Source: an uncultured virus (IMG/VR IMGVR_UViG_3300042257_000233) (lineage: Duplodnaviria; Heunggongvirae; Uroviricota; Caudoviricetes). Taken from it: DNA of 64,000 nucleotides. The stretch lies in the IMG/VR virus record IMGVR_UViG_3300042257_000233; one strand, 5' to 3'. Below, in pieces: positions 1-64,000 of this stretch. The notes under the pieces are model-generated. The model was given only the letters and a program-made list of their open reading frames with translations. It ran no database searches and had not been told where the DNA came from. Every line of letters starts with the position of its first letter. The first letter of the stretch is position 1. Both the position numbers and the translations under genes were made by a program.

Positions 1-73
1 CGCAGTAGGCGGCAAGGCAAAGCGCCGCCGTGGTCACGATAATAAGCGGTAGTAGCTTTTTCATGTCCCCTCC

Positions 74-328
74 CTACAGCTCTACTTTTTGTGCGGTCAT
101 TTCAAATGTTGTCCGCATTATTTCAGTGTATTTGTATATCTTTTCGTGCATTTCATCAATTGTATCTTTTACAATTGTGTTCTCGTCGGTGATCGGCAGC
201 AGCAAATCACCCGTGTCACGCACCAGAAGCGGTTTCTTGTGCAGGCGCATATATTCGTCCTGTTGTTCCGTGCATGCGTGTTTTAAGATGCGGAACGTAG
301 ATTTCTTGTAAAGGTAGCATTCTTTCAT
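74..328 (-). CDS. hypothetical phage protein (leftward small-gene operon)
   Basis: ORF with AGGAG RBS, overlapping the neighbouring gene. Confidence 0.6.
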   Translation of the reverse strand: MKECYLYKKSTFRILKHACTEQQDEYMRLHKKPLLVRDTGDLLLPITDENTIVKDTIDEMHEKIYKYTEIMRTTFEMTAQKVEL

Positions 329-522
329 TTCTCCTCCTTTGATATTAACTTTTTACCACATACAGGGCAATACTCGATAGGTAGTCTTACTATAGTGTGA
401 AAAACTTTTTTACCGTACACATTTGTAATGTGAAACCCTATCTTTATTGTTCTCCCATCAATAAAACCATTTTTTTCATGGGAAATAATAGGTTGGCCTA
501 AATCACAATATTGACATTTCAT
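325..522 (-). CDS. small Zn-binding phage protein (CxxC...CPxCG)
   Basis: MKCQYC...YCPVCGKKL; start placed at ATG 522 behind GGGGAG rather than the track start. Confidence 0.6.
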   Translation of the reverse strand: MKCQYCDLGQPIISHEKNGFIDGRTIKIGFHITNVYGKKVFHTIVRLPIEYCPVCGKKLISKEEK

Positions 523-734
523 TTCTCCCCCTTGGTTAGATATTCGATACACGCTTTGAGTTTTGCGCTATCGTAGAACGGGTCAAGGCTGGTTATCCTT
601 ATATGCTCGGAAATATCTCTGTGTGAAACGGATAGTGCATTGTAAAACGCCTGTCCCTGTCTTAGCTCTGGGAACCTGCGGCGCATTCGCCGCGATTCTT
701 CCAAGACCGCATTAACTTCTGCTTTTGTTAGCAT
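519..734 (-). CDS. hypothetical phage protein
   Basis: RBS-preceded ORF; LRQGQAFYN...DPFY pattern typical of small phage proteins. Confidence 0.65.
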   Translation of the reverse strand: MLTKAEVNAVLEESRRMRRRFPELRQGQAFYNALSVSHRDISEHIRITSLDPFYDSAKLKACIEYLTKGEK

Positions 735-742
735 TTCCCCTC

Positions 743-949
743 CTATATCGTAGGCGCAAATTGTTCGATGTAGCGCACTTTTGCCTCAAAGTCCCAGTCG
801 GCCGGGAAATAGTATCTGCAAAAATTAGCTTCCATTGAGTTGTTTGTGGGGTAGCCGCACCGCTTGGCTGCGGATGTGCTTGAAAACGTCACCTCTTCGG
901 TTTGCCCAGCAAGGCAGAATACGAAGATCACAGGAATTGGCTGGCTCAT
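743..949 (-). CDS. hypothetical phage protein
   Basis: Tightly packed ORF with GAGG RBS. Confidence 0.5.
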   Translation of the reverse strand: MSQPIPVIFVFCLAGQTEEVTFSSTSAAKRCGYPTNNSMEANFCRYYFPADWDFEAKVRYIEQFAPTI

Positions 950-1185
950 ATCATCCTCTCCGCTTTTTCAATTAAACGCAGCTTTTCAGCCGGGTCGGTG
1001 GTGTCTCTTGCCATCAGCACAACATCACAGAAACGGTTGCCAATTTCTGTGAGATTAGAACCATTATCTTCCATTAGCTCCATCTCAAATATTAGATCGC
1101 GGAGCCGGGTTTGGGTGTTCACTGTGTTGTCAGCAAGCTGGATATTAGAATCATCCAGCAACATGTCGTTGATTTCTATGCACAT
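946..1185 (-). CDS. hypothetical phage protein
   Basis: Packed ORF in the leftward operon. Confidence 0.5.
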   Translation of the reverse strand: MCIEINDMLLDDSNIQLADNTVNTQTRLRDLIFEMELMEDNGSNLTEIGNRFCDVVLMARDTTDPAEKLRLIEKAERMI

Positions 1186-1394
1186 TATTCCTCCATTGCC
1201 CGGATATTACGGGCTCTTATTTCTTTTTGCAGACGTTCGACATCTGCCTGTAAATCTTGGCAGGTGCGCTTGTAAATGTCGCGATCTTCGGTGCGACGCG
1301 TCAGAGATTTCAGCAATCCCCGGCATATTTCAGCCAAGATTGCTGTAGATGCGCCCAATATTAGCGCAAGTGAACTAATTATTAGAATCAACAT
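1185..1394 (-). CDS. small membrane-anchored coiled-coil protein
   Basis: ATG 1394 behind AAGGAGG; hydrophobic N-terminus (LILIISSLALILGA) then coiled coil. Confidence 0.5.
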   Translation of the reverse strand: MLILIISSLALILGASTAILAEICRGLLKSLTRRTEDRDIYKRTCQDLQADVERLQKEIRARNIRAMEE

Positions 1395-1460
1395 TTTTCC
1401 CTCCTTAGTTTTTTTTGTTAGTGGTGTTATCACCTTCTCCTCCTGTGCCTTCCTGGCGTT

Positions 1461-1498
1461 GGGTGGGCCATTCATTCGGCCTCTTAGGTTCACCCGTG
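1461..1498 (-). repeat. 38-nt structured leader motif, copy 2 (copy 1 at 2130-2167)
   Basis: 35/38 identical to 2130-2167; GGGUG/CACCC stem enclosing AACCUAAGA and a GGCCG hairpin. Confidence 0.85.
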
Positions 1499-1557
1499 AC
1501 CTGTCTCATCAGTGCCGGGCGGTCATCTCCGGCAGACGCCCCGAAGGGCGTTTCGAC
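1497..1557 (-). ncRNA. type II hammerhead ribozyme with loop I pseudoknot
   Basis: Minus strand GUC-GAAA-CGCCC(UUCG)GGGCG-UC/-UGCCGG(AGAUGACCGC)CCGGCA-CUGAUGA-GAC-A-GGUCA: full catalytic core, three stems, loop UGACC complementary to tail GGUCA. Confidence 0.93.
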
Positions 1558-2114
1558 TACCAGAATATTGTCCCGGTATTCGTGTCAAAGGCGAACTCCC
1601 AGCAGGTATTGTTTGCCTGCCGGTTTATCGCGGTCAAGATGGCCCACGTGATCTCTTGGCCGTGGTTCCCGTGCCGGCCAACCATGTTGGCCTCAATTTT
1701 AGCCCTCTCTTCAGGGCTAATCGGAGTTTCGGCCAGCTGTGGCTGACCGTAACAATCCGTGTACGACACAGCCACAACTGTGTCGTCAACTTCCTCAACA
1801 GGCTTTTCGGGGAGTATTTCTACCTCCCCACCTTCTTCTTCAACAGGCTCTTCGGGGGCGTCAATATATGCGTCAGTTTCTGTATCATAAAGACGGAAGG
1901 CATCGATATTTATTGCTTCTTCCTTGCAATAAATTTCGAAAGAAGAAACTGAATTGAAAAATTCATGAGCAAACCGCCCATTTCTCCACGCTGAAAACTC
2001 AATTTCGAAATTATCGACTGTATCGTTGGTTGTCTCTACACAGTAGAGAATGTCATTTTCATCTGTAAATTGCAACTTGTTGCTGCTGTCTAATAATGCT
2101 AATTGTGTTTTCAT
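1557..2114 (-). CDS. acidic hypothetical phage protein
   Basis: 185-aa ORF with AGGAGG RBS; stop codon abuts the ribozyme. Confidence 0.75.
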   Translation of the reverse strand: MKTQLALLDSSNKLQFTDENDILYCVETTNDTVDNFEIEFSAWRNGRFAHEFFNSVSSFEIYCKEEAINIDAFRLYDTETDAYIDAPEEPVEEEGGEVEILPEKPVEEVDDTVVAVSYTDCYGQPQLAETPISPEERAKIEANMVGRHGNHGQEITWAILTAINRQANNTCWEFAFDTNTGTIFW

Positions 2115-2129
2115 CTTATCCTCCTAATC

Positions 2130-2167
2130 GGGTGGGCCGTTCTTGCGGCCTCTTAGGTTCACCCGTG
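2130..2167 (-). repeat. 38-nt structured leader motif, copy 1
   Basis: Lies directly before the AGGAGG RBS of 1557-2114. Confidence 0.85.
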
Positions 2168-2213
2168 GGATGAACATTTTTTCTCTCTTTTCATCCCTCA
2201 CTCTCTAATGCCA

Positions 2214-2241
2214 AAGATAATTAGAACCGAAAGCATGTCAA
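2214..2241 (-). promoter_or_regulatory. putative sigma70 promoter of the leftward operon
   Basis: TTGACA-N16-TATCTT on the minus strand with AT-rich upstream sequence. Confidence 0.55.
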
Positions 2242-2350
2242 GTAAAAAATCAATTTATTTTGAAAAAAATCAAAAAGGCTGTCACTGACGGGGTTTTGGG
2301 TTGACGACAATTTGTATAATTTTAGGGTATTTGCAGGTGTAGGAGGTTGG

Positions 2351-2695
2351 ATGCGTGATGAATCTTTGCTCTCGGAATACTATCCGGGAATCGCTATTGT
2401 GTCGCCGGGGCTGGCTGATGAAGTCATCACCCGGTCGGGTGGGATATGCGAACTTTGCGGGATGCGATTCGCAACGGAGATTCATCACATAGCCGGGAGA
2501 CGCAGAAAAGCACATGCAAAGAATCTGCTCCACCTGTGCGAAGACTGCCACAAGCCGCCGCACGGGGTGCATGGAGACGCGGAGTTGAACGGCTCTGTAA
2601 TGAAGAAGTATCAGGAATGGTGCCTTGGTAATGGCTACACAGAAGAAGAAACCAGATTTTTACTCGGCACTAAGAGCGGGAAGTTGTACATATGA
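2351..2695 (+). CDS. HNH endonuclease
   Basis: CELC...EIHHI...NLLHLCEDCH; ATG 2351 after AGGAGG; overlaps TerS. Confidence 0.8.
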   Translation: MRDESLLSEYYPGIAIVSPGLADEVITRSGGICELCGMRFATEIHHIAGRRRKAHAKNLLHLCEDCHKPPHGVHGDAELNGSVMKKYQEWCLGNGYTEEETRFLLGTKSGKLYI

Positions 2696-3141
2696 AAGAA
2701 GCAAAAAAACGTAAAGTTGGGGCACCCCGAAAGTTCGAGACCCCGGAAGAGCTTGCAGCAGCGATAGATGACTATTTCCAGAATGGGATAAGTAAGCGAC
2801 AAGTGGTGGTAGGGAAAGGGGAATCTGCAAAGACTATAGAGGTAGAGATTCCGACTGTTACCGGATTGTGCATACACTGCGGATTTGCAAGCAGGCAAAG
2901 CCTTTATGATTATGCAAAAAAAGACGGTTTTGCTTACATTATAAAAAGAGCGCAGCTTTTTATCGAAAATGAATACGAAGAATTGCTACAGCACGGCAAC
3001 GTCACAGGTGCTATTTTTGTGCTGAAAAACATGGGATGGATCGACAAGCAGACGATAGACAACAATGTAACAGTAGACAAGTCCGTAGAAGAACGTGCAA
3101 AAACGCTTGTGGATGAGGCACTTGGGCGCACAAATGGATAG
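2692..3141 (+). CDS. terminase small subunit, module A (P22 gp3-like)
   Basis: GAPRKFETPEEL...DYF...PTVTGLC...GAIFVLKN pattern; upstream of TerL. Confidence 0.85.
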   Translation: MKEAKKRKVGAPRKFETPEELAAAIDDYFQNGISKRQVVVGKGESAKTIEVEIPTVTGLCIHCGFASRQSLYDYAKKDGFAYIIKRAQLFIENEYEELLQHGNVTGAIFVLKNMGWIDKQTIDNNVTVDKSVEERAKTLVDEALGRTNG

Positions 3142-3288
3142 TGTATTTATACTACCAGAACCGAGATCGTTCGTTAGAAGCGATATTTCGACGCCTAATA
3201 ATCTGAGTGAGGTAGACTCAGATATGCTATTTTGCCGAAAATGGGGATTTTGTAAACACCATAGTTTGCAAGAGGTTACACTGGTAAA

Positions 3289-4890
3289 ATGAGAAAAGAG
3301 GCACTTTTCAGGCTCGAAGAGCAACCTGTAAAAATAATCCGCAAGCTGGCAGAGATCGACAAAGCCAAGGCGGTAGAATTTGCCAAAATGGTAGCAGCTG
3401 AGCCCTTGAAATACTGGTGCCCGAACCTCGTACAGGAGCAGATGATTGCAGAAACGGTTGCAGCGCAGCAGGAAAGTCCTGTGTCTACAGTACTGTTTAC
3501 ATGCGGCAACGGCGTAGGTAAGACAACGGCGGTGGTGAATATCATCTGCAACCTGATATATGGGCCGCAGAACGGGTGGTTTGATTATCCGCTGTTCAGG
3601 AACTGGCCATATCCGAAGCACATTACCCTTGTTACCACACCGGGGAACATATCGGACAACTACTTTTCAGAGTCATCGGGTGCACCATCATTTCAGAATT
3701 TTTTGGCCGGTAGGGACGTAACCTACAGCAAAGATGGCAAAAATCACATCTCTAAGGTTAAGTTCGGTGGTACTCCGTGGAGCCTGCGAACGATGACGTA
3801 CAATCAGGACAAATCTGAGATGGAATCCTTCACGACCGGTGTTTTTGTGTTCGACGAGCCACCACCAGCGCACTTCTGGGAAGCTGTCCCGGCACGGACA
3901 AGAAAGGGCGCCATTATCCTAATGCCAATGACCCCGCTGGACTGCGACCCATACGTGCAGGACGAGATTATAGACAAGGCAGACGCTAAGGTGCCGGGAT
4001 ATAGGCACATAACAGCATCGGCAACACAGGTATTAGACGACCAGCCACGGGGACATTACCCAAAAGCAGTATTCGAGGCACAGCGGGAACGGTACAGCGA
4101 TGAAGAGGCAGAGGCCCGTGTGGACGGGAAGCTCATGTATTTCTCGGAACGGATTATTCAGGTTGATGAGAGCGTACATCGAGTTGACCCGGAAGACTAC
4201 CCGCTAAAACCTAACTACCTTTATTATCACGTCTTTGACCCCGGAGATGGTAAGCCTAATGCAGAGCTGTGGGGTGCTATTACACCAGAAGGGCGAAAGA
4301 TTGTCTTTGCAGAGGCCCCCCTGGATCAGTCGAAAGACTTCTGGGATATGAAAGGTGGAACGACCGTGAAAGACCACATCCAGCAGTGCCTATTCAGGGA
4401 AAAGGGGTTTGAGAAGCGGTACGGCTTTAAGATGAACTTTACCCGCATTGTTGATTACCACTTTGCGAACCAGACCCGGGGTGGGCTGAAAACGAATCTT
4501 TGGGCTGATTATGCAAGAGAAGCTAAGAAGCTTGGGGTCTCCTTCCATCTTAACCCTTCATACAGCACTACCGGGACAGGTGAAACGGAATTGATATTCG
4601 GTCACAAGCACCTGAGAAACAGCCTTCAATACCTTTCGGATGGGAAGCCGGGCTTTGTCTTTTACCGGGAATGTTATCACTGCTGGAGAGGGATTACACA
4701 CTATGTGCGGAAACGAGCCAAGACAGAGGCTGAAATGATGCAACCAGCAACCACCAGAAAGATCGTGCAAAAGTATAAGGACATGGTGGATGTAATGCGG
4801 TACTTCGATTGCCATGAGGCTTATTTCCCCAAGAAAAGAGATAAGAGCAGCCGCAGAACAACCAGCAACGGAGTTTATAACACGATATGA
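3289..4890 (+). CDS. terL: terminase large subunit, module A
   Basis: Walker A GNGVGKT, Walker B VFVFDE, nuclease FDPG...DMVDVMRY. Confidence 0.9.
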   Translation: MRKEALFRLEEQPVKIIRKLAEIDKAKAVEFAKMVAAEPLKYWCPNLVQEQMIAETVAAQQESPVSTVLFTCGNGVGKTTAVVNIICNLIYGPQNGWFDYPLFRNWPYPKHITLVTTPGNISDNYFSESSGAPSFQNFLAGRDVTYSKDGKNHISKVKFGGTPWSLRTMTYNQDKSEMESFTTGVFVFDEPPPAHFWEAVPARTRKGAIILMPMTPLDCDPYVQDEIIDKADAKVPGYRHITASATQVLDDQPRGHYPKAVFEAQRERYSDEEAEARVDGKLMYFSERIIQVDESVHRVDPEDYPLKPNYLYYHVFDPGDGKPNAELWGAITPEGRKIVFAEAPLDQSKDFWDMKGGTTVKDHIQQCLFREKGFEKRYGFKMNFTRIVDYHFANQTRGGLKTNLWADYAREAKKLGVSFHLNPSYSTTGTGETELIFGHKHLRNSLQYLSDGKPGFVFYRECYHCWRGITHYVRKRAKTEAEMMQPATTRKIVQKYKDMVDVMRYFDCHEAYFPKKRDKSSRRTTSNGVYNTI

Positions 4891-5111
4891 CGGAAATACG
4901 ATTTAACAACTTACTCGAAAGGGTAAACAATGTTCTACCGTACAGCTTGCAGATAATGTACGATAACTCGACGCTGACCTTGTATTCTGTCAGTACAGAT
5001 GAATATGATATGCAGATATTAACCAGACAGCTCGACTATGGAACCGGTAGCATGGAAGAGTTTATACCGTTTTTAGCTGGTATGTTAGACAGGAGTAGAT
5101 GTGGAATATAA
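4887..5111 (+). CDS. hypothetical protein
   Basis: Overlapping ORF between TerL and portal. Confidence 0.5.
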   Translation: MTEIRFNNLLERVNNVLPYSLQIMYDNSTLTLYSVSTDEYDMQILTRQLDYGTGSMEEFIPFLAGMLDRSRCGI

Positions 5112-6969
5112 GCGTTATTTAGAAGATCAACAAGAGTTTAAGATAGTAGATATTATACAAGACCTGCGAGAAGATCAGAGTGAGCGGCAGGATTGGGATG
5201 TACAGGCAACAGACGGGTGGCGTATACGCAACAACCAGCTCCCAACCACAGAATCTATCGATAACCTGAAGAATTTCAAGGGTAAATGGTTTGTAGATAA
5301 CTGGGTTAAAAAGTCATTCCAGTGGTTGCGTTCCTACTTCACAGGTGCCGACCTGTTTGCAGACGTGAAGTCTTACGACGGGATTATAGAGCCAAACATG
5401 GAATTGCTGGAGAATGAAGTTAACTTCTCAATGACTCTAACCAATATCCAAAATATTGCAGCTGAAGCAGTTGAAGATAAGAACTACGTCGGTTATGGTG
5501 TTGTTCGTAGCTATTTCGATCCGCGCAGGATTAATGCTTTCTGGAAAACAGGGACGCCAATGCTGGAGCATATAGACGCGCGCAATGTATGGTTTAAGAA
5601 ATATGGAGACAGAATAGCCAGAATATTCCATGCAGAGGCTGTAGACACAGAAAAGCTAAGAGAGCAGGTGCGGCAATACGACCCAGACTTGGCTGACACA
5701 ATTAAGGAAGATGAAGGTTCAGACGGTCATGTAAAGTTCCCAAACGTGAAGGGAAGAACAATTGTCTATACCGGGGTTTATTGCAAGACAATACGCACAC
5801 AAAAGCGTGAGTTCATCTATGAGTTTACCGACTATGAAACCGGTGAGCAGAAGGAAGAAAACTGGCTGGAGTTTGAGGAAGAGTGGCAGGAGATGAAAGG
5901 GGAAGATCTCCCGGAAGGTGTTTATGTGGCAGACAGCCCCATTGATGTTGATATAGATTGCTATTTTCAGGTTATGTTCATCCCTTCTCAGGCAATATTG
6001 ATCAAGCAGCCAATAGTACAGGATGGGAAAACCGTCTGGAAAGAGGCTATCAATATAGGCGAGTATTGCAACTATCACTTTCTGCTTGGAAGCAAACAGA
6101 ATGAAAGCAACTATCCCTACGGTGATGCCTATGACATGAAGGACATACTTGACCTATCGGTTGTGTTTATGAGTTCCTTGGCCAAACAGATCGGCAATAT
6201 GAACAGGCCACAGCCCCAGATATTTGAGGATGCAATCGTAAATCTCAATGAGTTTATGAATGCGCACTGGAAATCTGATTTTACAACGATACTTGACCCT
6301 GAGTTTTTCCGGGAAAATCCTAACATCTCCCCCGATATGGCTGTGAACTATAAGCAGACACCAATCAATGACCGACTTTTCCTTGTGATGCAGAACTACA
6401 TTACAGAGGCCATTAAATCATCTACTGGTGCGATTGATAGTGCAAGGGGTGAGCAACAATACAGTGGCCAATCAGGAGTGCTGGCAAATCAGCTGCAAAT
6501 GGCAAGTCAAACATATTTGAAGTCAGACGAGAACCTTTACCGTGCATTCATTGATAGCATTTTGAACTGGCTAATGCACACTATAGTGGAATATCGTCAA
6601 TTTGCACACACCGTAAAGGGGTTGGATGCAAACGGGATGCCAACAGCAAGAGACGTAAACACTACGCTATACAACACCCTGAAAGACGATGACTATTTTG
6701 TAGAGGCAAACATGCAGCCGAACCCAGAGCAGCAGAAGCAGATTGAGCGTCAACAGGTGATGGAGTTGCTCGCTGCTGGTAAATTCCCACTTCGTGCAGC
6801 ATTGCAGGTGATGGACATATCGACAATTAACGTAGATCGCGTAATGGAAGAACTCGACCGTGAGCGCGGTGTAGATCAGATTGTAGCACTTATGGAAGAG
6901 TATCCAGAACTGCCACAGATAATCCAGCAGTATGTGCAAACGCAGCAAGGAGGCCAAGGTGCAGTATAA
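5101..6969 (+). CDS. portal protein, module A
   Basis: 622 aa after TerL; G...SGQSGVLANQLQ motif typical of P22-like portals. Confidence 0.8.
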   Translation: MEYKRYLEDQQEFKIVDIIQDLREDQSERQDWDVQATDGWRIRNNQLPTTESIDNLKNFKGKWFVDNWVKKSFQWLRSYFTGADLFADVKSYDGIIEPNMELLENEVNFSMTLTNIQNIAAEAVEDKNYVGYGVVRSYFDPRRINAFWKTGTPMLEHIDARNVWFKKYGDRIARIFHAEAVDTEKLREQVRQYDPDLADTIKEDEGSDGHVKFPNVKGRTIVYTGVYCKTIRTQKREFIYEFTDYETGEQKEENWLEFEEEWQEMKGEDLPEGVYVADSPIDVDIDCYFQVMFIPSQAILIKQPIVQDGKTVWKEAINIGEYCNYHFLLGSKQNESNYPYGDAYDMKDILDLSVVFMSSLAKQIGNMNRPQPQIFEDAIVNLNEFMNAHWKSDFTTILDPEFFRENPNISPDMAVNYKQTPINDRLFLVMQNYITEAIKSSTGAIDSARGEQQYSGQSGVLANQLQMASQTYLKSDENLYRAFIDSILNWLMHTIVEYRQFAHTVKGLDANGMPTARDVNTTLYNTLKDDDYFVEANMQPNPEQQKQIERQQVMELLAAGKFPLRAALQVMDISTINVDRVMEELDRERGVDQIVALMEEYPELPQIIQQYVQTQQGGQGAV

Positions 6970-7077
6970 CATCGTATTTGAAGAGCATGAGCACAACGAT
7001 AGTGTTGTAGGTACTGTAGAAGTACCAGAATATATAACAACATGGGGCAATGAAGAATCATCCCCGAAGGAGACAAA

Positions 7078-7794
7078 ATGAGTGATAAGGTAAATGATGC
7101 TGGCAACATTACCAGCGACAATGTACAAACCGCACAAGTTGACGGTTATGAAGTAAGCGTGAAGCAGCTTGAAGATGGCAGCCATGAGATTGTAGTGCCA
7201 GATGATGCACCTGATACAGATGAATTTGTTGAGAAGGTGAAAAAGGCACAGTCTGTTATGGGAATCATCAACAAGAAGGGCTTCGACGTGAATCGAAAGC
7301 GAGAGGATTTGGAAAAGAAAGAGGCGGAGCTGTTAAAGCGCGAACGGGAGCTACAGTTAAAGGCAATTCCAAAGGAATCCTTACCAGAACTAACTGAGCT
7401 GGTTTATCAGGAGCTTGGCATTAAAACGGAAGATGAGCTTGATGATGTTACACAGGCTGAGTTGTTAAAGGCTCAGACGAAAGCACTCAAGACGTTGGAT
7501 GAAATGCGTAAAAAGAGCACTGATAACCAAGGGCTAATCCAGTCATTCATCAACGATGGCGGTGACTACAATGGATTGGTAGAGTTCGCAGCTATGCTCA
7601 ATGCCCCTATTTCCAAGGCTCTCATTAACCAATACACTAAAACAAACGGGACGAAGAGAAAGTTTTCCACAGAAGAGCTATCCAAGATTCAGGGTCAGGC
7701 GATCAGTGTTGTTCGGCGTGGCGGAGCTGCACCGGGGACAAAGATGAGCAAAGCTGAACGGATATTTAATGCAGGTGGAGGCCCTCGTCTCTAA
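7078..7794 (+). CDS. putative scaffolding protein, module A
   Basis: Charged helical protein between portal and capsid. Confidence 0.6.
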   Translation: MSDKVNDAGNITSDNVQTAQVDGYEVSVKQLEDGSHEIVVPDDAPDTDEFVEKVKKAQSVMGIINKKGFDVNRKREDLEKKEAELLKRERELQLKAIPKESLPELTELVYQELGIKTEDELDDVTQAELLKAQTKALKTLDEMRKKSTDNQGLIQSFINDGGDYNGLVEFAAMLNAPISKALINQYTKTNGTKRKFSTEELSKIQGQAISVVRRGGAAPGTKMSKAERIFNAGGGPRL

Positions 7795-7806
7795 TAGGGA
7801 GCTGAA

Positions 7807-9144
7807 ATGGCTTATGATCCGACAATAAATAGTGGTGCTCGTGGCACCGCTCAAGAAAACTTGCTGAATGGGATTAATTCCCGCCGCGGGTTTAGTGTTG
7901 ACTACAAGATTGCTGAGCTGGAACCAAACGAAACACAGTTTGTGTCCACGCTTTTGGCGTTAAAACGGAAACCAGTTAATGACCCAGATCACAAATATCT
8001 GGAACATCGCCAAGCGTGGCTTGACAATCGTAAGGTTTATTCCACAACGACAGTTGCATGTTCTGCAACATACGCAGGTAAGGCATTTACATCATGGACA
8101 ATTGACGATGGTGACGGTGCTGCACCAGATTACTTTACCAAAAGTGCAGAAGAACCTTACGTGCTTCAAGTTGTAGATACAGACGACACATCGAAATACT
8201 GTAACTTCCTTGTGACGGCGGTAACTGATACTGGTGAAACTACCGCGACCATTTCTGTTGTACAGCTTACAGACAAACCGGGGTTTAACGTCGCAGACAA
8301 TGATCCTATTTATATCATCGGTACAGCGTTTGATGAAGGTGGTAACAAGACTACCGCATACAGTGACATTGTTTCTGTTAAGTGGGCTTCTTGCCAGATT
8401 TTCAAGACTTCGGTTAAAGCGTCTCGTACTACAATGAAAACATGGACTGCCGGTGGTGATGAGTGGGATCGTTTGCAGCGTGAAGCATTAAAAACCCATA
8501 AGGTAGACATGGAGCGAAGCTTCCTGTTTGGCTCTCGCGTTATCGGTAATGCCACAACAGCTGCTGCAAGTACGGCAAACGACCCATTTGGGGCACCTGT
8601 AGCTACTCAGCTTGGTGGCACACCCACTAAACCAGTGCGCACATCAATCTCCATCCAGCAGGCTGCACGTTGGGCCGATGAAGTTGGCATGGGTGGATGT
8701 CGCCTATTCAATAATACTGAAGCAGACTACAAATACGCAAACTTCCTTGATGACATGGAAGAGCTGTTTGAGTTTGGCAGTGACAGCCGCTACTTCTTTG
8801 GTGGTCAGGGTGTCCTCACTATCCTTACCAAAATGGCACTTGACACAAGCACAAACCTTACATCCGAGCAGGGTGTAAACGAGGCTGGTGTTAAGTATAC
8901 CAAGTTCATGACACCTCACGGTGATCTGAAATTCGTTCGCCACAAATTATTCCGTGGCGTTTATGCAAAGAAAGCCTTTGCAGTTGATATGAACAACATC
9001 GATCTGATGGTGTTTGATGGTACGTTTGTACGTGAAGACGTTCAGACACCGGGCTATGATGGTCAGGAAAATGAGATCATTTCCGATATGGGCTTGATTA
9101 TCAACCTTCCAGAAGCTACCGTAGCTGAGTTCAACTGGCAGTAG
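7807..9144 (+). CDS. major capsid protein, module A (SU10/DUF5309-like)
   Basis: CQIFKTSV...HKVDMERSFLFG...TPHGDL pattern; synteny. Confidence 0.85.
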   Translation: MAYDPTINSGARGTAQENLLNGINSRRGFSVDYKIAELEPNETQFVSTLLALKRKPVNDPDHKYLEHRQAWLDNRKVYSTTTVACSATYAGKAFTSWTIDDGDGAAPDYFTKSAEEPYVLQVVDTDDTSKYCNFLVTAVTDTGETTATISVVQLTDKPGFNVADNDPIYIIGTAFDEGGNKTTAYSDIVSVKWASCQIFKTSVKASRTTMKTWTAGGDEWDRLQREALKTHKVDMERSFLFGSRVIGNATTAAASTANDPFGAPVATQLGGTPTKPVRTSISIQQAARWADEVGMGGCRLFNNTEADYKYANFLDDMEELFEFGSDSRYFFGGQGVLTILTKMALDTSTNLTSEQGVNEAGVKYTKFMTPHGDLKFVRHKLFRGVYAKKAFAVDMNNIDLMVFDGTFVREDVQTPGYDGQENEIISDMGLIINLPEATVAEFNWQ

Positions 9145-9151
9145 GGGGTGA

Positions 9152-9547
9152 ATGATGAAATCACTAAATGGCTATAAGGTTCTTATTTATTCCGGCCTTG
9201 CTCTCCCAGACAGTGCTGGAGATAATGTAACATCTGTTTCAACACCAGCAATAAACGATGATTTGTCTAACAAAAAGTTTATTGTTCAGGCTGAAATCAC
9301 AGAGGCTTGTGCTGGTAATGGTGGTCTTGACATTGCAATTCAAGGCTCTTTTGATGGTGATAATTGGGTTGACCTTGATGCTTCTGTTGGGCTTGCTGTT
9401 GATACTACTGGGCTTAATACTGGGATTGCTGTTGCTGATCTTAGTAATCTCTATGCTCCAATGTATCGCCTTAAAGCATATACTAACGGAACAGATACAC
9501 AAGACGCAGCGGCATTAACACTGTCTCTTGCGTATAAACCTGTATAA
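9152..9547 (+). CDS. putative capsid decoration/auxiliary protein
   Basis: Small beta-rich protein right after the capsid gene (IQGSFDGDNWVDL). Confidence 0.5.
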   Translation: MMKSLNGYKVLIYSGLALPDSAGDNVTSVSTPAINDDLSNKKFIVQAEITEACAGNGGLDIAIQGSFDGDNWVDLDASVGLAVDTTGLNTGIAVADLSNLYAPMYRLKAYTNGTDTQDAAALTLSLAYKPV

Positions 9548-9554
9548 CAACAAC

Positions 9555-9572
9555 GGGGCGGTTCGCCGCCCC
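9555..9572 (+). terminator. GC hairpin with UUCG loop after the capsid genes
   Basis: GGGGCGG-TTCG-CCGCCCC followed by TTATT. Confidence 0.65.
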
Positions 9573-9592
9573 TTATTCTGGAGGCATTAGAT

Positions 9593-9946
9593 ATGGCTAA
9601 ATTTATTTCAAAACGTGCGAACGTAAACTTTGAGGGGTGTGCATTTAGAATGTACACGTATAGCACCGAAGAGCCCGAGCGGATACAACGGTTGCGCCGG
9701 TCTTATTGGTATGACAAAGATTTTATTGAGCTGCGCGATGGTGAGGAAGTGGAAAGCACCAATGGTGAAGATGTACTGTCAAGCCTGACAACCGAAGAGA
9801 TAGAACGCATTCTGCGAGAAAGACGAGCTTCTGTTGATTATAGTGAGTGGAAATATCAAGACCTCTATAATGAAGCAAAAAAGCGCGGTGAATCGTTCTC
9901 AAAGCGTCCAACAAAAGATGAGTTAATAGGAATCTTGAATGGATAG
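9593..9946 (+). CDS. virion-module protein with C-terminal HeH/Rho-N-like motif
   Basis: KYQDLYNEAKKRG...TKDELIGIL. Confidence 0.55.
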   Translation: MAKFISKRANVNFEGCAFRMYTYSTEEPERIQRLRRSYWYDKDFIELRDGEEVESTNGEDVLSSLTTEEIERILRERRASVDYSEWKYQDLYNEAKKRGESFSKRPTKDELIGILNG

Positions 9947-10169
9947 AAGAAGTGTAAACCAGAAGCGACGCACTGGGAAGTTGCCCGGCGTGTTCCCACC
10001 TGCACCACATACACACAGGGTGTTTTATAATGATTTTGAGATTGACGGCAACCTTACGGTTTCTGGTGACGTTAGCGTTTCTGGGTCGGTCACTTCGGAT
10101 TTTAGCAAGATTATATGTTATGAAAATAAAGTTGTTTGTTACGAGAACAACGTTGTTTCATTGGTGTGA
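9939..10169 (+). CDS. short fibre-like protein
   Basis: IDGNLTVSGDVSVSGSVT beta-repeat. Confidence 0.45.
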   Translation: MDRRSVNQKRRTGKLPGVFPPAPHTHRVFYNDFEIDGNLTVSGDVSVSGSVTSDFSKIICYENKVVCYENNVVSLV

Positions 10170-10172
10170 TGA

Positions 10173-10547
10173 ATGGATTTAAAGACTGTCGGGATTACAC
10201 TTTTATCAAGCACTGACCTGGTAGATATGCAGACTGTTGGGAAAACAGATTTATACACAGTTCCAGCAGGTTATACCGCATACATAACGCATGTTATCAT
10301 TCGCAATCCTTCAGCATCAATGGCTGGTGGTACCGATTATGATTTTGGTGTTGGGGCAACCGCTACTGGATGGAGGCAAACGGTTGGTCTTAATACAATT
10401 ACATCTACGGCAGATTATCGCGTTATCGATACAAACAATGTAGAAAGGACTGAATGCGCAGCGGGTTCTGTTTTTGGTATTTATGTTAATACGGGCACAA
10501 CCGCTGCCTGTACCGCAACGATAGACGTGTTTGGCTATCTTGCGTAG
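10173..10547 (+). CDS. putative structural protein
   Basis: LYTVPAG motif, T/G/A-rich beta protein. Confidence 0.5.
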   Translation: MDLKTVGITLLSSTDLVDMQTVGKTDLYTVPAGYTAYITHVIIRNPSASMAGGTDYDFGVGATATGWRQTVGLNTITSTADYRVIDTNNVERTECAAGSVFGIYVNTGTTAACTATIDVFGYLA

Positions 10548-10555
10548 GAGATTAT

Positions 10556-11209
10556 ATGGCAACGACGAGAAAATTATCTGAAATAGTAACCGAGATTTGC
10601 ACAAGATTAAATGATCCTGATTTGGTTAAATATGCTAATTCATCAACCTATATAGGCCGGGCATCTGCATACTTCTTTCTTGTTATACGGGAAATGCTTG
10701 ATAACCCCCGGCGATACGGGCTAAAGGAAATTGATTATCGCGGTGCTATTCAACGCGAGGAGGTCGCTATCGGGGATGCCTCCACCGAGAACGGCCTCAC
10801 CCTTTTCTCGTCTTTGTCTGGAAATCCTGAAATTGTGCTTGATGTTTACACAAATCCAGATAGCTCAAACACACAATTGCCGTACAATATTGTTACAATA
10901 AATGAGGAATATCCATCATTTGCTGTAAACGTTGAGAGTAAAAACCTAAACTTTTACACACCAAAGGTTGATGTTTATACGGATCGTGGCTGGTATCTTG
11001 TTGAAACTGGTATCCAGTTATATCCAAAAGAGGGGACAGGCACACAAAGCTATTATTTCACCGTTAAATATATCGACGAACTTGATTTTGGAAGCTACGA
11101 TAAAGATACAGAGTTTTATATTGGTGAAGATGGGCTTTTCTCACTGCGGTTTATAGATAAGGCAATCGATTTAACCGTTGCACGGCTTTTACAGGAACGC
11201 AATATATGA
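10556..11209 (+). CDS. putative head-tail adaptor, module A
   Basis: LSEIVTEICTRLND...IQLYP pattern; precedes the nozzle. Confidence 0.6.
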   Translation: MATTRKLSEIVTEICTRLNDPDLVKYANSSTYIGRASAYFFLVIREMLDNPRRYGLKEIDYRGAIQREEVAIGDASTENGLTLFSSLSGNPEIVLDVYTNPDSSNTQLPYNIVTINEEYPSFAVNVESKNLNFYTPKVDVYTDRGWYLVETGIQLYPKEGTGTQSYYFTVKYIDELDFGSYDKDTEFYIGEDGLFSLRFIDKAIDLTVARLLQERNI

Positions 11210-14200
11210 AACGTGTAGTATTGCCATTTACCGGAAGCATGAACGATGTTGTTGACAGCTCTGCGCTTAAAAATGATGCTCTCAATGATATTGTTAACTA
11301 TGAACATAAAGACCCCGGTAAAATAACCAAGCGAGTATCGGTCGCTACGTATAACGCGACATTTAACTCTATAATTTTTGCGACATTTGATGAGGTTATT
11401 TATCAGCCTGACGAACCATTCTACCCAACGCGTCTCCCATCGGACGCCTATTCAGATGTGCTATTCCCTGTGTTTGGTGTAGATGCTGACGGTTATTACA
11501 GGCTTTGTCTGTTTTATCAATATGGTGCGTCTTCTTGGACGTATGAGGACATAGTAATAGATGGTGTTACTTACAACGATGATTCCGTTCTGCGCATTTC
11601 ATATACCGGTAACAAAATGAACATAGCTGATGGTGTAAACAAGTCTCATTTTGTTACAATAAACAAGGATAATGAGTTTGTTTATGCAATAAATGAGATT
11701 CCAAGGCCACTGAATAAACCAAAGGGCGTTGACACCACAGAATACAACCCGTCCATCTTCCAAGAAAATCTTGAAACCGGCAACTACATAAATTACTGCG
11801 GCGTGTATCGCTACTGGTACACATTTGTCACAGAAGATGGAGACGAAAGCAACCCATCACCGGCATCCAACTGGATAGATATGCAGTTCTTTAAAATTGA
11901 TGATGATGGTGTTGACGAGAGACAGGTTAAATCGGTAACAATATCAAACCTTAAAATTACGGATAATGCCGAAGCGATTAAAGATGAGATTAAGTATTTT
12001 AGGATTTATCGTGAAGAGCTTCAATATACAAACGGAATTGAGACTCGGACTCCTTTGTTTATTAAAGAGATAGAGATTTCAGACAAGGACGGCGACAACC
12101 AGTTCACCGACACTATTGCCATTCTTGCCGACAGTATCACCACTGATATTAATTATGAAAACGACTCTTCGCCGGTTGGCGTTGATGTTTGTAACGTTGG
12201 TGGAGTAACCGTTCTTGGTGGGATTAAAAAACGTATAGAGTTCCCATTTGCATTTGATAACTACCGCGAAGTTAAGATAACCAACAATAACGCAAAGAGC
12301 TTTGTTGATGGTGTTGTCCGCATTAAATTCGACGATATTGACGACTTTGGTGTTGACCCTGAAGTGCCAGACTGGGATTATTTGATGGCGAATAAAGATA
12401 AAGTGCGGATGTTCGACAATGACCTGACAACCCCACTCCCTGTTGTATATGAGGTTGACAGCGGCCTTGATACAACTGGATATGTAGACGGAGTAACTGA
12501 TGGTGATTTTTCTTCTGCACTCAATTGGACTACTGGTAGTAACTGGGTGATTTCTGGTGGTAGTGCCTCAAATACTGGAGCTACAGAAGATACTCTTTCA
12601 CAAGATGGAGTTATGGTTGATAAGGGGGCTAATTCTTATCATATTGTCTCTGCCGATTTCCAAATATCATCTGGCGGAGACACCGACGGGCTAACTATCC
12701 AAGATTATAAGCTGCATTATGGTAGTGGTTCGGGCCGCAGGAATGAGATATTTATTGTTGGCGGGAACGGGGCAGACGAAAAATTAAGCATCACAAAGTC
12801 TGCCGGGGCAAGTATACCGTATCTTGACAACGTAAAGGCTTACAGCGATAGTGGAAGCCCGTTTACTCAAAACCTAACAGACCCGGAAATGGAGAATCCT
12901 TCAGAATGGGCCATTGAAACCGGGTCAAGTTGGGTGCATAATACCGGATATTGGAGAAACGAGGAAACTACTGAAAAAAGCAGTCTAACAGGAGCCACAA
13001 CAACGCCAATTGTGGCAGGGACTAAATATCTTGTGACAATGTATTGCAACATTAAGAACGCCTCACCCGGTGATGAGTTGTTTTACGTTTCACTTGGTAC
13101 AACCTATGGACAAAATGGTTTTAGCATAACTGGAAATGGTCAACAATATATCACCCGTGTGGTTGAAGCTGGTAGCGGTGATTGCTGTAAAATATGGAAA
13201 ACAGACGATGGGACTGGTGATTTTTATTATGTTCGTGTTGTTGAAATTGATTATACAGTAAACAGCATAACAACGTATGTCAAATTGCCAGAAATACCAA
13301 TATCTGACAGCAAGACCATATATCAGACTTGGTGCAATAATGGCGGTGCAGAAGGTGTAAACAAAGCGGAATGGCGTGTTGCTGCCTATGGACAGTTTGT
13401 TGATTACAGCAATGCAATAGATTGGGCTTCACAAGAAACCTTTAAGAATGTATCCGTTGAAACAAACAACACAAAAGTATGCGCACCGCTTCAAATTACC
13501 GATGAGGTGTTTAACCGTGCAAACGCAAACATGAACGGTGAGATTGTTGGTAACTGCTCATTTTATACAAATAAAATCTGTTTACTCCCTGCTCTTGGTG
13601 TTGATTTAACAACATCAACAAAAAGCATAAGAATAAGCAGCGCAGTATCACCACCAACTGGTGTTGAGTTTAACTTCCCAGTGGAGCTTGACATCCCCGA
13701 TCGTGGTATTTTTGCTGCTGGATTTGTGAGTATAGACGGGACATATTTAACGGTAGACTCTGCGATAATAGACTTTGAGTTTGAACGCGAGGGGACACAG
13801 CATAACAGACTTTATATTGACTCCTCAGGTAACTGGAAGTGGACGGGGCAAGGAACAACATATACATTTTCAAATATTACAGCGGCAAGCACAGCCGCAG
13901 TGAAAGATTATTTCGTCTGCATATCTTGGGCCGAAGACGATAAAATAAGTCTGTTTGTATACAACCTTACTGACGATGACTTTAGTTATGAGGAAAAAAC
14001 TGGCAGTGAAAGCTATGCAAGATACCAGAACTTGAATATTATATGCCTTGGGTCAAGCAAGGATTCGTTTTATCCGGTACGTAATTCATATTTTGCAAAC
14101 TGGATAGTTGATACGAGCTTTTATCTTTCTGCTTCTGATGAAGCAAACATAAACGCAGTGCAGAACATGGCAAACAGAATGCCATGCACAAACGATGCCG

Positions 14201-15381
14201 TTATTGGATACGATTGGGTTAACGACACGGAAAATACAAACATCGTAATTGGCGATATTGAGAGTGCTGAATATGAAGATTATCTTGATTGGGTAGCGTA
14301 TTCAAAAGTGAACGGTCTTTCTTTCCCCGATAAATACATCAAAAAAGCCGCTGGTGAGGTTTTAAGGATAGTGCCGGTGCCGTCATACCTTAGGAACAGA
14401 ACGTCGTTCTCAAACTCAATTGTCGCGTTTTACAGGAATGGATTTAACGTATTCCCGTTAGAGGGCGACCCGTCCACGTGGAATGATTCTGCGGAGAACC
14501 TGATACCAGAGCGAAAGCGTGATGGTTTGGCTGCACTTAATTCTGTTGTTGTCACACCGTATGGGTTATTCTGGAGATCAGAGGCTGGTGTGATGATGTG
14601 GAATGCGTCACAGTACTCAAACGTATCGCTGAACAGGATAGATATTCCAATAAAAGATAGCATGGTGGGTATTTATATTCCGCTTGCGCAACAATATATC
14701 CTTCACGATAATGATGCAAGCTCAGAAACACTCGAAATATCAATAGCCGATGATAGAATTACACGAACAATCGGAAGCTGGGACACAGACACATACAAGG
14801 TTGGAGATAAGATATTTATATCAGACATGGATACTACGGCTAATAATAAGGGTTTTGTCCTTACTTACGTCAGTTCTTGGCAGCTTTGCATAGATGGTTC
14901 GACAGATGCTGAGACAGAACGGGCAACAATATCAACAACAAAGTCGTATGTTTATGACATCCCAGAAGATAAGTGGACAACATTCACTGGGCTTGATATT
15001 TTATTTGCATCGGCACTAAGTGGCGGTAACACAATTGAAAATGTAAACTTGTTCCTTGACAGATATGGGGAGATTAATAAATATCCAGACTATGACCAAA
15101 GTAAAACAAGTGTTAGTTCTTATGCAACAAAGATTTACAACACATACTACTCAGACTATGAAAACATTGAGCCAGTTATTGAGGGTTCTGGTACTTATGA
15201 GATTGTATCAACTGACACACAGAACTCAAACAGCAAAACAACAACTGGTACGGTTAACAACTACAAAGTTAATCAAATACCGTATGGCTATTATGGAGAA
15301 AAAATTCAGATAAAAATAAAAGATGCTGATGCAATAAAGAACGTTGTTTTAGCATATCGCCCAAGGAATACAAGGAGATAA
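11206..15381 (+). CDS. tail nozzle/stabilisation protein with inserted carbohydrate-binding-like domains, module A
   Basis: 1391 aa; YTFVTEDGDESNPSP, VVTPYGLFWRSEAGV; homologous to 51477-54689 plus 59428-59874. Confidence 0.7.
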   Translation: MKRVVLPFTGSMNDVVDSSALKNDALNDIVNYEHKDPGKITKRVSVATYNATFNSIIFATFDEVIYQPDEPFYPTRLPSDAYSDVLFPVFGVDADGYYRLCLFYQYGASSWTYEDIVIDGVTYNDDSVLRISYTGNKMNIADGVNKSHFVTINKDNEFVYAINEIPRPLNKPKGVDTTEYNPSIFQENLETGNYINYCGVYRYWYTFVTEDGDESNPSPASNWIDMQFFKIDDDGVDERQVKSVTISNLKITDNAEAIKDEIKYFRIYREELQYTNGIETRTPLFIKEIEISDKDGDNQFTDTIAILADSITTDINYENDSSPVGVDVCNVGGVTVLGGIKKRIEFPFAFDNYREVKITNNNAKSFVDGVVRIKFDDIDDFGVDPEVPDWDYLMANKDKVRMFDNDLTTPLPVVYEVDSGLDTTGYVDGVTDGDFSSALNWTTGSNWVISGGSASNTGATEDTLSQDGVMVDKGANSYHIVSADFQISSGGDTDGLTIQDYKLHYGSGSGRRNEIFIVGGNGADEKLSITKSAGASIPYLDNVKAYSDSGSPFTQNLTDPEMENPSEWAIETGSSWVHNTGYWRNEETTEKSSLTGATTTPIVAGTKYLVTMYCNIKNASPGDELFYVSLGTTYGQNGFSITGNGQQYITRVVEAGSGDCCKIWKTDDGTGDFYYVRVVEIDYTVNSITTYVKLPEIPISDSKTIYQTWCNNGGAEGVNKAEWRVAAYGQFVDYSNAIDWASQETFKNVSVETNNTKVCAPLQITDEVFNRANANMNGEIVGNCSFYTNKICLLPALGVDLTTSTKSIRISSAVSPPTGVEFNFPVELDIPDRGIFAAGFVSIDGTYLTVDSAIIDFEFEREGTQHNRLYIDSSGNWKWTGQGTTYTFSNITAASTAAVKDYFVCISWAEDDKISLFVYNLTDDDFSYEEKTGSESYARYQNLNIICLGSSKDSFYPVRNSYFANWIVDTSFYLSASDEANINAVQNMANRMPCTNDAVIGYDWVNDTENTNIVIGDIESAEYEDYLDWVAYSKVNGLSFPDKYIKKAAGEVLRIVPVPSYLRNRTSFSNSIVAFYRNGFNVFPLEGDPSTWNDSAENLIPERKRDGLAALNSVVVTPYGLFWRSEAGVMMWNASQYSNVSLNRIDIPIKDSMVGIYIPLAQQYILHDNDASSETLEISIADDRITRTIGSWDTDTYKVGDKIFISDMDTTANNKGFVLTYVSSWQLCIDGSTDAETERATISTTKSYVYDIPEDKWTTFTGLDILFASALSGGNTIENVNLFLDRYGEINKYPDYDQSKTSVSSYATKIYNTYYSDYENIEPVIEGSGTYEIVSTDTQNSNSKTTTGTVNNYKVNQIPYGYYGEKIQIKIKDADAIKNVVLAYRPRNTRR

Positions 15382-15382
15382 C

Positions 15383-16066
15383 ATGGCGAATCCTTATGAC
15401 AAGTATTTGAATCGGTTGCAGAGCAAGATTTCGCAAGACCCGTATTACCAACAGGCGAGGAGAACAGCCTTTGCAACAATGCCGCAACAAAACAGCTTTG
15501 GTGCATATTTAAACAGAGAGAATGTGCCAGTTGGTGTTGCGTCTCAAATGGAACTTGATAAACAGGCGCAGAGACAGAAGTCACTCACTGGCGTGGTTGA
15601 GAGAGCCGGTGAACTTGATGTTCAGAGAAAGGAACAGATAAGTGATAAGATTGCAGAGATTAAACTTAAACGGGATGAGTATGCAAAGCAGAAAAAAGAC
15701 GCACTAACCAGAACATTGTTTGAGGCTGGTGGTGCCGCGGTTGGAGCTGTTGCAGGCACAGTCGCTGCAGTTGGGACATTGGCTGGTTCTCAAATGGGTG
15801 CCTCTGCCGGACAGATTATCGGCGGGATACAGGGGGATACTCCTGAAGATATTACCGCAGGACTTGGCAATGCAATACAAACATTCTCACAAATATCAAC
15901 AAACAAATCACTGAAAAAACTTGGTGCATCAACCGGTAAGGCAGCAGAGATATTGTCTGGGATAGAAGACCCAGCACAGAGGCAAGCATTTTTAATGGAA
16001 TTTAATGTATTACGCACAACAGGAAATTATGATGGCATCGATGATCTTATCGGTAAATATCAGTAG
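15383..16066 (+). CDS. putative ejection (internal virion) protein
   Basis: Q/A/G-rich helical protein with glycine-zipper segment. Confidence 0.6.
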   Translation: MANPYDKYLNRLQSKISQDPYYQQARRTAFATMPQQNSFGAYLNRENVPVGVASQMELDKQAQRQKSLTGVVERAGELDVQRKEQISDKIAEIKLKRDEYAKQKKDALTRTLFEAGGAAVGAVAGTVAAVGTLAGSQMGASAGQIIGGIQGDTPEDITAGLGNAIQTFSQISTNKSLKKLGASTGKAAEILSGIEDPAQRQAFLMEFNVLRTTGNYDGIDDLIGKYQ

Positions 16067-16080
16067 AGCGGGGGCGGTTC

Positions 16081-16869
16081 ATGGCTTTAGCAGAAAAAAT
16101 TAGTCGGATATGGGATGAGCAAGAGAAAACCAAACAGAAGTTTATGGCTGAGGTGTACCAAAACATGCAGCAGATTGATGCCATGAAAACACAGCGTGAG
16201 GTCGAGAACAGACAGAAACTTGAACGTGAACAACTGCGCAAAGCGCAGACAATAACCGGGACACAGACAACACTAACCGATACCGGGCAAACAATCACAA
16301 CAGCCTACGAATCTGGCCGCACTCGCATGGACGTAACAGAAGACAAGAGAACACCAAAGCCAGTTGCACCAACATACCGTGAAATTAAATCTGGTGACGA
16401 AATTATAACATTACAAAACGGAAAAGAAATTGCAAGAAGTCCACGATTTAAAGAAACACAAAAAGAAGAATTCAAATTAGATGAATACGTTAACAAACAA
16501 AAGGCTCAGGATTATGTTTCTGAAATAACCAAAACAGAAGGAAACATTGCAGCAATAAACTCTGATATAACAACAACAACCGAAGAGATAGACGCAAAAA
16601 AGGCGGAGCTTGCATCTCTTGGTTCTGCAAGAAAGACAAGAGACCAGCGCAATTTACTGAGTCAGGAAATAAGTGAACTTGAAAAAACACTTAAATACTA
16701 CAACGCAGAACTTAAAGCAGAACAGAAAAGATATATGGCTGCTACCGATGGTCTTAAAAAACTTGGCAAGAAAAAAACAAGTGCGGACGTTGGCACAACG
16801 GGTAATAACAGGTTGACTGATGATGAGCGTAACCAAGCAAACAACATAACAGGAAAGTTGGGATTTTGA
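16081..16869 (+). CDS. putative ejection protein (coiled coil)
   Basis: Synteny and composition. Confidence 0.55.
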   Translation: MALAEKISRIWDEQEKTKQKFMAEVYQNMQQIDAMKTQREVENRQKLEREQLRKAQTITGTQTTLTDTGQTITTAYESGRTRMDVTEDKRTPKPVAPTYREIKSGDEIITLQNGKEIARSPRFKETQKEEFKLDEYVNKQKAQDYVSEITKTEGNIAAINSDITTTTEEIDAKKAELASLGSARKTRDQRNLLSQEISELEKTLKYYNAELKAEQKRYMAATDGLKKLGKKKTSADVGTTGNNRLTDDERNQANNITGKLGF

Positions 16870-19800
16870 TGATAGAAAACAAAAAAGTTACATGGCAAGA
16901 TGTTATTAATGACCAAGATTTTATTGATGCGCCAATTGCTGTTAAGCAAGAGGTTGCAAGCAGGTATTATCATAACGTGGTAGCCCAAGATGAGAATTTT
17001 GTTGCTGCTGACGACGCTGTTCGTAAAGAAGTAACAAATCGATTTAATGACGCTCTACAAATAGAGTTTGATAAAGAGAATCAGAGATTTCTTGATTGGC
17101 ACAATAATTTATTTTCATATTACAAAAATGACAATTTCCAAAACATGAACACCGAGCAACAAGTAAACGCAGCAATAGAAAACTTATCTTCGTATAAGTC
17201 TCGGTTTTTAGATTATTTGCCAAAAGAACATCGAGCCGAACTCAGTTCTCTTATTAGAGAAGAGAAAGATAAATTTTTGCAAATAAAAAATGACTATGAT
17301 AATGAAACGGCAGAGATAAAAGATATATTGGAAACTGGTGATGATGCTAAATTCAAGAACAACGACAAGGATGCTGCCTTTAATTCGGCACAACAAATAT
17401 ACCAGAAAACAAATGACATTAATCTTGCATTAGAAACATACCATAATCAAAGAGCATTAACGAAAAGGCTTATTGGAGAGCAATATCAAGAATTACAAAA
17501 TAAGGCAGAAAAACGTGGTATCTTAAACCCACTTTATACCGCTGCTGGTAATTTGGCAATGATGGGTGTTGGATTAGCAGGGTTTACTGACTCATTTCTA
17601 AATCAAGGTAAGCCAAACTCTAAACTAAAAGAAACAATCAAGAACATGAATAAAGTTCAACAGTTTTCAGTTACTACAAAAGCACACGACAAGGACGGAT
17701 TTAAGGGGAATATTTTAAAGGGTCGTGTTGGTGCTGCTGCTGATTTTGTCGTGAGAAAATCTGTTGAGTCATCTCCAATCTCAATGATAGCACTTGCCTC
17801 TGGAATGATTGGGTTGCCAGAAGTGGGGCTTGCATTAATTGGCACACTGTCTACAGGTGGGCAATATGCACAATTAACAGATGACACATTTAATGGTATG
17901 CCGGAGCAAAAAAAGATATTTAATTCTGCATTAAATGGAATGTCCGAGGTTATTACTGAGCAATTTGGTACAATGAAGAATGTAGCAAAATGGGGAAAGT
18001 TGGCCAAAAGAATTGGGCGTCAGCAGGCACAAGATCAATTAAGTAAAGAAATGAAGAGAAGTTTTTTAAAATCTATCGGTGAGAGGACAGCAGAGGGCTT
18101 TAAGGAAGAATTTTTAGAAGAGGGGTTTAATGGTATTGCAGGTAATGCAATTGCTTATGCTACTGGTGAAACAGATGAATTTAATTTAACCGACGGCGTG
18201 ATCGATGACGCATTTATTGGCGGGTTTAGCTCTTTGGGGTTAACCGGGACTGCTGGTGTTGCGCAAATTGCATTAGCAAAGGCACAATACAAGGCACAGT
18301 TAAAAGATATTGAAAGGGCGGCAGAAATTGAAAAACTAATTGGTGCAGAGTATATAAAGTCCGTCATCCCAGCTGTAAATAAATTCAAGAAAAAAATTAA
18401 TGGGAGATATGCACCTGATTATTACGGCGAAGAGAATCTGAATACGTTAAACAAACAAATAGAGAACATTGAAGCATCAATTGAAAGTGGTGATGCAGAC
18501 GGTGTGAAATTAAAAATATCAGTATTAAACCATTGGTTACAATCAGGCCAAATACAGCCAATAATCTTCAATGAAAATAATACAATGGGCAAAGACGCTG
18601 CCTTTGGATCAGAAGAGGTAACGGAAGAAACACCTGCTCCCGGGCAATTCACCCCAGAACAGGAAATGGCAAACACCGCAACGATCCTCACCAACAAGGC
18701 AGATGCAATAACTGAGCTATTAAATTCCGGTGATCTTGCTAATGCCGGGATTGAGCTTGATAGTATTGCAAAGGCAATTGAAGAACGCCCAGACAGCTTT
18801 AACCGACTCTTTGCAACCGAAGAGGGTAAAGAGCTGGCAATACTCCTTGATGAGCTTGACAAGCAATACACAGAGGCACAGGAAAACCTTACGACATTTG
18901 AGCGCAGGGCAGTGGACGCTAAGAAAAAACAAGTAGAGGAAGCTCAGGCCGAAGAGGAACAGACCGAAGAAGCCACCGAAACAGAGGTAATTGAGCAAGC
19001 AGAGATTCAAGCCGAAGAACCGGTAGAGCAAGAAGAAATAACCGAGCAGGCCGAAAGCACACCGAAACCGACGGTGAAATCAAAAAGCAGGAAGCCAAAG
19101 GCAGAGGCCAAGAAGCAGAAGACCTATGTACGTACCAGCAAGGGAGTATTTGAAGTAGAGCGAGAGACCGATAAAAGCTGGATACTCACCAATGGTACCA
19201 TTGCACGCAAAAGTGCCAAAGGCAACAGCATATCTACCGAGATGGCGTATAAGCGAAGTCTTGCCCGGCGCAAAGCACCCAGAAAACGCAAAGTAACCGA
19301 CGAGGTGAACTTGCGCACCAGCAATATCACGCCAGAGCGCACACCATTTCTTGACCATTTTAAAAGCACCGGGATGCAAACCAGTGATGTTGATTTGAAG
19401 AACTACCGCATCGGGATAAAGCCATTATTCAGCAAAGACGGTGTTGAGCTGGACAGAGTAATGGAGACCCTGAGTGACGACCACCCATTATGGGCTATGA
19501 CTCAGGGTGATACCGAAGCGTACAAACAAGGACTGCTGGGCGAGATAGACAAACTGTATAATCTTGGTGATGGGAGCTGGGATGAAGCAGATATGGAGCA
19601 GCAGGAAGCACTTGCAAATCAGCGCCAGGCAGAAGAAGAAGCTGCACAGCTTTTGAAGAAAGCTGAGAAGATACCGGCCATGGATCTAAACTTGAATGAC
19701 AAAGTAAAGTGGGTAGACCCGGAAACCGGGCTGGTGCATGAAGGAGTGGTGGTAGATGAAATGCCATGGTCAAAGGTGATTCAGAATAACGTGACAATGG

Positions 19801-22800
19801 AACTTGATGACTTTGAATCTTTGTATGTGCTGGATGTGCAGAAAGCTACCCCAGCTGAGGTGGCAGAGAAAAAAGAGGAGTTTGAGGAGAGTACGCAGCC
19901 TACTGAGGAGCAGCTGGAACACGGGGTAATACCGGAGCTGGACAACCAGATGGCGCAGTTTGGCCGCAGGGCAAATGAAAAGGCAGAGCAGGGTGAGCTT
20001 TTTGGTGAAACCGAAACGCCAGAGAAAGGCAAACCCCGGCAACTACCTAAAGATGAGCTGAAGAAGCTGGAAGAAAAGAAGCTGGCCGCCATCCAGACGG
20101 GCGGCAAAACCGGGGATGAGATAAAGGCACTGCAAGCCAAAGCCAGAGATGAAGCCCGCCGGGAACTGGAAGAAAAGTATTATGGCCGGGAGATTGACTT
20201 TGGTGAAGGGGTAACCGATACCCAAAAAATTACAGAGAAGCCAGCACCGGGACTTGCACCTCAACAGCCAGATATTGAAAAGCAAGCAGGGGTGAACCAT
20301 GATAATGTTATTGTCCATGACATTGAAACGATAAACGAAATCTCAGACAGGTTAAGTGTATTAGAAAACATTATCGGGAGGGGTAAAAGTTGGACAGAAC
20401 TAACAACGCAACAGCGTAAGGCGTTAATAAAAGAACAAAAAGACCTTGAATATAAATTGAACGATATGAAATCCCCACAGGATAAAATAACGCAAGTTGA
20501 GCACGGAACGGCCTACATTGAATTAGATAAAGAAATTGGATGGGCAATGGGGGATTATGGTAAGGAGGACAAAATATTTGTTTTACGATTTACCGATAAA
20601 CCAGAAACAGATATTTTGCGTAAAACCAGTGTTCATAACATAGGAGATGTTGACTGGAATGATCTTCCTGACTTTATACAAGAGAACTATTCTGAAGAAG
20701 ATGTAATAAATACCGAAACCGGGGAGAGGGCAATTATTCAAAAGGGGCTTAATGGTTTTCCCCTTGAGGCAAAACGACTAAAAGATGCAATAGAGGAGGC
20801 GAACAATGTGATATTGAGTACATCTGGTGGCAATACGTTGCGAACTTACGCAAATAAAAAAGAGGGCAAAAAAGAATATAATTTGATGAACATGAAAAAT
20901 GCTTATATCTTTGAGGGGGTTAATTTGGAATTTGATGATGTTCCAGATGGAATAGTTTTTTATCCTCACAGAATAGCGTTTTCATCACTTGAATCACCTC
21001 GGATCAAAAAAGTAAGTGTTGTCACAAAGCAAATTAAAGATGAACACATCGATAATGCGCACGAAACCGTTGACACATCGACGCAGGAACCGCCAGCACC
21101 GGTAGTGTTCACCGAGGGGCAGCGCAAGGTATTGAAAGCCTATGGTGCACTGAGTGCGCCGGAGGCAGAGCAGCTGGAAGTGCTGAAGATAGATGGAGCC
21201 ATAAAGCTGCTGAACCAGCGGATGAACCAGGCTGAGGAGAACAGCGATATAGACCAGATGAGTGCCATAGCCAAGCAGTTACGCGCCGAGGAGCGCAAGA
21301 TGAAGCGCTTAAAAAAAAACTACGGGGATACAAACAAAGAACGCTATGCTATAGATGTGGACGAACTGATACAGGAGATGAACGAGATTCAGGATTTATT
21401 GATTGGTGAGAGCGACCCCGGAAAACTGGCAGAGCTGCGAGATCGGGCTACGATAGTAAAGGAGATGATAGACGAATATCAAGGGGTGGAGAAACCGAAG
21501 GTTCGTAAGCAGAGTACCCCGAGAACAAAAACCGGCGGATCTATGCTGAAAAAGATACAGCGAGACCAGAAGGGCAATGCTATCGGCATTCGCAGCATTG
21601 TAGAGTTTGTAGACAAAAATCTACCGGTACACACCTATTGGCGCAAAGAACAGACCAGCCGCAAATACCCGGCGCACTACAATAAACGCGGTGGTTTCAT
21701 CCGCAGTCGGGCGATAAACTCTCAGATTGTATTTCATGAGCAGGGGCATGCCATGTATCAACGCATCATAGAACATGACAACGGGTTTGCCAGGAAGTAC
21801 GGCAAAGCATTGAAGGATGTAGCCAGGATGGACATGAGCATGGCCAGTGCCAATAATGCACATGAGGGATTTGCAGAGTGGCTGCGAAGATATATTGTGG
21901 CGCCAGAGACAATACAGGGTTTGAGTATTACCCCTAAGATTGAAGCCTATCTAACCGAGCGTTACCCACAGGCAAAGAAGGTATTTGATGACGCAGGACT
22001 GATGATGGACGCTCATAAGTCACGAAGCAAAGCCGCGCAATTCAGGAGTGCAAGCTCCGATTTACCGCAGCAGAAAATATTTGAGCACATCCGCGAAAAA
22101 GCAGGTATGCTGGGAGTAACCATCGCCAGAGGCTACGGGGTGGAGCATTTTGATCGTAAGATTGTAAATGAGATCATCAAAGAAGCACGTACACGCGCAG
22201 AGGGGATACGGCAAGCCCGGAAATGGCGCAGAGAGACGCTGGACGCCGTAGATCCAAAGGCCAGTTATCAGCAGATAGTACGCATCCCGGCAGAAGTAAA
22301 CGATGTGTTTTATGGCACAGAGCATGGGCGCAACGGGGTAAAGGTGATCGGTGAAGACGGCAATTACCGGTATCTTTATGATAAATCATTCAGGGAAATT
22401 TTTGAAATGGTTGGCAATGATCGATGGGATGATTTTCAGGATTACGTATGGGCCAAGGTAAGCAAAGAGCGTTGGGATGTGAAGCGGGTACGGTATCCGG
22501 GGATATTGGATGGGATAAAGCCAAAAGACCTGGGAGAAATCGCAGCCAGTTACGAAGAGGACAGTCCAGACTTTCCCGTGCTTCTGAATGAGATGAACCG
22601 GTATTTTGATGCATTGCTTGATGTTGCGCAGCTGAGCGGAGAATTCAGCGAAGATGCAGTGCAGGCTATGAAGGACACCTATGACGTGTATGCCCCTATG
22701 CTGCGGGAGACTCCTGATGGGATACGCACAATAACCGGAAGCCGCACTACTCCCAGCAGTGGAATAAAGGGTGTGAGAGGGGGGAGCTTAAACCCGTACA

Positions 22801-24893
22801 AGAACCTGCTGGAGTCGGCAGAAAAGCGAACCAGAGATGTATTGGGTGGGTATTACTGGAATAAACTGATTGGTGATCTGTACAAAGTAGGGCGAGAGAC
22901 AAGCAGCGATGAAACGTTACCCTATGATGTACGCAAGATGGCCGGAGAAATGATCACGGAGCTGCATCTTGACACGACAGTACCGGTACATCTTACTGAG
23001 GCAGAACAGCGACAGATCATTGCAGATTATTTAAATGAGAAGGAGGCAGAACAAGTGCCAGATGGCATGATGACGCTGGATAAGCTGGAAGCCGATGACA
23101 TAGACTTTGCGCCTGGGCACATGCCGATATTCAGAAAGAAAGCACCCAATGCAGTATATGTGGTAGCTCCGACCATCCCAAATAAAGGCAGAGTGTATTT
23201 GCAGATTAATGACCCAGTGCTTTTTTCGGTATTTGCCGAAAGCAAAGAACCGGCAAAAGTGTTTAAGCTGATGGACAAACTGTTTGGCCCGGTAGTGGCG
23301 GCATGGAAGCCAGGGATTACAGGAACAATACCATTTGCCTTGATTAATGGGCTGGCGCGGGACATAGCCAATGCTTCGTTTATGGGTACGGGATTGAAAG
23401 GAGCCATCCCTTACTATTATTTTCTCAAGGGAGCAGCAGGGCGAATTACCGGAAAAAGCAAGGACATACGTAAATCCAGTGAGCTGCTGGTAAAATCATT
23501 GGAATCTGCAGGAAGTGATGCGCAGAAGATGCGCCGGGATAAATTTATGGAAGAGCTGCGTAAGGGAATTGTGTTGCCGGAGTGGAAACGACTGGACTTC
23601 ACTGATAAAATGTTATCGATACCGGGAATTGCCATGCATGCAGCATTGAAGCCGTTACATCTCTTTTTGTATGGGACTGGGCAGATACAGTTAAGCGAAT
23701 TTTTGGAGTCACTACCTCGTGAAGGTGCAGCCATGCAAGAGAAAGAGAAAGGTGGGAGTGACCAACGGGTGAGCATGGCGTATGATACGATTACCGGTAA
23801 CTTTGCAGAGCACAGTGGCAGCGCTGATGTGCGCGCGATAATGCATACACTCGGGTTTGTTCAAGCAGGCCTTAACATTAGCTATCGCCAGTTTTTAAAA
23901 CTGACCGATCCGTTAGATTGGAAAAAAAATCTGATGCGTTTAGCTTGGAGCGGAGTAGGGATAACGGCAATAACCTGGGCTCTGAAAGAGTTGCTGAGTA
24001 CTGAACAGGATAATGAACGAGAGAACGAACGGCCAGAGGAAGATAGATTTGCCTACATGGACATCAAGGGATTGCGAATACCCTTTGACTATGGAATGAT
24101 CGGAGGATTACAGACATTTACATGGAACGTGCTGGACAGCACCGTAGGAGGTAAGTCGTTAGCACGGCGCAAGCTGTTTGCCAAGGCGATAGCAAAACGA
24201 GTGCTCGATGCGCCAGGGCCTACTGCGTTGATGGCGCCACAGGTGAAGGCATGGATTGAGATGAAAGCGAACTACAGCTTTTATTTTGATAAAGAGATTG
24301 AGCCATGGTGGATGCAAAACCTTCCGGAGGAAGAGCGGAGATATGCTGCAACACCTGAGATTTACAGCAAGGTCGGGAAATTGGCAAAGATGAGCCCGTT
24401 GAAACTCAAGTACTTGGTAGATCAGGGTTTCAATAGACAGTACAGTTATGCCTTTGGTCTGGCACAACGTGCCAAACGGGGAACACTTGATGCAGAATAC
24501 TTGCTGCGCGAGCCTGCCGACATCCCGTTTATTGGGCGGTTGTTTATACGTGAGCCCCTTGGCTGGGGTAGTGAATCGGTAAAAGTAGTGTCAGAGGCTG
24601 CGAATGATGCGGCTAAAGCAGAAGAGCAGATGCAGCAGGAGCTTGCATCTCTGGTGCAGCAATATGGTGAAGGCTGGAAAGATACTGAAGCCGGGCGAGC
24701 CGTTACGCTGCAATACATTACACTGAAAAAGATGAAAGAAGCGCAGCAAACAATAGATGCTATTTACAAAAAGATAAAAGAAGAAGAAAAGAAAGAGAAA
24801 CCAGACTGGGGCAAAGTGTATGCTTCAAGACAAGCAATGACCCGGACTGCACAAGAAGCATTAATGGCAACGAAATTACTGGAGGAAAAATGA
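16866..24893 (+). CDS. giant ejection/polyvalent protein with zincin-like metallopeptidase and LPD38-like C-terminus
   Basis: 2675 aa; HEQGH (21735-21749) plus HEGFAE; C-terminal LRIPFDYG...P.IE..ANYSFY. Confidence 0.8.
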   Translation: MMIENKKVTWQDVINDQDFIDAPIAVKQEVASRYYHNVVAQDENFVAADDAVRKEVTNRFNDALQIEFDKENQRFLDWHNNLFSYYKNDNFQNMNTEQQVNAAIENLSSYKSRFLDYLPKEHRAELSSLIREEKDKFLQIKNDYDNETAEIKDILETGDDAKFKNNDKDAAFNSAQQIYQKTNDINLALETYHNQRALTKRLIGEQYQELQNKAEKRGILNPLYTAAGNLAMMGVGLAGFTDSFLNQGKPNSKLKETIKNMNKVQQFSVTTKAHDKDGFKGNILKGRVGAAADFVVRKSVESSPISMIALASGMIGLPEVGLALIGTLSTGGQYAQLTDDTFNGMPEQKKIFNSALNGMSEVITEQFGTMKNVAKWGKLAKRIGRQQAQDQLSKEMKRSFLKSIGERTAEGFKEEFLEEGFNGIAGNAIAYATGETDEFNLTDGVIDDAFIGGFSSLGLTGTAGVAQIALAKAQYKAQLKDIERAAEIEKLIGAEYIKSVIPAVNKFKKKINGRYAPDYYGEENLNTLNKQIENIEASIESGDADGVKLKISVLNHWLQSGQIQPIIFNENNTMGKDAAFGSEEVTEETPAPGQFTPEQEMANTATILTNKADAITELLNSGDLANAGIELDSIAKAIEERPDSFNRLFATEEGKELAILLDELDKQYTEAQENLTTFERRAVDAKKKQVEEAQAEEEQTEEATETEVIEQAEIQAEEPVEQEEITEQAESTPKPTVKSKSRKPKAEAKKQKTYVRTSKGVFEVERETDKSWILTNGTIARKSAKGNSISTEMAYKRSLARRKAPRKRKVTDEVNLRTSNITPERTPFLDHFKSTGMQTSDVDLKNYRIGIKPLFSKDGVELDRVMETLSDDHPLWAMTQGDTEAYKQGLLGEIDKLYNLGDGSWDEADMEQQEALANQRQAEEEAAQLLKKAEKIPAMDLNLNDKVKWVDPETGLVHEGVVVDEMPWSKVIQNNVTMELDDFESLYVLDVQKATPAEVAEKKEEFEESTQPTEEQLEHGVIPELDNQMAQFGRRANEKAEQGELFGETETPEKGKPRQLPKDELKKLEEKKLAAIQTGGKTGDEIKALQAKARDEARRELEEKYYGREIDFGEGVTDTQKITEKPAPGLAPQQPDIEKQAGVNHDNVIVHDIETINEISDRLSVLENIIGRGKSWTELTTQQRKALIKEQKDLEYKLNDMKSPQDKITQVEHGTAYIELDKEIGWAMGDYGKEDKIFVLRFTDKPETDILRKTSVHNIGDVDWNDLPDFIQENYSEEDVINTETGERAIIQKGLNGFPLEAKRLKDAIEEANNVILSTSGGNTLRTYANKKEGKKEYNLMNMKNAYIFEGVNLEFDDVPDGIVFYPHRIAFSSLESPRIKKVSVVTKQIKDEHIDNAHETVDTSTQEPPAPVVFTEGQRKVLKAYGALSAPEAEQLEVLKIDGAIKLLNQRMNQAEENSDIDQMSAIAKQLRAEERKMKRLKKNYGDTNKERYAIDVDELIQEMNEIQDLLIGESDPGKLAELRDRATIVKEMIDEYQGVEKPKVRKQSTPRTKTGGSMLKKIQRDQKGNAIGIRSIVEFVDKNLPVHTYWRKEQTSRKYPAHYNKRGGFIRSRAINSQIVFHEQGHAMYQRIIEHDNGFARKYGKALKDVARMDMSMASANNAHEGFAEWLRRYIVAPETIQGLSITPKIEAYLTERYPQAKKVFDDAGLMMDAHKSRSKAAQFRSASSDLPQQKIFEHIREKAGMLGVTIARGYGVEHFDRKIVNEIIKEARTRAEGIRQARKWRRETLDAVDPKASYQQIVRIPAEVNDVFYGTEHGRNGVKVIGEDGNYRYLYDKSFREIFEMVGNDRWDDFQDYVWAKVSKERWDVKRVRYPGILDGIKPKDLGEIAASYEEDSPDFPVLLNEMNRYFDALLDVAQLSGEFSEDAVQAMKDTYDVYAPMLRETPDGIRTITGSRTTPSSGIKGVRGGSLNPYKNLLESAEKRTRDVLGGYYWNKLIGDLYKVGRETSSDETLPYDVRKMAGEMITELHLDTTVPVHLTEAEQRQIIADYLNEKEAEQVPDGMMTLDKLEADDIDFAPGHMPIFRKKAPNAVYVVAPTIPNKGRVYLQINDPVLFSVFAESKEPAKVFKLMDKLFGPVVAAWKPGITGTIPFALINGLARDIANASFMGTGLKGAIPYYYFLKGAAGRITGKSKDIRKSSELLVKSLESAGSDAQKMRRDKFMEELRKGIVLPEWKRLDFTDKMLSIPGIAMHAALKPLHLFLYGTGQIQLSEFLESLPREGAAMQEKEKGGSDQRVSMAYDTITGNFAEHSGSADVRAIMHTLGFVQAGLNISYRQFLKLTDPLDWKKNLMRLAWSGVGITAITWALKELLSTEQDNERENERPEEDRFAYMDIKGLRIPFDYGMIGGLQTFTWNVLDSTVGGKSLARRKLFAKAIAKRVLDAPGPTALMAPQVKAWIEMKANYSFYFDKEIEPWWMQNLPEEERRYAATPEIYSKVGKLAKMSPLKLKYLVDQGFNRQYSYAFGLAQRAKRGTLDAEYLLREPADIPFIGRLFIREPLGWGSESVKVVSEAANDAAKAEEQMQQELASLVQQYGEGWKDTEAGRAVTLQYITLKKMKEAQQTIDAIYKKIKEEEKKEKPDWGKVYASRQAMTRTAQEALMATKLLEEK
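19081..19431 (+). repeat. direct repeat copy 1 (copy 2 at 63650-64000)
   Basis: 19092-19431 vs 63661-64000: 9 mismatches in 340 nt by manual count; offset 44,569 bp. Confidence 0.97.
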
Positions 24894-25345
24894 AGGTGAT
24901 AGACATTACTTCTCGATTTATGGACAACGCCATAGCGGAGAAAGAGCACCGCAATGCCGTTTGGCATTGGACGGGTGGAGGAACAGCCCAGGGAGCAATC
25001 GACTGGCTGGACAAACGGCTGGAAGGGAAAGGCAGTGTAGGGTACAACTACATTATCGGACGAGATGGAAACGTGTATATGCTGGCAGATCCACGAACGC
25101 ATTACATGCACAACACGGGGTCACACTCTACCATCCCGTCAAAGGGTACGGTTTCGATTTCCTTTGCCTGCCGCAATGCAGAGCATGGCATTACCGAAGC
25201 GCAGATTGCAGCGGCACGAGATCTGGTGAAGCAGCTTAATGACTGGTTTGTGCTCAAGCACTACCATCATGCGCAGGTAAACAGCACAAAAATAGACTTT
25301 CCCAGCGATATGTGGGAAAGTCTGAAGAAACAGATCGGTATTTAG
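24890..25345 (+). CDS. N-acetylmuramoyl-L-alanine amidase (Amidase_2-type endolysin)
   Basis: VWHWTGG, VGYNYIIGRDG, EAQ, HYHH Zn-amidase motifs. Confidence 0.85.
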   Translation: MKVIDITSRFMDNAIAEKEHRNAVWHWTGGGTAQGAIDWLDKRLEGKGSVGYNYIIGRDGNVYMLADPRTHYMHNTGSHSTIPSKGTVSISFACRNAEHGITEAQIAAARDLVKQLNDWFVLKHYHHAQVNSTKIDFPSDMWESLKKQIGI

Positions 25346-26080
25346 TTACCAGATGCGTTGCAGGAAGGCCTCTGTAGTGGAGGCCTTTTTTGCGTATGCG
25401 GCGCGGTAGCGAGATTGCAGCTCGGTGATATTGGTGAACCATGTAATGTAGGCGGCGGCATATTTTTCTTCATTGTGGGAAAGAAGTGATATGCACTGCT
25501 GCAAAATTTCGATCTGGGCGGCGAGAATGGAACGAGGCGGCGCTTTTTTGATAATGCTGAGGTATTTTACCAGATGCGTCTTTTGATCGCGCAGAGAGAG
25601 CATTTGGAGTTTTGAGTAACTTTTGAATTGGTAGGCGGCAAAGTCTTTTGCCCGGCGCTGCAAGATGCGGCGAGAAAGTTCCCCAGATGGGAACACCCAT
25701 ACGGCAGCGATGAGGGGCAGTGTGATGAGTGATGTGAGCTTGGAGATTTCGAGGATAAGTTTGCTGTTGGAATCTACCAGTTGGCTGATCATGGATGGCC
25801 AGCATAAATCTTGTTTGGTTTCATCATTATTTTTTTTTATTCCCTCTGATTTAACGGCTACATTTTCATCCTTTATATATCCTTCTCCGGCGGTAAGCCA
25901 GGCTACGCTTACTCCATATTCCTTATGGAGTATTTCAATATCACTAATTGAAGGTGTGCTTTGACCACGCTTCCAATCTGTTACGATATTATAGGACTTA
26001 CCCAGCTTTTGAGAAAGCTCATGTTGAGTAATTCCATATTTTTTCCTAAACGTCTCGATTCGCTCCACAAGGGCATCCAC
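25346..26080 (-). CDS. CI-like XRE HTH repressor
   Basis: ITQHELSQKLG...VTDWKRGQSTPS...VSVAWLTAGEG; divergent from a cro-like gene; no S24 peptidase motif seen. Confidence 0.85.
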   Translation of the reverse strand: MDALVERIETFRKKYGITQHELSQKLGKSYNIVTDWKRGQSTPSISDIEILHKEYGVSVAWLTAGEGYIKDENVAVKSEGIKKNNDETKQDLCWPSMISQLVDSNSKLILEISKLTSLITLPLIAAVWVFPSGELSRRILQRRAKDFAAYQFKSYSKLQMLSLRDQKTHLVKYLSIIKKAPPRSILAAQIEILQQCISLLSHNEEKYAAAYITWFTNITELQSRYRAAYAKKASTTEAFLQRIW

Positions 26081-26099
26081 ATTGATCTCCTATTAAAAA

Positions 26100-26151
26100 T
26101 GGAATATATCCACAATTTTCCACTTGACATGGAATAATTCCACATCATCTT
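26100..26151 (+). promoter_or_regulatory. two operators and rightward promoter of the genetic switch
   Basis: TGGAATATATCCA (26100-26112), TGGAATAATTCCA (26130-26142), TTGACA at 26124-26129, CATCTT at 26146. Confidence 0.7.
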
Positions 26152-26195
26152 TGACCACGAATGATCATTACAAAAGATCATTCAAAGGGGCTAAA

Positions 26196-26486
26196 ATGCA
26201 AGAAAAAATTTTCGCAGGTATGCGTGCAAAGGACTTCGAGGAGGTTTTATGCCTTCATTTGCACCGGCACTACCGAGAGGCAGCAGAGCCTGGTGGCTGT
26301 CGTGGGCTGAAGGCATTTTGTGAGAAATATGGCATATCGTATAACAGTGCCCGCAAGGTGCAGCGTGGCAGCACGGAGTACCCCGGGGTAAAGGCAGATA
26401 TCATCGAAGCAATGGGCAGGGACGGGGTAGACGTGTCCTGCATCCAGGGAATAGAGCAAACCACGGAAGAGAAGAGGTTGGCGTGA
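26196..26486 (+). CDS. Cro-like HTH protein
   Basis: LKAFCEKYGISYNSARKVQRG; first rightward gene; ATG 26196 preferred. Confidence 0.65.
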   Translation: MQEKIFAGMRAKDFEEVLCLHLHRHYREAAEPGGCRGLKAFCEKYGISYNSARKVQRGSTEYPGVKADIIEAMGRDGVDVSCIQGIEQTTEEKRLA

Positions 26487-26812
26487 TGAATTTATTTTTA
26501 CGTACACAAGAAGCCATGCTGGTACTGGCAGGCAAGCGGGTAATATCTCCTCAACCCGCGAAGGGACAGGCGCCGCAGTTTAATGATATTAATGAGACTG
26601 TGGCGCTTTGCCATACAAAGCAAGAGGATTTGGTGCATGTGCAGGCGCAATGCCCGCTGTGTGGAGAGATGATGACGTCGTATATTACCAAGGCTGAGGC
26701 GGCAGGGATGGATGCGCGGTTCAGCTGTATTGGCTGTGGGGAGCGCTGGCAGGGGATGATGGAGCTGGAGCGGATCACTCGGCAGCGCAAGCATTTTTTA
26801 CGGAGGAGATGA
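26483..26812 (+). CDS. Zn-ribbon hypothetical protein
   Basis: CPLCG...CIGCG. Confidence 0.6.
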   Translation: MMNLFLRTQEAMLVLAGKRVISPQPAKGQAPQFNDINETVALCHTKQEDLVHVQAQCPLCGEMMTSYITKAEAAGMDARFSCIGCGERWQGMMELERITRQRKHFLRRR

Positions 26813-26938
26813 TGAACATGTTTGCAATGGGATTTATTGTAGGTGCTTGGTAGTGCTGCTGGTGATCGTGGCCGGAGTGATAACCGGTGCGCACATGAGC
26901 CGGGAAGAAGCAGAGATGTATGAAGAAGGGGAAAAGCA

Positions 26939-27226
26939 ATGCCAGTAAGAACAGAGCCCCTGCACAAAAACACGTATGTATGCCGCAACTGCGGGTATAT
27001 TACGGTAGTTGGCCCATCGATAGAAGGCAAAGGCTTACCTGCCAAAACCCGCTGCCTGCTGTGTAATGCGGTAGCCTTTAAAGAGCGTGAGCTTACGGCA
27101 TTGCACATGGAGAAGCAGGTGCGAGCCATGAACGCAGAGATGCTGAAACGGCGGTATGAGAACCTGCAGCACGACATTGCCCGCACGGTAGAGCTGGCAA
27201 AGGCAAACGGGGCAGAAGTAGCATGA
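26939..27226 (+). CDS. Zn-ribbon hypothetical protein
   Basis: YVCRNCG...CLLC. Confidence 0.6.
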   Translation: MPVRTEPLHKNTYVCRNCGYITVVGPSIEGKGLPAKTRCLLCNAVAFKERELTALHMEKQVRAMNAEMLKRRYENLQHDIARTVELAKANGAEVA

Positions 27227-27657
27227 AACATGATGAATGTATTTTTAACCGGATAGGGCATATTCAGCCAACTTATATTACGCTGCCGGGATGCAAGCAG
27301 CACGGAGCTGATATAGGAGCTGCACCGCTGCGAGGGTTTAACCAGGGGAGAGTACATATTTTTTTCAAAACCACACCTAATGGTGGACTGCACATCATGG
27401 GCGTGGGGCAGGCGATGCAGGAGCGTAAGCATGAGCTGCGTAAGTATGGGCATTATTACAGGCGCACGTTAGCCGGGCTGGAGCAAGGCCCGGTGCAATA
27501 CACCGAGGCGTTCTTTGCTGAGTTTATTCAGGAAGGCATGCGACCGGTGCCCAGTTACAGCGACAGCACGCTGGTGTATGAAGGCCATGGTGCCACAACC
27601 ATCCTTTTGCCCTATGATGCGCAGGACAATCCTGTGCAGAAGGTAATGGGGCAATAA
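27223..27657 (+). CDS. hypothetical protein
   Basis: Coupled ORF (ATGA overlap). Confidence 0.55.
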   Translation: MKHDECIFNRIGHIQPTYITLPGCKQHGADIGAAPLRGFNQGRVHIFFKTTPNGGLHIMGVGQAMQERKHELRKYGHYYRRTLAGLEQGPVQYTEAFFAEFIQEGMRPVPSYSDSTLVYEGHGATTILLPYDAQDNPVQKVMGQ

Positions 27658-27912
27658 CATGAATTTAAACCGCGGTGACGAAGCCAAGATGGCTCGGCTG
27701 GGTAAATCTATTTCATGCCCGGCGCTGGCAACGACTCTATCAAATAGTTGCATCCTTGTAAAAGGTGACGAAACGCAATCTACGGGGTGTTCCGCGACCC
27801 CACTTTTTCAATGTGAGATGTGAAAGGTGAAATGAGGGGGAGGAGATGAGTACTGATTTAATGAGATTACACCGAGTTGACTTAGGCGAGGAGAAATGCC
27901 AGGGATGCGGCA

Positions 27913-28236
27913 ATGAAGCAGCAGTTTGATTTTATTTTGATTCGTGATTTCATCGGGCGGATAAGCTATGATGAGGAAAGAAATCTCTACAAGGTGGATG
28001 ATGTAACAATTACGCCACCCAAAAGAATCCCAGAAGAAACGAGTGCCTACGAATATCCTTTCGAGATGCCGTCTGCATCACGAAAGGGATGGGCAATTGA
28101 GATGCAAGGGAACTGGCTGAAGGAAAGAGAAATCGAACCGATTACTCCTCATCCGCACGCTGAGAAACCAAGTGAGCAAAAATCGGTACTTCAACGAAGA
28201 CCGAAATCTGTACGAAAGCTATCTGGAGCTGGATAG
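27913..28236 (+). CDS. hypothetical protein
   Basis: ORF on the operon strand. Confidence 0.4.
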   Translation: MKQQFDFILIRDFIGRISYDEERNLYKVDDVTITPPKRIPEETSAYEYPFEMPSASRKGWAIEMQGNWLKEREIEPITPHPHAEKPSEQKSVLQRRPKSVRKLSGAG

Positions 28237-28410
28237 CTATTACATCCGACTGAAGCGGTTCCCAGACCAGAAAGAATGGTTTACCGAGACGGTTGATCTG
28301 CACCCAGACCTACGGAGCAAAGTAGGAGCGAGGGGATTGTGATGATGATGAATGGGTCGCATATGCTGCGTTCCATCGAAGATATGCTTGTTATATGATA
28401 CGGAGGAATC

Positions 28411-29229
28411 TTGAAACCATATTACGAAACAGATAACGGAAAGCTATTTTGCTGTGATAATGTAAAATATCTGAATACAGTAAGGGATAACACTTTCGAT
28501 TTGACAGTTACATCACCACCATACGATAAAATGAGAGACTATAAAGGATATACTTGGAATTATAAAAAATTAGCAAAAGAACTATACCGCATTACAAAGG
28601 ATGGCGGTGTGGTTGTTTGGGTAGTTGGAGACCAGACAATTAACGGAAGTGAAACTGGAACATCGTTTAAGCAAGCATTGTATTTCAAGGAAATAGGCTT
28701 CAATCTTCACGACACCATGATATATGAAAAAGCAGGCACTGGAGCCTGCGGTTCTAACAAGTGTTACTGGCAAGCTTTTGAATATATGTTTGTATTCGTG
28801 AAAGGCAAAATAAAAACCTATAACCTTATTGAAGATGTGGTCAACCTATCCGCAGGGAAAGTAAAAACAAATTCAGCTAGACGCAAGCCGACCGGCGAGC
28901 ACAAACAAGAGGAACGAAAAAAAGGCAAACCTTTTTCAAGGCGGACCAACATATGGAGATATCCGGTAGGAGTCGATACAAGGCGAGAAAAAGCGTTGAA
29001 AGAGCATCCTGCCATATTCCCCGAACAATTAGCAAAAGATCATATTATTTCTTGGAGCAATGAAGGTGATACAGTGTTTGACCCGTTTATGGGAAGCGGA
29101 ACTACTGCAAAGATGTGTGAGAAATCAAATCGAAAGTGGGTTGGCTGTGAAATATCAGAAGAATACTGCAAAATAGCGAAACAAAGAGTGAAAAATGAAA
29201 GAGAACAGCTTAAACCTAGTTTCATATAA
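28411..29229 (+). CDS. orphan N4-C/N6-A DNA methyltransferase (beta class)
   Basis: TSPPY catalytic motif before HPAIFP and FDPFMGSGTT SAM-binding motif. Confidence 0.93.
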   Translation: MKPYYETDNGKLFCCDNVKYLNTVRDNTFDLTVTSPPYDKMRDYKGYTWNYKKLAKELYRITKDGGVVVWVVGDQTINGSETGTSFKQALYFKEIGFNLHDTMIYEKAGTGACGSNKCYWQAFEYMFVFVKGKIKTYNLIEDVVNLSAGKVKTNSARRKPTGEHKQEERKKGKPFSRRTNIWRYPVGVDTRREKALKEHPAIFPEQLAKDHIISWSNEGDTVFDPFMGSGTTAKMCEKSNRKWVGCEISEEYCKIAKQRVKNEREQLKPSFI

Positions 29230-29598
29230 CGCCTTGCTGCCCCGCTGCGCGGGGAGCGGGGGTTATGGATATTGTTCCTGTCGTTGCGACAGAGACAAAC
29301 GTGAAGATCAGTGAAGAAAAAAACGATATCCTGTGAATAGTGTTCACAAAACGGGGTAAAACAGGGTGATTTTACGGTTCTTTATAGTATGGCATAGAAA
29401 TGGTGATTGACAGGCTGCTGGAGCGGCTGTAAGTGGTTTTCCCGCATACAGTGGGTTGAGTGAGGCATACGCAGATTGTGAGGTTTGTTCACACGCTGCG
29501 GATGAGCGTTATCAGGGCGTTTAGCGGAGATTCATGGCCGAAAATGTGTGAGCAAACTGGTGTTAAATCACGCAGGCTGTGATAAACGTGATAATGCA

Positions 29599-29789
29599 GG
29601 GCACCTATGATAACATCTATTAGGTCAATTTGACCTTCACAAAGGGCTATTTTACCGTTATCAGAGAGGTTAGTAAAGCACTGAGGTGAAAATTCCGTGA
29701 CAAAGCGCAGGATATGACACATTAGGTGTGAACAAAATGAAGAAACCGGGTACCTCTGATAACATCCGTTAGGTCATTTTGACCTTCAC
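29599..29789. repeat. 42-bp direct repeats 149 bp apart containing dif-like sites
   Basis: 29599-29640 vs 29748-29789, 37/42 identical; each contains an AGGTCA-N3-TGACCT palindrome. Confidence 0.85.
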
Positions 29790-29905
29790 TCAACCATAAC
29801 AAACCACAACATAACCACTTACTTTCACTGAAACGCTCTTTTGCCGTGAGCAATAGCACCTTCAATCACTGCGATCATGAATAAAATGAACAGAGAGGAG
29901 GGAGC

Positions 29906-30223
29906 ATGGCATCGCAAAGGGCGAAGCAAGCACATCTAACCGAAGAAGAAGCAAATAAACGCATCGAGAGCATTTTGCAGTCGTATGACCTGAATGATCC
30001 GGTACGTGTAAGTATTTTGAGCGCATTTAAGGTGGGGATGATGGTAGAACATCCTCAGCTGAAAATCCAAATGGGGGAGGCAAGCAAGAAAACTGGGATC
30101 GACATAGCTACGATCTCACGCGTGCTGCCGTCGGTAATCGCTGGCGTTGGGGTGTACCTGGCGCAGGCGCACTTTCACGTTAGCCACATCTCCGATATCG
30201 TTCGGGGATTCATGATTTTGTGA
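29906..30223 (+). CDS. hypothetical protein, possible HTH
   Basis: GGAGG RBS; EASKKTGIDIATISRVL. Confidence 0.55.
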   Translation: MASQRAKQAHLTEEEANKRIESILQSYDLNDPVRVSILSAFKVGMMVEHPQLKIQMGEASKKTGIDIATISRVLPSVIAGVGVYLAQAHFHVSHISDIVRGFMIL

Positions 30224-30230
30224 GGACACT

Positions 30231-30506
30231 ATGGATATTAATTTCAATGACGCCATTGATGCTGCCAAAGAGCAGTTCCCAGACCTGATGGCACCTTATG
30301 ACGCAACCAATTCAGAGGCCAGCCTGGGCCTGATACTGGACGGTGTGCTGGAAAACGGCGACAGCCGGGAAGATGCCATCGACATGGCAGTAGATGACGT
30401 GGATGAGTATGATTACAATGCGCCCACAGCAACACTGTATCTGCTGGCACTCATCTGGTATAACGTGCGCAAGAAATTCGCAAAAGACGAACGCAGTTTC
30501 GTGTAG
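30231..30506 (+). CDS. acidic hypothetical protein
   Basis: GAGG RBS. Confidence 0.6.
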   Translation: MDINFNDAIDAAKEQFPDLMAPYDATNSEASLGLILDGVLENGDSREDAIDMAVDDVDEYDYNAPTATLYLLALIWYNVRKKFAKDERSFV

Positions 30507-30517
30507 CAGGAGGACGT

Positions 30518-30802
30518 ATGAACCCAGAAATGAGAGGAAAAGACCCCGTAAAGAACTCTAAAAGCAGAGTAATTGAAGATTCGCTCAGCAGCTTGTCTTG
30601 TGCTATTGAGCACCTTGAGGTAACATGCAACCGTATGATCCAAGATCCAGGCATAGACGGACGTATGGGAACACAGCCGGAGCAACCGAAGCGACCGGAA
30701 CGGACAATCGCAGAGATGATTGCAGACCTTCCTGGAGTACTTGAGAAGTTTACGCACATAATCAACGAAATGGATGCGGTTCTTCAGGAACTTTTTCTGT
30801 AA
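30518..30802 (+). CDS. hypothetical protein
   Basis: AGGAGG RBS. Confidence 0.6.
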   Translation: MNPEMRGKDPVKNSKSRVIEDSLSSLSCAIEHLEVTCNRMIQDPGIDGRMGTQPEQPKRPERTIAEMIADLPGVLEKFTHIINEMDAVLQELFL

Positions 30803-30899
30803 CCCCCACACCACGGGCGCTGGTGGCACGGTTATCTCCTTCCGTGCGAACTTGGTGCTGGCGCCCGATTTTAAAACTCAATACAAACCGGGAGGACGT

Positions 30900-31199
30900 A
30901 TGAGTAACGATTTAGCGAATGGAAAATGGTGGCAGGAAGCCTGGTATATTGCTGCAGGATGCCAGCACATGAGCAGTGGTTGCGACAACTGCTGGGCAGA
31001 GGCATCCCACTGGGTGCGCAGCCACCAGAAAAACTACAAAGTTTTGGCGCAATATCCGCCGGAACTGGTAAAAGACGGGAAGTGGACTGGCGAGGTTCGC
31101 TTTCTGGAGCAAAACAGTAGTGCACCGCATTGGCCGCAAAGCCGCTGGGCGCACGCTGGATGGCCACACGCACGACGAACTGTGCTGGGAGGTGAAATA
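30900..31199 (+). pseudogene. truncated DUF5131 (phage Gp37/Gp68) N-terminus, in frame with the next gene
   Basis: GCQHMSSGCDNCWAE...WTGEVRF, after which similarity is lost. Confidence 0.65.
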
Positions 31200-32006
31200 A
31201 TGAAAAGAACGTTTTATGCTGATTTCGACGGTGGTAGAGTGAAGTTTCAGGTGGTAAATGAAGAAAAACTTCTTAATATAGCAAGGAAAAACGGCAACCC
31301 TGATGCGACAATTGAAGAAGTAATCCAACACTTGATTGAGTATATTGAAAAAGATAAGGCTTTTCCCGAACCTGGTCTTTTTACATTTCAGGAACGAGAG
31401 AAAATTCTAACCTCTGTTGGTGGATACAGGCCAGCGCCATTTCCGAATAATAGATACGAGATGAATCCCCCATGCAAATACTGCGGCAGCGAGTTTGCGT
31501 TATTGCATGTAACGGGTATTAATTACCCTGGTGAAAGCGTATATTTTGAATGCCGGAACTGTGGCGCAAGAACTCCTGTGTCTGGCACAAAAGATGACGC
31601 CTTTGAGTTATGGAAAGATGGGGTTTTGATAAATTCATATCAGAACGCACAGGAAGAGACCGCGCAAAAATGCTCTGTATTCAGCGTGTTTGAATCCGCA
31701 TTAAAAGAGATAAAGAAGCGATATTGTTTTTTGGAAACAGCCGAAGAGAGACTCCCTGCATACATAGGAAGCTACCAGGGAGAGATATTGGGCCTTGCAC
31801 ATGCAGAGGCAATAATTCGCGACAATGATGACTGTCCGGTTAAGCATGTTCTTAATTTGCTTGATGAGCAGATTGACCGATATGCCCCTGAATGGCTTGA
31901 TAAGGAAGCAAGGACGTATTCTGATGTTATAATAGGAATACACATTGGGTTAGGTTGGGCAAAAGACCTTGTTTTTGCCGCAGCGCAGGGAGGAGAGAAT
32001 GAGTAA
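31200..32006 (+). CDS. protein with Lar-like (restriction alleviation) Zn finger
   Basis: Own GGAGG RBS; PCKYCG...FECRNCGART...AFELW. Confidence 0.6.
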   Translation: MKRTFYADFDGGRVKFQVVNEEKLLNIARKNGNPDATIEEVIQHLIEYIEKDKAFPEPGLFTFQEREKILTSVGGYRPAPFPNNRYEMNPPCKYCGSEFALLHVTGINYPGESVYFECRNCGARTPVSGTKDDAFELWKDGVLINSYQNAQEETAQKCSVFSVFESALKEIKKRYCFLETAEERLPAYIGSYQGEILGLAHAEAIIRDNDDCPVKHVLNLLDEQIDRYAPEWLDKEARTYSDVIIGIHIGLGWAKDLVFAAAQGGENE

Positions 32007-32328
32007 CCATGTAACTCGTGAAGATATTCAGGAAGAAGAACGCAGTGAACTTCTTGAACGTAAAGAGAAGATTCGAGTGGAGATAAAATGGAGATACGAC
32101 CTGTACAAGGCCGGAAAAGATCGATACACCCAAGCCGAAGCCAGAGGGTTCAAAACTGCGCTTGATATTGTAGAGACCAAATGGGACGAACCGTGGAATT
32201 GGGTTGATGCAATGGAAGAGGCTGCGAGCGAAGCTGAAGGCACTGCTCATGAAATTCTCGAAATTAAGCACGCTTTGTTTATATCGCAGAAAATAGTGGA
32301 ACGATATGATCTGCTTCAATCCACGTAA
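31999..32328 (+). CDS. hypothetical protein
   Basis: ATG after GGAGGAG, overlapping the previous stop. Confidence 0.55.
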   Translation: MSNHVTREDIQEEERSELLERKEKIRVEIKWRYDLYKAGKDRYTQAEARGFKTALDIVETKWDEPWNWVDAMEEAASEAEGTAHEILEIKHALFISQKIVERYDLLQST

Positions 32329-32346
32329 CAAGCATTAGGAGACTTC

Positions 32347-35300
32347 ATGTCACGTAGTGATTTTCAAATAGTAAAAGAGCGGGTAGACATCGTAGAGTGG
32401 GCGCGTAAGCGGTTTGGTGAGCGGTTGCACAAGCTGGGCGATATTTACCGGGTGAACCCTTGCCCTATCGAAGGCAACCACAATGACGCATTCACGATCT
32501 TCCCCAAAACCCAGAGCTGGAAGTGTTTCAGTTGCAGCAAGGGTGGAGACATCATCTCGCTGGTGCAGGAGCTCAGCAACTTTTCTGAGCCGCTGGATGC
32601 GCTGAAGGAGCTGGCTCGTGAAGTGGGGTATGAGCTGCAGCAGAGTGACAAGGCTAAAGCAAAGAGTGCATCCCGCAAGGAGCTGCATGAGTTGTATGCC
32701 GATGCAATGATGTATATGCATGAGCATCTGATGAACAGCAAGAAGGCGGTGGCGTACCTACAGGAGAAGCGCGGGCGCACTATGGAGATGATAAAGCAGG
32801 CAAAGTACGGGTTGGCGGATGGCAAATTGCATACGTATCTGCTGGGCAAATATGCGCCGGAGCTGGTGTATCGCAGCGGGCTGGTGCGTAGAAGCGCCCG
32901 TGATGGGCAGCCCTACGATCTGTTTGTGCCAAATGCCTTCGTATACCCCTGCACGGCCAACCGCAAAGTGGTGGACTTCTTCAGCAAAGAGTACTTTGAG
33001 CCGGACAAAAAGAAGCGGCGCGATTTTCGCATAGATGCAGATCGGCGGATGCATCCAGAGAAATTCTATGGTCGGGATGCAATCTTTACCCGGTCGTTTG
33101 TGGTGGTGGAAGGTCCGGAAGATCGGCTGAGCATTATGCAGTATGGTGGTAATCAGTTGCCGGTGGTAGCAATGACGGGCAACCCGAGCCAGTATCAGTG
33201 GGACTTTATAGCCCAGCATTGTGCCGACACCACCATCTGGGATGCCTTTGACACCGATGCGGCAGGGCGCAAATACAGCGAAAAGCTGCTGAGCGTGGTC
33301 GCCGGCAAAGCAGAAGTGATGAAGCTGGTTTGGGATGAAGAGTTGGGTGACATTGATGATGTGCTGAAGAAGGCGGAAGATCCGGCGCAGACCTGGGGTG
33401 AGTTGCTGGCAGAGGGACAGGATGCCGTGAAGTGGATGATCAACCGGCTGCCAGAGGAGATAAAGGGGTTGCATGTGAGCCGTCAGGTTGCGCGCTGGGA
33501 GCCCATCTGCAAAGTGATAGCCGCCCATGAGGAGCAGTTCACCCGGGAAGTGTACATGGACGATCTGGCCCATGCGCTGGGTGGCAAGACCAAGAATCTG
33601 GGGCTGATACGGGAGAAGGTAAGTGCGCTGCGCAATGAAAAGCCATCCAGCAACACCTACGACGACGGGGTGCTGGGCATAGTATGCGAGGGCAACCGCT
33701 ACTATCGCATGGATAAGGATGAGAAAAAATGCATCAGTGAGTTTGTGATACGCATCCAGCGCTACATAGAGGCGCCGGAAGGTGGGATGCTGTACGAATG
33801 CACCCTGATAAACAGTGCCGGGATGAACAGCAAGCCGATGCTGTTTGACGCAGCAGAGCAGGTGAACAAAAAGCAGTTCAAAGAGAAGTGCAAGGATGCA
33901 GGGGTAGGGTTTCACTTTCGCGGCACCGATGCTGACATAAGCGCGATATGGATGTTGGAAGAGCAGCGAGCAAACATAAGCACCCGCACTGTGTACCGGC
34001 GCTGCTACGGCTGGCTGGAAGACGAAAAGCTGTGGCTGGTGAAGAATTGCGCGGTTCAGGGACGTGAGGTGTATCCGCTGGGAGAGGACGGGCTGGTGCA
34101 GGTTGGCAACATCCAGTACAAGGTAGAAGGGGTGAATCTGGGTATGGGCGCACCGGTGCTCAACCATGAGTACAAGGTAAGCGAAGAGTTCATCCAGGGT
34201 GTGGCGATGCACTTTTGGAACATGATGGATGCCACCGATAACGACCGGGGCACACCCGCCACCTATCGTGGATTTTTGATGATGGGCTACGTGATGGCGG
34301 TGGCGTATCTGGAAGAGATATTGAATTATGACCGAAAATTCCCGTACATGCTGATTTACGGCCCGTCTGGCACCGGTAAAAGCGAGGCCATGCTGTTGCT
34401 GTACAATATGTTTGGCTTTGAGCAGGTGGGCGAAAACTGGGCAGATGGCACGGCATACGGGATTGCAATGGCATTGAATGAACTGAGCAGCATGCCGTTT
34501 TGGATGGAGGAATACAAAAACCAGAAGGGTAACAGCAAGAAGCAGGACAACAAAATTCAGATGCTGAACAACATCTACAACCGGGTAGGCAGCGGTAAGG
34601 GTGGCCTGGACGGGCGGCAGGTGCAGCAGGTGCGTGGCACGCTGATTTTTACCGGGCAGGACAGGCCCGAGGACAAAGCGATGCTGAGTCGCTGCGTGGT
34701 GATAATGAAAGATGCTCCAGCGGAGAAGGGAAGTAAATCGTATTTTGCCCTTACGGGGATGCGTGAGAACCTGAGCTCGATATTTTTGTGGGCGATCCGC
34801 AATAAAACAGCAGAGAACAAACGCAAGATTGTGGAGCTGATACAGGAGATCAAGGACGAGATCGATAAGAAGATAAAGGAACGGCCAAAGGATGAGCGGG
34901 TGGCCGTGGATGCCCGTGCAATATACAATCACTGTGTGCTGGCAGCAGGCTGGTGCATGTATGGCATGAAGCAGTACGACAGCGAATTTGTGACTTGGCT
35001 GAGTGAGATGATAGTAGCCGACGTGAAGCGGAAAAGCACTGAGGATATTATCTACAAGTTCTTCAGCGAGATCGAGCTGAACTTTGGCACGAACAGCATG
35101 TACGGGCACCTGAACGACGTGATGGTGTACCGGGAACCGGGACGGCTGTACCTTTGGATGAGCAAAATATACAAGGTGTGGGTGCGCGAAGCAAACAGCA
35201 TGGCCGAGTATATCAGCCTGGATGCATTGACGGAGTACATGCGCAATGACCCGCACGACTACTGGATTGGCAAGGAGCGGGCAATACTGCGCAGTGCCAG

Positions 35301-35406
35301 CAAAAACAAACAGCAACGCTGCATCTGCCTGGATGTGAATAAGCTGCCCAATAACCTGCGCGATATTGCGGACTGCTGGCTGCCGGAAATCACAGATGAG
35401 TATTGA
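32347..35406 (+). CDS. DNA primase-helicase (CHC2 Zn finger, TOPRIM, P-loop NTPase)
   Basis: CP..H...WKCFSC..GGD; VVVEG..D; AFDTDAAG; GPSGTGKS. Confidence 0.92.
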   Translation: MSRSDFQIVKERVDIVEWARKRFGERLHKLGDIYRVNPCPIEGNHNDAFTIFPKTQSWKCFSCSKGGDIISLVQELSNFSEPLDALKELAREVGYELQQSDKAKAKSASRKELHELYADAMMYMHEHLMNSKKAVAYLQEKRGRTMEMIKQAKYGLADGKLHTYLLGKYAPELVYRSGLVRRSARDGQPYDLFVPNAFVYPCTANRKVVDFFSKEYFEPDKKKRRDFRIDADRRMHPEKFYGRDAIFTRSFVVVEGPEDRLSIMQYGGNQLPVVAMTGNPSQYQWDFIAQHCADTTIWDAFDTDAAGRKYSEKLLSVVAGKAEVMKLVWDEELGDIDDVLKKAEDPAQTWGELLAEGQDAVKWMINRLPEEIKGLHVSRQVARWEPICKVIAAHEEQFTREVYMDDLAHALGGKTKNLGLIREKVSALRNEKPSSNTYDDGVLGIVCEGNRYYRMDKDEKKCISEFVIRIQRYIEAPEGGMLYECTLINSAGMNSKPMLFDAAEQVNKKQFKEKCKDAGVGFHFRGTDADISAIWMLEEQRANISTRTVYRRCYGWLEDEKLWLVKNCAVQGREVYPLGEDGLVQVGNIQYKVEGVNLGMGAPVLNHEYKVSEEFIQGVAMHFWNMMDATDNDRGTPATYRGFLMMGYVMAVAYLEEILNYDRKFPYMLIYGPSGTGKSEAMLLLYNMFGFEQVGENWADGTAYGIAMALNELSSMPFWMEEYKNQKGNSKKQDNKIQMLNNIYNRVGSGKGGLDGRQVQQVRGTLIFTGQDRPEDKAMLSRCVVIMKDAPAEKGSKSYFALTGMRENLSSIFLWAIRNKTAENKRKIVELIQEIKDEIDKKIKERPKDERVAVDARAIYNHCVLAAGWCMYGMKQYDSEFVTWLSEMIVADVKRKSTEDIIYKFFSEIELNFGTNSMYGHLNDVMVYREPGRLYLWMSKIYKVWVREANSMAEYISLDALTEYMRNDPHDYWIGKERAILRSASKNKQQRCICLDVNKLPNNLRDIADCWLPEITDEY

Positions 35407-35630
35407 GGAGCTTGCATGAAAAAAGGCATGACGAAGTACACGCGCAAAAACAGCCGCATGCCGCTGCGCCTGCCGAAAGTGCCGGCAGCACCACGAGTGC
35501 GGCCCATGCTGCGGGAGCAGCCAGAGCGCAGTATAACAACGGAGACCGTCGTAGAAATTGGATGGGGCCTGTTCAAAACATATCTTTGCATTAACCATAC
35601 GTGGTACCCGCACCGGTGCAGGAGGTAACA

Positions 35631-36089
35631 ATGGGACACCTTAACCTGAGCAAAACACCTGAGAAGGCGCTGGATGAGTTTCTGGCGAAAGTAACGCCAC
35701 AGATGGATGCGATACTTCCATCCAGTGCGTGGCGATACATGGAAGAGTGCGACCAAGAGACCTACAATGGGCTGCTGGCTGCACTAAATAAAGCAGAAAG
35801 GGAATATGTAGAGCACGGCGATATTAAGCGCCTGAGGGACGATTTTGCGGCGGTGTATAAGGTAGCAAAGGGTCACAGCCTGAAATTACTGGGTAAGATG
35901 GAACAACGACAGACATCCCGCATACATGTGCTGCAGAAAGAGGCGAACCTGTGCCGGGCGGCGTATGAAGATGTGTTGGCTGAGTGCAGCGGTGGCAAGC
36001 GCAGTTGCAAGGCGTTGTGCTGGTGTGAGGCAGAGCTGGTGATACGGTCGCTGGTAAAGAAGGTGGAAGATGCCAAGCACGCTGCTTGA
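35631..36089 (+). CDS. hypothetical protein
   Basis: ATG 35631 after AGGAGG. Confidence 0.6.
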   Translation: MGHLNLSKTPEKALDEFLAKVTPQMDAILPSSAWRYMEECDQETYNGLLAALNKAEREYVEHGDIKRLRDDFAAVYKVAKGHSLKLLGKMEQRQTSRIHVLQKEANLCRAAYEDVLAECSGGKRSCKALCWCEAELVIRSLVKKVEDAKHAA

Positions 36090-36441
36090 TCTGCGGCAGC
36101 CGGTGTGCTGCGTGAACTTTGCGCACCACTATTACAAACTGATTGGCAGCCGGTTTACCACCATCCGTGGTGAGACTTGGCCCCGGCGCAAGGGATTGAT
36201 TGCCGGAGATCTGGTGCAGATAAACGTGGATGGCATAAAACAGGGCATCGCTGAAGTGGTTGATATACAGCACACCAGGTTGCGGGATATTAGCCTTGAC
36301 GTATTGCAGCGTGACGGGGATTATCCCGGCGGTAGAATAGAGACAAAGCGAGATTTTCTGCAGCTGATTAACAGCTTCAGGAAGTGGGGTGCCTACGAGT
36401 GGCAAAGCTTGGTAAGCGTGATAACCATGGAATGGAAGTAA
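36070..36441 (+). CDS. ASCH-domain protein
   Basis: FTTIR...GDLV...RLRDIS...DG pattern. Confidence 0.7.
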   Translation: MPSTLLDLRQPVCCVNFAHHYYKLIGSRFTTIRGETWPRRKGLIAGDLVQINVDGIKQGIAEVVDIQHTRLRDISLDVLQRDGDYPGGRIETKRDFLQLINSFRKWGAYEWQSLVSVITMEWK

Positions 36442-36453
36442 CGGGAGGAAATA

Positions 36454-37215
36454 ATGAGAAGACAACTGCGGTTTAGAGAAGGCAATCGCATGGTTACCAT
36501 ACCATTGACTGACTCTACTTATGGACACTGGACGGGGCGAACCATTGCTGTGTTTGTTTTGCTGGATGCCATGCAGACAACACCAAAGATTGAGATGCAG
36601 GAAGTTAAAATGCTGCGGTTTCGCGATGTTGAAAACCTGAAGAATCCCCAAACGAAAGAGCAGATACAGCAGCTAAAAGGAAAAAACGAGCTGACAGATT
36701 ATTACCTGCGTGAACGTGAACGGGTTGATGACTTTATGTGCGAGATATGGGATGATCGACTTGGAGATGGCGAGATAAAGCCACTCTTTGTGATCGATAA
36801 TTTTATGTTTTACGCAGAGCCAAGACACTGTAATATTAACATTTACCGCATCACAAAAAAGAACGAAGCTGGCAGAGAAATAAACGTGTATGAGGGTAAT
36901 GATATGCCATTGTTCCGCTTGGTACATGCATTTGAATTTCATTTGGCAATACAACAGACTAATCGACTGCAATATACTGAAACATCGGACAGCTGGGTTC
37001 CCTTTCCCAAGCATCATGGATTACCCACTGAAGAAGAGATTACCCACATAGAATCAAGAAGGTGGGGTGAGGTTGGCGCTGAGCGAAGAAAATTGCTTGA
37101 GTTTAGTGTGAGAAAGAGAAAAGCATGTTCTGAGGCCGATCAATATCGATTGTTGAGCGTGATGGATATACTAAGCTATGGGAATAAAACGTTTCGATAT
37201 GAGACGGTACTATAA
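36454..37215 (+). CDS. hypothetical protein
   Basis: 253-aa ORF with GGAGG RBS. Confidence 0.65.
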   Translation: MRRQLRFREGNRMVTIPLTDSTYGHWTGRTIAVFVLLDAMQTTPKIEMQEVKMLRFRDVENLKNPQTKEQIQQLKGKNELTDYYLRERERVDDFMCEIWDDRLGDGEIKPLFVIDNFMFYAEPRHCNINIYRITKKNEAGREINVYEGNDMPLFRLVHAFEFHLAIQQTNRLQYTETSDSWVPFPKHHGLPTEEEITHIESRRWGEVGAERRKLLEFSVRKRKACSEADQYRLLSVMDILSYGNKTFRYETVL

Positions 37216-37411
37216 AAAATGAATCAAATTCAGGAAACTGTTGAGGTGGCGTATATAGGCCAGCGGGTACTGTGGCATCGTACTGAGTGGCGGGTGATCG
37301 CGGTTGGCCTGTACATTGCTTGCGTGTACAATGCAGAGTTTCAGCGGCAGTACGCTGCCCTGGATGATTTGATTTTGCTGATATAGATATGTCATACTCC
37401 TCCCGCTGTGT

Positions 37412-37448
37412 GACGCCCTGGGTGGCATTTCTGCCCGGGGTCTTTTTG
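37412..37448 (+). terminator. putative intrinsic terminator
   Basis: GC stem (CCCTGGGTGG/CTGCCCGGGG) followed by TCTTTTTG. Confidence 0.55.
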
Positions 37449-37533
37449 TATCCCAAAAAAAGTATGAATTTATTTTACGCACCCGGATGCATGCTGTGTG
37501 ACGCGCGCACATGTAACATGCAGAAATCAAAAA

Positions 37534-37745
37534 AGCTGTCTATTTTGTCTATAGTATATGTTAACTCTTTAAAGTATAGATATTTATACCATAGACAGCT
37601 CGTAGACAGCGTAGACAAACGCTATTTTCACTGGCCTCAGTGACAGGGTTAAATGTATGCTGTATAATGCGTTACAGAGATTTGTCTACCTGTCTTTTGG
37701 AAACTTACTGTTTTGCAGTAAGTTACGCAATTTAGACAATAGACA
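37534..37745. other. putative replication origin (TAGACA/TGTCTA iterons around an AT-rich core)
   Basis: Eight hexamer copies in inverted arrangement, non-coding, downstream of the primase operon. Confidence 0.6.
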
Positions 37746-37868
37746 GGGTGAACCCGCGTGTGTTATCTTTATTGATGAAAATTTGAATGTGTTTTTTAGA
37801 ACTTGACAAAAAACACGATAAGTGCAAGTTATTGTTTAATTTAAGTGCATTTTAGCATAGGAGGCGTG

Positions 37869-38180
37869 ATGAGCGGTGAAATGCAATGCAAGAGTGGTGC
37901 CAAAGTTTTGCACGATGTTGGCACGGTAGCCAAGTCGATAGGCACAGGCCGGAATCGGCTGTTTGATTTTCTGCGGGAAAAGAATCTGCTTAATCATATG
38001 TCAATCCCCTATCAGCGGTATATTGATCGGGGGTACTTTGAGGTGAAGCAGCAGAAATACAAACAGGGCAAGGTGCTGCGGATGCGGATGAAGACCATGC
38101 TTACCGCATCCGGCGTGGAGTATGTAAAACGGCTGTGGCAAGAGAGTGGCGACGTGCAGGGAGTGTTGGACTTTGGCTAA
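37869..38180 (+). CDS. phage antirepressor KilAC (ANT) domain protein
   Basis: GRNRLFDFLREKN...PYQRYIDRGYFEVK...LTASG. Confidence 0.9.
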   Translation: MSGEMQCKSGAKVLHDVGTVAKSIGTGRNRLFDFLREKNLLNHMSIPYQRYIDRGYFEVKQQKYKQGKVLRMRMKTMLTASGVEYVKRLWQESGDVQGVLDFG

Positions 38181-38901
38181 GAAGCGCAGTTATCCCAGCG
38201 ACCCAATCCGCGATACTGAGAAGCTGGCCGACCTTCAGCGTAGCATGATGGATGCAGGGCTGGTGCGTGAATGCCTGCTTTTTCAGCTGCAATACAATAC
38301 GAATCTGCGGGTGAGTGATGCATTGCGCCTGCGGTGGGGTGATGTGCTGGATGATGACAGGAATATCGTGGAGACGGTGAGTCTGCTCGAGAAGAAGATT
38401 GCCCACACCGGGCGGTACAAGAAGGTGATACTAAACAGCCAGATACGGGCATCCCTGCTGAACTACTACCACAGATACAAGCCAAAGCCCCGGGAATTTA
38501 TCTTTCGCAGCCAGAGCAACCGGATAGGGTATCGGAACCGGCCCTGGACACCCAACTGGCCGCGTCGGGTATTTAATGAGCACGCAAAAAAGGTGGGCAT
38601 AAAGGGTCACATTGGCACCCACACTCCGCGCAAGACCTTTGGCTGGATGGCCTACAACGTGCTGGGCATCCCGCTGGATGAGATTATGACGCTGCTGAAC
38701 CACACCGACCCCAGGGTGACGGCGCTGTATTGCGGGCTGACTGAGGACCGGCAGCGGGAGCAGTACGAGAAGGTGGCCGAGGTAAATTGTGCGGCTGATG
38801 GGCTGATACGGATTGACCGGCTGCCGGACAACCCGTGGCGCGAGAAAACGCTTGCCCGGCACCGGCGTCGAGGCTATAAAAAGACGAAAAAGAAGGCATG
38901 A
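38173..38901 (+). CDS. tyrosine recombinase 1 (catalytic domain only)
   Basis: LRVSD, HTPRKTFG, LNH, ALYCG; TTG start at 38173 preferred. Confidence 0.9.
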   Translation: MAKKRSYPSDPIRDTEKLADLQRSMMDAGLVRECLLFQLQYNTNLRVSDALRLRWGDVLDDDRNIVETVSLLEKKIAHTGRYKKVILNSQIRASLLNYYHRYKPKPREFIFRSQSNRIGYRNRPWTPNWPRRVFNEHAKKVGIKGHIGTHTPRKTFGWMAYNVLGIPLDEIMTLLNHTDPRVTALYCGLTEDRQREQYEKVAEVNCAADGLIRIDRLPDNPWREKTLARHRRRGYKKTKKKA

Positions 38902-38929
38902 AAAAGGCCCCGGATATCCGGGGCCTTTT
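38902..38929. terminator. bidirectional terminator (perfect 28-bp palindrome)
   Basis: AAAAGGCCCCGGAT-ATCCGGGGCCTTTT between convergent operons. Confidence 0.85.
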
Positions 38930-38946
38930 GTGTTGGTGGGGTGGGA

Positions 38947-39204
38947 TTACTTTAGCCTTTCGGCGTTTGCAATCCCCTCAAAAGACAAGGGGATGTTTTG
39001 GGTCTTTATAATTTCTGGTGTGCCTTCGTATACCGCACACACCAGGCACGGCATACCTGCCATGTTTTTGATCTGACGCATTGAAACCAATGCGCCGTTT
39101 TGAAGGGTTTCTAATTCTTTCACCCCGTCTTGAGCGAAAGTGAAAACCATCTGGTTTTCGTCGAACCAGCTCCTTGGAAGCTCTTTCAATTTTGCCTGTG
39201 CCAT
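38947..39204 (-). CDS. hypothetical protein
   Basis: Coupled (TGATG) to recombinase 2. Confidence 0.6.
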   Translation of the reverse strand: MAQAKLKELPRSWFDENQMVFTFAQDGVKELETLQNGALVSMRQIKNMAGMPCLVCAVYEGTPEIIKTQNIPLSFEGIANAERLK

Positions 39205-39839
39205 CAGTCCTCCCTGGCGTTAATTTGCGGGATCTCGTACATGCGAGCCACCGCGTCTTGCATTTCATCCAATTCCTCACGCAGCAGCCCGATATAGCGC
39301 AGCGTGGTGCTTTGCTTGGTGTGGCCGTACCACTCCATCAATTTGACGATGTCAAATTTCGGATTTTTGGAGTTATCTATCAAGACCCGGCCAAAGGTCT
39401 TGCGCAGCGAGTGCGGCGAGATGTGACTTTTAGTGTCGCGGTTGTATTGCTGAAATATCCGCCACACATTTGTGCGGTCTACGGGCCGCATGCCTTTGGT
39501 GTCTTTGTGCGATGGAAACAGGGGCATCCCTGTTTTGATTTTATTGCGGCGGACGTATTCCTTTATCTCGCCGCGGATGCTGTCCTGCACCTTGAAGGTA
39601 AACATCTTGCCGGTTTTGCCCTGCTTCACCTTCACGTACTCCTTAAATCGCAGAGTCCGGTTCTCTTCGCTGTGAAACACATCTTCATAGCGAAGGCGCA
39701 GCACGTCGCCGATGCGCATTGCGCAGTGCGAAGCGAACAAGATGATTGCCCGGTTGCGGCCTGTTTTGTCCATTTCGCCAGCCCAGGCCAGCAGTAGCCT
39801 GAGCTGTTTGGGTGTGAGCGGGTAGGTCGTTGCTCCCAT
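39204..39839 (-). CDS. tyrosine recombinase 2 (catalytic domain only)
   Basis: MRIGD, KTGK, HSLRKTFG, YGH, TLRYIG. Confidence 0.92.
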   Translation of the reverse strand: MGATTYPLTPKQLRLLLAWAGEMDKTGRNRAIILFASHCAMRIGDVLRLRYEDVFHSEENRTLRFKEYVKVKQGKTGKMFTFKVQDSIRGEIKEYVRRNKIKTGMPLFPSHKDTKGMRPVDRTNVWRIFQQYNRDTKSHISPHSLRKTFGRVLIDNSKNPKFDIVKLMEWYGHTKQSTTLRYIGLLREELDEMQDAVARMYEIPQINARED

Positions 39840-40154
39840 TTATGCCTCCTTGTAGAAGTCGAGTTCAAGCCCGAAGGTTTCTTCTTCGATTTCACGTCTG
39901 GCCTGCTCTCGTGCCTGATTTTGTAGTGCTATTATTTCGTCACCGGTTTTGCCGCCGGTCTGGATGCAGGCCAGCTTTTGCCGGGTGCGGTCTTTAAGTT
40001 CGCGGGCGGGCAAGTGCCTGCTCGGAGTGGTTTGGGGTGTGGTGTCCCATATCTCGATCTGGGTTGCTGTCTGGTTATGCTTACGCCACCGTGCAGCCTG
40101 GGGTGTGTCCAGCTCTGGGATTATCCCAGAGCTGAGTTGTTCATCTGTTTGCAT
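39840..40154 (-). CDS. stand-alone homologue of an internal segment of the giant virion protein
   Basis: Shares EQL..G.IPELD and IQTGGKTGDEI.ALQ..AR..ARRE.EE with the 19896-20201 translation. Confidence 0.8.
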   Translation of the reverse strand: MQTDEQLSSGIIPELDTPQAARWRKHNQTATQIEIWDTTPQTTPSRHLPARELKDRTRQKLACIQTGGKTGDEIIALQNQAREQARREIEEETFGLELDFYKEA

Positions 40155-40156
40155 AA

Positions 40157-40471
40157 TCAGTCCTCCACCCTGTCATGAAGTGGGATCGGGTATCTTGAAA
40201 TATCGGTAAAACGTGAATCGCATGTGTAGATGAACGTGCCACCCATCATCCCCCGTTTACCTTTTATCTCGATAGGTTTAGCATAAATGTAATCTACACC
40301 ATTGAACGTCCTGGTGTGAATGGTTACTGCTGGTGCGTCTTCTGTTGGTTCATAAAACTGCGGTAAACGCCTGTCTATAATTGTAACTTGGTTTACTTTT
40401 GAACTGACTCCATTCTTAGATCCATCTCCAAGCTTGGCAGACTTGAAAATTTCAGCGATAAATCCTTTCAT
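40157..40471 (-). CDS. conserved hypothetical phage protein
   Basis: MMGGTF..TCDSRF...PIPLHDR pattern. Confidence 0.7.
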   Translation of the reverse strand: MKGFIAEIFKSAKLGDGSKNGVSSKVNQVTIIDRRLPQFYEPTEDAPAVTIHTRTFNGVDYIYAKPIEIKGKRGMMGGTFIYTCDSRFTDISRYPIPLHDRVED

Positions 40472-40752
40472 TTCTCCTCCAATTTAGCAAACGAGCTAAA
40501 GATAAAGACATCTCTGCCCGCGTCGCTTAACTTTTTGCAATAAGCGCCAAGCGCCGTAACGGGGAATCCGGTTAACGGAATCGGGTTTTCATTGCTTATA
40601 CACTTTGCGGTAAGCGTAATGCCCAGAATTTTGGCTACGGTTTTCGCATCGTCAAAAAAGGTTTCACAAAAATCACCAAGCCTTAAAAGCACCAAAGCGT
40701 TAGGGTGCTTCTCCTTAACAGTAATGAATTGCTTTGTTAATGGCGTCATCAT
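40468..40752 (-). CDS. stand-alone MutS domain I protein
   Basis: TPL.KQF..VK.KHP.ALVLLRLGDFCETF.DDA...LGITLT...GFP; ATG 40752 after AGGAG. Confidence 0.88.
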   Translation of the reverse strand: MMTPLTKQFITVKEKHPNALVLLRLGDFCETFFDDAKTVAKILGITLTAKCISNENPIPLTGFPVTALGAYCKKLSDAGRDVFIFSSFAKLEEK

Positions 40753-41244
40753 CTTCTCCTCCTTGGCCTGTTGGCCTTTTTTGTTTTCAATCACGATGCG
40801 AAACTGCAACAGCGCAACAAAACCGTCAATAAAAATCTCCAAACTGTTGCGCAAGATGAATTCTGAAAATCCACAAACCGGCTGCTGATGCGGGTTTGCA
40901 GCCACAAAAAAAAAATAAAACACTGCAACCCTGCGCAAAAATCGCAAAAATGACAAAATCCGGGGTGAAAATGAGGTGAAAAAAGGGTAATCTTAGCAGC
41001 ACGTAAGTGAACGCAGGCACCTGCACCCGCACCCGCGCAACCGCGCGCGCCCGCATGTTGCGCAGAAAAAGGCAGCAGAAAGAGGGCAGAAATCAGCACC
41101 AGCAGCGGCCTGCAGCCGGGCAGCGGTGAGGAACTGTGTTTTTTCAGGGCGGTTGATGTGAGAAAGTGCTTGACATCGTAGGCAGTAAACTACTACATAA
41201 AAGGCACTTAGATTGCGAATTTAAAAGAGTCGTACCTAAAAATT

Positions 41245-41724
41245 TTGCAAAAATCGGGGTTAAATCTAATGAATTCAATGAGTTACGATGATTCTTTGTC
41301 AATTCCGGAAAATCAGGGAAATCGGCGCTATTCTGTCGCCGACAAACTGGTCACAATCGCGTTGCTCGAAGGAGATCAGCGTGTTCACGGAGGTGAGCTC
41401 ACGCCCCGGTACACGAATGTAAGCCAACTCCTTGATGTGCCTGTTAGTACGCTGCGAAAATGGTATGCTGCGAAGGACGAACTTCGTCAACTCGCGAAGA
41501 CGCGGCAGGACAGCTTCTCTGATTACATAGCCCAGAAGCTCGAGGAGCACAGCGCCGCAATCATCGCAGAGCTGGACAGACGCGGGCTCGCATCCCTTTC
41601 CAATGCGCAGCTGATCAGCTATTTAGGAAAGTCCCTCATGTTTTCCCGCATCTTTAGAGGAAAATCGACCCAGAACGTCGCGCATCAACATGCATTCTAT
41701 ACCCCACCACCTCAGAAGAAGTGA
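41245..41724 (+). CDS. putative terminase small subunit, module B (HTH)
   Basis: RRYS..DKL...VSQLLDVPVSTLRKW HTH; upstream of TerL; start uncertain. Confidence 0.6.
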   Translation: MQKSGLNLMNSMSYDDSLSIPENQGNRRYSVADKLVTIALLEGDQRVHGGELTPRYTNVSQLLDVPVSTLRKWYAAKDELRQLAKTRQDSFSDYIAQKLEEHSAAIIAELDRRGLASLSNAQLISYLGKSLMFSRIFRGKSTQNVAHQHAFYTPPPQKK

Positions 41725-42240
41725 TTTACGCAACAGAATGTGCAGACTGTTGCGCACAACCTTTGCGCTGTAACCACAACGAACACAATAAGATAGCAGC
41801 GCAACAGCACAAGCCGAAACAGGCGGCAACAGCGCAAGAGTATCGTTTGCGCAACATTACAGCTGCGAAATCAACCGCACACCCAGGCACCCCATGCCAT
41901 CGCCGACCCACCTTTGGGGGTGCCCACCCCCCATATATATATTACACGGGCACACGGATTTTTTTTTATTAAACGCCACCTCAGACAGCAAAGCATCCAT
42001 GCCTGATCTCATGAGCGGGAGAGTTCCATGCTTTTTATGGGGAATACAGGAAACTATGCAAGGTGGAAGCATGCACCGGTTTTGCGGTAGCAAAAACGAA
42101 AAAACGTTTCGACCAAAGCGATTAAACAGATAAACTTAAAGTAACACATTAAAAAGATATTGACAAGTATCTGCAAAATAAAGTAAATAGAACCAGATGG
42201 CCGAAAGGCTGCGAAAGAGTGATAAGGCAGGTAACGAGAA

Positions 42241-43878
42241 ATGGCAGTAGAACTTACCAAAAAGCAGGAAATGCTTTTAAACGCCGACGCCGACAACGTA
42301 TTGTATGGTGGCGCCCGTGGCGGTGGTAAGTCGTTTGGAGTAGCAGCCGCAGCTGCCTTGGAGCTTGGAGAATACTATTGGGCAGAAGAAGCCCGCAAGA
42401 TAGAACTCGACGTTTCGCAGTATCGCAAAGCAGAATACGAGGACGGTAGAGTAGCATACTACCGTTATCTTATAGACTACCCCTACTACCGAGGGGTATT
42501 TATCCGGCAAACTCTTCCCGGTTTGCTTTCAATCACGCACCCCGAGTGCCGTAAAATTTTCCCGGCGCTCGGGGCTACCTTCAGTAAAGATCAGAAGATG
42601 TGGACGTTCCCTTCCGGTGCAACCCTGGAGTATCGCCCCCTTGTCACCGAAGATGACGCTGGCTTCTTCCAGGGTGGTAACTATCACCGGATGTTCTTTG
42701 AAGAGCTCACGCAGCTTAACCCGGATCTGGTAGAAATGGCGATGGCTGGCTGCCGTTCGGCAAAGCCAATAGGTGGCGGTTACCACATTAAAGCCAAACG
42801 CATAGCTACCACCAACCCCGGCAACCGGGGGCACAAATGGGTGAAAGAGACGTGGGTAGATAAATGCAAACCGGTTAATGATGGAGACCCCATCTATCTG
42901 GAAGAATTTGATCTTACCTACCAGCCGCAGAAACCGGGCAAAGTGTACACGCATCCAGAAAGCGGTGAAACCTTTCTCTTTATTCCTTCAATGGTGTTTG
43001 ACAACCCACATCTGGCAGAACACGACAAAGCATATATTCGGCAGCTCATGGGTAAAAATGAGATACTGCGCCGCATGTGGCTGTTTGGCGACTGGAGCGT
43101 ATTCGGCGGCCAGTTCTTTGATTGCTGGGATAACACCAAGCATGTGCTGGATGAGAAGGAATTCTTTGGCGCGGTTCATGACTATGAGCTGGATGATAAA
43201 CGGAAACAGTTTGATTGGACGGCTTACCGCCTGTATCTGAGCAATGACTACGGATTCGCTGAAAAATCTGCCTGGGCCTGTGGCGCTTACGCGGTGCACC
43301 AGATCACCGGTGATATTATTAAATTTGCAGAGATCGTGCGTAATAAAATGACCGTATTGCAGCAGGCTGAATATACCAAAGAATATTTTGAAAAGTACTA
43401 CGGGCTGGATGCAACCCGCGACTTTGAGCTGATCATTGCCGACCCGAAGAGTTATTGGCAGCAACGAGACAAAGCCGAAGATGACTTTTATACCTTTGAA
43501 CGGGTGTATGCTGAGCAGGAACTTTTCCTTACCAAAGGAAACAATGAGCGCATTCCCGGAGCAGAGGCAACGCAGGAAGCGTTACGCATCCGGGAAGATG
43601 GAACGCCAAAGCTGCGTATACTTAGTAACTGCGAAGACACCATCTCAACCATCCCCAACCTGCCAGCAGACAAACACAACCTTAACGACGTAGACACCAC
43701 CGTCTTTGATCACTGCTATGACGAGCAGCGCTATTTTTTAATGATGTTAAAAACATTAAACCCCAGAGTTAAACAAGATGAACGACCAAAATACAAAACC
43801 GATTTCCGCAAAGAGATGCGTGAAGCGCAAAATCTGGGCACCTACGAGGGGCGCCCCAATGAATGGAAGGTGGCATGA
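42241..43878 (+). CDS. terL: terminase large subunit, module B
   Basis: LYGGARGGGKS, FFEELTQ, TTNPG, DNPHL, DYG, DHCYDEQRY. Confidence 0.93.
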   Translation: MAVELTKKQEMLLNADADNVLYGGARGGGKSFGVAAAAALELGEYYWAEEARKIELDVSQYRKAEYEDGRVAYYRYLIDYPYYRGVFIRQTLPGLLSITHPECRKIFPALGATFSKDQKMWTFPSGATLEYRPLVTEDDAGFFQGGNYHRMFFEELTQLNPDLVEMAMAGCRSAKPIGGGYHIKAKRIATTNPGNRGHKWVKETWVDKCKPVNDGDPIYLEEFDLTYQPQKPGKVYTHPESGETFLFIPSMVFDNPHLAEHDKAYIRQLMGKNEILRRMWLFGDWSVFGGQFFDCWDNTKHVLDEKEFFGAVHDYELDDKRKQFDWTAYRLYLSNDYGFAEKSAWACGAYAVHQITGDIIKFAEIVRNKMTVLQQAEYTKEYFEKYYGLDATRDFELIIADPKSYWQQRDKAEDDFYTFERVYAEQELFLTKGNNERIPGAEATQEALRIREDGTPKLRILSNCEDTISTIPNLPADKHNLNDVDTTVFDHCYDEQRYFLMMLKTLNPRVKQDERPKYKTDFRKEMREAQNLGTYEGRPNEWKVA

Positions 43879-45722
43879 TACACGGTAAACAGTGCAAAGA
43901 CAAAGATGCGGTTGACCGGGTAAATCACCTGCGACAGGCAAGCATAGACGGCTGGGCAGAGGCAAACCAGCGCACCCGCGAAGTGCGCCGTTATGTGTGC
44001 CATAAGCCATACACGGAACGTGAACTTGCCCTTGCTGCTCAAAACAACAAACCAACCCTGCGCTATAACATGATAGTGAGCAAGGTAACCACTTTGCTGG
44101 GGCAGGAGCAGGCAAACCGCCGGGCCACCAAGATCATTGCCGACTTTGCTCAAAATCAGGAAGTCGCTGAGATTTTGCAGGCTAACTGGGAATATGTACG
44201 GGAACAGCAGGATTTGCAACGTAAACGTGGGCGCCTGCTGGTAGATGGTCTGTTTTACCAGAAGGGTGGCTACATTCGCCGGGTGATTGAGCGGGATGAT
44301 CGCGGACACCTGAGCTTTGCCTATCGCATGTATGAGCCACTTTCTGTGCATCCTGACAGTACTTTTAAAGAGCTGGATATGAGCGATTGCCGCTATGTAT
44401 GCTTTGATGACTGGATGACCATAGACCAAATACGCCAGACCTTTGGCGCTGATGTGTTTAGCTCTGAGGAAGAGGCGCAGGCATGGGAATTGGTAGATGG
44501 CACTATCTCTGCAGATACCTTTGGCAATGGCATGAAGGATGAATACAAACGTGGCGATGAATACTTGGTAGTGCAATGCGAACAGGTGGTACAGCAGCAG
44601 GCATATCTTGTGATGTATGAAGGCAGCGTGGTAAAGCTGGTGGCCGATGAGCTGAAGCAGCTTGATAAAGCTAAAGAGCAGTATACCGTGCTGGACAAAA
44701 CAACCGACAAGCGCGTGCATCTTACTACCATAATACCCGGAACCGATGATGTGGTACTGCAGGACGTTGATCTGGCTATACCATCCCGCAAGGTGAGCTG
44801 CTTCTATTGTGGCAGTTATGACTTTAACATGCCGCGCAGCGAAATACCGTCATTAGGATACTACCTCATAGATCCGCAAGATCGATTGAATAAAGGCAAG
44901 AATCAGGAAGTTGACCACTTGATGCAGGTGTTGTCGCAGCTGTGGTTCTTTGACCAGCGGGACAAAACGGCACGGGAGCAATTTCTGCGGCAGCGGGGCA
45001 ACCCGGTGATCGCCCTGGAAGTAAGCAACCTGCGAAACAAGCCACAGAAAGAGGGCAATGTAGGAGATGGTGGTGCAATTCAAACCATCCAGAACGCCAT
45101 CCAGCAGGACAACTTCTTTATTGATGAAGTGAGCAATGTAACCGACGCGATGCAGGGTAAACGCGGCAACAGCAGTGAAAGCGGGGTGCTGTTTAACCAG
45201 AAGGTAACGCAGAGCCAGAAGAGCACCAACCCATTTTACGAGATGATTGCAGCCGTGGATGAATACCTTACCCGCGACTTTTTGGAATGTGTACCATGGG
45301 TGTACTTTGAGCAAGACCGGGCATTGCCGGTGAAGATGCAGCCCAGCGGAGAATTGGGGTATGAGATGGTAAACCTGAACGTGAATGGCGGCACCATCCG
45401 TGACCTGCGCCAATTTGCAGGACGCGCCGTGCTGGAAGATGCAGCGAGCACACCAAACCGCATAGAAGAAGCCTTTAACCAGAATATCGCTCTGGTGCAG
45501 ATGATGATAAACAGCGGCTTTAATGCCGAGCAGATACCCTGGGATTTGATAATAGCTCACAGCCCACTGCGTGATCGTGATAAGTGGACTAAGCGTTTGC
45601 AGCAGGCACAGCAGCAATTGGCTGAGCAAAACGCAAATGCCGAAGCAATGAACGAATTCAGCCAGATGGCAACGCTGGCACAACAGGTAGCAAACCAAGA
45701 ACCAACGGAGGAAACCGGATGA
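43875..45722 (+). CDS. portal protein, module B
   Basis: PQDRLNK; GNSSESGVLFNQK; follows TerL. Confidence 0.85.
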   Translation: MIHGKQCKDKDAVDRVNHLRQASIDGWAEANQRTREVRRYVCHKPYTERELALAAQNNKPTLRYNMIVSKVTTLLGQEQANRRATKIIADFAQNQEVAEILQANWEYVREQQDLQRKRGRLLVDGLFYQKGGYIRRVIERDDRGHLSFAYRMYEPLSVHPDSTFKELDMSDCRYVCFDDWMTIDQIRQTFGADVFSSEEEAQAWELVDGTISADTFGNGMKDEYKRGDEYLVVQCEQVVQQQAYLVMYEGSVVKLVADELKQLDKAKEQYTVLDKTTDKRVHLTTIIPGTDDVVLQDVDLAIPSRKVSCFYCGSYDFNMPRSEIPSLGYYLIDPQDRLNKGKNQEVDHLMQVLSQLWFFDQRDKTAREQFLRQRGNPVIALEVSNLRNKPQKEGNVGDGGAIQTIQNAIQQDNFFIDEVSNVTDAMQGKRGNSSESGVLFNQKVTQSQKSTNPFYEMIAAVDEYLTRDFLECVPWVYFEQDRALPVKMQPSGELGYEMVNLNVNGGTIRDLRQFAGRAVLEDAASTPNRIEEAFNQNIALVQMMINSGFNAEQIPWDLIIAHSPLRDRDKWTKRLQQAQQQLAEQNANAEAMNEFSQMATLAQQVANQEPTEETG

Positions 45723-46630
45723 TTAACCTTTTGAGAATGCTGGAAAACCAGCGAACCATGAACGAAGAGATAACGCTTGAAGGTGGCGGCTCACCAGATG
45801 CAGGCGGAGGCGCAGGCCCAGACGTAAGTACCGGCCCCGAGGGACAACCGGGAATCAGTGATCTGGCGGATGGACAACCTGAGTACTCACCAGGGTTTCT
45901 GGCGAAGATCGAGGGTAAAGGCTCAGAAGACCTTACCCGCATGCTGCACGAAAGCGAAAAGACCATAGGACAGCTGCGTAACAAAGTTGACGCTCTCAAA
46001 CCAACTGTCCGTACACCTCAGAGCGTAAAAACCGAGATTTCTTCTCTGGCAAAAAAGATGGATACCCTCAAACAGCAGATGGAAGAGCTTGATCCTTCGC
46101 TGGATGCCGAAGCCTACAGCAGCAAGCGCAAAGAACTGCGGAAGCTGGAACAGAGCATGAGCACCAAGCGCGAAGAGTATGAAACCCTACGCTTGGACAG
46201 TCTGGTAACTGCCAAACTGAATGCAGAGCACAATACGCAGTTTGCCGCTGAAAACCGCAACCGGGTAGCAACCGAAATGGGACTGAGATTTACCGACGAA
46301 CAATGGGCTGACGTGGTGGAAGCCGCTCAGCAATTCAGTAACGGAAAACTCACTCAGGAAGATGTGGATGCTGCTCTGTTGAAAACCGTAGGCGCTGCGG
46401 CATACAACAAAGCTCTCACCACTCAGGCAGAGCAGAAGATGCGCTCTGATCTGGAAGCAGCTCGTCGTGGTGAACAGTACCACTTGGGCGGAGATCGTGG
46501 TGGTGGTGTAGATACATCCATCCCCTACGACCAGATGAACGCATCGCAGCAAGCACAGTACATCCGTGGATTGTCTGACGAAGAATTTAAGGCACACTTG
46601 AAGAAGTACAACCCAACTCTACGCTATTAA
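45719..46630 (+). CDS. putative scaffolding protein, module B
   Basis: GKGSEDLTRM..ESEKTIGQLR pattern; coiled coil. Confidence 0.7.
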   Translation: MINLLRMLENQRTMNEEITLEGGGSPDAGGGAGPDVSTGPEGQPGISDLADGQPEYSPGFLAKIEGKGSEDLTRMLHESEKTIGQLRNKVDALKPTVRTPQSVKTEISSLAKKMDTLKQQMEELDPSLDAEAYSSKRKELRKLEQSMSTKREEYETLRLDSLVTAKLNAEHNTQFAAENRNRVATEMGLRFTDEQWADVVEAAQQFSNGKLTQEDVDAALLKTVGAAAYNKALTTQAEQKMRSDLEAARRGEQYHLGGDRGGGVDTSIPYDQMNASQQAQYIRGLSDEEFKAHLKKYNPTLRY

Positions 46631-46648
46631 GCAACATAAGGAGGCGTA

Positions 46649-47965
46649 ATGCCTGGCGTACAAACTCAACACAGTGATACTCATCTTTTCCCGGCTCACG
46701 ATGCAACAGTGGAACGGTTGATTGAGCATGATCTGTTTTTCGCCAACTTTGTGGAAGACATTAAGGGCGATTTGAGACAGCACAATGATGGGCAGGTCTC
46801 ATACGTTCCGGTGGCGATACCCAACAGTATCGTTACAAAGATGGACACCAAAGTGGGCAACAAAGAGCTCTATGGGGAATTTCCCCTGCAGAAGGATCTG
46901 AACGGTGATTTTGAATACGGTGATCAGCTTTTTGAAGACACCGGTGAATCACTCGAATATGTGTGGCGTCGTATCTATGTGAACCAGGCGGGTAAAACCG
47001 TAGCTGGTGCCAAAGGTACCATGAGCGACATGCGAGATGCGAACATCCTGAAGAAAAACCTGAAAGCGTTGTATGAGATGCATACTCCTGCTTTGCAAAA
47101 GTTCTTCTCTTCCCGCAAGAATGCAAACTTCGTTGGTGCTCTTTATGACGGGAACAGCCCCAACGTAACCACTGGCCTGAACGACTCGCCAAATGGTGTG
47201 GGCGCTGTGCGCGTATACCACCCTAACATCTACGTAAACACCGTTGACGCAACATCTGGTGGTACGCTCACCCCGGTAGGTACCGAAGGGTACAGTAAGA
47301 CTGCGGCAGAGATGACCACAGCCCTGAACACCAACTACAGCGACATGGATCCCATTAATGACAAGTTCATCGACGTGATGGCGATCAAATGCAGTGAGCT
47401 TAACATTCAGAAGGCGGTTGAAATTGGCGGCATCTGGTACTGGGTAGCCGTAATAGACCGCAAAACCAAGGCACTGATGAACTGGAGCAGCGAGCTGAAA
47501 GCTACCATCAGAGCCGCTGAAACTGGCAATGGGCCGAAGGGAATATTGTTTGGACAGCTGAATTTCATTTATGGCGAATTCCTGTGGGTGGTAGACGACT
47601 ATCTGCCCCGTGCATGGAACAACGACACTCTTAACTTTGAAGGTACCCTCAGCTATTACGGCAAACCAACCTTTGCTACAGGCAAAGACAACTCGCCGGT
47701 AGTAGTGCTGGGTGGTGGAGCACTCGGCTATTTGAACTCGGTACCATACCACACTCGTTTCCGTGACTTTAACTTTGGCTTGAACAGTGAGTATCTGGCG
47801 CTGAACACCTTTGGTGTATCTCGTGGTGAATATGTGAGCGACGCTAACGCAGCTACATATTATGCTACTGGTAATGCAACCACTACCACCCTGGCTACCG
47901 CCGTTGAAGTTACCAACTTCACGTCTGCGCTGTTCTACCATGACAACGGTCTGACCGTATCATAG
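46649..47965 (+). CDS. major capsid protein, module B (N4 gp56/DUF4043-like)
   Basis: GDQLFEDTGESL...IYVNQ...GTMSDMR; synteny; no visible similarity to the module A capsid. Confidence 0.75.
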   Translation: MPGVQTQHSDTHLFPAHDATVERLIEHDLFFANFVEDIKGDLRQHNDGQVSYVPVAIPNSIVTKMDTKVGNKELYGEFPLQKDLNGDFEYGDQLFEDTGESLEYVWRRIYVNQAGKTVAGAKGTMSDMRDANILKKNLKALYEMHTPALQKFFSSRKNANFVGALYDGNSPNVTTGLNDSPNGVGAVRVYHPNIYVNTVDATSGGTLTPVGTEGYSKTAAEMTTALNTNYSDMDPINDKFIDVMAIKCSELNIQKAVEIGGIWYWVAVIDRKTKALMNWSSELKATIRAAETGNGPKGILFGQLNFIYGEFLWVVDDYLPRAWNNDTLNFEGTLSYYGKPTFATGKDNSPVVVLGGGALGYLNSVPYHTRFRDFNFGLNSEYLALNTFGVSRGEYVSDANAATYYATGNATTTTLATAVEVTNFTSALFYHDNGLTVS

Positions 47966-47976
47966 GGAGGTGATCT

Positions 47977-48351
47977 ATGCGTACAAGCGGATATGATGCA
48001 GGTAAAAACAAAAACGTACAGGTAAAGGTGATCACAGATGATTACACCTTTAACGAATATACCGACGGTGGCTACGCCTTTAGTAATAAAGGCGCCACCA
48101 GCGCAATTGAGATGATGATACCAGCGGCTAAACCAGGACGCAAATTCACGGCGTATGTAGACACGGCCTGTCCGTTCCGGCTACAGCCACAGTCGGGCGA
48201 ATACATTGCACTGCCCAGCACCGGTGCCTATGGCACTGCTGATAAATACATCAGTGCTGATGCTGCAGGTGAGCAGGTAACCCTGATTTGCCGCGAAACC
48301 GGCAAATGGTCTGTAGAGACTTACATCGGCACCTGGACAAAAGAGAGCTGA
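47977..48351 (+). CDS. putative capsid decoration protein
   Basis: Small beta protein directly after the capsid gene. Confidence 0.55.
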   Translation: MRTSGYDAGKNKNVQVKVITDDYTFNEYTDGGYAFSNKGATSAIEMMIPAAKPGRKFTAYVDTACPFRLQPQSGEYIALPSTGAYGTADKYISADAAGEQVTLICRETGKWSVETYIGTWTKES

Positions 48352-48357
48352 CCCAGG

Positions 48358-48378
48358 GGCGGGGGCAATGCCCCCGCC
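48358..48378 (+). terminator. GC hairpin after the capsid genes
   Basis: GGCGGGGGC-AAT-GCCCCCGCC then TTGCTCTT. Confidence 0.6.
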
Positions 48379-48426
48379 TTGCTCTTGAATACAATGTATG
48401 ACGCAACAATCGTGACTGGAGGCTTC

Positions 48427-49773
48427 ATGATAAAAATGACGGTAGGTCTGCCGCTGTATAACAGCAAGAGAACCGCATGGTTAGCATTAACCAGCCTGTG
48501 CGCTCAACGCAATGTAAGTGAGCCATGGGAACTGATAGTGGCAGAAGAAGAAACGGAAGATATGGTAGGGGAGAAGACAATACGGTCGTATGAAAAGCGA
48601 CTGCGTGATGCCGGATGCATTAACATCGTTTATATCTCACTGAGCCAGTGGGTACCTCTGAGTAAGAAATGGCTATTGATGGCGCAGAAAGCAGCTAAGA
48701 GTAGCCGTCTGTTTTTATTGCAGGCATGTGACTGTTACAGTCAACCGTACCGGCTTGCCGATACGTGGACAACCTTTTGGGAAGGTCAGCCAGGATGCAT
48801 GTGGATTCAGGCTCCTACTGGGTTTTTTTACAATGTACGCAGCAACAAAGCTGCACTCTTTGATTGGGATAGCTACCCGGTGTATCACCCCTGCGGTCTG
48901 AATGTGGCGATTCCAACACAAATGCTGCTTCGCATCCCCATGGAAAGAGCAACCGTGAGACGTGGTGTAGATAGCTGGCTGTACAAACAGTGTCATTGCC
49001 CGGGAATACTCTGGATGAGTGACGAGCACGCGCATCTTGGCGTGGATGTGCATGGACTGAATAAATTGAGTGTAAGCCGTGGAGATCGCATTGACGCAGC
49101 AGAACCTCCATTTGTAGAGACAGACTGGAATCCGGAAGGTAACCTGCCAAAGAAGATTGCCAGCTGGCTGCGGGAAGTGGGTAAGACATTACCAGAGCGG
49201 TATGAGAGATTCCCCCTTATCACTATTGGTGTGATCTTCAGCCGTACTGATGAAGTGATGCAGCAACGGGTGATGGGAAGCATCCACAACTTATACTACA
49301 GCAATGTGGAATTTTTGAAAGTGGAAAACTATGATCGCAGCAAAACCATTGGCTATTGCCGCAACCAGATTGTGCAGCAGGCATCTGGCGAGTACGTTGC
49401 CTTTATCGATGATGATGACTGGGTGATGCCGGATTATCTGCATGCGCTTGCCGCAATCAGGGAACGGGCGCTGCGCGCTGGCGAAGATCCGGTGGGGGTG
49501 ATAAGCCACCTTACTCTGATAGATGAAACGCGGTACCAGCATGTGCAGGTGGCAAGCCCGGGCATGTGGAAGCGCCAATATCTGCTCAACCATCCGTTCA
49601 GTGAAACGCTGAAGAAGCACGTAACCGCCACCATGATGCAGGAGGCTGCAAAAGCCAAGCGCCACATTGCCTGCGCCCGTTGGTACTACGGCTACATGTA
49701 CTGTCAGCACAATGACAACGTAAGCGGCAACCACTGGGGAGACGAGAAAGATGGAATACAAACCAAAGCATAA
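48427..49773 (+). CDS. tandem GT-A (GT2-like) glycosyltransferase
   Basis: TVGLPLYN...WELIV; second domain RNQIVQQASGEYVAFIDDDD; ATG 48427 after GGAGG. Confidence 0.85.
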   Translation: MIKMTVGLPLYNSKRTAWLALTSLCAQRNVSEPWELIVAEEETEDMVGEKTIRSYEKRLRDAGCINIVYISLSQWVPLSKKWLLMAQKAAKSSRLFLLQACDCYSQPYRLADTWTTFWEGQPGCMWIQAPTGFFYNVRSNKAALFDWDSYPVYHPCGLNVAIPTQMLLRIPMERATVRRGVDSWLYKQCHCPGILWMSDEHAHLGVDVHGLNKLSVSRGDRIDAAEPPFVETDWNPEGNLPKKIASWLREVGKTLPERYERFPLITIGVIFSRTDEVMQQRVMGSIHNLYYSNVEFLKVENYDRSKTIGYCRNQIVQQASGEYVAFIDDDDWVMPDYLHALAAIRERALRAGEDPVGVISHLTLIDETRYQHVQVASPGMWKRQYLLNHPFSETLKKHVTATMMQEAAKAKRHIACARWYYGYMYCQHNDNVSGNHWGDEKDGIQTKA

Positions 49774-50251
49774 TCGGCCAGGCATGCCAACCCTGCGGGT
49801 GAAAGATCGTCTGCGCGACACCGGGCGATACGTGAACCGTTTTATAATGCCGGCAGAATACGAAAAGCTGCGCCCGGGGATGCCCGTGATGCGCTATGAT
49901 TTTAAGTTTAACCGGTACTGCTGTTTAACCGTAGAGCAGGATTTGGCCGAATATCTGAAGTTGAAATACCCGGACACGATCTACTTTGTGGATGAGCACA
50001 ACCAAGAGATGCGCGTACCTGATGAATTCACCGACATCCCGCACCGCCAGATGATGAAGGTAATGGGAGCCTACAACCGTGCGGCTAAAGAGATGGGGAT
50101 AACCGGTTACACTCTGGTAGGCAAGGCAGATGAGCTGCGTGACCGCTGCCGTGAGCTGAAAGAGAAGGGAGTGGAAATTGATCTGGTAGCCTTGGGAGTG
50201 AAAACAGTAGGAGAGGATGATGCCATCGAATCTGAGGAGAACGACCAATGA
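49751..50251 (+). CDS. hypothetical virion-module protein
   Basis: Syntenic with 9593-9946. Confidence 0.55.
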   Translation: MEYKPKHNRPGMPTLRVKDRLRDTGRYVNRFIMPAEYEKLRPGMPVMRYDFKFNRYCCLTVEQDLAEYLKLKYPDTIYFVDEHNQEMRVPDEFTDIPHRQMMKVMGAYNRAAKEMGITGYTLVGKADELRDRCRELKEKGVEIDLVALGVKTVGEDDAIESEENDQ

Positions 50252-50820
50252 CCTACGAAACATGCATCAACCAGATTCTTGAATTTGCTGGAGAAGGCTA
50301 TACCGGACAAAGCGCACTTGCCCGAACTGTGTTCAGACAGGTGATAGCAGAGAAGATGCTGGATGCTGCGGTGGGCGATGATGAGTTGCCGGGATTGATG
50401 CTGATAGATGCAAAAACCATGGCTGAAGGGGCTTCTACCATTGATCTGACAACCATTGATGGGTTTATGCAATTGATTGATCTTTTCCCTGGGCCAGAAG
50501 ATGAAGATGGATATATGTATCGTGAGCTCAGCAAGGCAGAACGCGACCGCATAGCCTACGATGATTCGTTTTTACCCGGCACAAATGAACTTGGCTGGTA
50601 TCGGGTAGGAAAGACCATTTATTTTGTACCCGCAGCCAATGCGTCTGGCCGCACCGTAAACATTAAATACAAGCGCACGCCGCTTGACTATGCATCTACA
50701 GTTACAGTTGGCAAGTGGGACGACACTACTGAGATGGACAATTACCTTACATACCCGATGCAGAGCTCGTGCATCCTGATGGCAGCAGATAGATTGAAAC
50801 AACTGGCAGAGAGGCGATAA
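50248..50820 (+). CDS. putative head-tail adaptor/ring protein
   Basis: WYRVGKTIYFVP...IKYKRTP pattern. Confidence 0.6.
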   Translation: MTYETCINQILEFAGEGYTGQSALARTVFRQVIAEKMLDAAVGDDELPGLMLIDAKTMAEGASTIDLTTIDGFMQLIDLFPGPEDEDGYMYRELSKAERDRIAYDDSFLPGTNELGWYRVGKTIYFVPAANASGRTVNIKYKRTPLDYASTVTVGKWDDTTEMDNYLTYPMQSSCILMAADRLKQLAERR

Positions 50821-51470
50821 TGAACATCAGTGACATAAAGACCCGATGCATGGATAAAATTGCCGACCTGCGAGACGGCAATGAAGTGGTGCGTGCACTT
50901 AATGCCACCATCGAGATTATTAACAGCAAGATACATGGCATCTACGACCGCCGGACGGTGGTTACCGATGGAGAGGCTGCCACGGGCTACACCTTGAGCA
51001 GTACCGTGCTTACCTTGAGCAGTGTGTTAAAAGAGCTGCAAGGTGTGTGGGTGAGCGGCTACGACAACCCATGGACTCCAATGCCCCGAACAGTGGTAGC
51101 TGCTAACGGAACCAGCACCACGTATGTAGACAACGGTAATGGTTCTATACTGTTTGCTGCGCTGCCTGATGATCCTACTATTTATGTGGAAGGGCTGTTT
51201 TGCATAGATGCAGTGAAATACACCGACACCACCCTGAGTGTGCCAGACAGCTGGAAGGCAGGCATCATGGCCGGTACGCTGGTAGACTTGCTGAGTGGGA
51301 GCCGCTACGAAAACGACAAACTTTTTGACCGAATGAACGCCATGTGGATGAGTTTTCTCGACGATATCTACATGTGGAGTGAGCGCCGCATCCCGCATTG
51401 GGAAGGCCAGGAATATAATTACCAAAACCCCACCGGGTGCATACCCAGTGAGCCAAGCGCCTTTCAGTAG
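50820..51470 (+). CDS. putative head-tail adaptor/ring protein
   Basis: Synteny; ISDIK...VVRALNAT...VPDSW..GI pattern. Confidence 0.55.
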   Translation: MNISDIKTRCMDKIADLRDGNEVVRALNATIEIINSKIHGIYDRRTVVTDGEAATGYTLSSTVLTLSSVLKELQGVWVSGYDNPWTPMPRTVVAANGTSTTYVDNGNGSILFAALPDDPTIYVEGLFCIDAVKYTDTTLSVPDSWKAGIMAGTLVDLLSGSRYENDKLFDRMNAMWMSFLDDIYMWSERRIPHWEGQEYNYQNPTGCIPSEPSAFQ

Positions 51471-51476
51471 GAACTT

Positions 51477-54400
51477 ATGGGAAAAACAATAGAGCTGCCA
51501 ATACCGGGAGTACTGAACAATGCCCAGCCGCCAGAGGAGCTGACTTTGCAGGAGATGCAGACCGCCACCAATTGTGAGATGCGCCGCCGTGGAAGATTGG
51601 ACGTGCGCAAGGGTGAAGTGGACAGCTACATCAACGACGGCTGGAAAGCACTGGTATCTGCCAGTGAAGTAAGCGGTGATATTGAGGATTGGTATATCTG
51701 GAACAGCCCACAGTTGCCAGAAGGCTGCTACGACGACGAAGTAATAGTGGTGTATAGCAGCGTGAAGCGGCTGTATGTGATATGGCGAACGGCAGCAGAA
51801 GTATGGACAGCCGAGAGTGTGAGCGTGAGCGGTGTTACCTTTGATGCTCCCACCTTTGAATTTCGCCCGGGACGGCAGGTGCTCTTAGTAACGGACAACC
51901 AAAACTATCCCTTCCGCATCTGGTTTGATGCAGACAAAGTGCTTCAAGCAGGGATGCTGCGCGTGCCTAACCCGGTGGAGCATGCCACCCTGAGCGCCTA
52001 TGGCAGCAGTTATGACAGTACGTGGTTTGAAGAAACCAGCAGTGACGACAAGCTGGGCGATTGTGCCATAGTACAGATGGCTTACACCGTGATAGATGAG
52101 TATGGAGCAGAGGGCAACCCCAGCCCCCGGAGTTTTAGCCTGAACATGCAGCTTTTTGCCAAAGATGCAGACACTGGCGAAGATGCTCGCTGGCTGGACA
52201 GAATAAAAGCCGACAACCTGAAGCTGCCGCCTGATCTGGATGAAGGTACCCTTGACCGGCAGAAATATTTTGGCATTTACCTGAGCATGGCCCGTAACAG
52301 TAACGGTACCGCTTATGCACCGCTGCTATACAGTGTGCGGGTGCCGATATATGCCAAGTATGATGAAAGCGGTGACCCGCTGCCAAACGAATATGTACTT
52401 ACTCAGATGCCCGACGGCAGCATTCAGGCAAGCTACGGCAACCTGGGCGCACCTATATCTGCCCATATCTGCGAGAATGCAGGGATTATTCAGCTGGGCG
52501 ATATCCGTACCCGGATGGAATTTTTGTGGGACAGTTTTAAATATTACCATCGTATAGAGATAAACAACCCGAATCTGGGGAACATGACGGATGCCAACAT
52601 TGTCTTGAAACTCGATCAATCCAGTATTAATAACTTAACAGTAGCAGACTTTGCTGTCAGCGATGGTGGTGGTGGCGGTGGCGGCCCCAGCATGGCAAAT
52701 ACCGGGCATATCCGCATCTTTGATGCCGACCGGATGACGCCACTTGCAGTGAACCTGCACCGCATTGATCTTGATGATGACTTTCTGCTGGTAGAAGTAC
52801 GCATACCGCAATTACTACCCAAGCAGCAGAACTACGTGTATCTGCTGTGGAACCCTGCCAGTGTAGCAGGAACCGGCACTTATACCGGCGCACCTGCGGC
52901 CTATAACACCTTTGAGTACGGCAAATTCTTTGCCGTGAACGTAGATACCTGGAGTGAGCAGCTGGTGGTGCCCACCGATAACCGGGTGCGTAATGACAAC
53001 CATGTGATATGCACCAGCGAAGAAGTGGCTCTGCAGGATGCCTTTGCCGATGCCGAAAGCGCAAGCATTACCGTGCCCAATGTGGCAGATACCAACAACT
53101 GCGGTGCCAGTGAAGAAGATTCATCGGCAAGCCATGCAGAGTTTGTGGGGCTGGGCTCTGGCAGTGCATTGATAAAGCTGTATGGCGAAGATCATAACAA
53201 TAACGCAATCGACTTCGGCGAAAAGACCAACTGGATAGAGTTAGACAATGTAGGGTTTGAAAATGGGCAGTTTACAGTCTTTGGTTTTTGCAAGATGGAT
53301 AGACTTGGCGTTGCTTTAAATACTTGGTATAGTCTGCTGTTTTCGTGTGGACAAAGTGGGGACACTTGGGACTTTTTTGGATTGCGCTCAAAAGCGGTAT
53401 CTTCTCTTACAACCATTGAATTCTATGACTCTAACGGTGGTGCACCTATCGTAGAGAACTACCGGCTTCTTCAGACAGATAATTATTTTTGCTATGTTAT
53501 TAGCGTAGATATGATTAACAACAAAGCCTTTGTTTTCATTGAAGAACTTTCGACTAAAACAATTTTGTATATAAAAGAGATAACCGCATTAGATTTCTCT
53601 GAAATTTCGGGTGTTGATAAAATCACTATAGGAGGAGAGTATTTTCTGGATGGGAGTACTACGAACTTTAGCCCTGACAACTATTATCATTCTCAATTCA
53701 ACGTAATAAAGGACATGTATGTAAACAATGCATCCAAGGTGCGAGCGCTGCGAATGTTTATGCCCTACTTTGAAACCGAGATGGTGGGCATAGAGTGGTG
53801 GGATGACACCAACCAGATAGCCAACGGAGATTTCAGCACGACGGACAACTGGGTTACGGGTACGGGGTGGAGCATTAACACGGTATCTGGTTTAGCCCGC
53901 TGTGATGGATCGCAGAGCACGGTGAGCGACCTCACCCATACATCCTTTGTATTACGCCACAACGAGATGACTAAGATACGGATAAAGCTGCAAAACGTAA
54001 CCGCGGGAGGTATTTTAGTGTGCAGCACGGCATCAGTGTCGGTTGGATATCATCCACGTTTTTTATCTTCGGACGGAACGTATGACATACCCATAGAAGA
54101 AAGTGGTGATACCTATTTCTTTATACGGGCAACCAGCAGCTTTGCCGGTGAGATAGACTTTGTGTATGGTTATCGGCCAAAGTACAATCAGAATGTCACC
54201 TTTGGCGAGACCAAGGAGATAGAGTGGAAGGATTACCCGCAGCGGGTAGTATGGACACAGCCCCGTGGCTTGAATGTGCCTGCTGCGTTTTACCGTGACT
54301 TCAAGGAGCGGGTAAATGGTTTGATCCCGGTGCGTGGCGGTAACGAAGAGCAGGACAGGGCCGTAACGGTAGTGCTTACCCGCAACCGTTTTTGCACTTT

Positions 54401-54689
54401 TATGCTTGAAGGCAGCGCGGATGCCTGGGCTGCAAGCCCCAGTGCCATAATAGAGGCGGGTGAGAACCAGGGCATCCTGCAGAAATACGCATGGTGCGAG
54501 ATGGACGGAATTTTGTATTGGATAAACGAGCAGGGCCTGATGCGCTGCCGTGACGGGCGCACTGTAGAGCGGCTGGCGGTGGGGCAGGATGGCTTTGACA
54601 CAATAGATTTAAGTATAACCAGTGGTGCCACTTACCGGCTGATACCATGCCCGGTGCGCCACCAGATATTAATAGTGCGTAATTCATAG
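51477..54689 (+). CDS. tail nozzle protein, N-terminal part, module B
   Basis: Homologous to the first ~1170 aa of 11206-15381 (YTVIDEYGAEGNPSP; LEGSADAW; GILYWINEQG). Confidence 0.75.
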   Translation: MGKTIELPIPGVLNNAQPPEELTLQEMQTATNCEMRRRGRLDVRKGEVDSYINDGWKALVSASEVSGDIEDWYIWNSPQLPEGCYDDEVIVVYSSVKRLYVIWRTAAEVWTAESVSVSGVTFDAPTFEFRPGRQVLLVTDNQNYPFRIWFDADKVLQAGMLRVPNPVEHATLSAYGSSYDSTWFEETSSDDKLGDCAIVQMAYTVIDEYGAEGNPSPRSFSLNMQLFAKDADTGEDARWLDRIKADNLKLPPDLDEGTLDRQKYFGIYLSMARNSNGTAYAPLLYSVRVPIYAKYDESGDPLPNEYVLTQMPDGSIQASYGNLGAPISAHICENAGIIQLGDIRTRMEFLWDSFKYYHRIEINNPNLGNMTDANIVLKLDQSSINNLTVADFAVSDGGGGGGGPSMANTGHIRIFDADRMTPLAVNLHRIDLDDDFLLVEVRIPQLLPKQQNYVYLLWNPASVAGTGTYTGAPAAYNTFEYGKFFAVNVDTWSEQLVVPTDNRVRNDNHVICTSEEVALQDAFADAESASITVPNVADTNNCGASEEDSSASHAEFVGLGSGSALIKLYGEDHNNNAIDFGEKTNWIELDNVGFENGQFTVFGFCKMDRLGVALNTWYSLLFSCGQSGDTWDFFGLRSKAVSSLTTIEFYDSNGGAPIVENYRLLQTDNYFCYVISVDMINNKAFVFIEELSTKTILYIKEITALDFSEISGVDKITIGGEYFLDGSTTNFSPDNYYHSQFNVIKDMYVNNASKVRALRMFMPYFETEMVGIEWWDDTNQIANGDFSTTDNWVTGTGWSINTVSGLARCDGSQSTVSDLTHTSFVLRHNEMTKIRIKLQNVTAGGILVCSTASVSVGYHPRFLSSDGTYDIPIEESGDTYFFIRATSSFAGEIDFVYGYRPKYNQNVTFGETKEIEWKDYPQRVVWTQPRGLNVPAAFYRDFKERVNGLIPVRGGNEEQDRAVTVVLTRNRFCTFMLEGSADAWAASPSAIIEAGENQGILQKYAWCEMDGILYWINEQGLMRCRDGRTVERLAVGQDGFDTIDLSITSGATYRLIPCPVRHQILIVRNS

Positions 54690-54694
54690 GAGGA

Positions 54695-55006
54695 ATGATG
54701 GAGAAGAAGACAGGGGCTTTGCCCCGGGTTGCTTTTGGCGATGTTTCCGACAGCTATGCTGACTTTGCGATAGTGCGGGAGACACTAACCGATGGAGAGA
54801 TCAAAGAAATTACGCCTCCCGATTTTGCGGCATGGGCGATAGTAGAGAGTAATGAAGATGTACGGGCGTATCGCCGGGTTACTGGTGAATACCGGCAGAG
54901 CATGGATCATTCTCTGCCTATGATCAACGTTAGTAGTTTTGGTTTACAGCGTACCGCCTCAGGTGAACAGACGGTAACTATAACCTATTACCTTTTTGCA
55001 GGTTAA
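54695..55006 (+). CDS. hypothetical protein
   Basis: GGAGG RBS; first gene of the inserted block. Confidence 0.6.
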   Translation: MMEKKTGALPRVAFGDVSDSYADFAIVRETLTDGEIKEITPPDFAAWAIVESNEDVRAYRRVTGEYRQSMDHSLPMINVSSFGLQRTASGEQTVTITYYLFAG

Positions 55007-55017
55007 GGGGGGAGTAC

Positions 55018-56430
55018 ATGGTTGGACCTATTGCAGTAAACTCTGCGCGATGGAAACGTAAAGATGGTGATTTGGTACCTCGAAAAGATGGAGAAGGAGT
55101 AAGGGTAGATGAGCTTAACGGAGCAGATATTAAAAACGCTCCTGCTGATCTTGCGCTGGCCGCAGATGGTTCTGGTGGGCTACGGTTCATTGACCTCAGC
55201 TACGCAAGCGACGCTTACGGCGTGTGCTATGATCTCGACACCGGTGAGTTTACCCGACTGGGCACACTTGCGGCTATCTCTGCCACGTACGATACAAGCT
55301 ACAAGCCGCTCAGCAATGTACCCGATTTGCTGTTGCCGATACAGCGCAACATGCGCCGGTGCCTGCTGAAAGATGACCGGACGGTAAACTACTATTGCAG
55401 CGCTACGGACACAACCAAAAAGGCAAACGGAGAAGCTGCTGTGCTTGATGGCACCGATGGGCAAGTGATGGTGGAAATTCCTGCGCACTGGTGGAAATTC
55501 GAGCGTATAGGCAACAAGCTGTACTGGTGGGTCGCTCCAACAGAAAAGACGGGTTATGGATGGAACTACTTTCCCAAAAATTATTATGGTACATACGAAG
55601 GGCAGTTGTATGACCATAGCGCTGGCAGTATTGTAGGCGGCCAAGGTGGAGCCGATACAGCCAACGACAAGCTCTGCTCGGTAAGCGGAGTAGAAGCGCA
55701 TACTGATGAGACAATCGTAGAATATCGTGACATAGCAACGAATCGTGGCACCGGTTGGTATCAGCAAGCAAATCACATTGACGCCGCAGTTGCACGACTC
55801 TATCTCATTGAGTATGCCAGCTTTGACACGCAAAGCAAAATATCGGAAGGTTTAACGAATGCGAGTAGTGGAGATTGGGGCGCATATAATGGCTATTGCC
55901 CGCTGCATGCCGCAGGCATTACTAACAGTTTAGGTAACACCTCCGGTGAAGTAGCGCTGAACATCGAAAATTTCGTCGATGGAACGGGGACGTTGAGCAC
56001 ACAGGCAATGAGTTATCGCGGAATAGAGAATTGGTATGGGCATCTTTGGAAGTGGCTGGACGGAGCGAACGTACACAACAGCCTTGCCAGTGGCAGCAGA
56101 TTGTATTTGTGTAGCGATCCTGCAAATTTCGCAAGCGACACCTCAACCAATTATGAGTTAGTCGGGACATTGCCGCAAACCGCGAACTATTACGACGTAT
56201 TACCTCTGGATAACGGGTTTTACCCATCAACAACAGTAAAAGGCTCTACCACAGGGTTGTGCGATTACTTTTACACGGCTTACCCGGCTGAGGGGTGGCG
56301 TGTCGTGGCTGTTGGTGGTGCCGCGTCTTACGGTGTGCTAGCGGGCGCTTTCTGCGTTCTTTCGCTTAGCGCTTCCTCGTATGACCATTCGTACTTTGGC
56401 GGTCGTCTCTGCGCGGCTGCTGGAGAGTAA
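55018..56430 (+). CDS. DGR target protein; putative receptor-binding fibre with C-terminal C-type-lectin-fold VR
   Basis: DGQVMVEIP, YRGIENWYGHLWKW, ends in GG.A..G..AG.F...GGRLC encoded by the VR. Confidence 0.9.
   Translation: MVGPIAVNSARWKRKDGDLVPRKDGEGVRVDELNGADIKNAPADLALAADGSGGLRFIDLSYASDAYGVCYDLDTGEFTRLGTLAAISATYDTSYKPLSNVPDLLLPIQRNMRRCLLKDDRTVNYYCSATDTTKKANGEAAVLDGTDGQVMVEIPAHWWKFERIGNKLYWWVAPTEKTGYGWNYFPKNYYGTYEGQLYDHSAGSIVGGQGGADTANDKLCSVSGVEAHTDETIVEYRDIATNRGTGWYQQANHIDAAVARLYLIEYASFDTQSKISEGLTNASSGDWGAYNGYCPLHAAGITNSLGNTSGEVALNIENFVDGTGTLSTQAMSYRGIENWYGHLWKWLDGANVHNSLASGSRLYLCSDPANFASDTSTNYELVGTLPQTANYYDVLPLDNGFYPSTTVKGSTTGLCDYFYTAYPAEGWRVVAVGGAASYGVLAGAFCVLSLSASSYDHSYFGGRLCAAAGE
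56300..56412 (+). repeat. DGR variable repeat (VR)
   Basis: 113-nt ungapped match to TR; 22 mismatches, all opposite TR adenines. Confidence 0.97.
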
Positions 56431-56456
56431 CAGTATGAGAACAAGCATCTCTGGTA

Positions 56457-56569
56457 GTGTCGTGGCTGTTGGTGGTAACGCGAATAACAGTGTGAAAGCA
56501 GGCGCTTTCTACGTTAATTCGAATAACGATTCCTCGAATGACAATTCGAACATTGGCAGTCGTCTCAGC
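56457..56569 (+). ncRNA. DGR template repeat (TR)
   Basis: AAC/AAT-rich copy of the VR between target and RT. Confidence 0.97.
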
Positions 56570-56680
56570 TTATCTAAACCTTATGCCAGAGTTGCTTTGC
56601 CTCTTGGCAGAACACAAAGCAATGCCTCATTACGTTTTGGTACCATTGAGAATGGGAAGAATCGGAGGTGAAATAAGCAG

Positions 56681-57736
56681 ATGAAACGATATAACAACTT
56701 ATATCAAAAAGTGTATGAAATGGAAAATCTGTTGATGGCCCATAAAAACGCTCGCAAAGGTAAGGCACACTACAAAGAGGTTAGGGAGATAGACCAGGAT
56801 ACTGAGAAGTCTTTGCTTAGCCTTCAGCAATTGCTTATGAACAAAACGTTTGAAAATTCGGCATACACGCACATAACACGCACTATGAAAAGCGGCAAGG
56901 TGCGTAAGATTGCCAAGTTGCCATACTACCCAGACCGAATAGTGCATCATGCGATCATACAAGTTGTTGGAGATATTTGGAAAAAAAGATTCATTAACAA
57001 CACGTATGCCTGCATAAAGGGGCGGGGTATCCATAAGTGTGTGAGGAAAATAAAGCAAGACTTGATAAACAGAGAAGCAACACGGTATTGTCTTAAAATG
57101 GATGTTAAGCAGTTCTATCCATCGGTTAATCATGACGTATTGAAGATGATTATTCGAAAGAAGATAAAAGACAAAGATTTGCTTTGGTTGTTAGATTTAA
57201 TCATTGATTCTGAAGAAGGGCTTCCTATCGGGAATTATTTAAGCCAATTCTTGGGGAATCTATATTTATCAGAGATTGATCATTACATTAAAGAGCAATT
57301 GCACTGTCATTACTATTACCGCTATTGTGACGACATGGTGATATTAAGCGATAACAAGCGTTGGCTACACGATATACGCATAATCTTGGAATCTCAGCTG
57401 AGTACTATACGTCTTGAATTAAAGTCTAACTGGCAGGTGTTCCCCGTTGCTTCCAGAGGCATAGATTTTCTTGGCTATCGTTTTTTCCACGGGTATACAT
57501 TGCTTCGTAAAACTATTGCTAATGGCATAAAAGAGAGCATGAAAGAAGTCAAGCAAAAGTGGGAAAGAATACCTGCTCAGACTGTTATATCGCGAGTCAT
57601 GAGCTATTATGGATGGATGCAATACAGCAATTGTCGTAACCTAAAAAACAAACATATTGATGATGAAATCTTCTGGATAGTGAAGCAGAAGGCGAAAGAG
57701 CTCGGCATTGCAAATCCCCTCCAGGGGGCAGCATGA
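56681..57736 (+). CDS. DGR reverse transcriptase
   Basis: DRIVHHA, KGRG.H, LKMDV.QFY.S, GLPIGNYLSQ, YYRYCDD, GIDFLGY. Confidence 0.97.
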   Translation: MKRYNNLYQKVYEMENLLMAHKNARKGKAHYKEVREIDQDTEKSLLSLQQLLMNKTFENSAYTHITRTMKSGKVRKIAKLPYYPDRIVHHAIIQVVGDIWKKRFINNTYACIKGRGIHKCVRKIKQDLINREATRYCLKMDVKQFYPSVNHDVLKMIIRKKIKDKDLLWLLDLIIDSEEGLPIGNYLSQFLGNLYLSEIDHYIKEQLHCHYYYRYCDDMVILSDNKRWLHDIRIILESQLSTIRLELKSNWQVFPVASRGIDFLGYRFFHGYTLLRKTIANGIKESMKEVKQKWERIPAQTVISRVMSYYGWMQYSNCRNLKNKHIDDEIFWIVKQKAKELGIANPLQGAA

Positions 57737-58023
57737 AAAAGTTTAGTGACTTTGCCAAAGAGAAAGTGCTTGATGGAGAGAAGATGCGTATTGACGACGT
57801 GCTGAACGAAGACATAAAAGTGGTTAACTTCACGATTAAAACGTCAAAATATCCAAAGAATAACAGCGGCAAGTATCTTACTTTGCAAATAGAGCGAAAT
57901 AGCCGGAAATATGTTGTTTTTACCGGTTCTGATGTTTTGATAGAACAAATGGAAAAGTATGGAGATGAGGTTCCATTTGAGGCGACAATCAGAAAAATCA
58001 ATCGATACTACAGTTTAACTTAG
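57733..58023 (+). CDS. small beta-rich protein coupled to the RT (candidate non-Avd accessory)
   Basis: ATGA overlap with the RT stop; alternating hydrophobic strands, VVFTGS motif. Confidence 0.7.
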   Translation: MKKFSDFAKEKVLDGEKMRIDDVLNEDIKVVNFTIKTSKYPKNNSGKYLTLQIERNSRKYVVFTGSDVLIEQMEKYGDEVPFEATIRKINRYYSLT

Positions 58024-58032
58024 GAGGATAGG

Positions 58033-58368
58033 ATGAGGATGAGCGAAAGCAAGCTACGGCAGCCTGATGTGATACCGCAAGGGCAGGCCAAGCTAATTAA
58101 CTTCAATCATGAGCAGGTTACCCGAACAGGTGAGGATGGACTGACTGAAGCCTTTTGGAGATGTGAGCAGGTGCGGGTTCATGCCTACGCATCTCGCGGT
58201 GCGATAATTTCAGCCATAATCCGTAACAAATATGATGAGCCGGGGCAGGAAGCTGCACTTATTAACAATGCTATTGCAAACCCAGAAGAGGCTACAGCAC
58301 AGGCAGAATACGCAGAATACCAGCAGCGCCGGCAGATGGCAAAAGCCGTAGCAGATAGCATCCAGTAA
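58033..58368 (+). CDS. putative fibre-associated/chaperone protein
   Basis: IISAIIRNKY...EYAEYQ..R..AK pattern, recalled next to phage fibre genes. Confidence 0.5.
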   Translation: MRMSESKLRQPDVIPQGQAKLINFNHEQVTRTGEDGLTEAFWRCEQVRVHAYASRGAIISAIIRNKYDEPGQEAALINNAIANPEEATAQAEYAEYQQRRQMAKAVADSIQ

Positions 58369-58377
58369 AGGACGAAC

Positions 58378-58761
58378 ATGAGTGAAGCAGACGTTAGAAT
58401 CGCAAAACTCGAACAGAGACAGGAGAGCTGCGAGTCTCGATTGTCCGCTGTAGAAGACACACAGAAACAGATCACGGAGATCAGAGACCTTCTGCTGGTT
58501 ATACAGTCTGATTTGCAACATGAGATCAAGGACTTCGATGATAAGCGTCTGCGCTGCATGAAGGAATTCGACGCACGCTACGTGCAGCATTCGCAACTGA
58601 ACAGCTGTGTGCAGAAGCAGATCGATAGTGACCGCGAGAAGCGGAGTGAAACCACCAGCCGCAGCACGCTGATATTTGGCAGAGTTTTGGATATCGCCTT
58701 TAAGCTCTGCGTGGTACTGGCGGCAGGATACGCAGTGTACAGCGCTGCGATGGGAGGATAG
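58378..58761 (+). CDS. coiled-coil protein with C-terminal TM helix (lysis-cassette type)
   Basis: RIAKLEQR...hydrophobic C-terminus. Confidence 0.55.
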   Translation: MSEADVRIAKLEQRQESCESRLSAVEDTQKQITEIRDLLLVIQSDLQHEIKDFDDKRLRCMKEFDARYVQHSQLNSCVQKQIDSDREKRSETTSRSTLIFGRVLDIAFKLCVVLAAGYAVYSAAMGG

Positions 58762-58762
58762 G

Positions 58763-59206
58763 GTGATAAAAGAGATAATCGGCGCAGTGGCAGGAGCAAT
58801 AAAACCAGCTACAGACTTGGTGGATAATCTCACCACCACCACCGAAGAAAAAATGCAACTGCGCAATGCGCTGGAACAATTACAGAACCAAGTAACCACC
58901 AAGCTGATAGACTATGATACCGAAGTGGCAAAGGCAAAAGCTGAGATCATGAAAGCAGAATTGCAGCAGGATGACAAATTTACCAAGCGAGCACGTCCAT
59001 GGATTATTTATGGCGGATTGATTGCGCTGGGGCTTAACCACATCATGCTACCATGGGCGGCATGGATAATGACAGCGGTAGGCGCAACCACCGAAGCATT
59101 ACCAGCAATTAACCTGCCAGGTGAATTTTGGCTTGCATGGGGTGGGGCGGCTGGTGTTTACGCTTTTCGCCGGACTTCTGAGAAGCTAACCAAGGCAAAG
59201 GGGTAG
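58763..59206 (+). CDS. holin, 3TM (GTA-holin-like)
   Basis: GTG start after GGAGG; T.EEK...DKFTKRARP + TM...G.Y...RT.EK. Confidence 0.8.
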   Translation: MIKEIIGAVAGAIKPATDLVDNLTTTTEEKMQLRNALEQLQNQVTTKLIDYDTEVAKAKAEIMKAELQQDDKFTKRARPWIIYGGLIALGLNHIMLPWAAWIMTAVGATTEALPAINLPGEFWLAWGGAAGVYAFRRTSEKLTKAKG

Positions 59207-59209
59207 GAT

Positions 59210-59431
59210 ATGGATAAGCTCTATCATTTCTGCGGCTGTGCCGTAGTGGCCTTTGGTGCCGGGGTGCTGTGGAAGAACCCGGCGGCAGGCTACGGTGTGG
59301 CGGTAACGGCAGGCATCCTGAAGGAAGAAGCAGACGATCGGCCCGGCGGCAGCGGCTACGACAAACTGGATATCCGGGCTGATGTAATGGGCGCGCTGGT
59401 AGGGAGCTGCGCTGCAATGCTGGTGTTGTGA
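59210..59431 (+). CDS. small membrane protein (DK..HF...KE..D...D..AD family)
   Basis: MDKLYHF...GILKEEADD...DIRADVMG. Confidence 0.65.
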   Translation: MDKLYHFCGCAVVAFGAGVLWKNPAAGYGVAVTAGILKEEADDRPGGSGYDKLDIRADVMGALVGSCAAMLVL

Positions 59432-59874
59432 TGGCGCAGGAAGTTTTTGTTTTTGATGCCCGTCGTAACGCGGTGACGGGAAAATTCGGCAACATGGATA
59501 TTGTGCGGGGGCAGCCGCTTACCGGGGGTAAATGGTTGAAGAACGTGGTTGTGTTCCAAAACACTGACGGTGATCTGAAAGAGTACCCATCCAGCAGCAA
59601 CACATCAGAGACGGCGACCGTGCGCACAGCACGGTATGCATTAGATGAAGCGGGAGAAGAGCGGATAGGCAAGATAAAAGTGGTGTATGAAGGCACTGCT
59701 ACAGTGATGGTGTACAGTTACAACCACCGTTACGAGACTACCCCGTACCGGGTGATTACCTGCACCGGAATAAGCAGTGACACATGGTTTGTGTTACCGC
59801 TGAACGTGAAATCTTCGTTTATAGAGATACAAGTGAGTGGGTTTACCACTTTGAAGGCAATTTTCATACAGTAG
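59428..59874 (+). CDS. tail nozzle protein, C-terminal part, module B
   Basis: Aligns with the last ~145 aa of 11206-15381. Confidence 0.7.
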   Translation: MMAQEVFVFDARRNAVTGKFGNMDIVRGQPLTGGKWLKNVVVFQNTDGDLKEYPSSSNTSETATVRTARYALDEAGEERIGKIKVVYEGTATVMVYSYNHRYETTPYRVITCTGISSDTWFVLPLNVKSSFIEIQVSGFTTLKAIFIQ

Positions 59875-59883
59875 GAGGCAGGG

Positions 59884-61467
59884 ATGGCATGGTATTCTGC
59901 ACCGTTAGTGCTAGGAGCGATTGACAGCGCGAGACATTATTTTAACAAGCCCAAGCAGCAGCAGCCGGACACGGGCTGGATGCAGAGATTTATAAACAAT
60001 TGGAAGGGTGAAGTGAGTTCTAACACCACCCAGAATCGCATTATGCGGGATGCGCAGCGCACCATAGGCGCGAATGCCACCAGAGCGAACCAGCAGATAG
60101 GGTATGATTTGGCACGTACCGGAAATGAAGGATTAGCCGCCAGTGCAATACTGCAAACGCAGAAGAACAGCAACGCAGCGGGGCAAAACGCATTGCAGTA
60201 TGCCAGCAGGCAGCAGGAGCAGGACAACACCCGCTACCAGAATAAAATAGAGAATCTGGAGATGATGCGGGAGCGGATAGAGGCAGAGGCGCGGCAGCGG
60301 CACAACGTGGCAATGGATGAATGGAAGCAGGGCTGGGGCGATGTGGCCATGAATACCGCTGGTCGATTGGCAACCGCCGGGATGAACGAGATGGCACGCA
60401 ATGCAGCAGAGCTGAAACAGCAGGGCACCAGGGAAGAGAGCGCAGGCATCCTGAACAAACTGATGGACGGGAGCCTGAACGATGCTGACCTGCAGGAAGC
60501 AGTACGCAGCGGCGCAATGACGGTGAACGAAGCATGGCGCTACGCACAGACCATGGACAGCCAGGGTGATGACCAAGCCTATTTTGATGCAGTGAAAAAG
60601 CTGGCAGGTGGCACGCACGAATGGAACCCTGAATTTGATACCGGGCAGAACATGAAGCTGCTGCAACTGAGTATACCGGATGAAACCAACTCTGGAGAAG
60701 CGTATTACAACGAGCTGGCAGGGATATTGAAAAGTGACCGGGCATTTGATCCGAAGATGACGACACAGCAGAACGTGAATATACTGCGTAGCAGCCAGAC
60801 GGCAGACACCGGGGAAGAGCAGAACAAAGTGTATTATGGCATGAGTACCAACCCAGACCTTACCCCGGAGCAGGTAGATGCAGCGGTAAATGCCGGAGCA
60901 ATAACGCCACAGATGGGTTTGAACCTGCAAAAACGCTTTGCCACGGAAGATATTGAGACCGACTGGTACAAAGGCGAAGATGGGCTGGAGCACCAGCAGG
61001 CAAACATTAATGGACAATGGGTGGACACTGGCATCACACGCAAGGCAAACTACAATGCCAGCGCAGACAAACGACAGCAAAAAGCACAGCAGGATTTGGT
61101 TACCTTTGGCAATGAACTGGAGGTATACTCGAAGTTTACTAATAATGCCGCAGCTGAGGATATGCGAGACCTGGTAAGTAACATTACCACCATCCCGCTG
61201 GATGAGGCGCAGGACAGGCTGTATAATTATGTTAACGGAATGGACTTGCCTATCAAAGGTGGAAATAGCATTGAATACCCTGGACCAAAAGGGGAAAAGA
61301 TAAAAATAACTTTGGCCGGTGACAGCGACGAGGCGAAGTTATTTGATGCACGGATGAAGATTTACACCCGGCTCACTAAAGCGTTGAACAACATACGGCT
61401 GAATATGGGCGAGCAGACGACGCCTGATAATTTTAATGATGACTTTAATCAGTTTGATTGGGACTAA
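59884..61467 (+). CDS. putative ejection protein, module B
   Basis: Q/N/A-rich helical protein before the giant gene. Confidence 0.6.
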   Translation: MAWYSAPLVLGAIDSARHYFNKPKQQQPDTGWMQRFINNWKGEVSSNTTQNRIMRDAQRTIGANATRANQQIGYDLARTGNEGLAASAILQTQKNSNAAGQNALQYASRQQEQDNTRYQNKIENLEMMRERIEAEARQRHNVAMDEWKQGWGDVAMNTAGRLATAGMNEMARNAAELKQQGTREESAGILNKLMDGSLNDADLQEAVRSGAMTVNEAWRYAQTMDSQGDDQAYFDAVKKLAGGTHEWNPEFDTGQNMKLLQLSIPDETNSGEAYYNELAGILKSDRAFDPKMTTQQNVNILRSSQTADTGEEQNKVYYGMSTNPDLTPEQVDAAVNAGAITPQMGLNLQKRFATEDIETDWYKGEDGLEHQQANINGQWVDTGITRKANYNASADKRQQKAQQDLVTFGNELEVYSKFTNNAAAEDMRDLVSNITTIPLDEAQDRLYNYVNGMDLPIKGGNSIEYPGPKGEKIKITLAGDSDEAKLFDARMKIYTRLTKALNNIRLNMGEQTTPDNFNDDFNQFDWD

Positions 61468-61470
61468 GCA

Positions 61471-64000
61471 ATGGCACAATATAACAGAGACCAATACCTC
61501 TTTGCACAGAAGATGACAAGTAAGTACAGCGTGCCTGCATACCGGGCAATGCTGCAACCAGAGCAGCGAGATAAGCTGCAAAAGATGCAGAACTACTTGA
61601 ATACCTATCAGCAGAATTTTGAGGCTGAGGAGCGGCAAATGGCGTTTAATACGCTGCCGCTGGACGAACGAACGGGGCAGGGATTACCACAACCACGCAG
61701 GGAGCGCATTGAATCTTTCTCTCAGATGCCGCTTGATGAGAGAACAGGGGAGACTTTGCCTGAGCGTCCACTGGAGAAAAAACCGGGGGTATTTCAGCAG
61801 ATGGTTGATGTGTTCAGGAAGAAACCGGAGCCGGCAGCAGGGCCTACCGTAGACCTGGCAGACCCACAGTCAGAAGAAGATGAACAGCTACAGGACTATA
61901 TAGCACAGAGGGAATACGCTGTGCATCGTATATCTCCGGCAAAAGCATATGAGATGATGCAGCTGAAGCCGATGTACAACCCTAATGATTACTTGAAAAT
62001 GCTTGATCTTGAAGAAGAAAAATATTACCAGAAGAAATACCAACAGATGGATGATACTGCGCGTAATGCTTTTGCTGAAGAATGGGGAATACCAGCAGAG
62101 AAAGTGTTCAGCGAATATGCACCGATAAAAGGGCCGGTTTCTGTTCCTGAAGATTACACTGGACGCGCGGGATTTGAGCCGGTGATGGATGCTGCCACAC
62201 CGACGCTCAGAGCTGAAGCGGAAGAACGCAAGCAAAGGATCGCCGACACAACCATTATGCTTGATGCATTAGCTGCACCATTTGCCGAATTGCCGGTAAA
62301 GAAGATTGAAGGGTTAGTTGATGTAACTAATGCAGCGCTTAGTAAGATTACAGGCATCAACGTACCGGATGACAGAGGTGGCGCACTGGCTGAAGTGCGT
62401 AAAGTGCTGGATGAAGTAGGCGGAGCAGCAGCGGAAAAATACACAACCGCTGCCAAGGTTGGTGGCGCCGGAGCTGGTTTAGCAGAATTTATCGTTGATC
62501 TGGCTGTACTGAAGGGAGCGACCGGGATAACGAGCACCCCTGTTCTTTTTGCCATGAACTCAATGGTAAACAATGCGCCTGAAGTGGTTACTGGGCAGAT
62601 AAGCAGAGAGGACTATCTGAAGTCAATTGGAGTGAGTGGGTTAACCGGTTTAATGTTTAATGCGACAACCGCCGCAGCACGGAGCATTGGGGCAGAGAAG
62701 GCAATAGCTGGCAAATTGGTAAAATGGATGCCGGAAAGCATGAGCGTGGGCGAAGCCGCAGCGTTGTCCGGCAAACTTGGTCGAGTATTAGGAGCCCCCA
62801 TCCCAGCAGCAGGGGCAGCGGCAGCAGGAGCAGGCAGCCAAGTGATGCAGAACGTGCTTAACCACGAAGACGATATACTGAAGGGAGTGCCAGAGAGTGC
62901 AACCCAATTAGCGCTCTACAGTTTTATTACCTCAGTAGCGCCCATGGTGGTGGGGCCAAACCGCATACGTGGTGCAGAGCTGAAGACCGGGATGAAAGCT
63001 GCACAGAAGATGTTCGATGAGACGCTGTTCAGGCAGCAGGTAATTGACCACAAAGTTCCTGACCACGTGATATTGAGTGCGCGACAGCTACGCGATATAT
63101 GGCAGACCGGCAAGCTGACAACTGCAGAAGAAAAGAGCCTGGTGCAAGAGCTGATGGGTAAAAACGATGCCACGATAAAAGATTTGATACGCAGCAAGCA
63201 TGGGCTTGATATCGAGATAGGGGCAGGCAAGATTGTGCGGCTGGTGGATAAACCATATTGGAGCAAGATCAAAGGCATTTTCCGGCTTGATCCGTACATG
63301 AAGACGGTGAAGCGTACAACCGGCGAGATGAAAGCGTACCGCACCAGCTATGGCAAGCGGCTGGGTGAGCAGCTGAATGAGGCTGAGCAGGCGATATTGG
63401 CTGGAGATACAGCAGCAGCGCAGCGCACCATGGGGCTGATAGATGCGAACCGCAAAACCATATTGAAGAATGCAGAAGGTGATGCGCCGGTGATAAAGAA
63501 GCGCATTGCTGCCATAGAAACACAATTGGCAGGAGGAGCCGTTGAAACGCAGGAACCGCTGGAAGTGCCCGCACAACCCACCAAAACAGAAATACGCGAA
63601 CAAGCCGAAGACACTACAAAGCCAAAGGTAAAGAGCAGGAAGCCGAAAGCAAAAAGTAAGAAGCCAAAGGCAGAGCGCAAGAAGCAGAAGACCTATGTAC
63701 GTACCAGCAAGGGAGTATTTGAAGTAGAGCGAGAAACTGATAAAAGCTGGATACTTACCAATGGTACCATTGCGCGCAAAAGTGCCAAAGGCAACAGCAT
63801 ATCTACCGAGATGGCATATAAGCGAAGTCTTGCCCGGCGCAAAGCACCCAGTAAACGCAAAGTAACCGACGAGGTGAACCTGCGCACCAGCAATATCACG
63901 CCAGAGCGCACACCATTTCTTGACCATTTTAAAAGCACCGGGATGCAAACCAGTGATGTTGATTTGAAGAACTACCGCATCGGGATAAAGCCATTATTCA
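61471..64000 (+). CDS. second giant ejection/polyvalent protein (truncated at window end; absent from the ORF track)
   Basis: ATG 61471 MAQYNRDQ...; no stops in the stretches I translated; in frame with the shared KPKAE.KKQKTYVRTSKG segment. Confidence 0.85.
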   Translation, partial: MAQYNRDQYLFAQKMTSKYSVPAYRAMLQPEQRDKLQKMQNYLNTYQQNFEAEERQMAFNTLPLDERTGQGLPQPRRERIESFSQMPLDERTGETLPERPLEKKPGVFQQMVDVFRKKPEPAAGPTVDLADPQSEEDEQLQDYIAQREYAVHRISPAKAYEMMQLKPMYNPNDYLKMLDLEEEKYYQKKYQQMDDTARNAFAEEWGIPAEKVFSEYAPIKGPVSVPEDYTGRAGFEPVMDAATPTLRAEAEERKQRIADTTIMLDALAAPFAELPVKKIEGLVDVTNAALSKITGINVPDDRGGALAEVRKVLDEVGGAAAEKYTTAAKVGGAGAGLAEFIVDLAVLKGATGITSTPVLFAMNSMVNNAPEVVTGQISREDYLKSIGVSGLTGLMFNATTAAARSIGAEKAIAGKLVKWMPESMSVGEAAALSGKLGRVLGAPIPAAGAAAAGAGSQVMQNVLNHEDDILKGVPESATQLALYSFITSVAPMVVGPNRIRGAELKTGMKAAQKMFDETLFRQQVIDHKVPDHVILSARQLRDIWQTGKLTTAEEKSLVQELMGKNDATIKDLIRSKHGLDIEIGAGKIVRLVDKPYWSKIKGIFRLDPYMKTVKRTTGEMKAYRTSYGKRLGEQLNEAEQAILAGDTAAAQRTMGLIDANRKTILKNAEGDAPVIKKRIAAIETQLAGGAVETQEPLEVPAQPTKTEIREQAEDTTKPKVKSRKPKAKSKKPKAERKKQKTYVRTSKGVFEVERETDKSWILTNGTIARKSAKGNSISTEMAYKRSLARRKAPSKRKVTDEVNLRTSNITPERTPFLDHFKSTGMQTSDVDLKNYRIGIKPLF
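63650..64000 (+). repeat. direct repeat copy 2
   Basis: Matches 19081-19431 and runs off the window end. Confidence 0.97.

Follow-up and report, generated by a model that had tools for sequence, protein, structure and literature searches.

An Avd-less diversity-generating retroelement of a wastewater tailed phage and a candidate OB-fold accessory gene beside its reverse transcriptase

How can a diversity-generating retroelement (DGR) work without the accessory protein Avd? The question is raised by a compact cassette in a 64,000-nt stretch of DNA from an uncultured tailed phage, referred to as the window, in which a target gene, a template repeat (TR) and the gene for a reverse transcriptase (RT) follow each other closely (Table 1). 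With high confidence, we read it as the complete DGR of a ~45-kb wastewater tailed phage, lacking Avd, arranged in the order target-TR-RT, and operating by the mechanism proposed below. By itself, such an element is one among tens of thousands of phage DGRs, and the compact Avd-less layout is not new, since it was classified already in 2018 (Wu et al. 2018). What our analysis adds to earlier knowledge is an OB-fold gene tied to DGR RTs and a covarying duplex around the TR. The product of this gene, a protein of 96 aa, is called p96 for short.

Table 1. Positions of the genes, repeats and RNA elements of the cassette in the window.
Feature	Position	Strand	Remarks
Target gene, 470-aa variable protein, last of the tail module	55018..56430	+	phrog_5302 'tail protein', E 1.7e-92
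Variable repeat (VR)	56300..56412	+	codes for the target's last ~38 variable residues
Predicted TR-bracketing duplex, 5' strand	56443..56456	+	abuts the first TR base
Template repeat (TR)	56457..56569	+	29 adenines; same sequence in the window and in phage record L001
Predicted TR-bracketing duplex, 3' strand	56584..56597	+	just 5' of the first RT-17 hairpin
Structured TR-RT spacer RNA, Rfam RT-17-like	56593..56684	+	runs into the RT start codon; RF03020
DGR reverse transcriptase, 351 aa	56681..57736	+	Pfam RVT_1 E 1.3e-17; phrog_1423 E 5.6e-115
p96, OB-fold protein, candidate DGR accessory factor	57733..58023	+	start overlaps the RT stop by 4 nt (ATGA)

The identification as a DGR, already made in the earlier note, is upheld by an adenine-specific repeat pair, by an RT closest to that of the solved entry 8ub7, and by a target with a C-type-lectin (CLec) fold. 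A repeat search returns a single direct pair, 113 nt long, ungapped and 81% identical. Compared base by base, 22 of the 29 TR adenines are changed in the VR (to T nine times, to C seven times, to G six times), while the 84 non-adenine positions are all unchanged. The chance that all 22 mismatches land on 29 adenines among 113 positions is 1.1e-17. In the target frame, 27 of the 29 adenines fall on codon position 1 or 2 and the TR holds nine AAY codons; counted on the translations, 16 codons differ between TR and VR. The VR stays in frame, the reading frame being open up to the stop codon at 56428-56430. Further VRs, for which the earlier note had suggested a search, did not turn up: the TR has no second VR-like match on either strand of the window or in a complete 45,291-bp record of a related phage (G002/L001). 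As the note had also observed, the VR is not followed by a hairpin, structure at this place being no better than in shuffled sequences (z -0.1 to -0.6); among 54 related loci, only three form a structure of at most -9 kcal/mol within 60 nt around the VR end (5 nt before to 55 nt after). Neither was a shared 3' segment resembling an IMH found, as the homology of TR and VR stops 2 nt beyond the last variable A.

The VR lies at the 3' end of an in-frame gene whose product, over its C-terminal two thirds, is modelled by AlphaFold as a C-type-lectin (FGE-like) fold (pLDDT 84.1). Its best structural match is TaqVP, the variable protein of the Thermus aquaticus DGR (5vf4; Foldseek E 5.7e-8; Z 24.1, 260 aligned residues, rmsd 2.9, 20% identity), followed at a distance by the DGR variable proteins TvpA (Z 13.6) and Mtd (Z 12.9). 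TaqVP, however, is a cellular protein, whereas the target belongs to a phage tail module and carries ~110 additional N-terminal residues, which are poorly modelled. The RT contains the motifs PIGNYLSQ (57224-57247) and YCDD (57323-57334), as the earlier note had reported. A motif 4 of the form [ILV]GxxxSQ together with YxDD marks the DGR clade of RTs, and S188, Q189, D217 and D218 are invariant across 28 relatives of the window RT. Among solved structures, the RT of entry 8ub7 (328 aa) is nearest to it (E 1.1e-38, residues 2-320); we take this RT to be bRT of Bordetella phage BPP-1.

The cassette forms the end of the tail module of a 45-kb phage that occupies positions 40749-64000 of the window, in agreement with the earlier assignment of the DGR to "module B" of this stretch. 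There is indeed no room for avd in its usual slot, as the TR begins 26 nt past the target stop. Throughout the complete phage record, a search for Avd (a PF05635-like helical barrel) gave zero matches at E<=1, and the small ORFs neighbouring the cassette have no Pfam match. An ORF of 96 aa at 56381..56671 (+), tried as avd or another gene, was rejected: it results from reading the TR in the frame of the target; when translated, it gives the VR peptide once more, with the varied residues replaced by N, and it has no Pfam match. Likewise, the gene at 58033-58368 (111 aa, phrog_11557) was dismissed as a part of the DGR, its family being present in 11 loci that have neither RT nor p96. On the other side of the target, the gene at 54695-55006 (103 aa), also set aside as a candidate, has no match in Pfam, PHROG or NCBIfam, and a scan of 54500-59500 for promoters and terminators yielded nothing above chance. 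Avd is not a defining feature of DGRs, 26% of which lack it (Wu et al. 2018). The cassette is nevertheless probably not accessory-free, because the OB-fold gene is coupled to the RT.

Around the TR, and between it and the RT, whose start lies 111 nt past the TR, we predict two RNA elements. Two segments that bracket the TR may form a duplex of 13 bp with one U.U (-22.7 kcal/mol, z -3.1). Because the 5' strand of the duplex cannot be aligned by sequence, RNAalifold returned only 3 trivial pairs for a MAFFT alignment of the TR region; duplex energies of strands from the same locus were compared with those of strands from different loci in its place. Own-locus pairs average -18.2 kcal/mol and cross-locus pairs -13.3 kcal/mol, and none of 10000 permutations reaches the own-pair mean. 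In five loci (L002, L003, L020, L046 and L078), the strands are very different in sequence and yet complementary. As far as sequence comparison can tell, the predicted duplex covaries. The spacer that follows matches RF03020 over the full model (1-95; E 1.9e-4 over 4 kb), with 36.3 bits where a gathering score of 40.4 is set. In 11 of 16 related loci, a match in the corresponding position passes this threshold (41.3-64.8 bits); judged by this context, the window spacer is a divergent RT-17 member. The entire RNA from TR to spacer folds no better than shuffled sequences (z -0.66).

From these parts we propose the following mechanism. A late transcript would carry the TR, clamped by the bracketing duplex, with the RT-17-type structured spacer next to it. 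The RT would copy the TR into cDNA, misincorporating opposite adenines, and by analogy with BPP-1 cDNA synthesis may be primed in cis from the spacer. The VR would then be replaced by the cDNA, such that up to 29 nucleotide positions are re-drawn at the ligand-binding face of a tail protein with C-type-lectin fold. The target would be a receptor-binding protein, and its fold and position suggest that diversification plays a role in tropism.

Evidence on activity comes from natural genomes. The complete record G002/L001 has direct terminal repeats and a CheckV completeness of 100%. Its VR differs from that of the window at 17 positions, each of which faces a TR adenine; the two TRs are identical. 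Across 51093-64000, there is no difference outside the VR (the other 12.8 kb), while 144 sites differ across 40766-51092; the two phages are close relatives, not clones. As all 17 differences are templated by TR adenines and the TR is unchanged, the element has acted after the two genomes split. The description of the element as recently active is hence borne out, by alleles of contigs rather than by reads. The second VR allele, that of G002/L001, recurs in contigs of four further wastewater runs (X3-X6); three of these contigs (X3-X5; 44,219, 30,550 and 44,120 nt) differ from the window in 54700-58100 only within 56320-56395. In total, the six data sets, all compared as contigs, hold only two VR alleles. 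That the element is still active at present is likely.

The p96 gene belongs to phrog_19665 (E 2.7e-5). Other members score better against this family, namely the forms encoded between target and TR, here called avd-slot forms (E 1e-31) and that of locus L061 (E 1e-8), and one HMM built from both forms of p96 finds 62 ORFs in 62 loci. It is the avd-slot form that the PAG1 sequences supplied with Wu et al. 2018 match; that paper lists PAG1 with weak support and terms PAG genes 'tenuous'. Pfam, NCBIfam and PADLOC hold no family for p96. Its structural model (pLDDT 91.9) consists, from residue 27 onward, of three strands, a helix and two strands. At Z>=5 it matches 14 chains, nearly all of them OB-fold SSB, PriB or editosome proteins, the best with Z 7.2 (rmsd 2.6, 68 aligned) and Z 6.3 (rmsd 2.2, 68 aligned), values below 8 that may mean just a common arrangement. 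Foldseek with the p96 model gave nothing at E<=1e-3, and a search of solved structures by sequence with the p96 profile found no relative. A prediction of the complex of RT and p96, run without controls, scored 0.00 and is evidence for neither side.

Compared with known systems, the window DGR appears to fit the Avd-less class "Lineage 3 / CLec3 / TG-TR-RT" (Wu et al. 2018), going by gene order, lack of avd, and likeness of target and VR seen by eye. Lineage 3 DGRs (architecture A1, VR class CLec3, target '(ext)CLec3') are arranged target-TR-RT without avd, as in the window. Their targets in the supplement have conserved motifs in common with the window target when compared by eye, and their VR ends in the same ...G.RLC motif. 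Examples with a PAG1 are those of Alistipes shahii, A. putredinis and Bacteroides coprocola. These PAG1 proteins fall into the same PHROG family as p96, and that of A. shahii reads identically to an ORF of one of our loci (L057). They are, however, encoded between target and TR, whereas the p96 gene of the window follows the RT and overlaps its stop, and the window protein is only 18-20% identical to their branch.

A closer match to p96 is found in the DGR of the archaeal virus ANMV-1 (Paul et al. 2015; KP703175.1), which has the same order of target (adtA), TR soon after the stop, and RT. Here, an ORF of ~98 aa begins 2 nt past the RT and is 48% identical to p96 (E 4e-17), although the RTs are only 32% identical, the targets are unlike in sequence (E 1.3), and the host of ANMV-1 is archaeal. 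A figure legend of Paul et al. 2015 names an 'Avd' ORF; in the record, the p96 homologue is a hypothetical protein. With BPP-1 (mtd-avd-TR-brt), the window shares an adenine-specific TR-to-VR transfer that alters a tail protein in its C-terminal CLec domain. A structured spacer between TR and RT, and a duplex between a TR-upstream segment and the spacer, are described for BPP-1 as well, and the predicted TR-bracketing duplex resembles its avd:Sp 'cPRT Stop' duplex. Unlike BPP-1, the window has no Avd, no IMH/IMH* pair and no GC hairpin past the VR; its spacer matches Rfam RT-17 and not RT-10, and it encodes a small OB-fold protein where BPP-1 has a pentameric helical barrel.

The closeness of the p96 gene to the RT might mean little, if RT and RNA alone suffice (Architecture A of Wu et al.) and p96 is an unrelated neighbour, e.g., a small SSB or a late-operon passenger. 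We regard this as unlikely, though a serious alternative. It accords with the placement of such cassettes in A1 (TG-TR-RT) by Wu et al. 2018, with the doubts on PAG genes and the missing database name cited above, and with the distribution of p96 in the 80 loci ascertained by the target: 32 have both RT and p96, 13 the RT only, 2 p96 only and 33 neither. Because 13 of these 45 RT-bearing loci lack a homologue, p96 is not universally required; nine of the 13 form one well-supported RT clade. Yet p96 tracks the RT and not the phage. In 31 loci ascertained by p96 itself, a DGR-type RT adjoins it in 28, of which 12 have no homologue of the window target, and the family is found beside DGR RTs of phages as well as of archaeal viruses (ANMV-1; a Methanosarcinales virus). 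Its position shifts: in 54 distinct loci, it overlaps or abuts the RT stop in 25, lies one gene beyond in 10, occupies the avd slot in 18 and is fused to the RT in one. Altogether, six RT-OB fusion proteins were found, mutually 42-52% identical. Moreover, p96 is missing in 11 loci without an RT, in which both the target and the phage gene that comes next are retained.

Two further readings concern the cassette as a whole. It could be a recently silenced relic, in which the VR differences record past retrohoming; the restriction to two alleles, the lack of both hairpin and IMH-like element past the VR, and two relatives (L012 and L008) that retain TR and VR without an RT would suit such a history. 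Against it, RT, TR, spacer and p96 are all intact, the TR is the same in both alleles, and no mismatch has accumulated at the 84 non-adenine positions, whereas L008, after loss of its RT, shows non-adenine positions in 5 of its 33 mismatches between TR and VR. In addition, signs of recent activity occur in 50-75% of DGRs, most in viral ones (Roux et al. 2021). We hold a relic to be improbable, and a currently functioning element to be the better reading. Alternatively, the 3' end of the gene could have undergone an ordinary tandem duplication, beside an RT of group II intron, retron or defence-system origin; this reading would draw on the sub-threshold matches of the RT to such families. These lie far under the NCBIfam cut-offs for all group II, retron and Drt models (group II 116.5 vs 300 bits; retron St85 63 vs 235; Drt3a 64 vs 200), and this reading is refuted by the adenine pattern of the mismatches, by the RT scores, by the relationship to 8ub7 and by the relatives, as an A-biased pair is seen in 55 of 81 sources (80 related loci and the window). 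We give it practically no weight.

For the DGR so established, the question of the cofactor takes a concrete form. The RT of the BPP-1 model depends on Avd for activity, and on lineages that lack Avd, Wu et al. 2018 go no further than to state that they must employ "a distinct variation" of the mechanism. With p96, a concrete candidate for this variation is at hand, which is coupled to the RT, located in the avd slot or fused to the RT, and which comes with a defined RNA, the predicted TR clamp duplex and the RT-17 spacer. We lean towards the view that p96, whose translation is coupled to that of the RT, serves the RT as nucleic-acid-binding cofactor in place of Avd. The chances are about even for the broader proposal that the p96 family is the true cofactor of a whole branch of DGR RTs, from bacterial phages to viruses of methane-cycling archaea, and substitutes for the Avd barrel by holding the RT-17 spacer RNA or the nascent cDNA. 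If this is true, p96 would be the mechanism of 'Avd-independent' mutagenic retrohoming, and the RT-OB fusions its single-chain form. DGR-based tools for targeted mutagenesis now depend on bRT-Avd; a two-gene or single-chain module of RT and cofactor with ~450 residues may be of use for the same purpose.

A repeat search within 52000-60000 returned a single direct repeat pair, 113 nt long, ungapped and 81% identical, of which the downstream copy is the template repeat (TR) and the upstream copy the variable repeat (VR) at the 3' end of the target gene. Base-by-base comparison reproduced what an earlier note had read from this pair: 22 of the 29 TR adenines are changed in the VR, none of the 84 non-adenine positions is mismatched, and the VR keeps its reading frame with no stop within. 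Of the 22 changes, nine are to T, seven to C and six to G. Random placement of 22 mismatches over the 113 positions would put all of them on the 29 adenines with P = 1.1e-17. Adenines occupy codon position 1 or 2 in 27 of 29 cases; by manual count on the translations, AAY codons number nine in the TR, and TR and VR disagree at 16 codons. The distance of 26 nt from the target stop to the TR and both motifs of the reverse transcriptase (RT) were likewise confirmed, as was the absence of a hairpin after the VR, where the DNA does not fold better than shuffles (z -0.1 to -0.6). In a scan for further VRs, the TR had no other match in the window or in the related complete phage record L001, and the VR count is one.

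Features of the diversity-generating retroelement (DGR) and its surroundings in the window
Feature	Coordinates	Remarks
Target gene	55018-56430 (+)	470-aa variable protein
VR	56300-56412	3' end of target gene
5' duplex strand	56443-56456	14 nt directly 5' of TR
TR	56457-56569	29 adenines
3' duplex strand	56584-56597	immediately precedes first RT-17 hairpin
TR-RT spacer	56593-56684	Rfam RT-17 match over full model
RT ORF	56681-57736	motifs PIGNYLSQ, YCDD
p96 gene	57733-58023 (+)	ATG overlaps RT stop codon; phrog_19665, E 2.7e-5
phrog_11557 gene	58033-58368	111 aa

The target protein search found 246 relatives in viral contigs, from which 80 loci were retained. Among these, L001 lies on a record of 45,291 bp with direct terminal repeats and a CheckV completeness of 100%. 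Over 9,411 aligned bases, window and L001 share an identical TR and show one difference outside the VR (51092) and 17 inside it, all 17 facing TR adenines. The TR/VR mismatches of L001 itself fall on A in 20 of 20 cases and on non-A in none, and the two VR alleles differ in 10 residues (manual count). Along the whole common arm (window 40749-64000, record 403-23651), a gapped alignment contains 160 differences, of which 16 are located in the VR (17 ungapped) and the remaining 144 all within 40766-51092; from 51093 to 64000 window and record are identical except for the VR. Because of these 144 non-VR differences, the two genomes are closely related but not clonal. The contrast still holds between the 113 nt of VR, with 17 changes, and the other 12.8 kb of 51093-64000, with none. 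The 144 sites lie in head and early tail genes, densest in 48310-50722, and their pattern, with no non-VR difference in 51093-64000, suggests recombination between close relatives. The runs containing the stretch are wastewater metagenomes, in which it occurs as contigs. Contigs of 44,219, 30,550 and 44,120 nt (runs X3-X5) and a short contig of run X6 carry the L001 allele, and within 54700-58100 they differ from the window only in 56320-56395, so that contig-level data contain two VR alleles in all. The recent activity proposed in the earlier note is thus borne out by 17 VR changes facing TR adenines against none elsewhere in 51093-64000: the element is a genuine DGR that acted recently.

The RT matches Pfam RVT_1 and phrog_1423 (E 5.6e-115), while the NCBIfam models for group II introns, retrons and Drt all score far under their cut-offs. 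Among solved structures, it is closest to entry 8ub7, a 328-aa reverse transcriptase (E 1.1e-38, residues 2-320) that is probably the Bordetella phage bRT. The target protein has no Pfam family and belongs to phrog_5302, 'tail protein' (E 1.7e-92). Its AlphaFold model (pLDDT 84.1) matches three DGR variable proteins, namely Thermus TaqVP (Foldseek E 5.7e-8; Z 24.1 over 260 residues, rmsd 2.9), Treponema TvpA (Z 13.6) and Bordetella Mtd (Z 12.9). The gene closes a head-tail module that includes a terminase at 42241, a portal at 43863 and a 1070-aa protein at 51477-54689; from fold and gene position, we infer a receptor-binding role. In 59 of the 111 loci searched (L001-L111), a member of the phrog_11557 family comes after the homologue of the target gene. 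In contrast to p96, the 96-aa protein encoded behind the RT, the phrog_11557 gene is rejected as a DGR part and is a conserved phage gene, because family members are present in 11 loci lacking both RT and p96.

The window as a whole is a mosaic relative to the L001 record. Window 40749-64000 corresponds to record 403-23651 and window 19076-40665 to record 23296-44233 (82-100% identity), with joins near 19076 and at 40665-40749; the record lacks window 1-19000, which is a second terminase-portal-head-tail module. Since both arms match in this way, the window crosses the terminal repeat of the record. It looks like two related phages in tandem with a common right arm, or an assembly path through that arm. 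In the first phage copy, a 2675-aa ORF (16866-24893) runs collinear with the DNA past the open-ended ORF 61471-63999 at the end of the window: the record extends beyond 23651 (window 64000), and its part 23296-24429 aligns to window 19076-20209 at 94%. Neither ORF has a PHROG match. About 778 nt of the window (36438-37214) are represented by 5 nt in the record and contain ORF 36454-37215 (253 aa), again with no PHROG match. Two short integrase-like ORFs near the record end, 38146-38901 (+) and 39204-39839 (-), match phrog_216 (E 4e-38 and 1e-34), and the phage may be temperate.

Of 81 sources examined, the 80 loci and the window, 55 have an A-biased TR/VR pair. In 36 of the 55 the layout is as compact as in the window (TR 23-153 nt past the stop), and in 16 the distance is 412-549 nt; for three the stop estimate is unreliable. 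In the long-form loci, the ORF in 'avd position' does not encode the accessory protein Avd but a member of phrog_19665 (E about 1e-31), the PHROG to which the 96-aa ORF of the window also belongs. The earlier note's statement that the gap between target stop and TR leaves no room for avd holds, and PF05635, the Avd family, has no match at E<=1 in the complete phage record. Two loci (L012 5017-5589, L008 5101-5666) lack an RT within the locus but still have the target, VR and TR as well as a p96 homologue; in L008, 5 of 33 TR/VR mismatches are at non-adenines. Both cassettes look like decaying or remotely served ones.

The spacer between TR and RT scores 36.3 bits with RT-17 (E 1.9e-4), under the gathering score of 40.4; RT-17 is above threshold at the same place in 11 of 16 related loci. 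Weinberg et al. 2017 describe RT-1 to RT-19 as motifs discovered close to RT genes, place RT-10 between the BPP-1 TR and RT, and guess that others serve DGRs. The two strands bracketing the TR pair with 13 bp and one U.U, and relatives carry different but complementary strands at these sites. Own-locus duplexes have a mean energy of -18.2 kcal/mol versus -13.3 +/- 3.8 with partners from other loci, and the own-locus mean was attained in none of 10,000 permutations; the own partner strand ranks first of 48 in nine loci and among the top five in 25. This supports, short of proof as the loci are related and not independent, a duplex conserved by pairing. A similar duplex in BPP-1, the avd:Sp 'cPRT Stop', ends cDNA synthesis at the TR 5' end. 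BPP-1 differs from the window DGR in having neither an RT-17-type spacer nor an RT-coupled gene for a probable OB-fold protein.

p96 has no family in Pfam, NCBIfam or PADLOC, and none of its 199 close homologues bears a name other than 'hypothetical'; its profile gathers 1,232 cluster representatives at E<=1e-3. The p96 model (pLDDT 91.9) shows, from residue 27, three strands, a helix and two strands. Foldseek returned nothing at E<=1e-3 with it; an independent structure search gave 14 chains at Z>=5, almost all of them OB-fold single-strand binders, led by the RuvBL2 OB domain (Z 7.2), Bartonella SSB (6.3) and Plasmodium SSB (6.2), with PriB and editosome OB proteins at lower Z. We read the model as an OB fold, the Z values below 8 being only middling; as modelled, p96 is not an Avd-type helical barrel. 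Its pI is 9.07 (family mean 8.1 +/- 1.1).

The 80 loci ascertained by target contain RT and p96 in 32 cases, RT only in 13, p96 only in two (one at a contig end) and neither in 33. Conversely, a DGR-type RT adjoins p96 in 28 of 31 loci ascertained by p96, the other three being partial matches, and 12 of these 28 lack a homologue of the window target. Of 54 distinct loci carrying RT and p96, 25 have p96 overlapping or abutting the RT stop, 10 have it one gene beyond the RT and 18 between target and TR; the remaining one has an in-frame fusion of p96 to the RT (L054, 409 aa). Five more fusions (P0124, P0161, P0251, P0259, P0183) combine an N-terminal RVT_1 or phrog_1423 part with a C-terminal p96, P0183 scoring slightly under the Pfam cut-off for RVT_1; the six are 42-52% identical to each other. 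In a quick RT tree, 'downstream' forms of p96 occur in both halves, 'avd-slot' forms fall into two nested groups, and nine of 13 p96-less RTs form one clade (SH-aLRT 100%). These nine (L023, L024, L032, L034, L035, L041, L044, L048, L060) have a compact target-TR-RT layout with no room for Avd and no p96 homologue.

Wu et al. 2018 find avd in 74% of DGRs, define architecture A as free of accessory genes, state that 'Lineage 3 notably lacks avd' and list four 'potential accessory genes' whose significance they call 'tenuous'. One of these, PAG1, is present in three DGRs (Alistipes putredinis, Bacteroides coprocola, Alistipes shahii; Lineage 3, A1, CLec3). The PAG1 sequences printed there show the avd-slot form of the p96 family, and that of A. 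shahii reads like the L057 ORF. Our literature search on PAG1 and on OB-fold or single-stranded DNA-binding accessory proteins with DGRs found no treatment after Wu et al. 2018; neither 'accessory' nor 'Avd' occurs in the main text of Roux et al. 2021. Among named phages, a Methanosarcinales virus carries a p96 homologue, as does ANMV-1, the archaeal virus of the first archaeal DGR description (Paul et al. 2015), where a figure legend names an 'Avd' ORF. Both viruses have the homologue directly 3' of the RT and the TR close behind the target stop; between ANMV-1 and the window, identity is 48% for p96 and 32% for the RT, with unrelated targets. The window DGR belongs to the known Avd-less TG-TR-RT class, and from synteny, position swaps and RT fusions we lean towards p96 serving as a cofactor of the RT.
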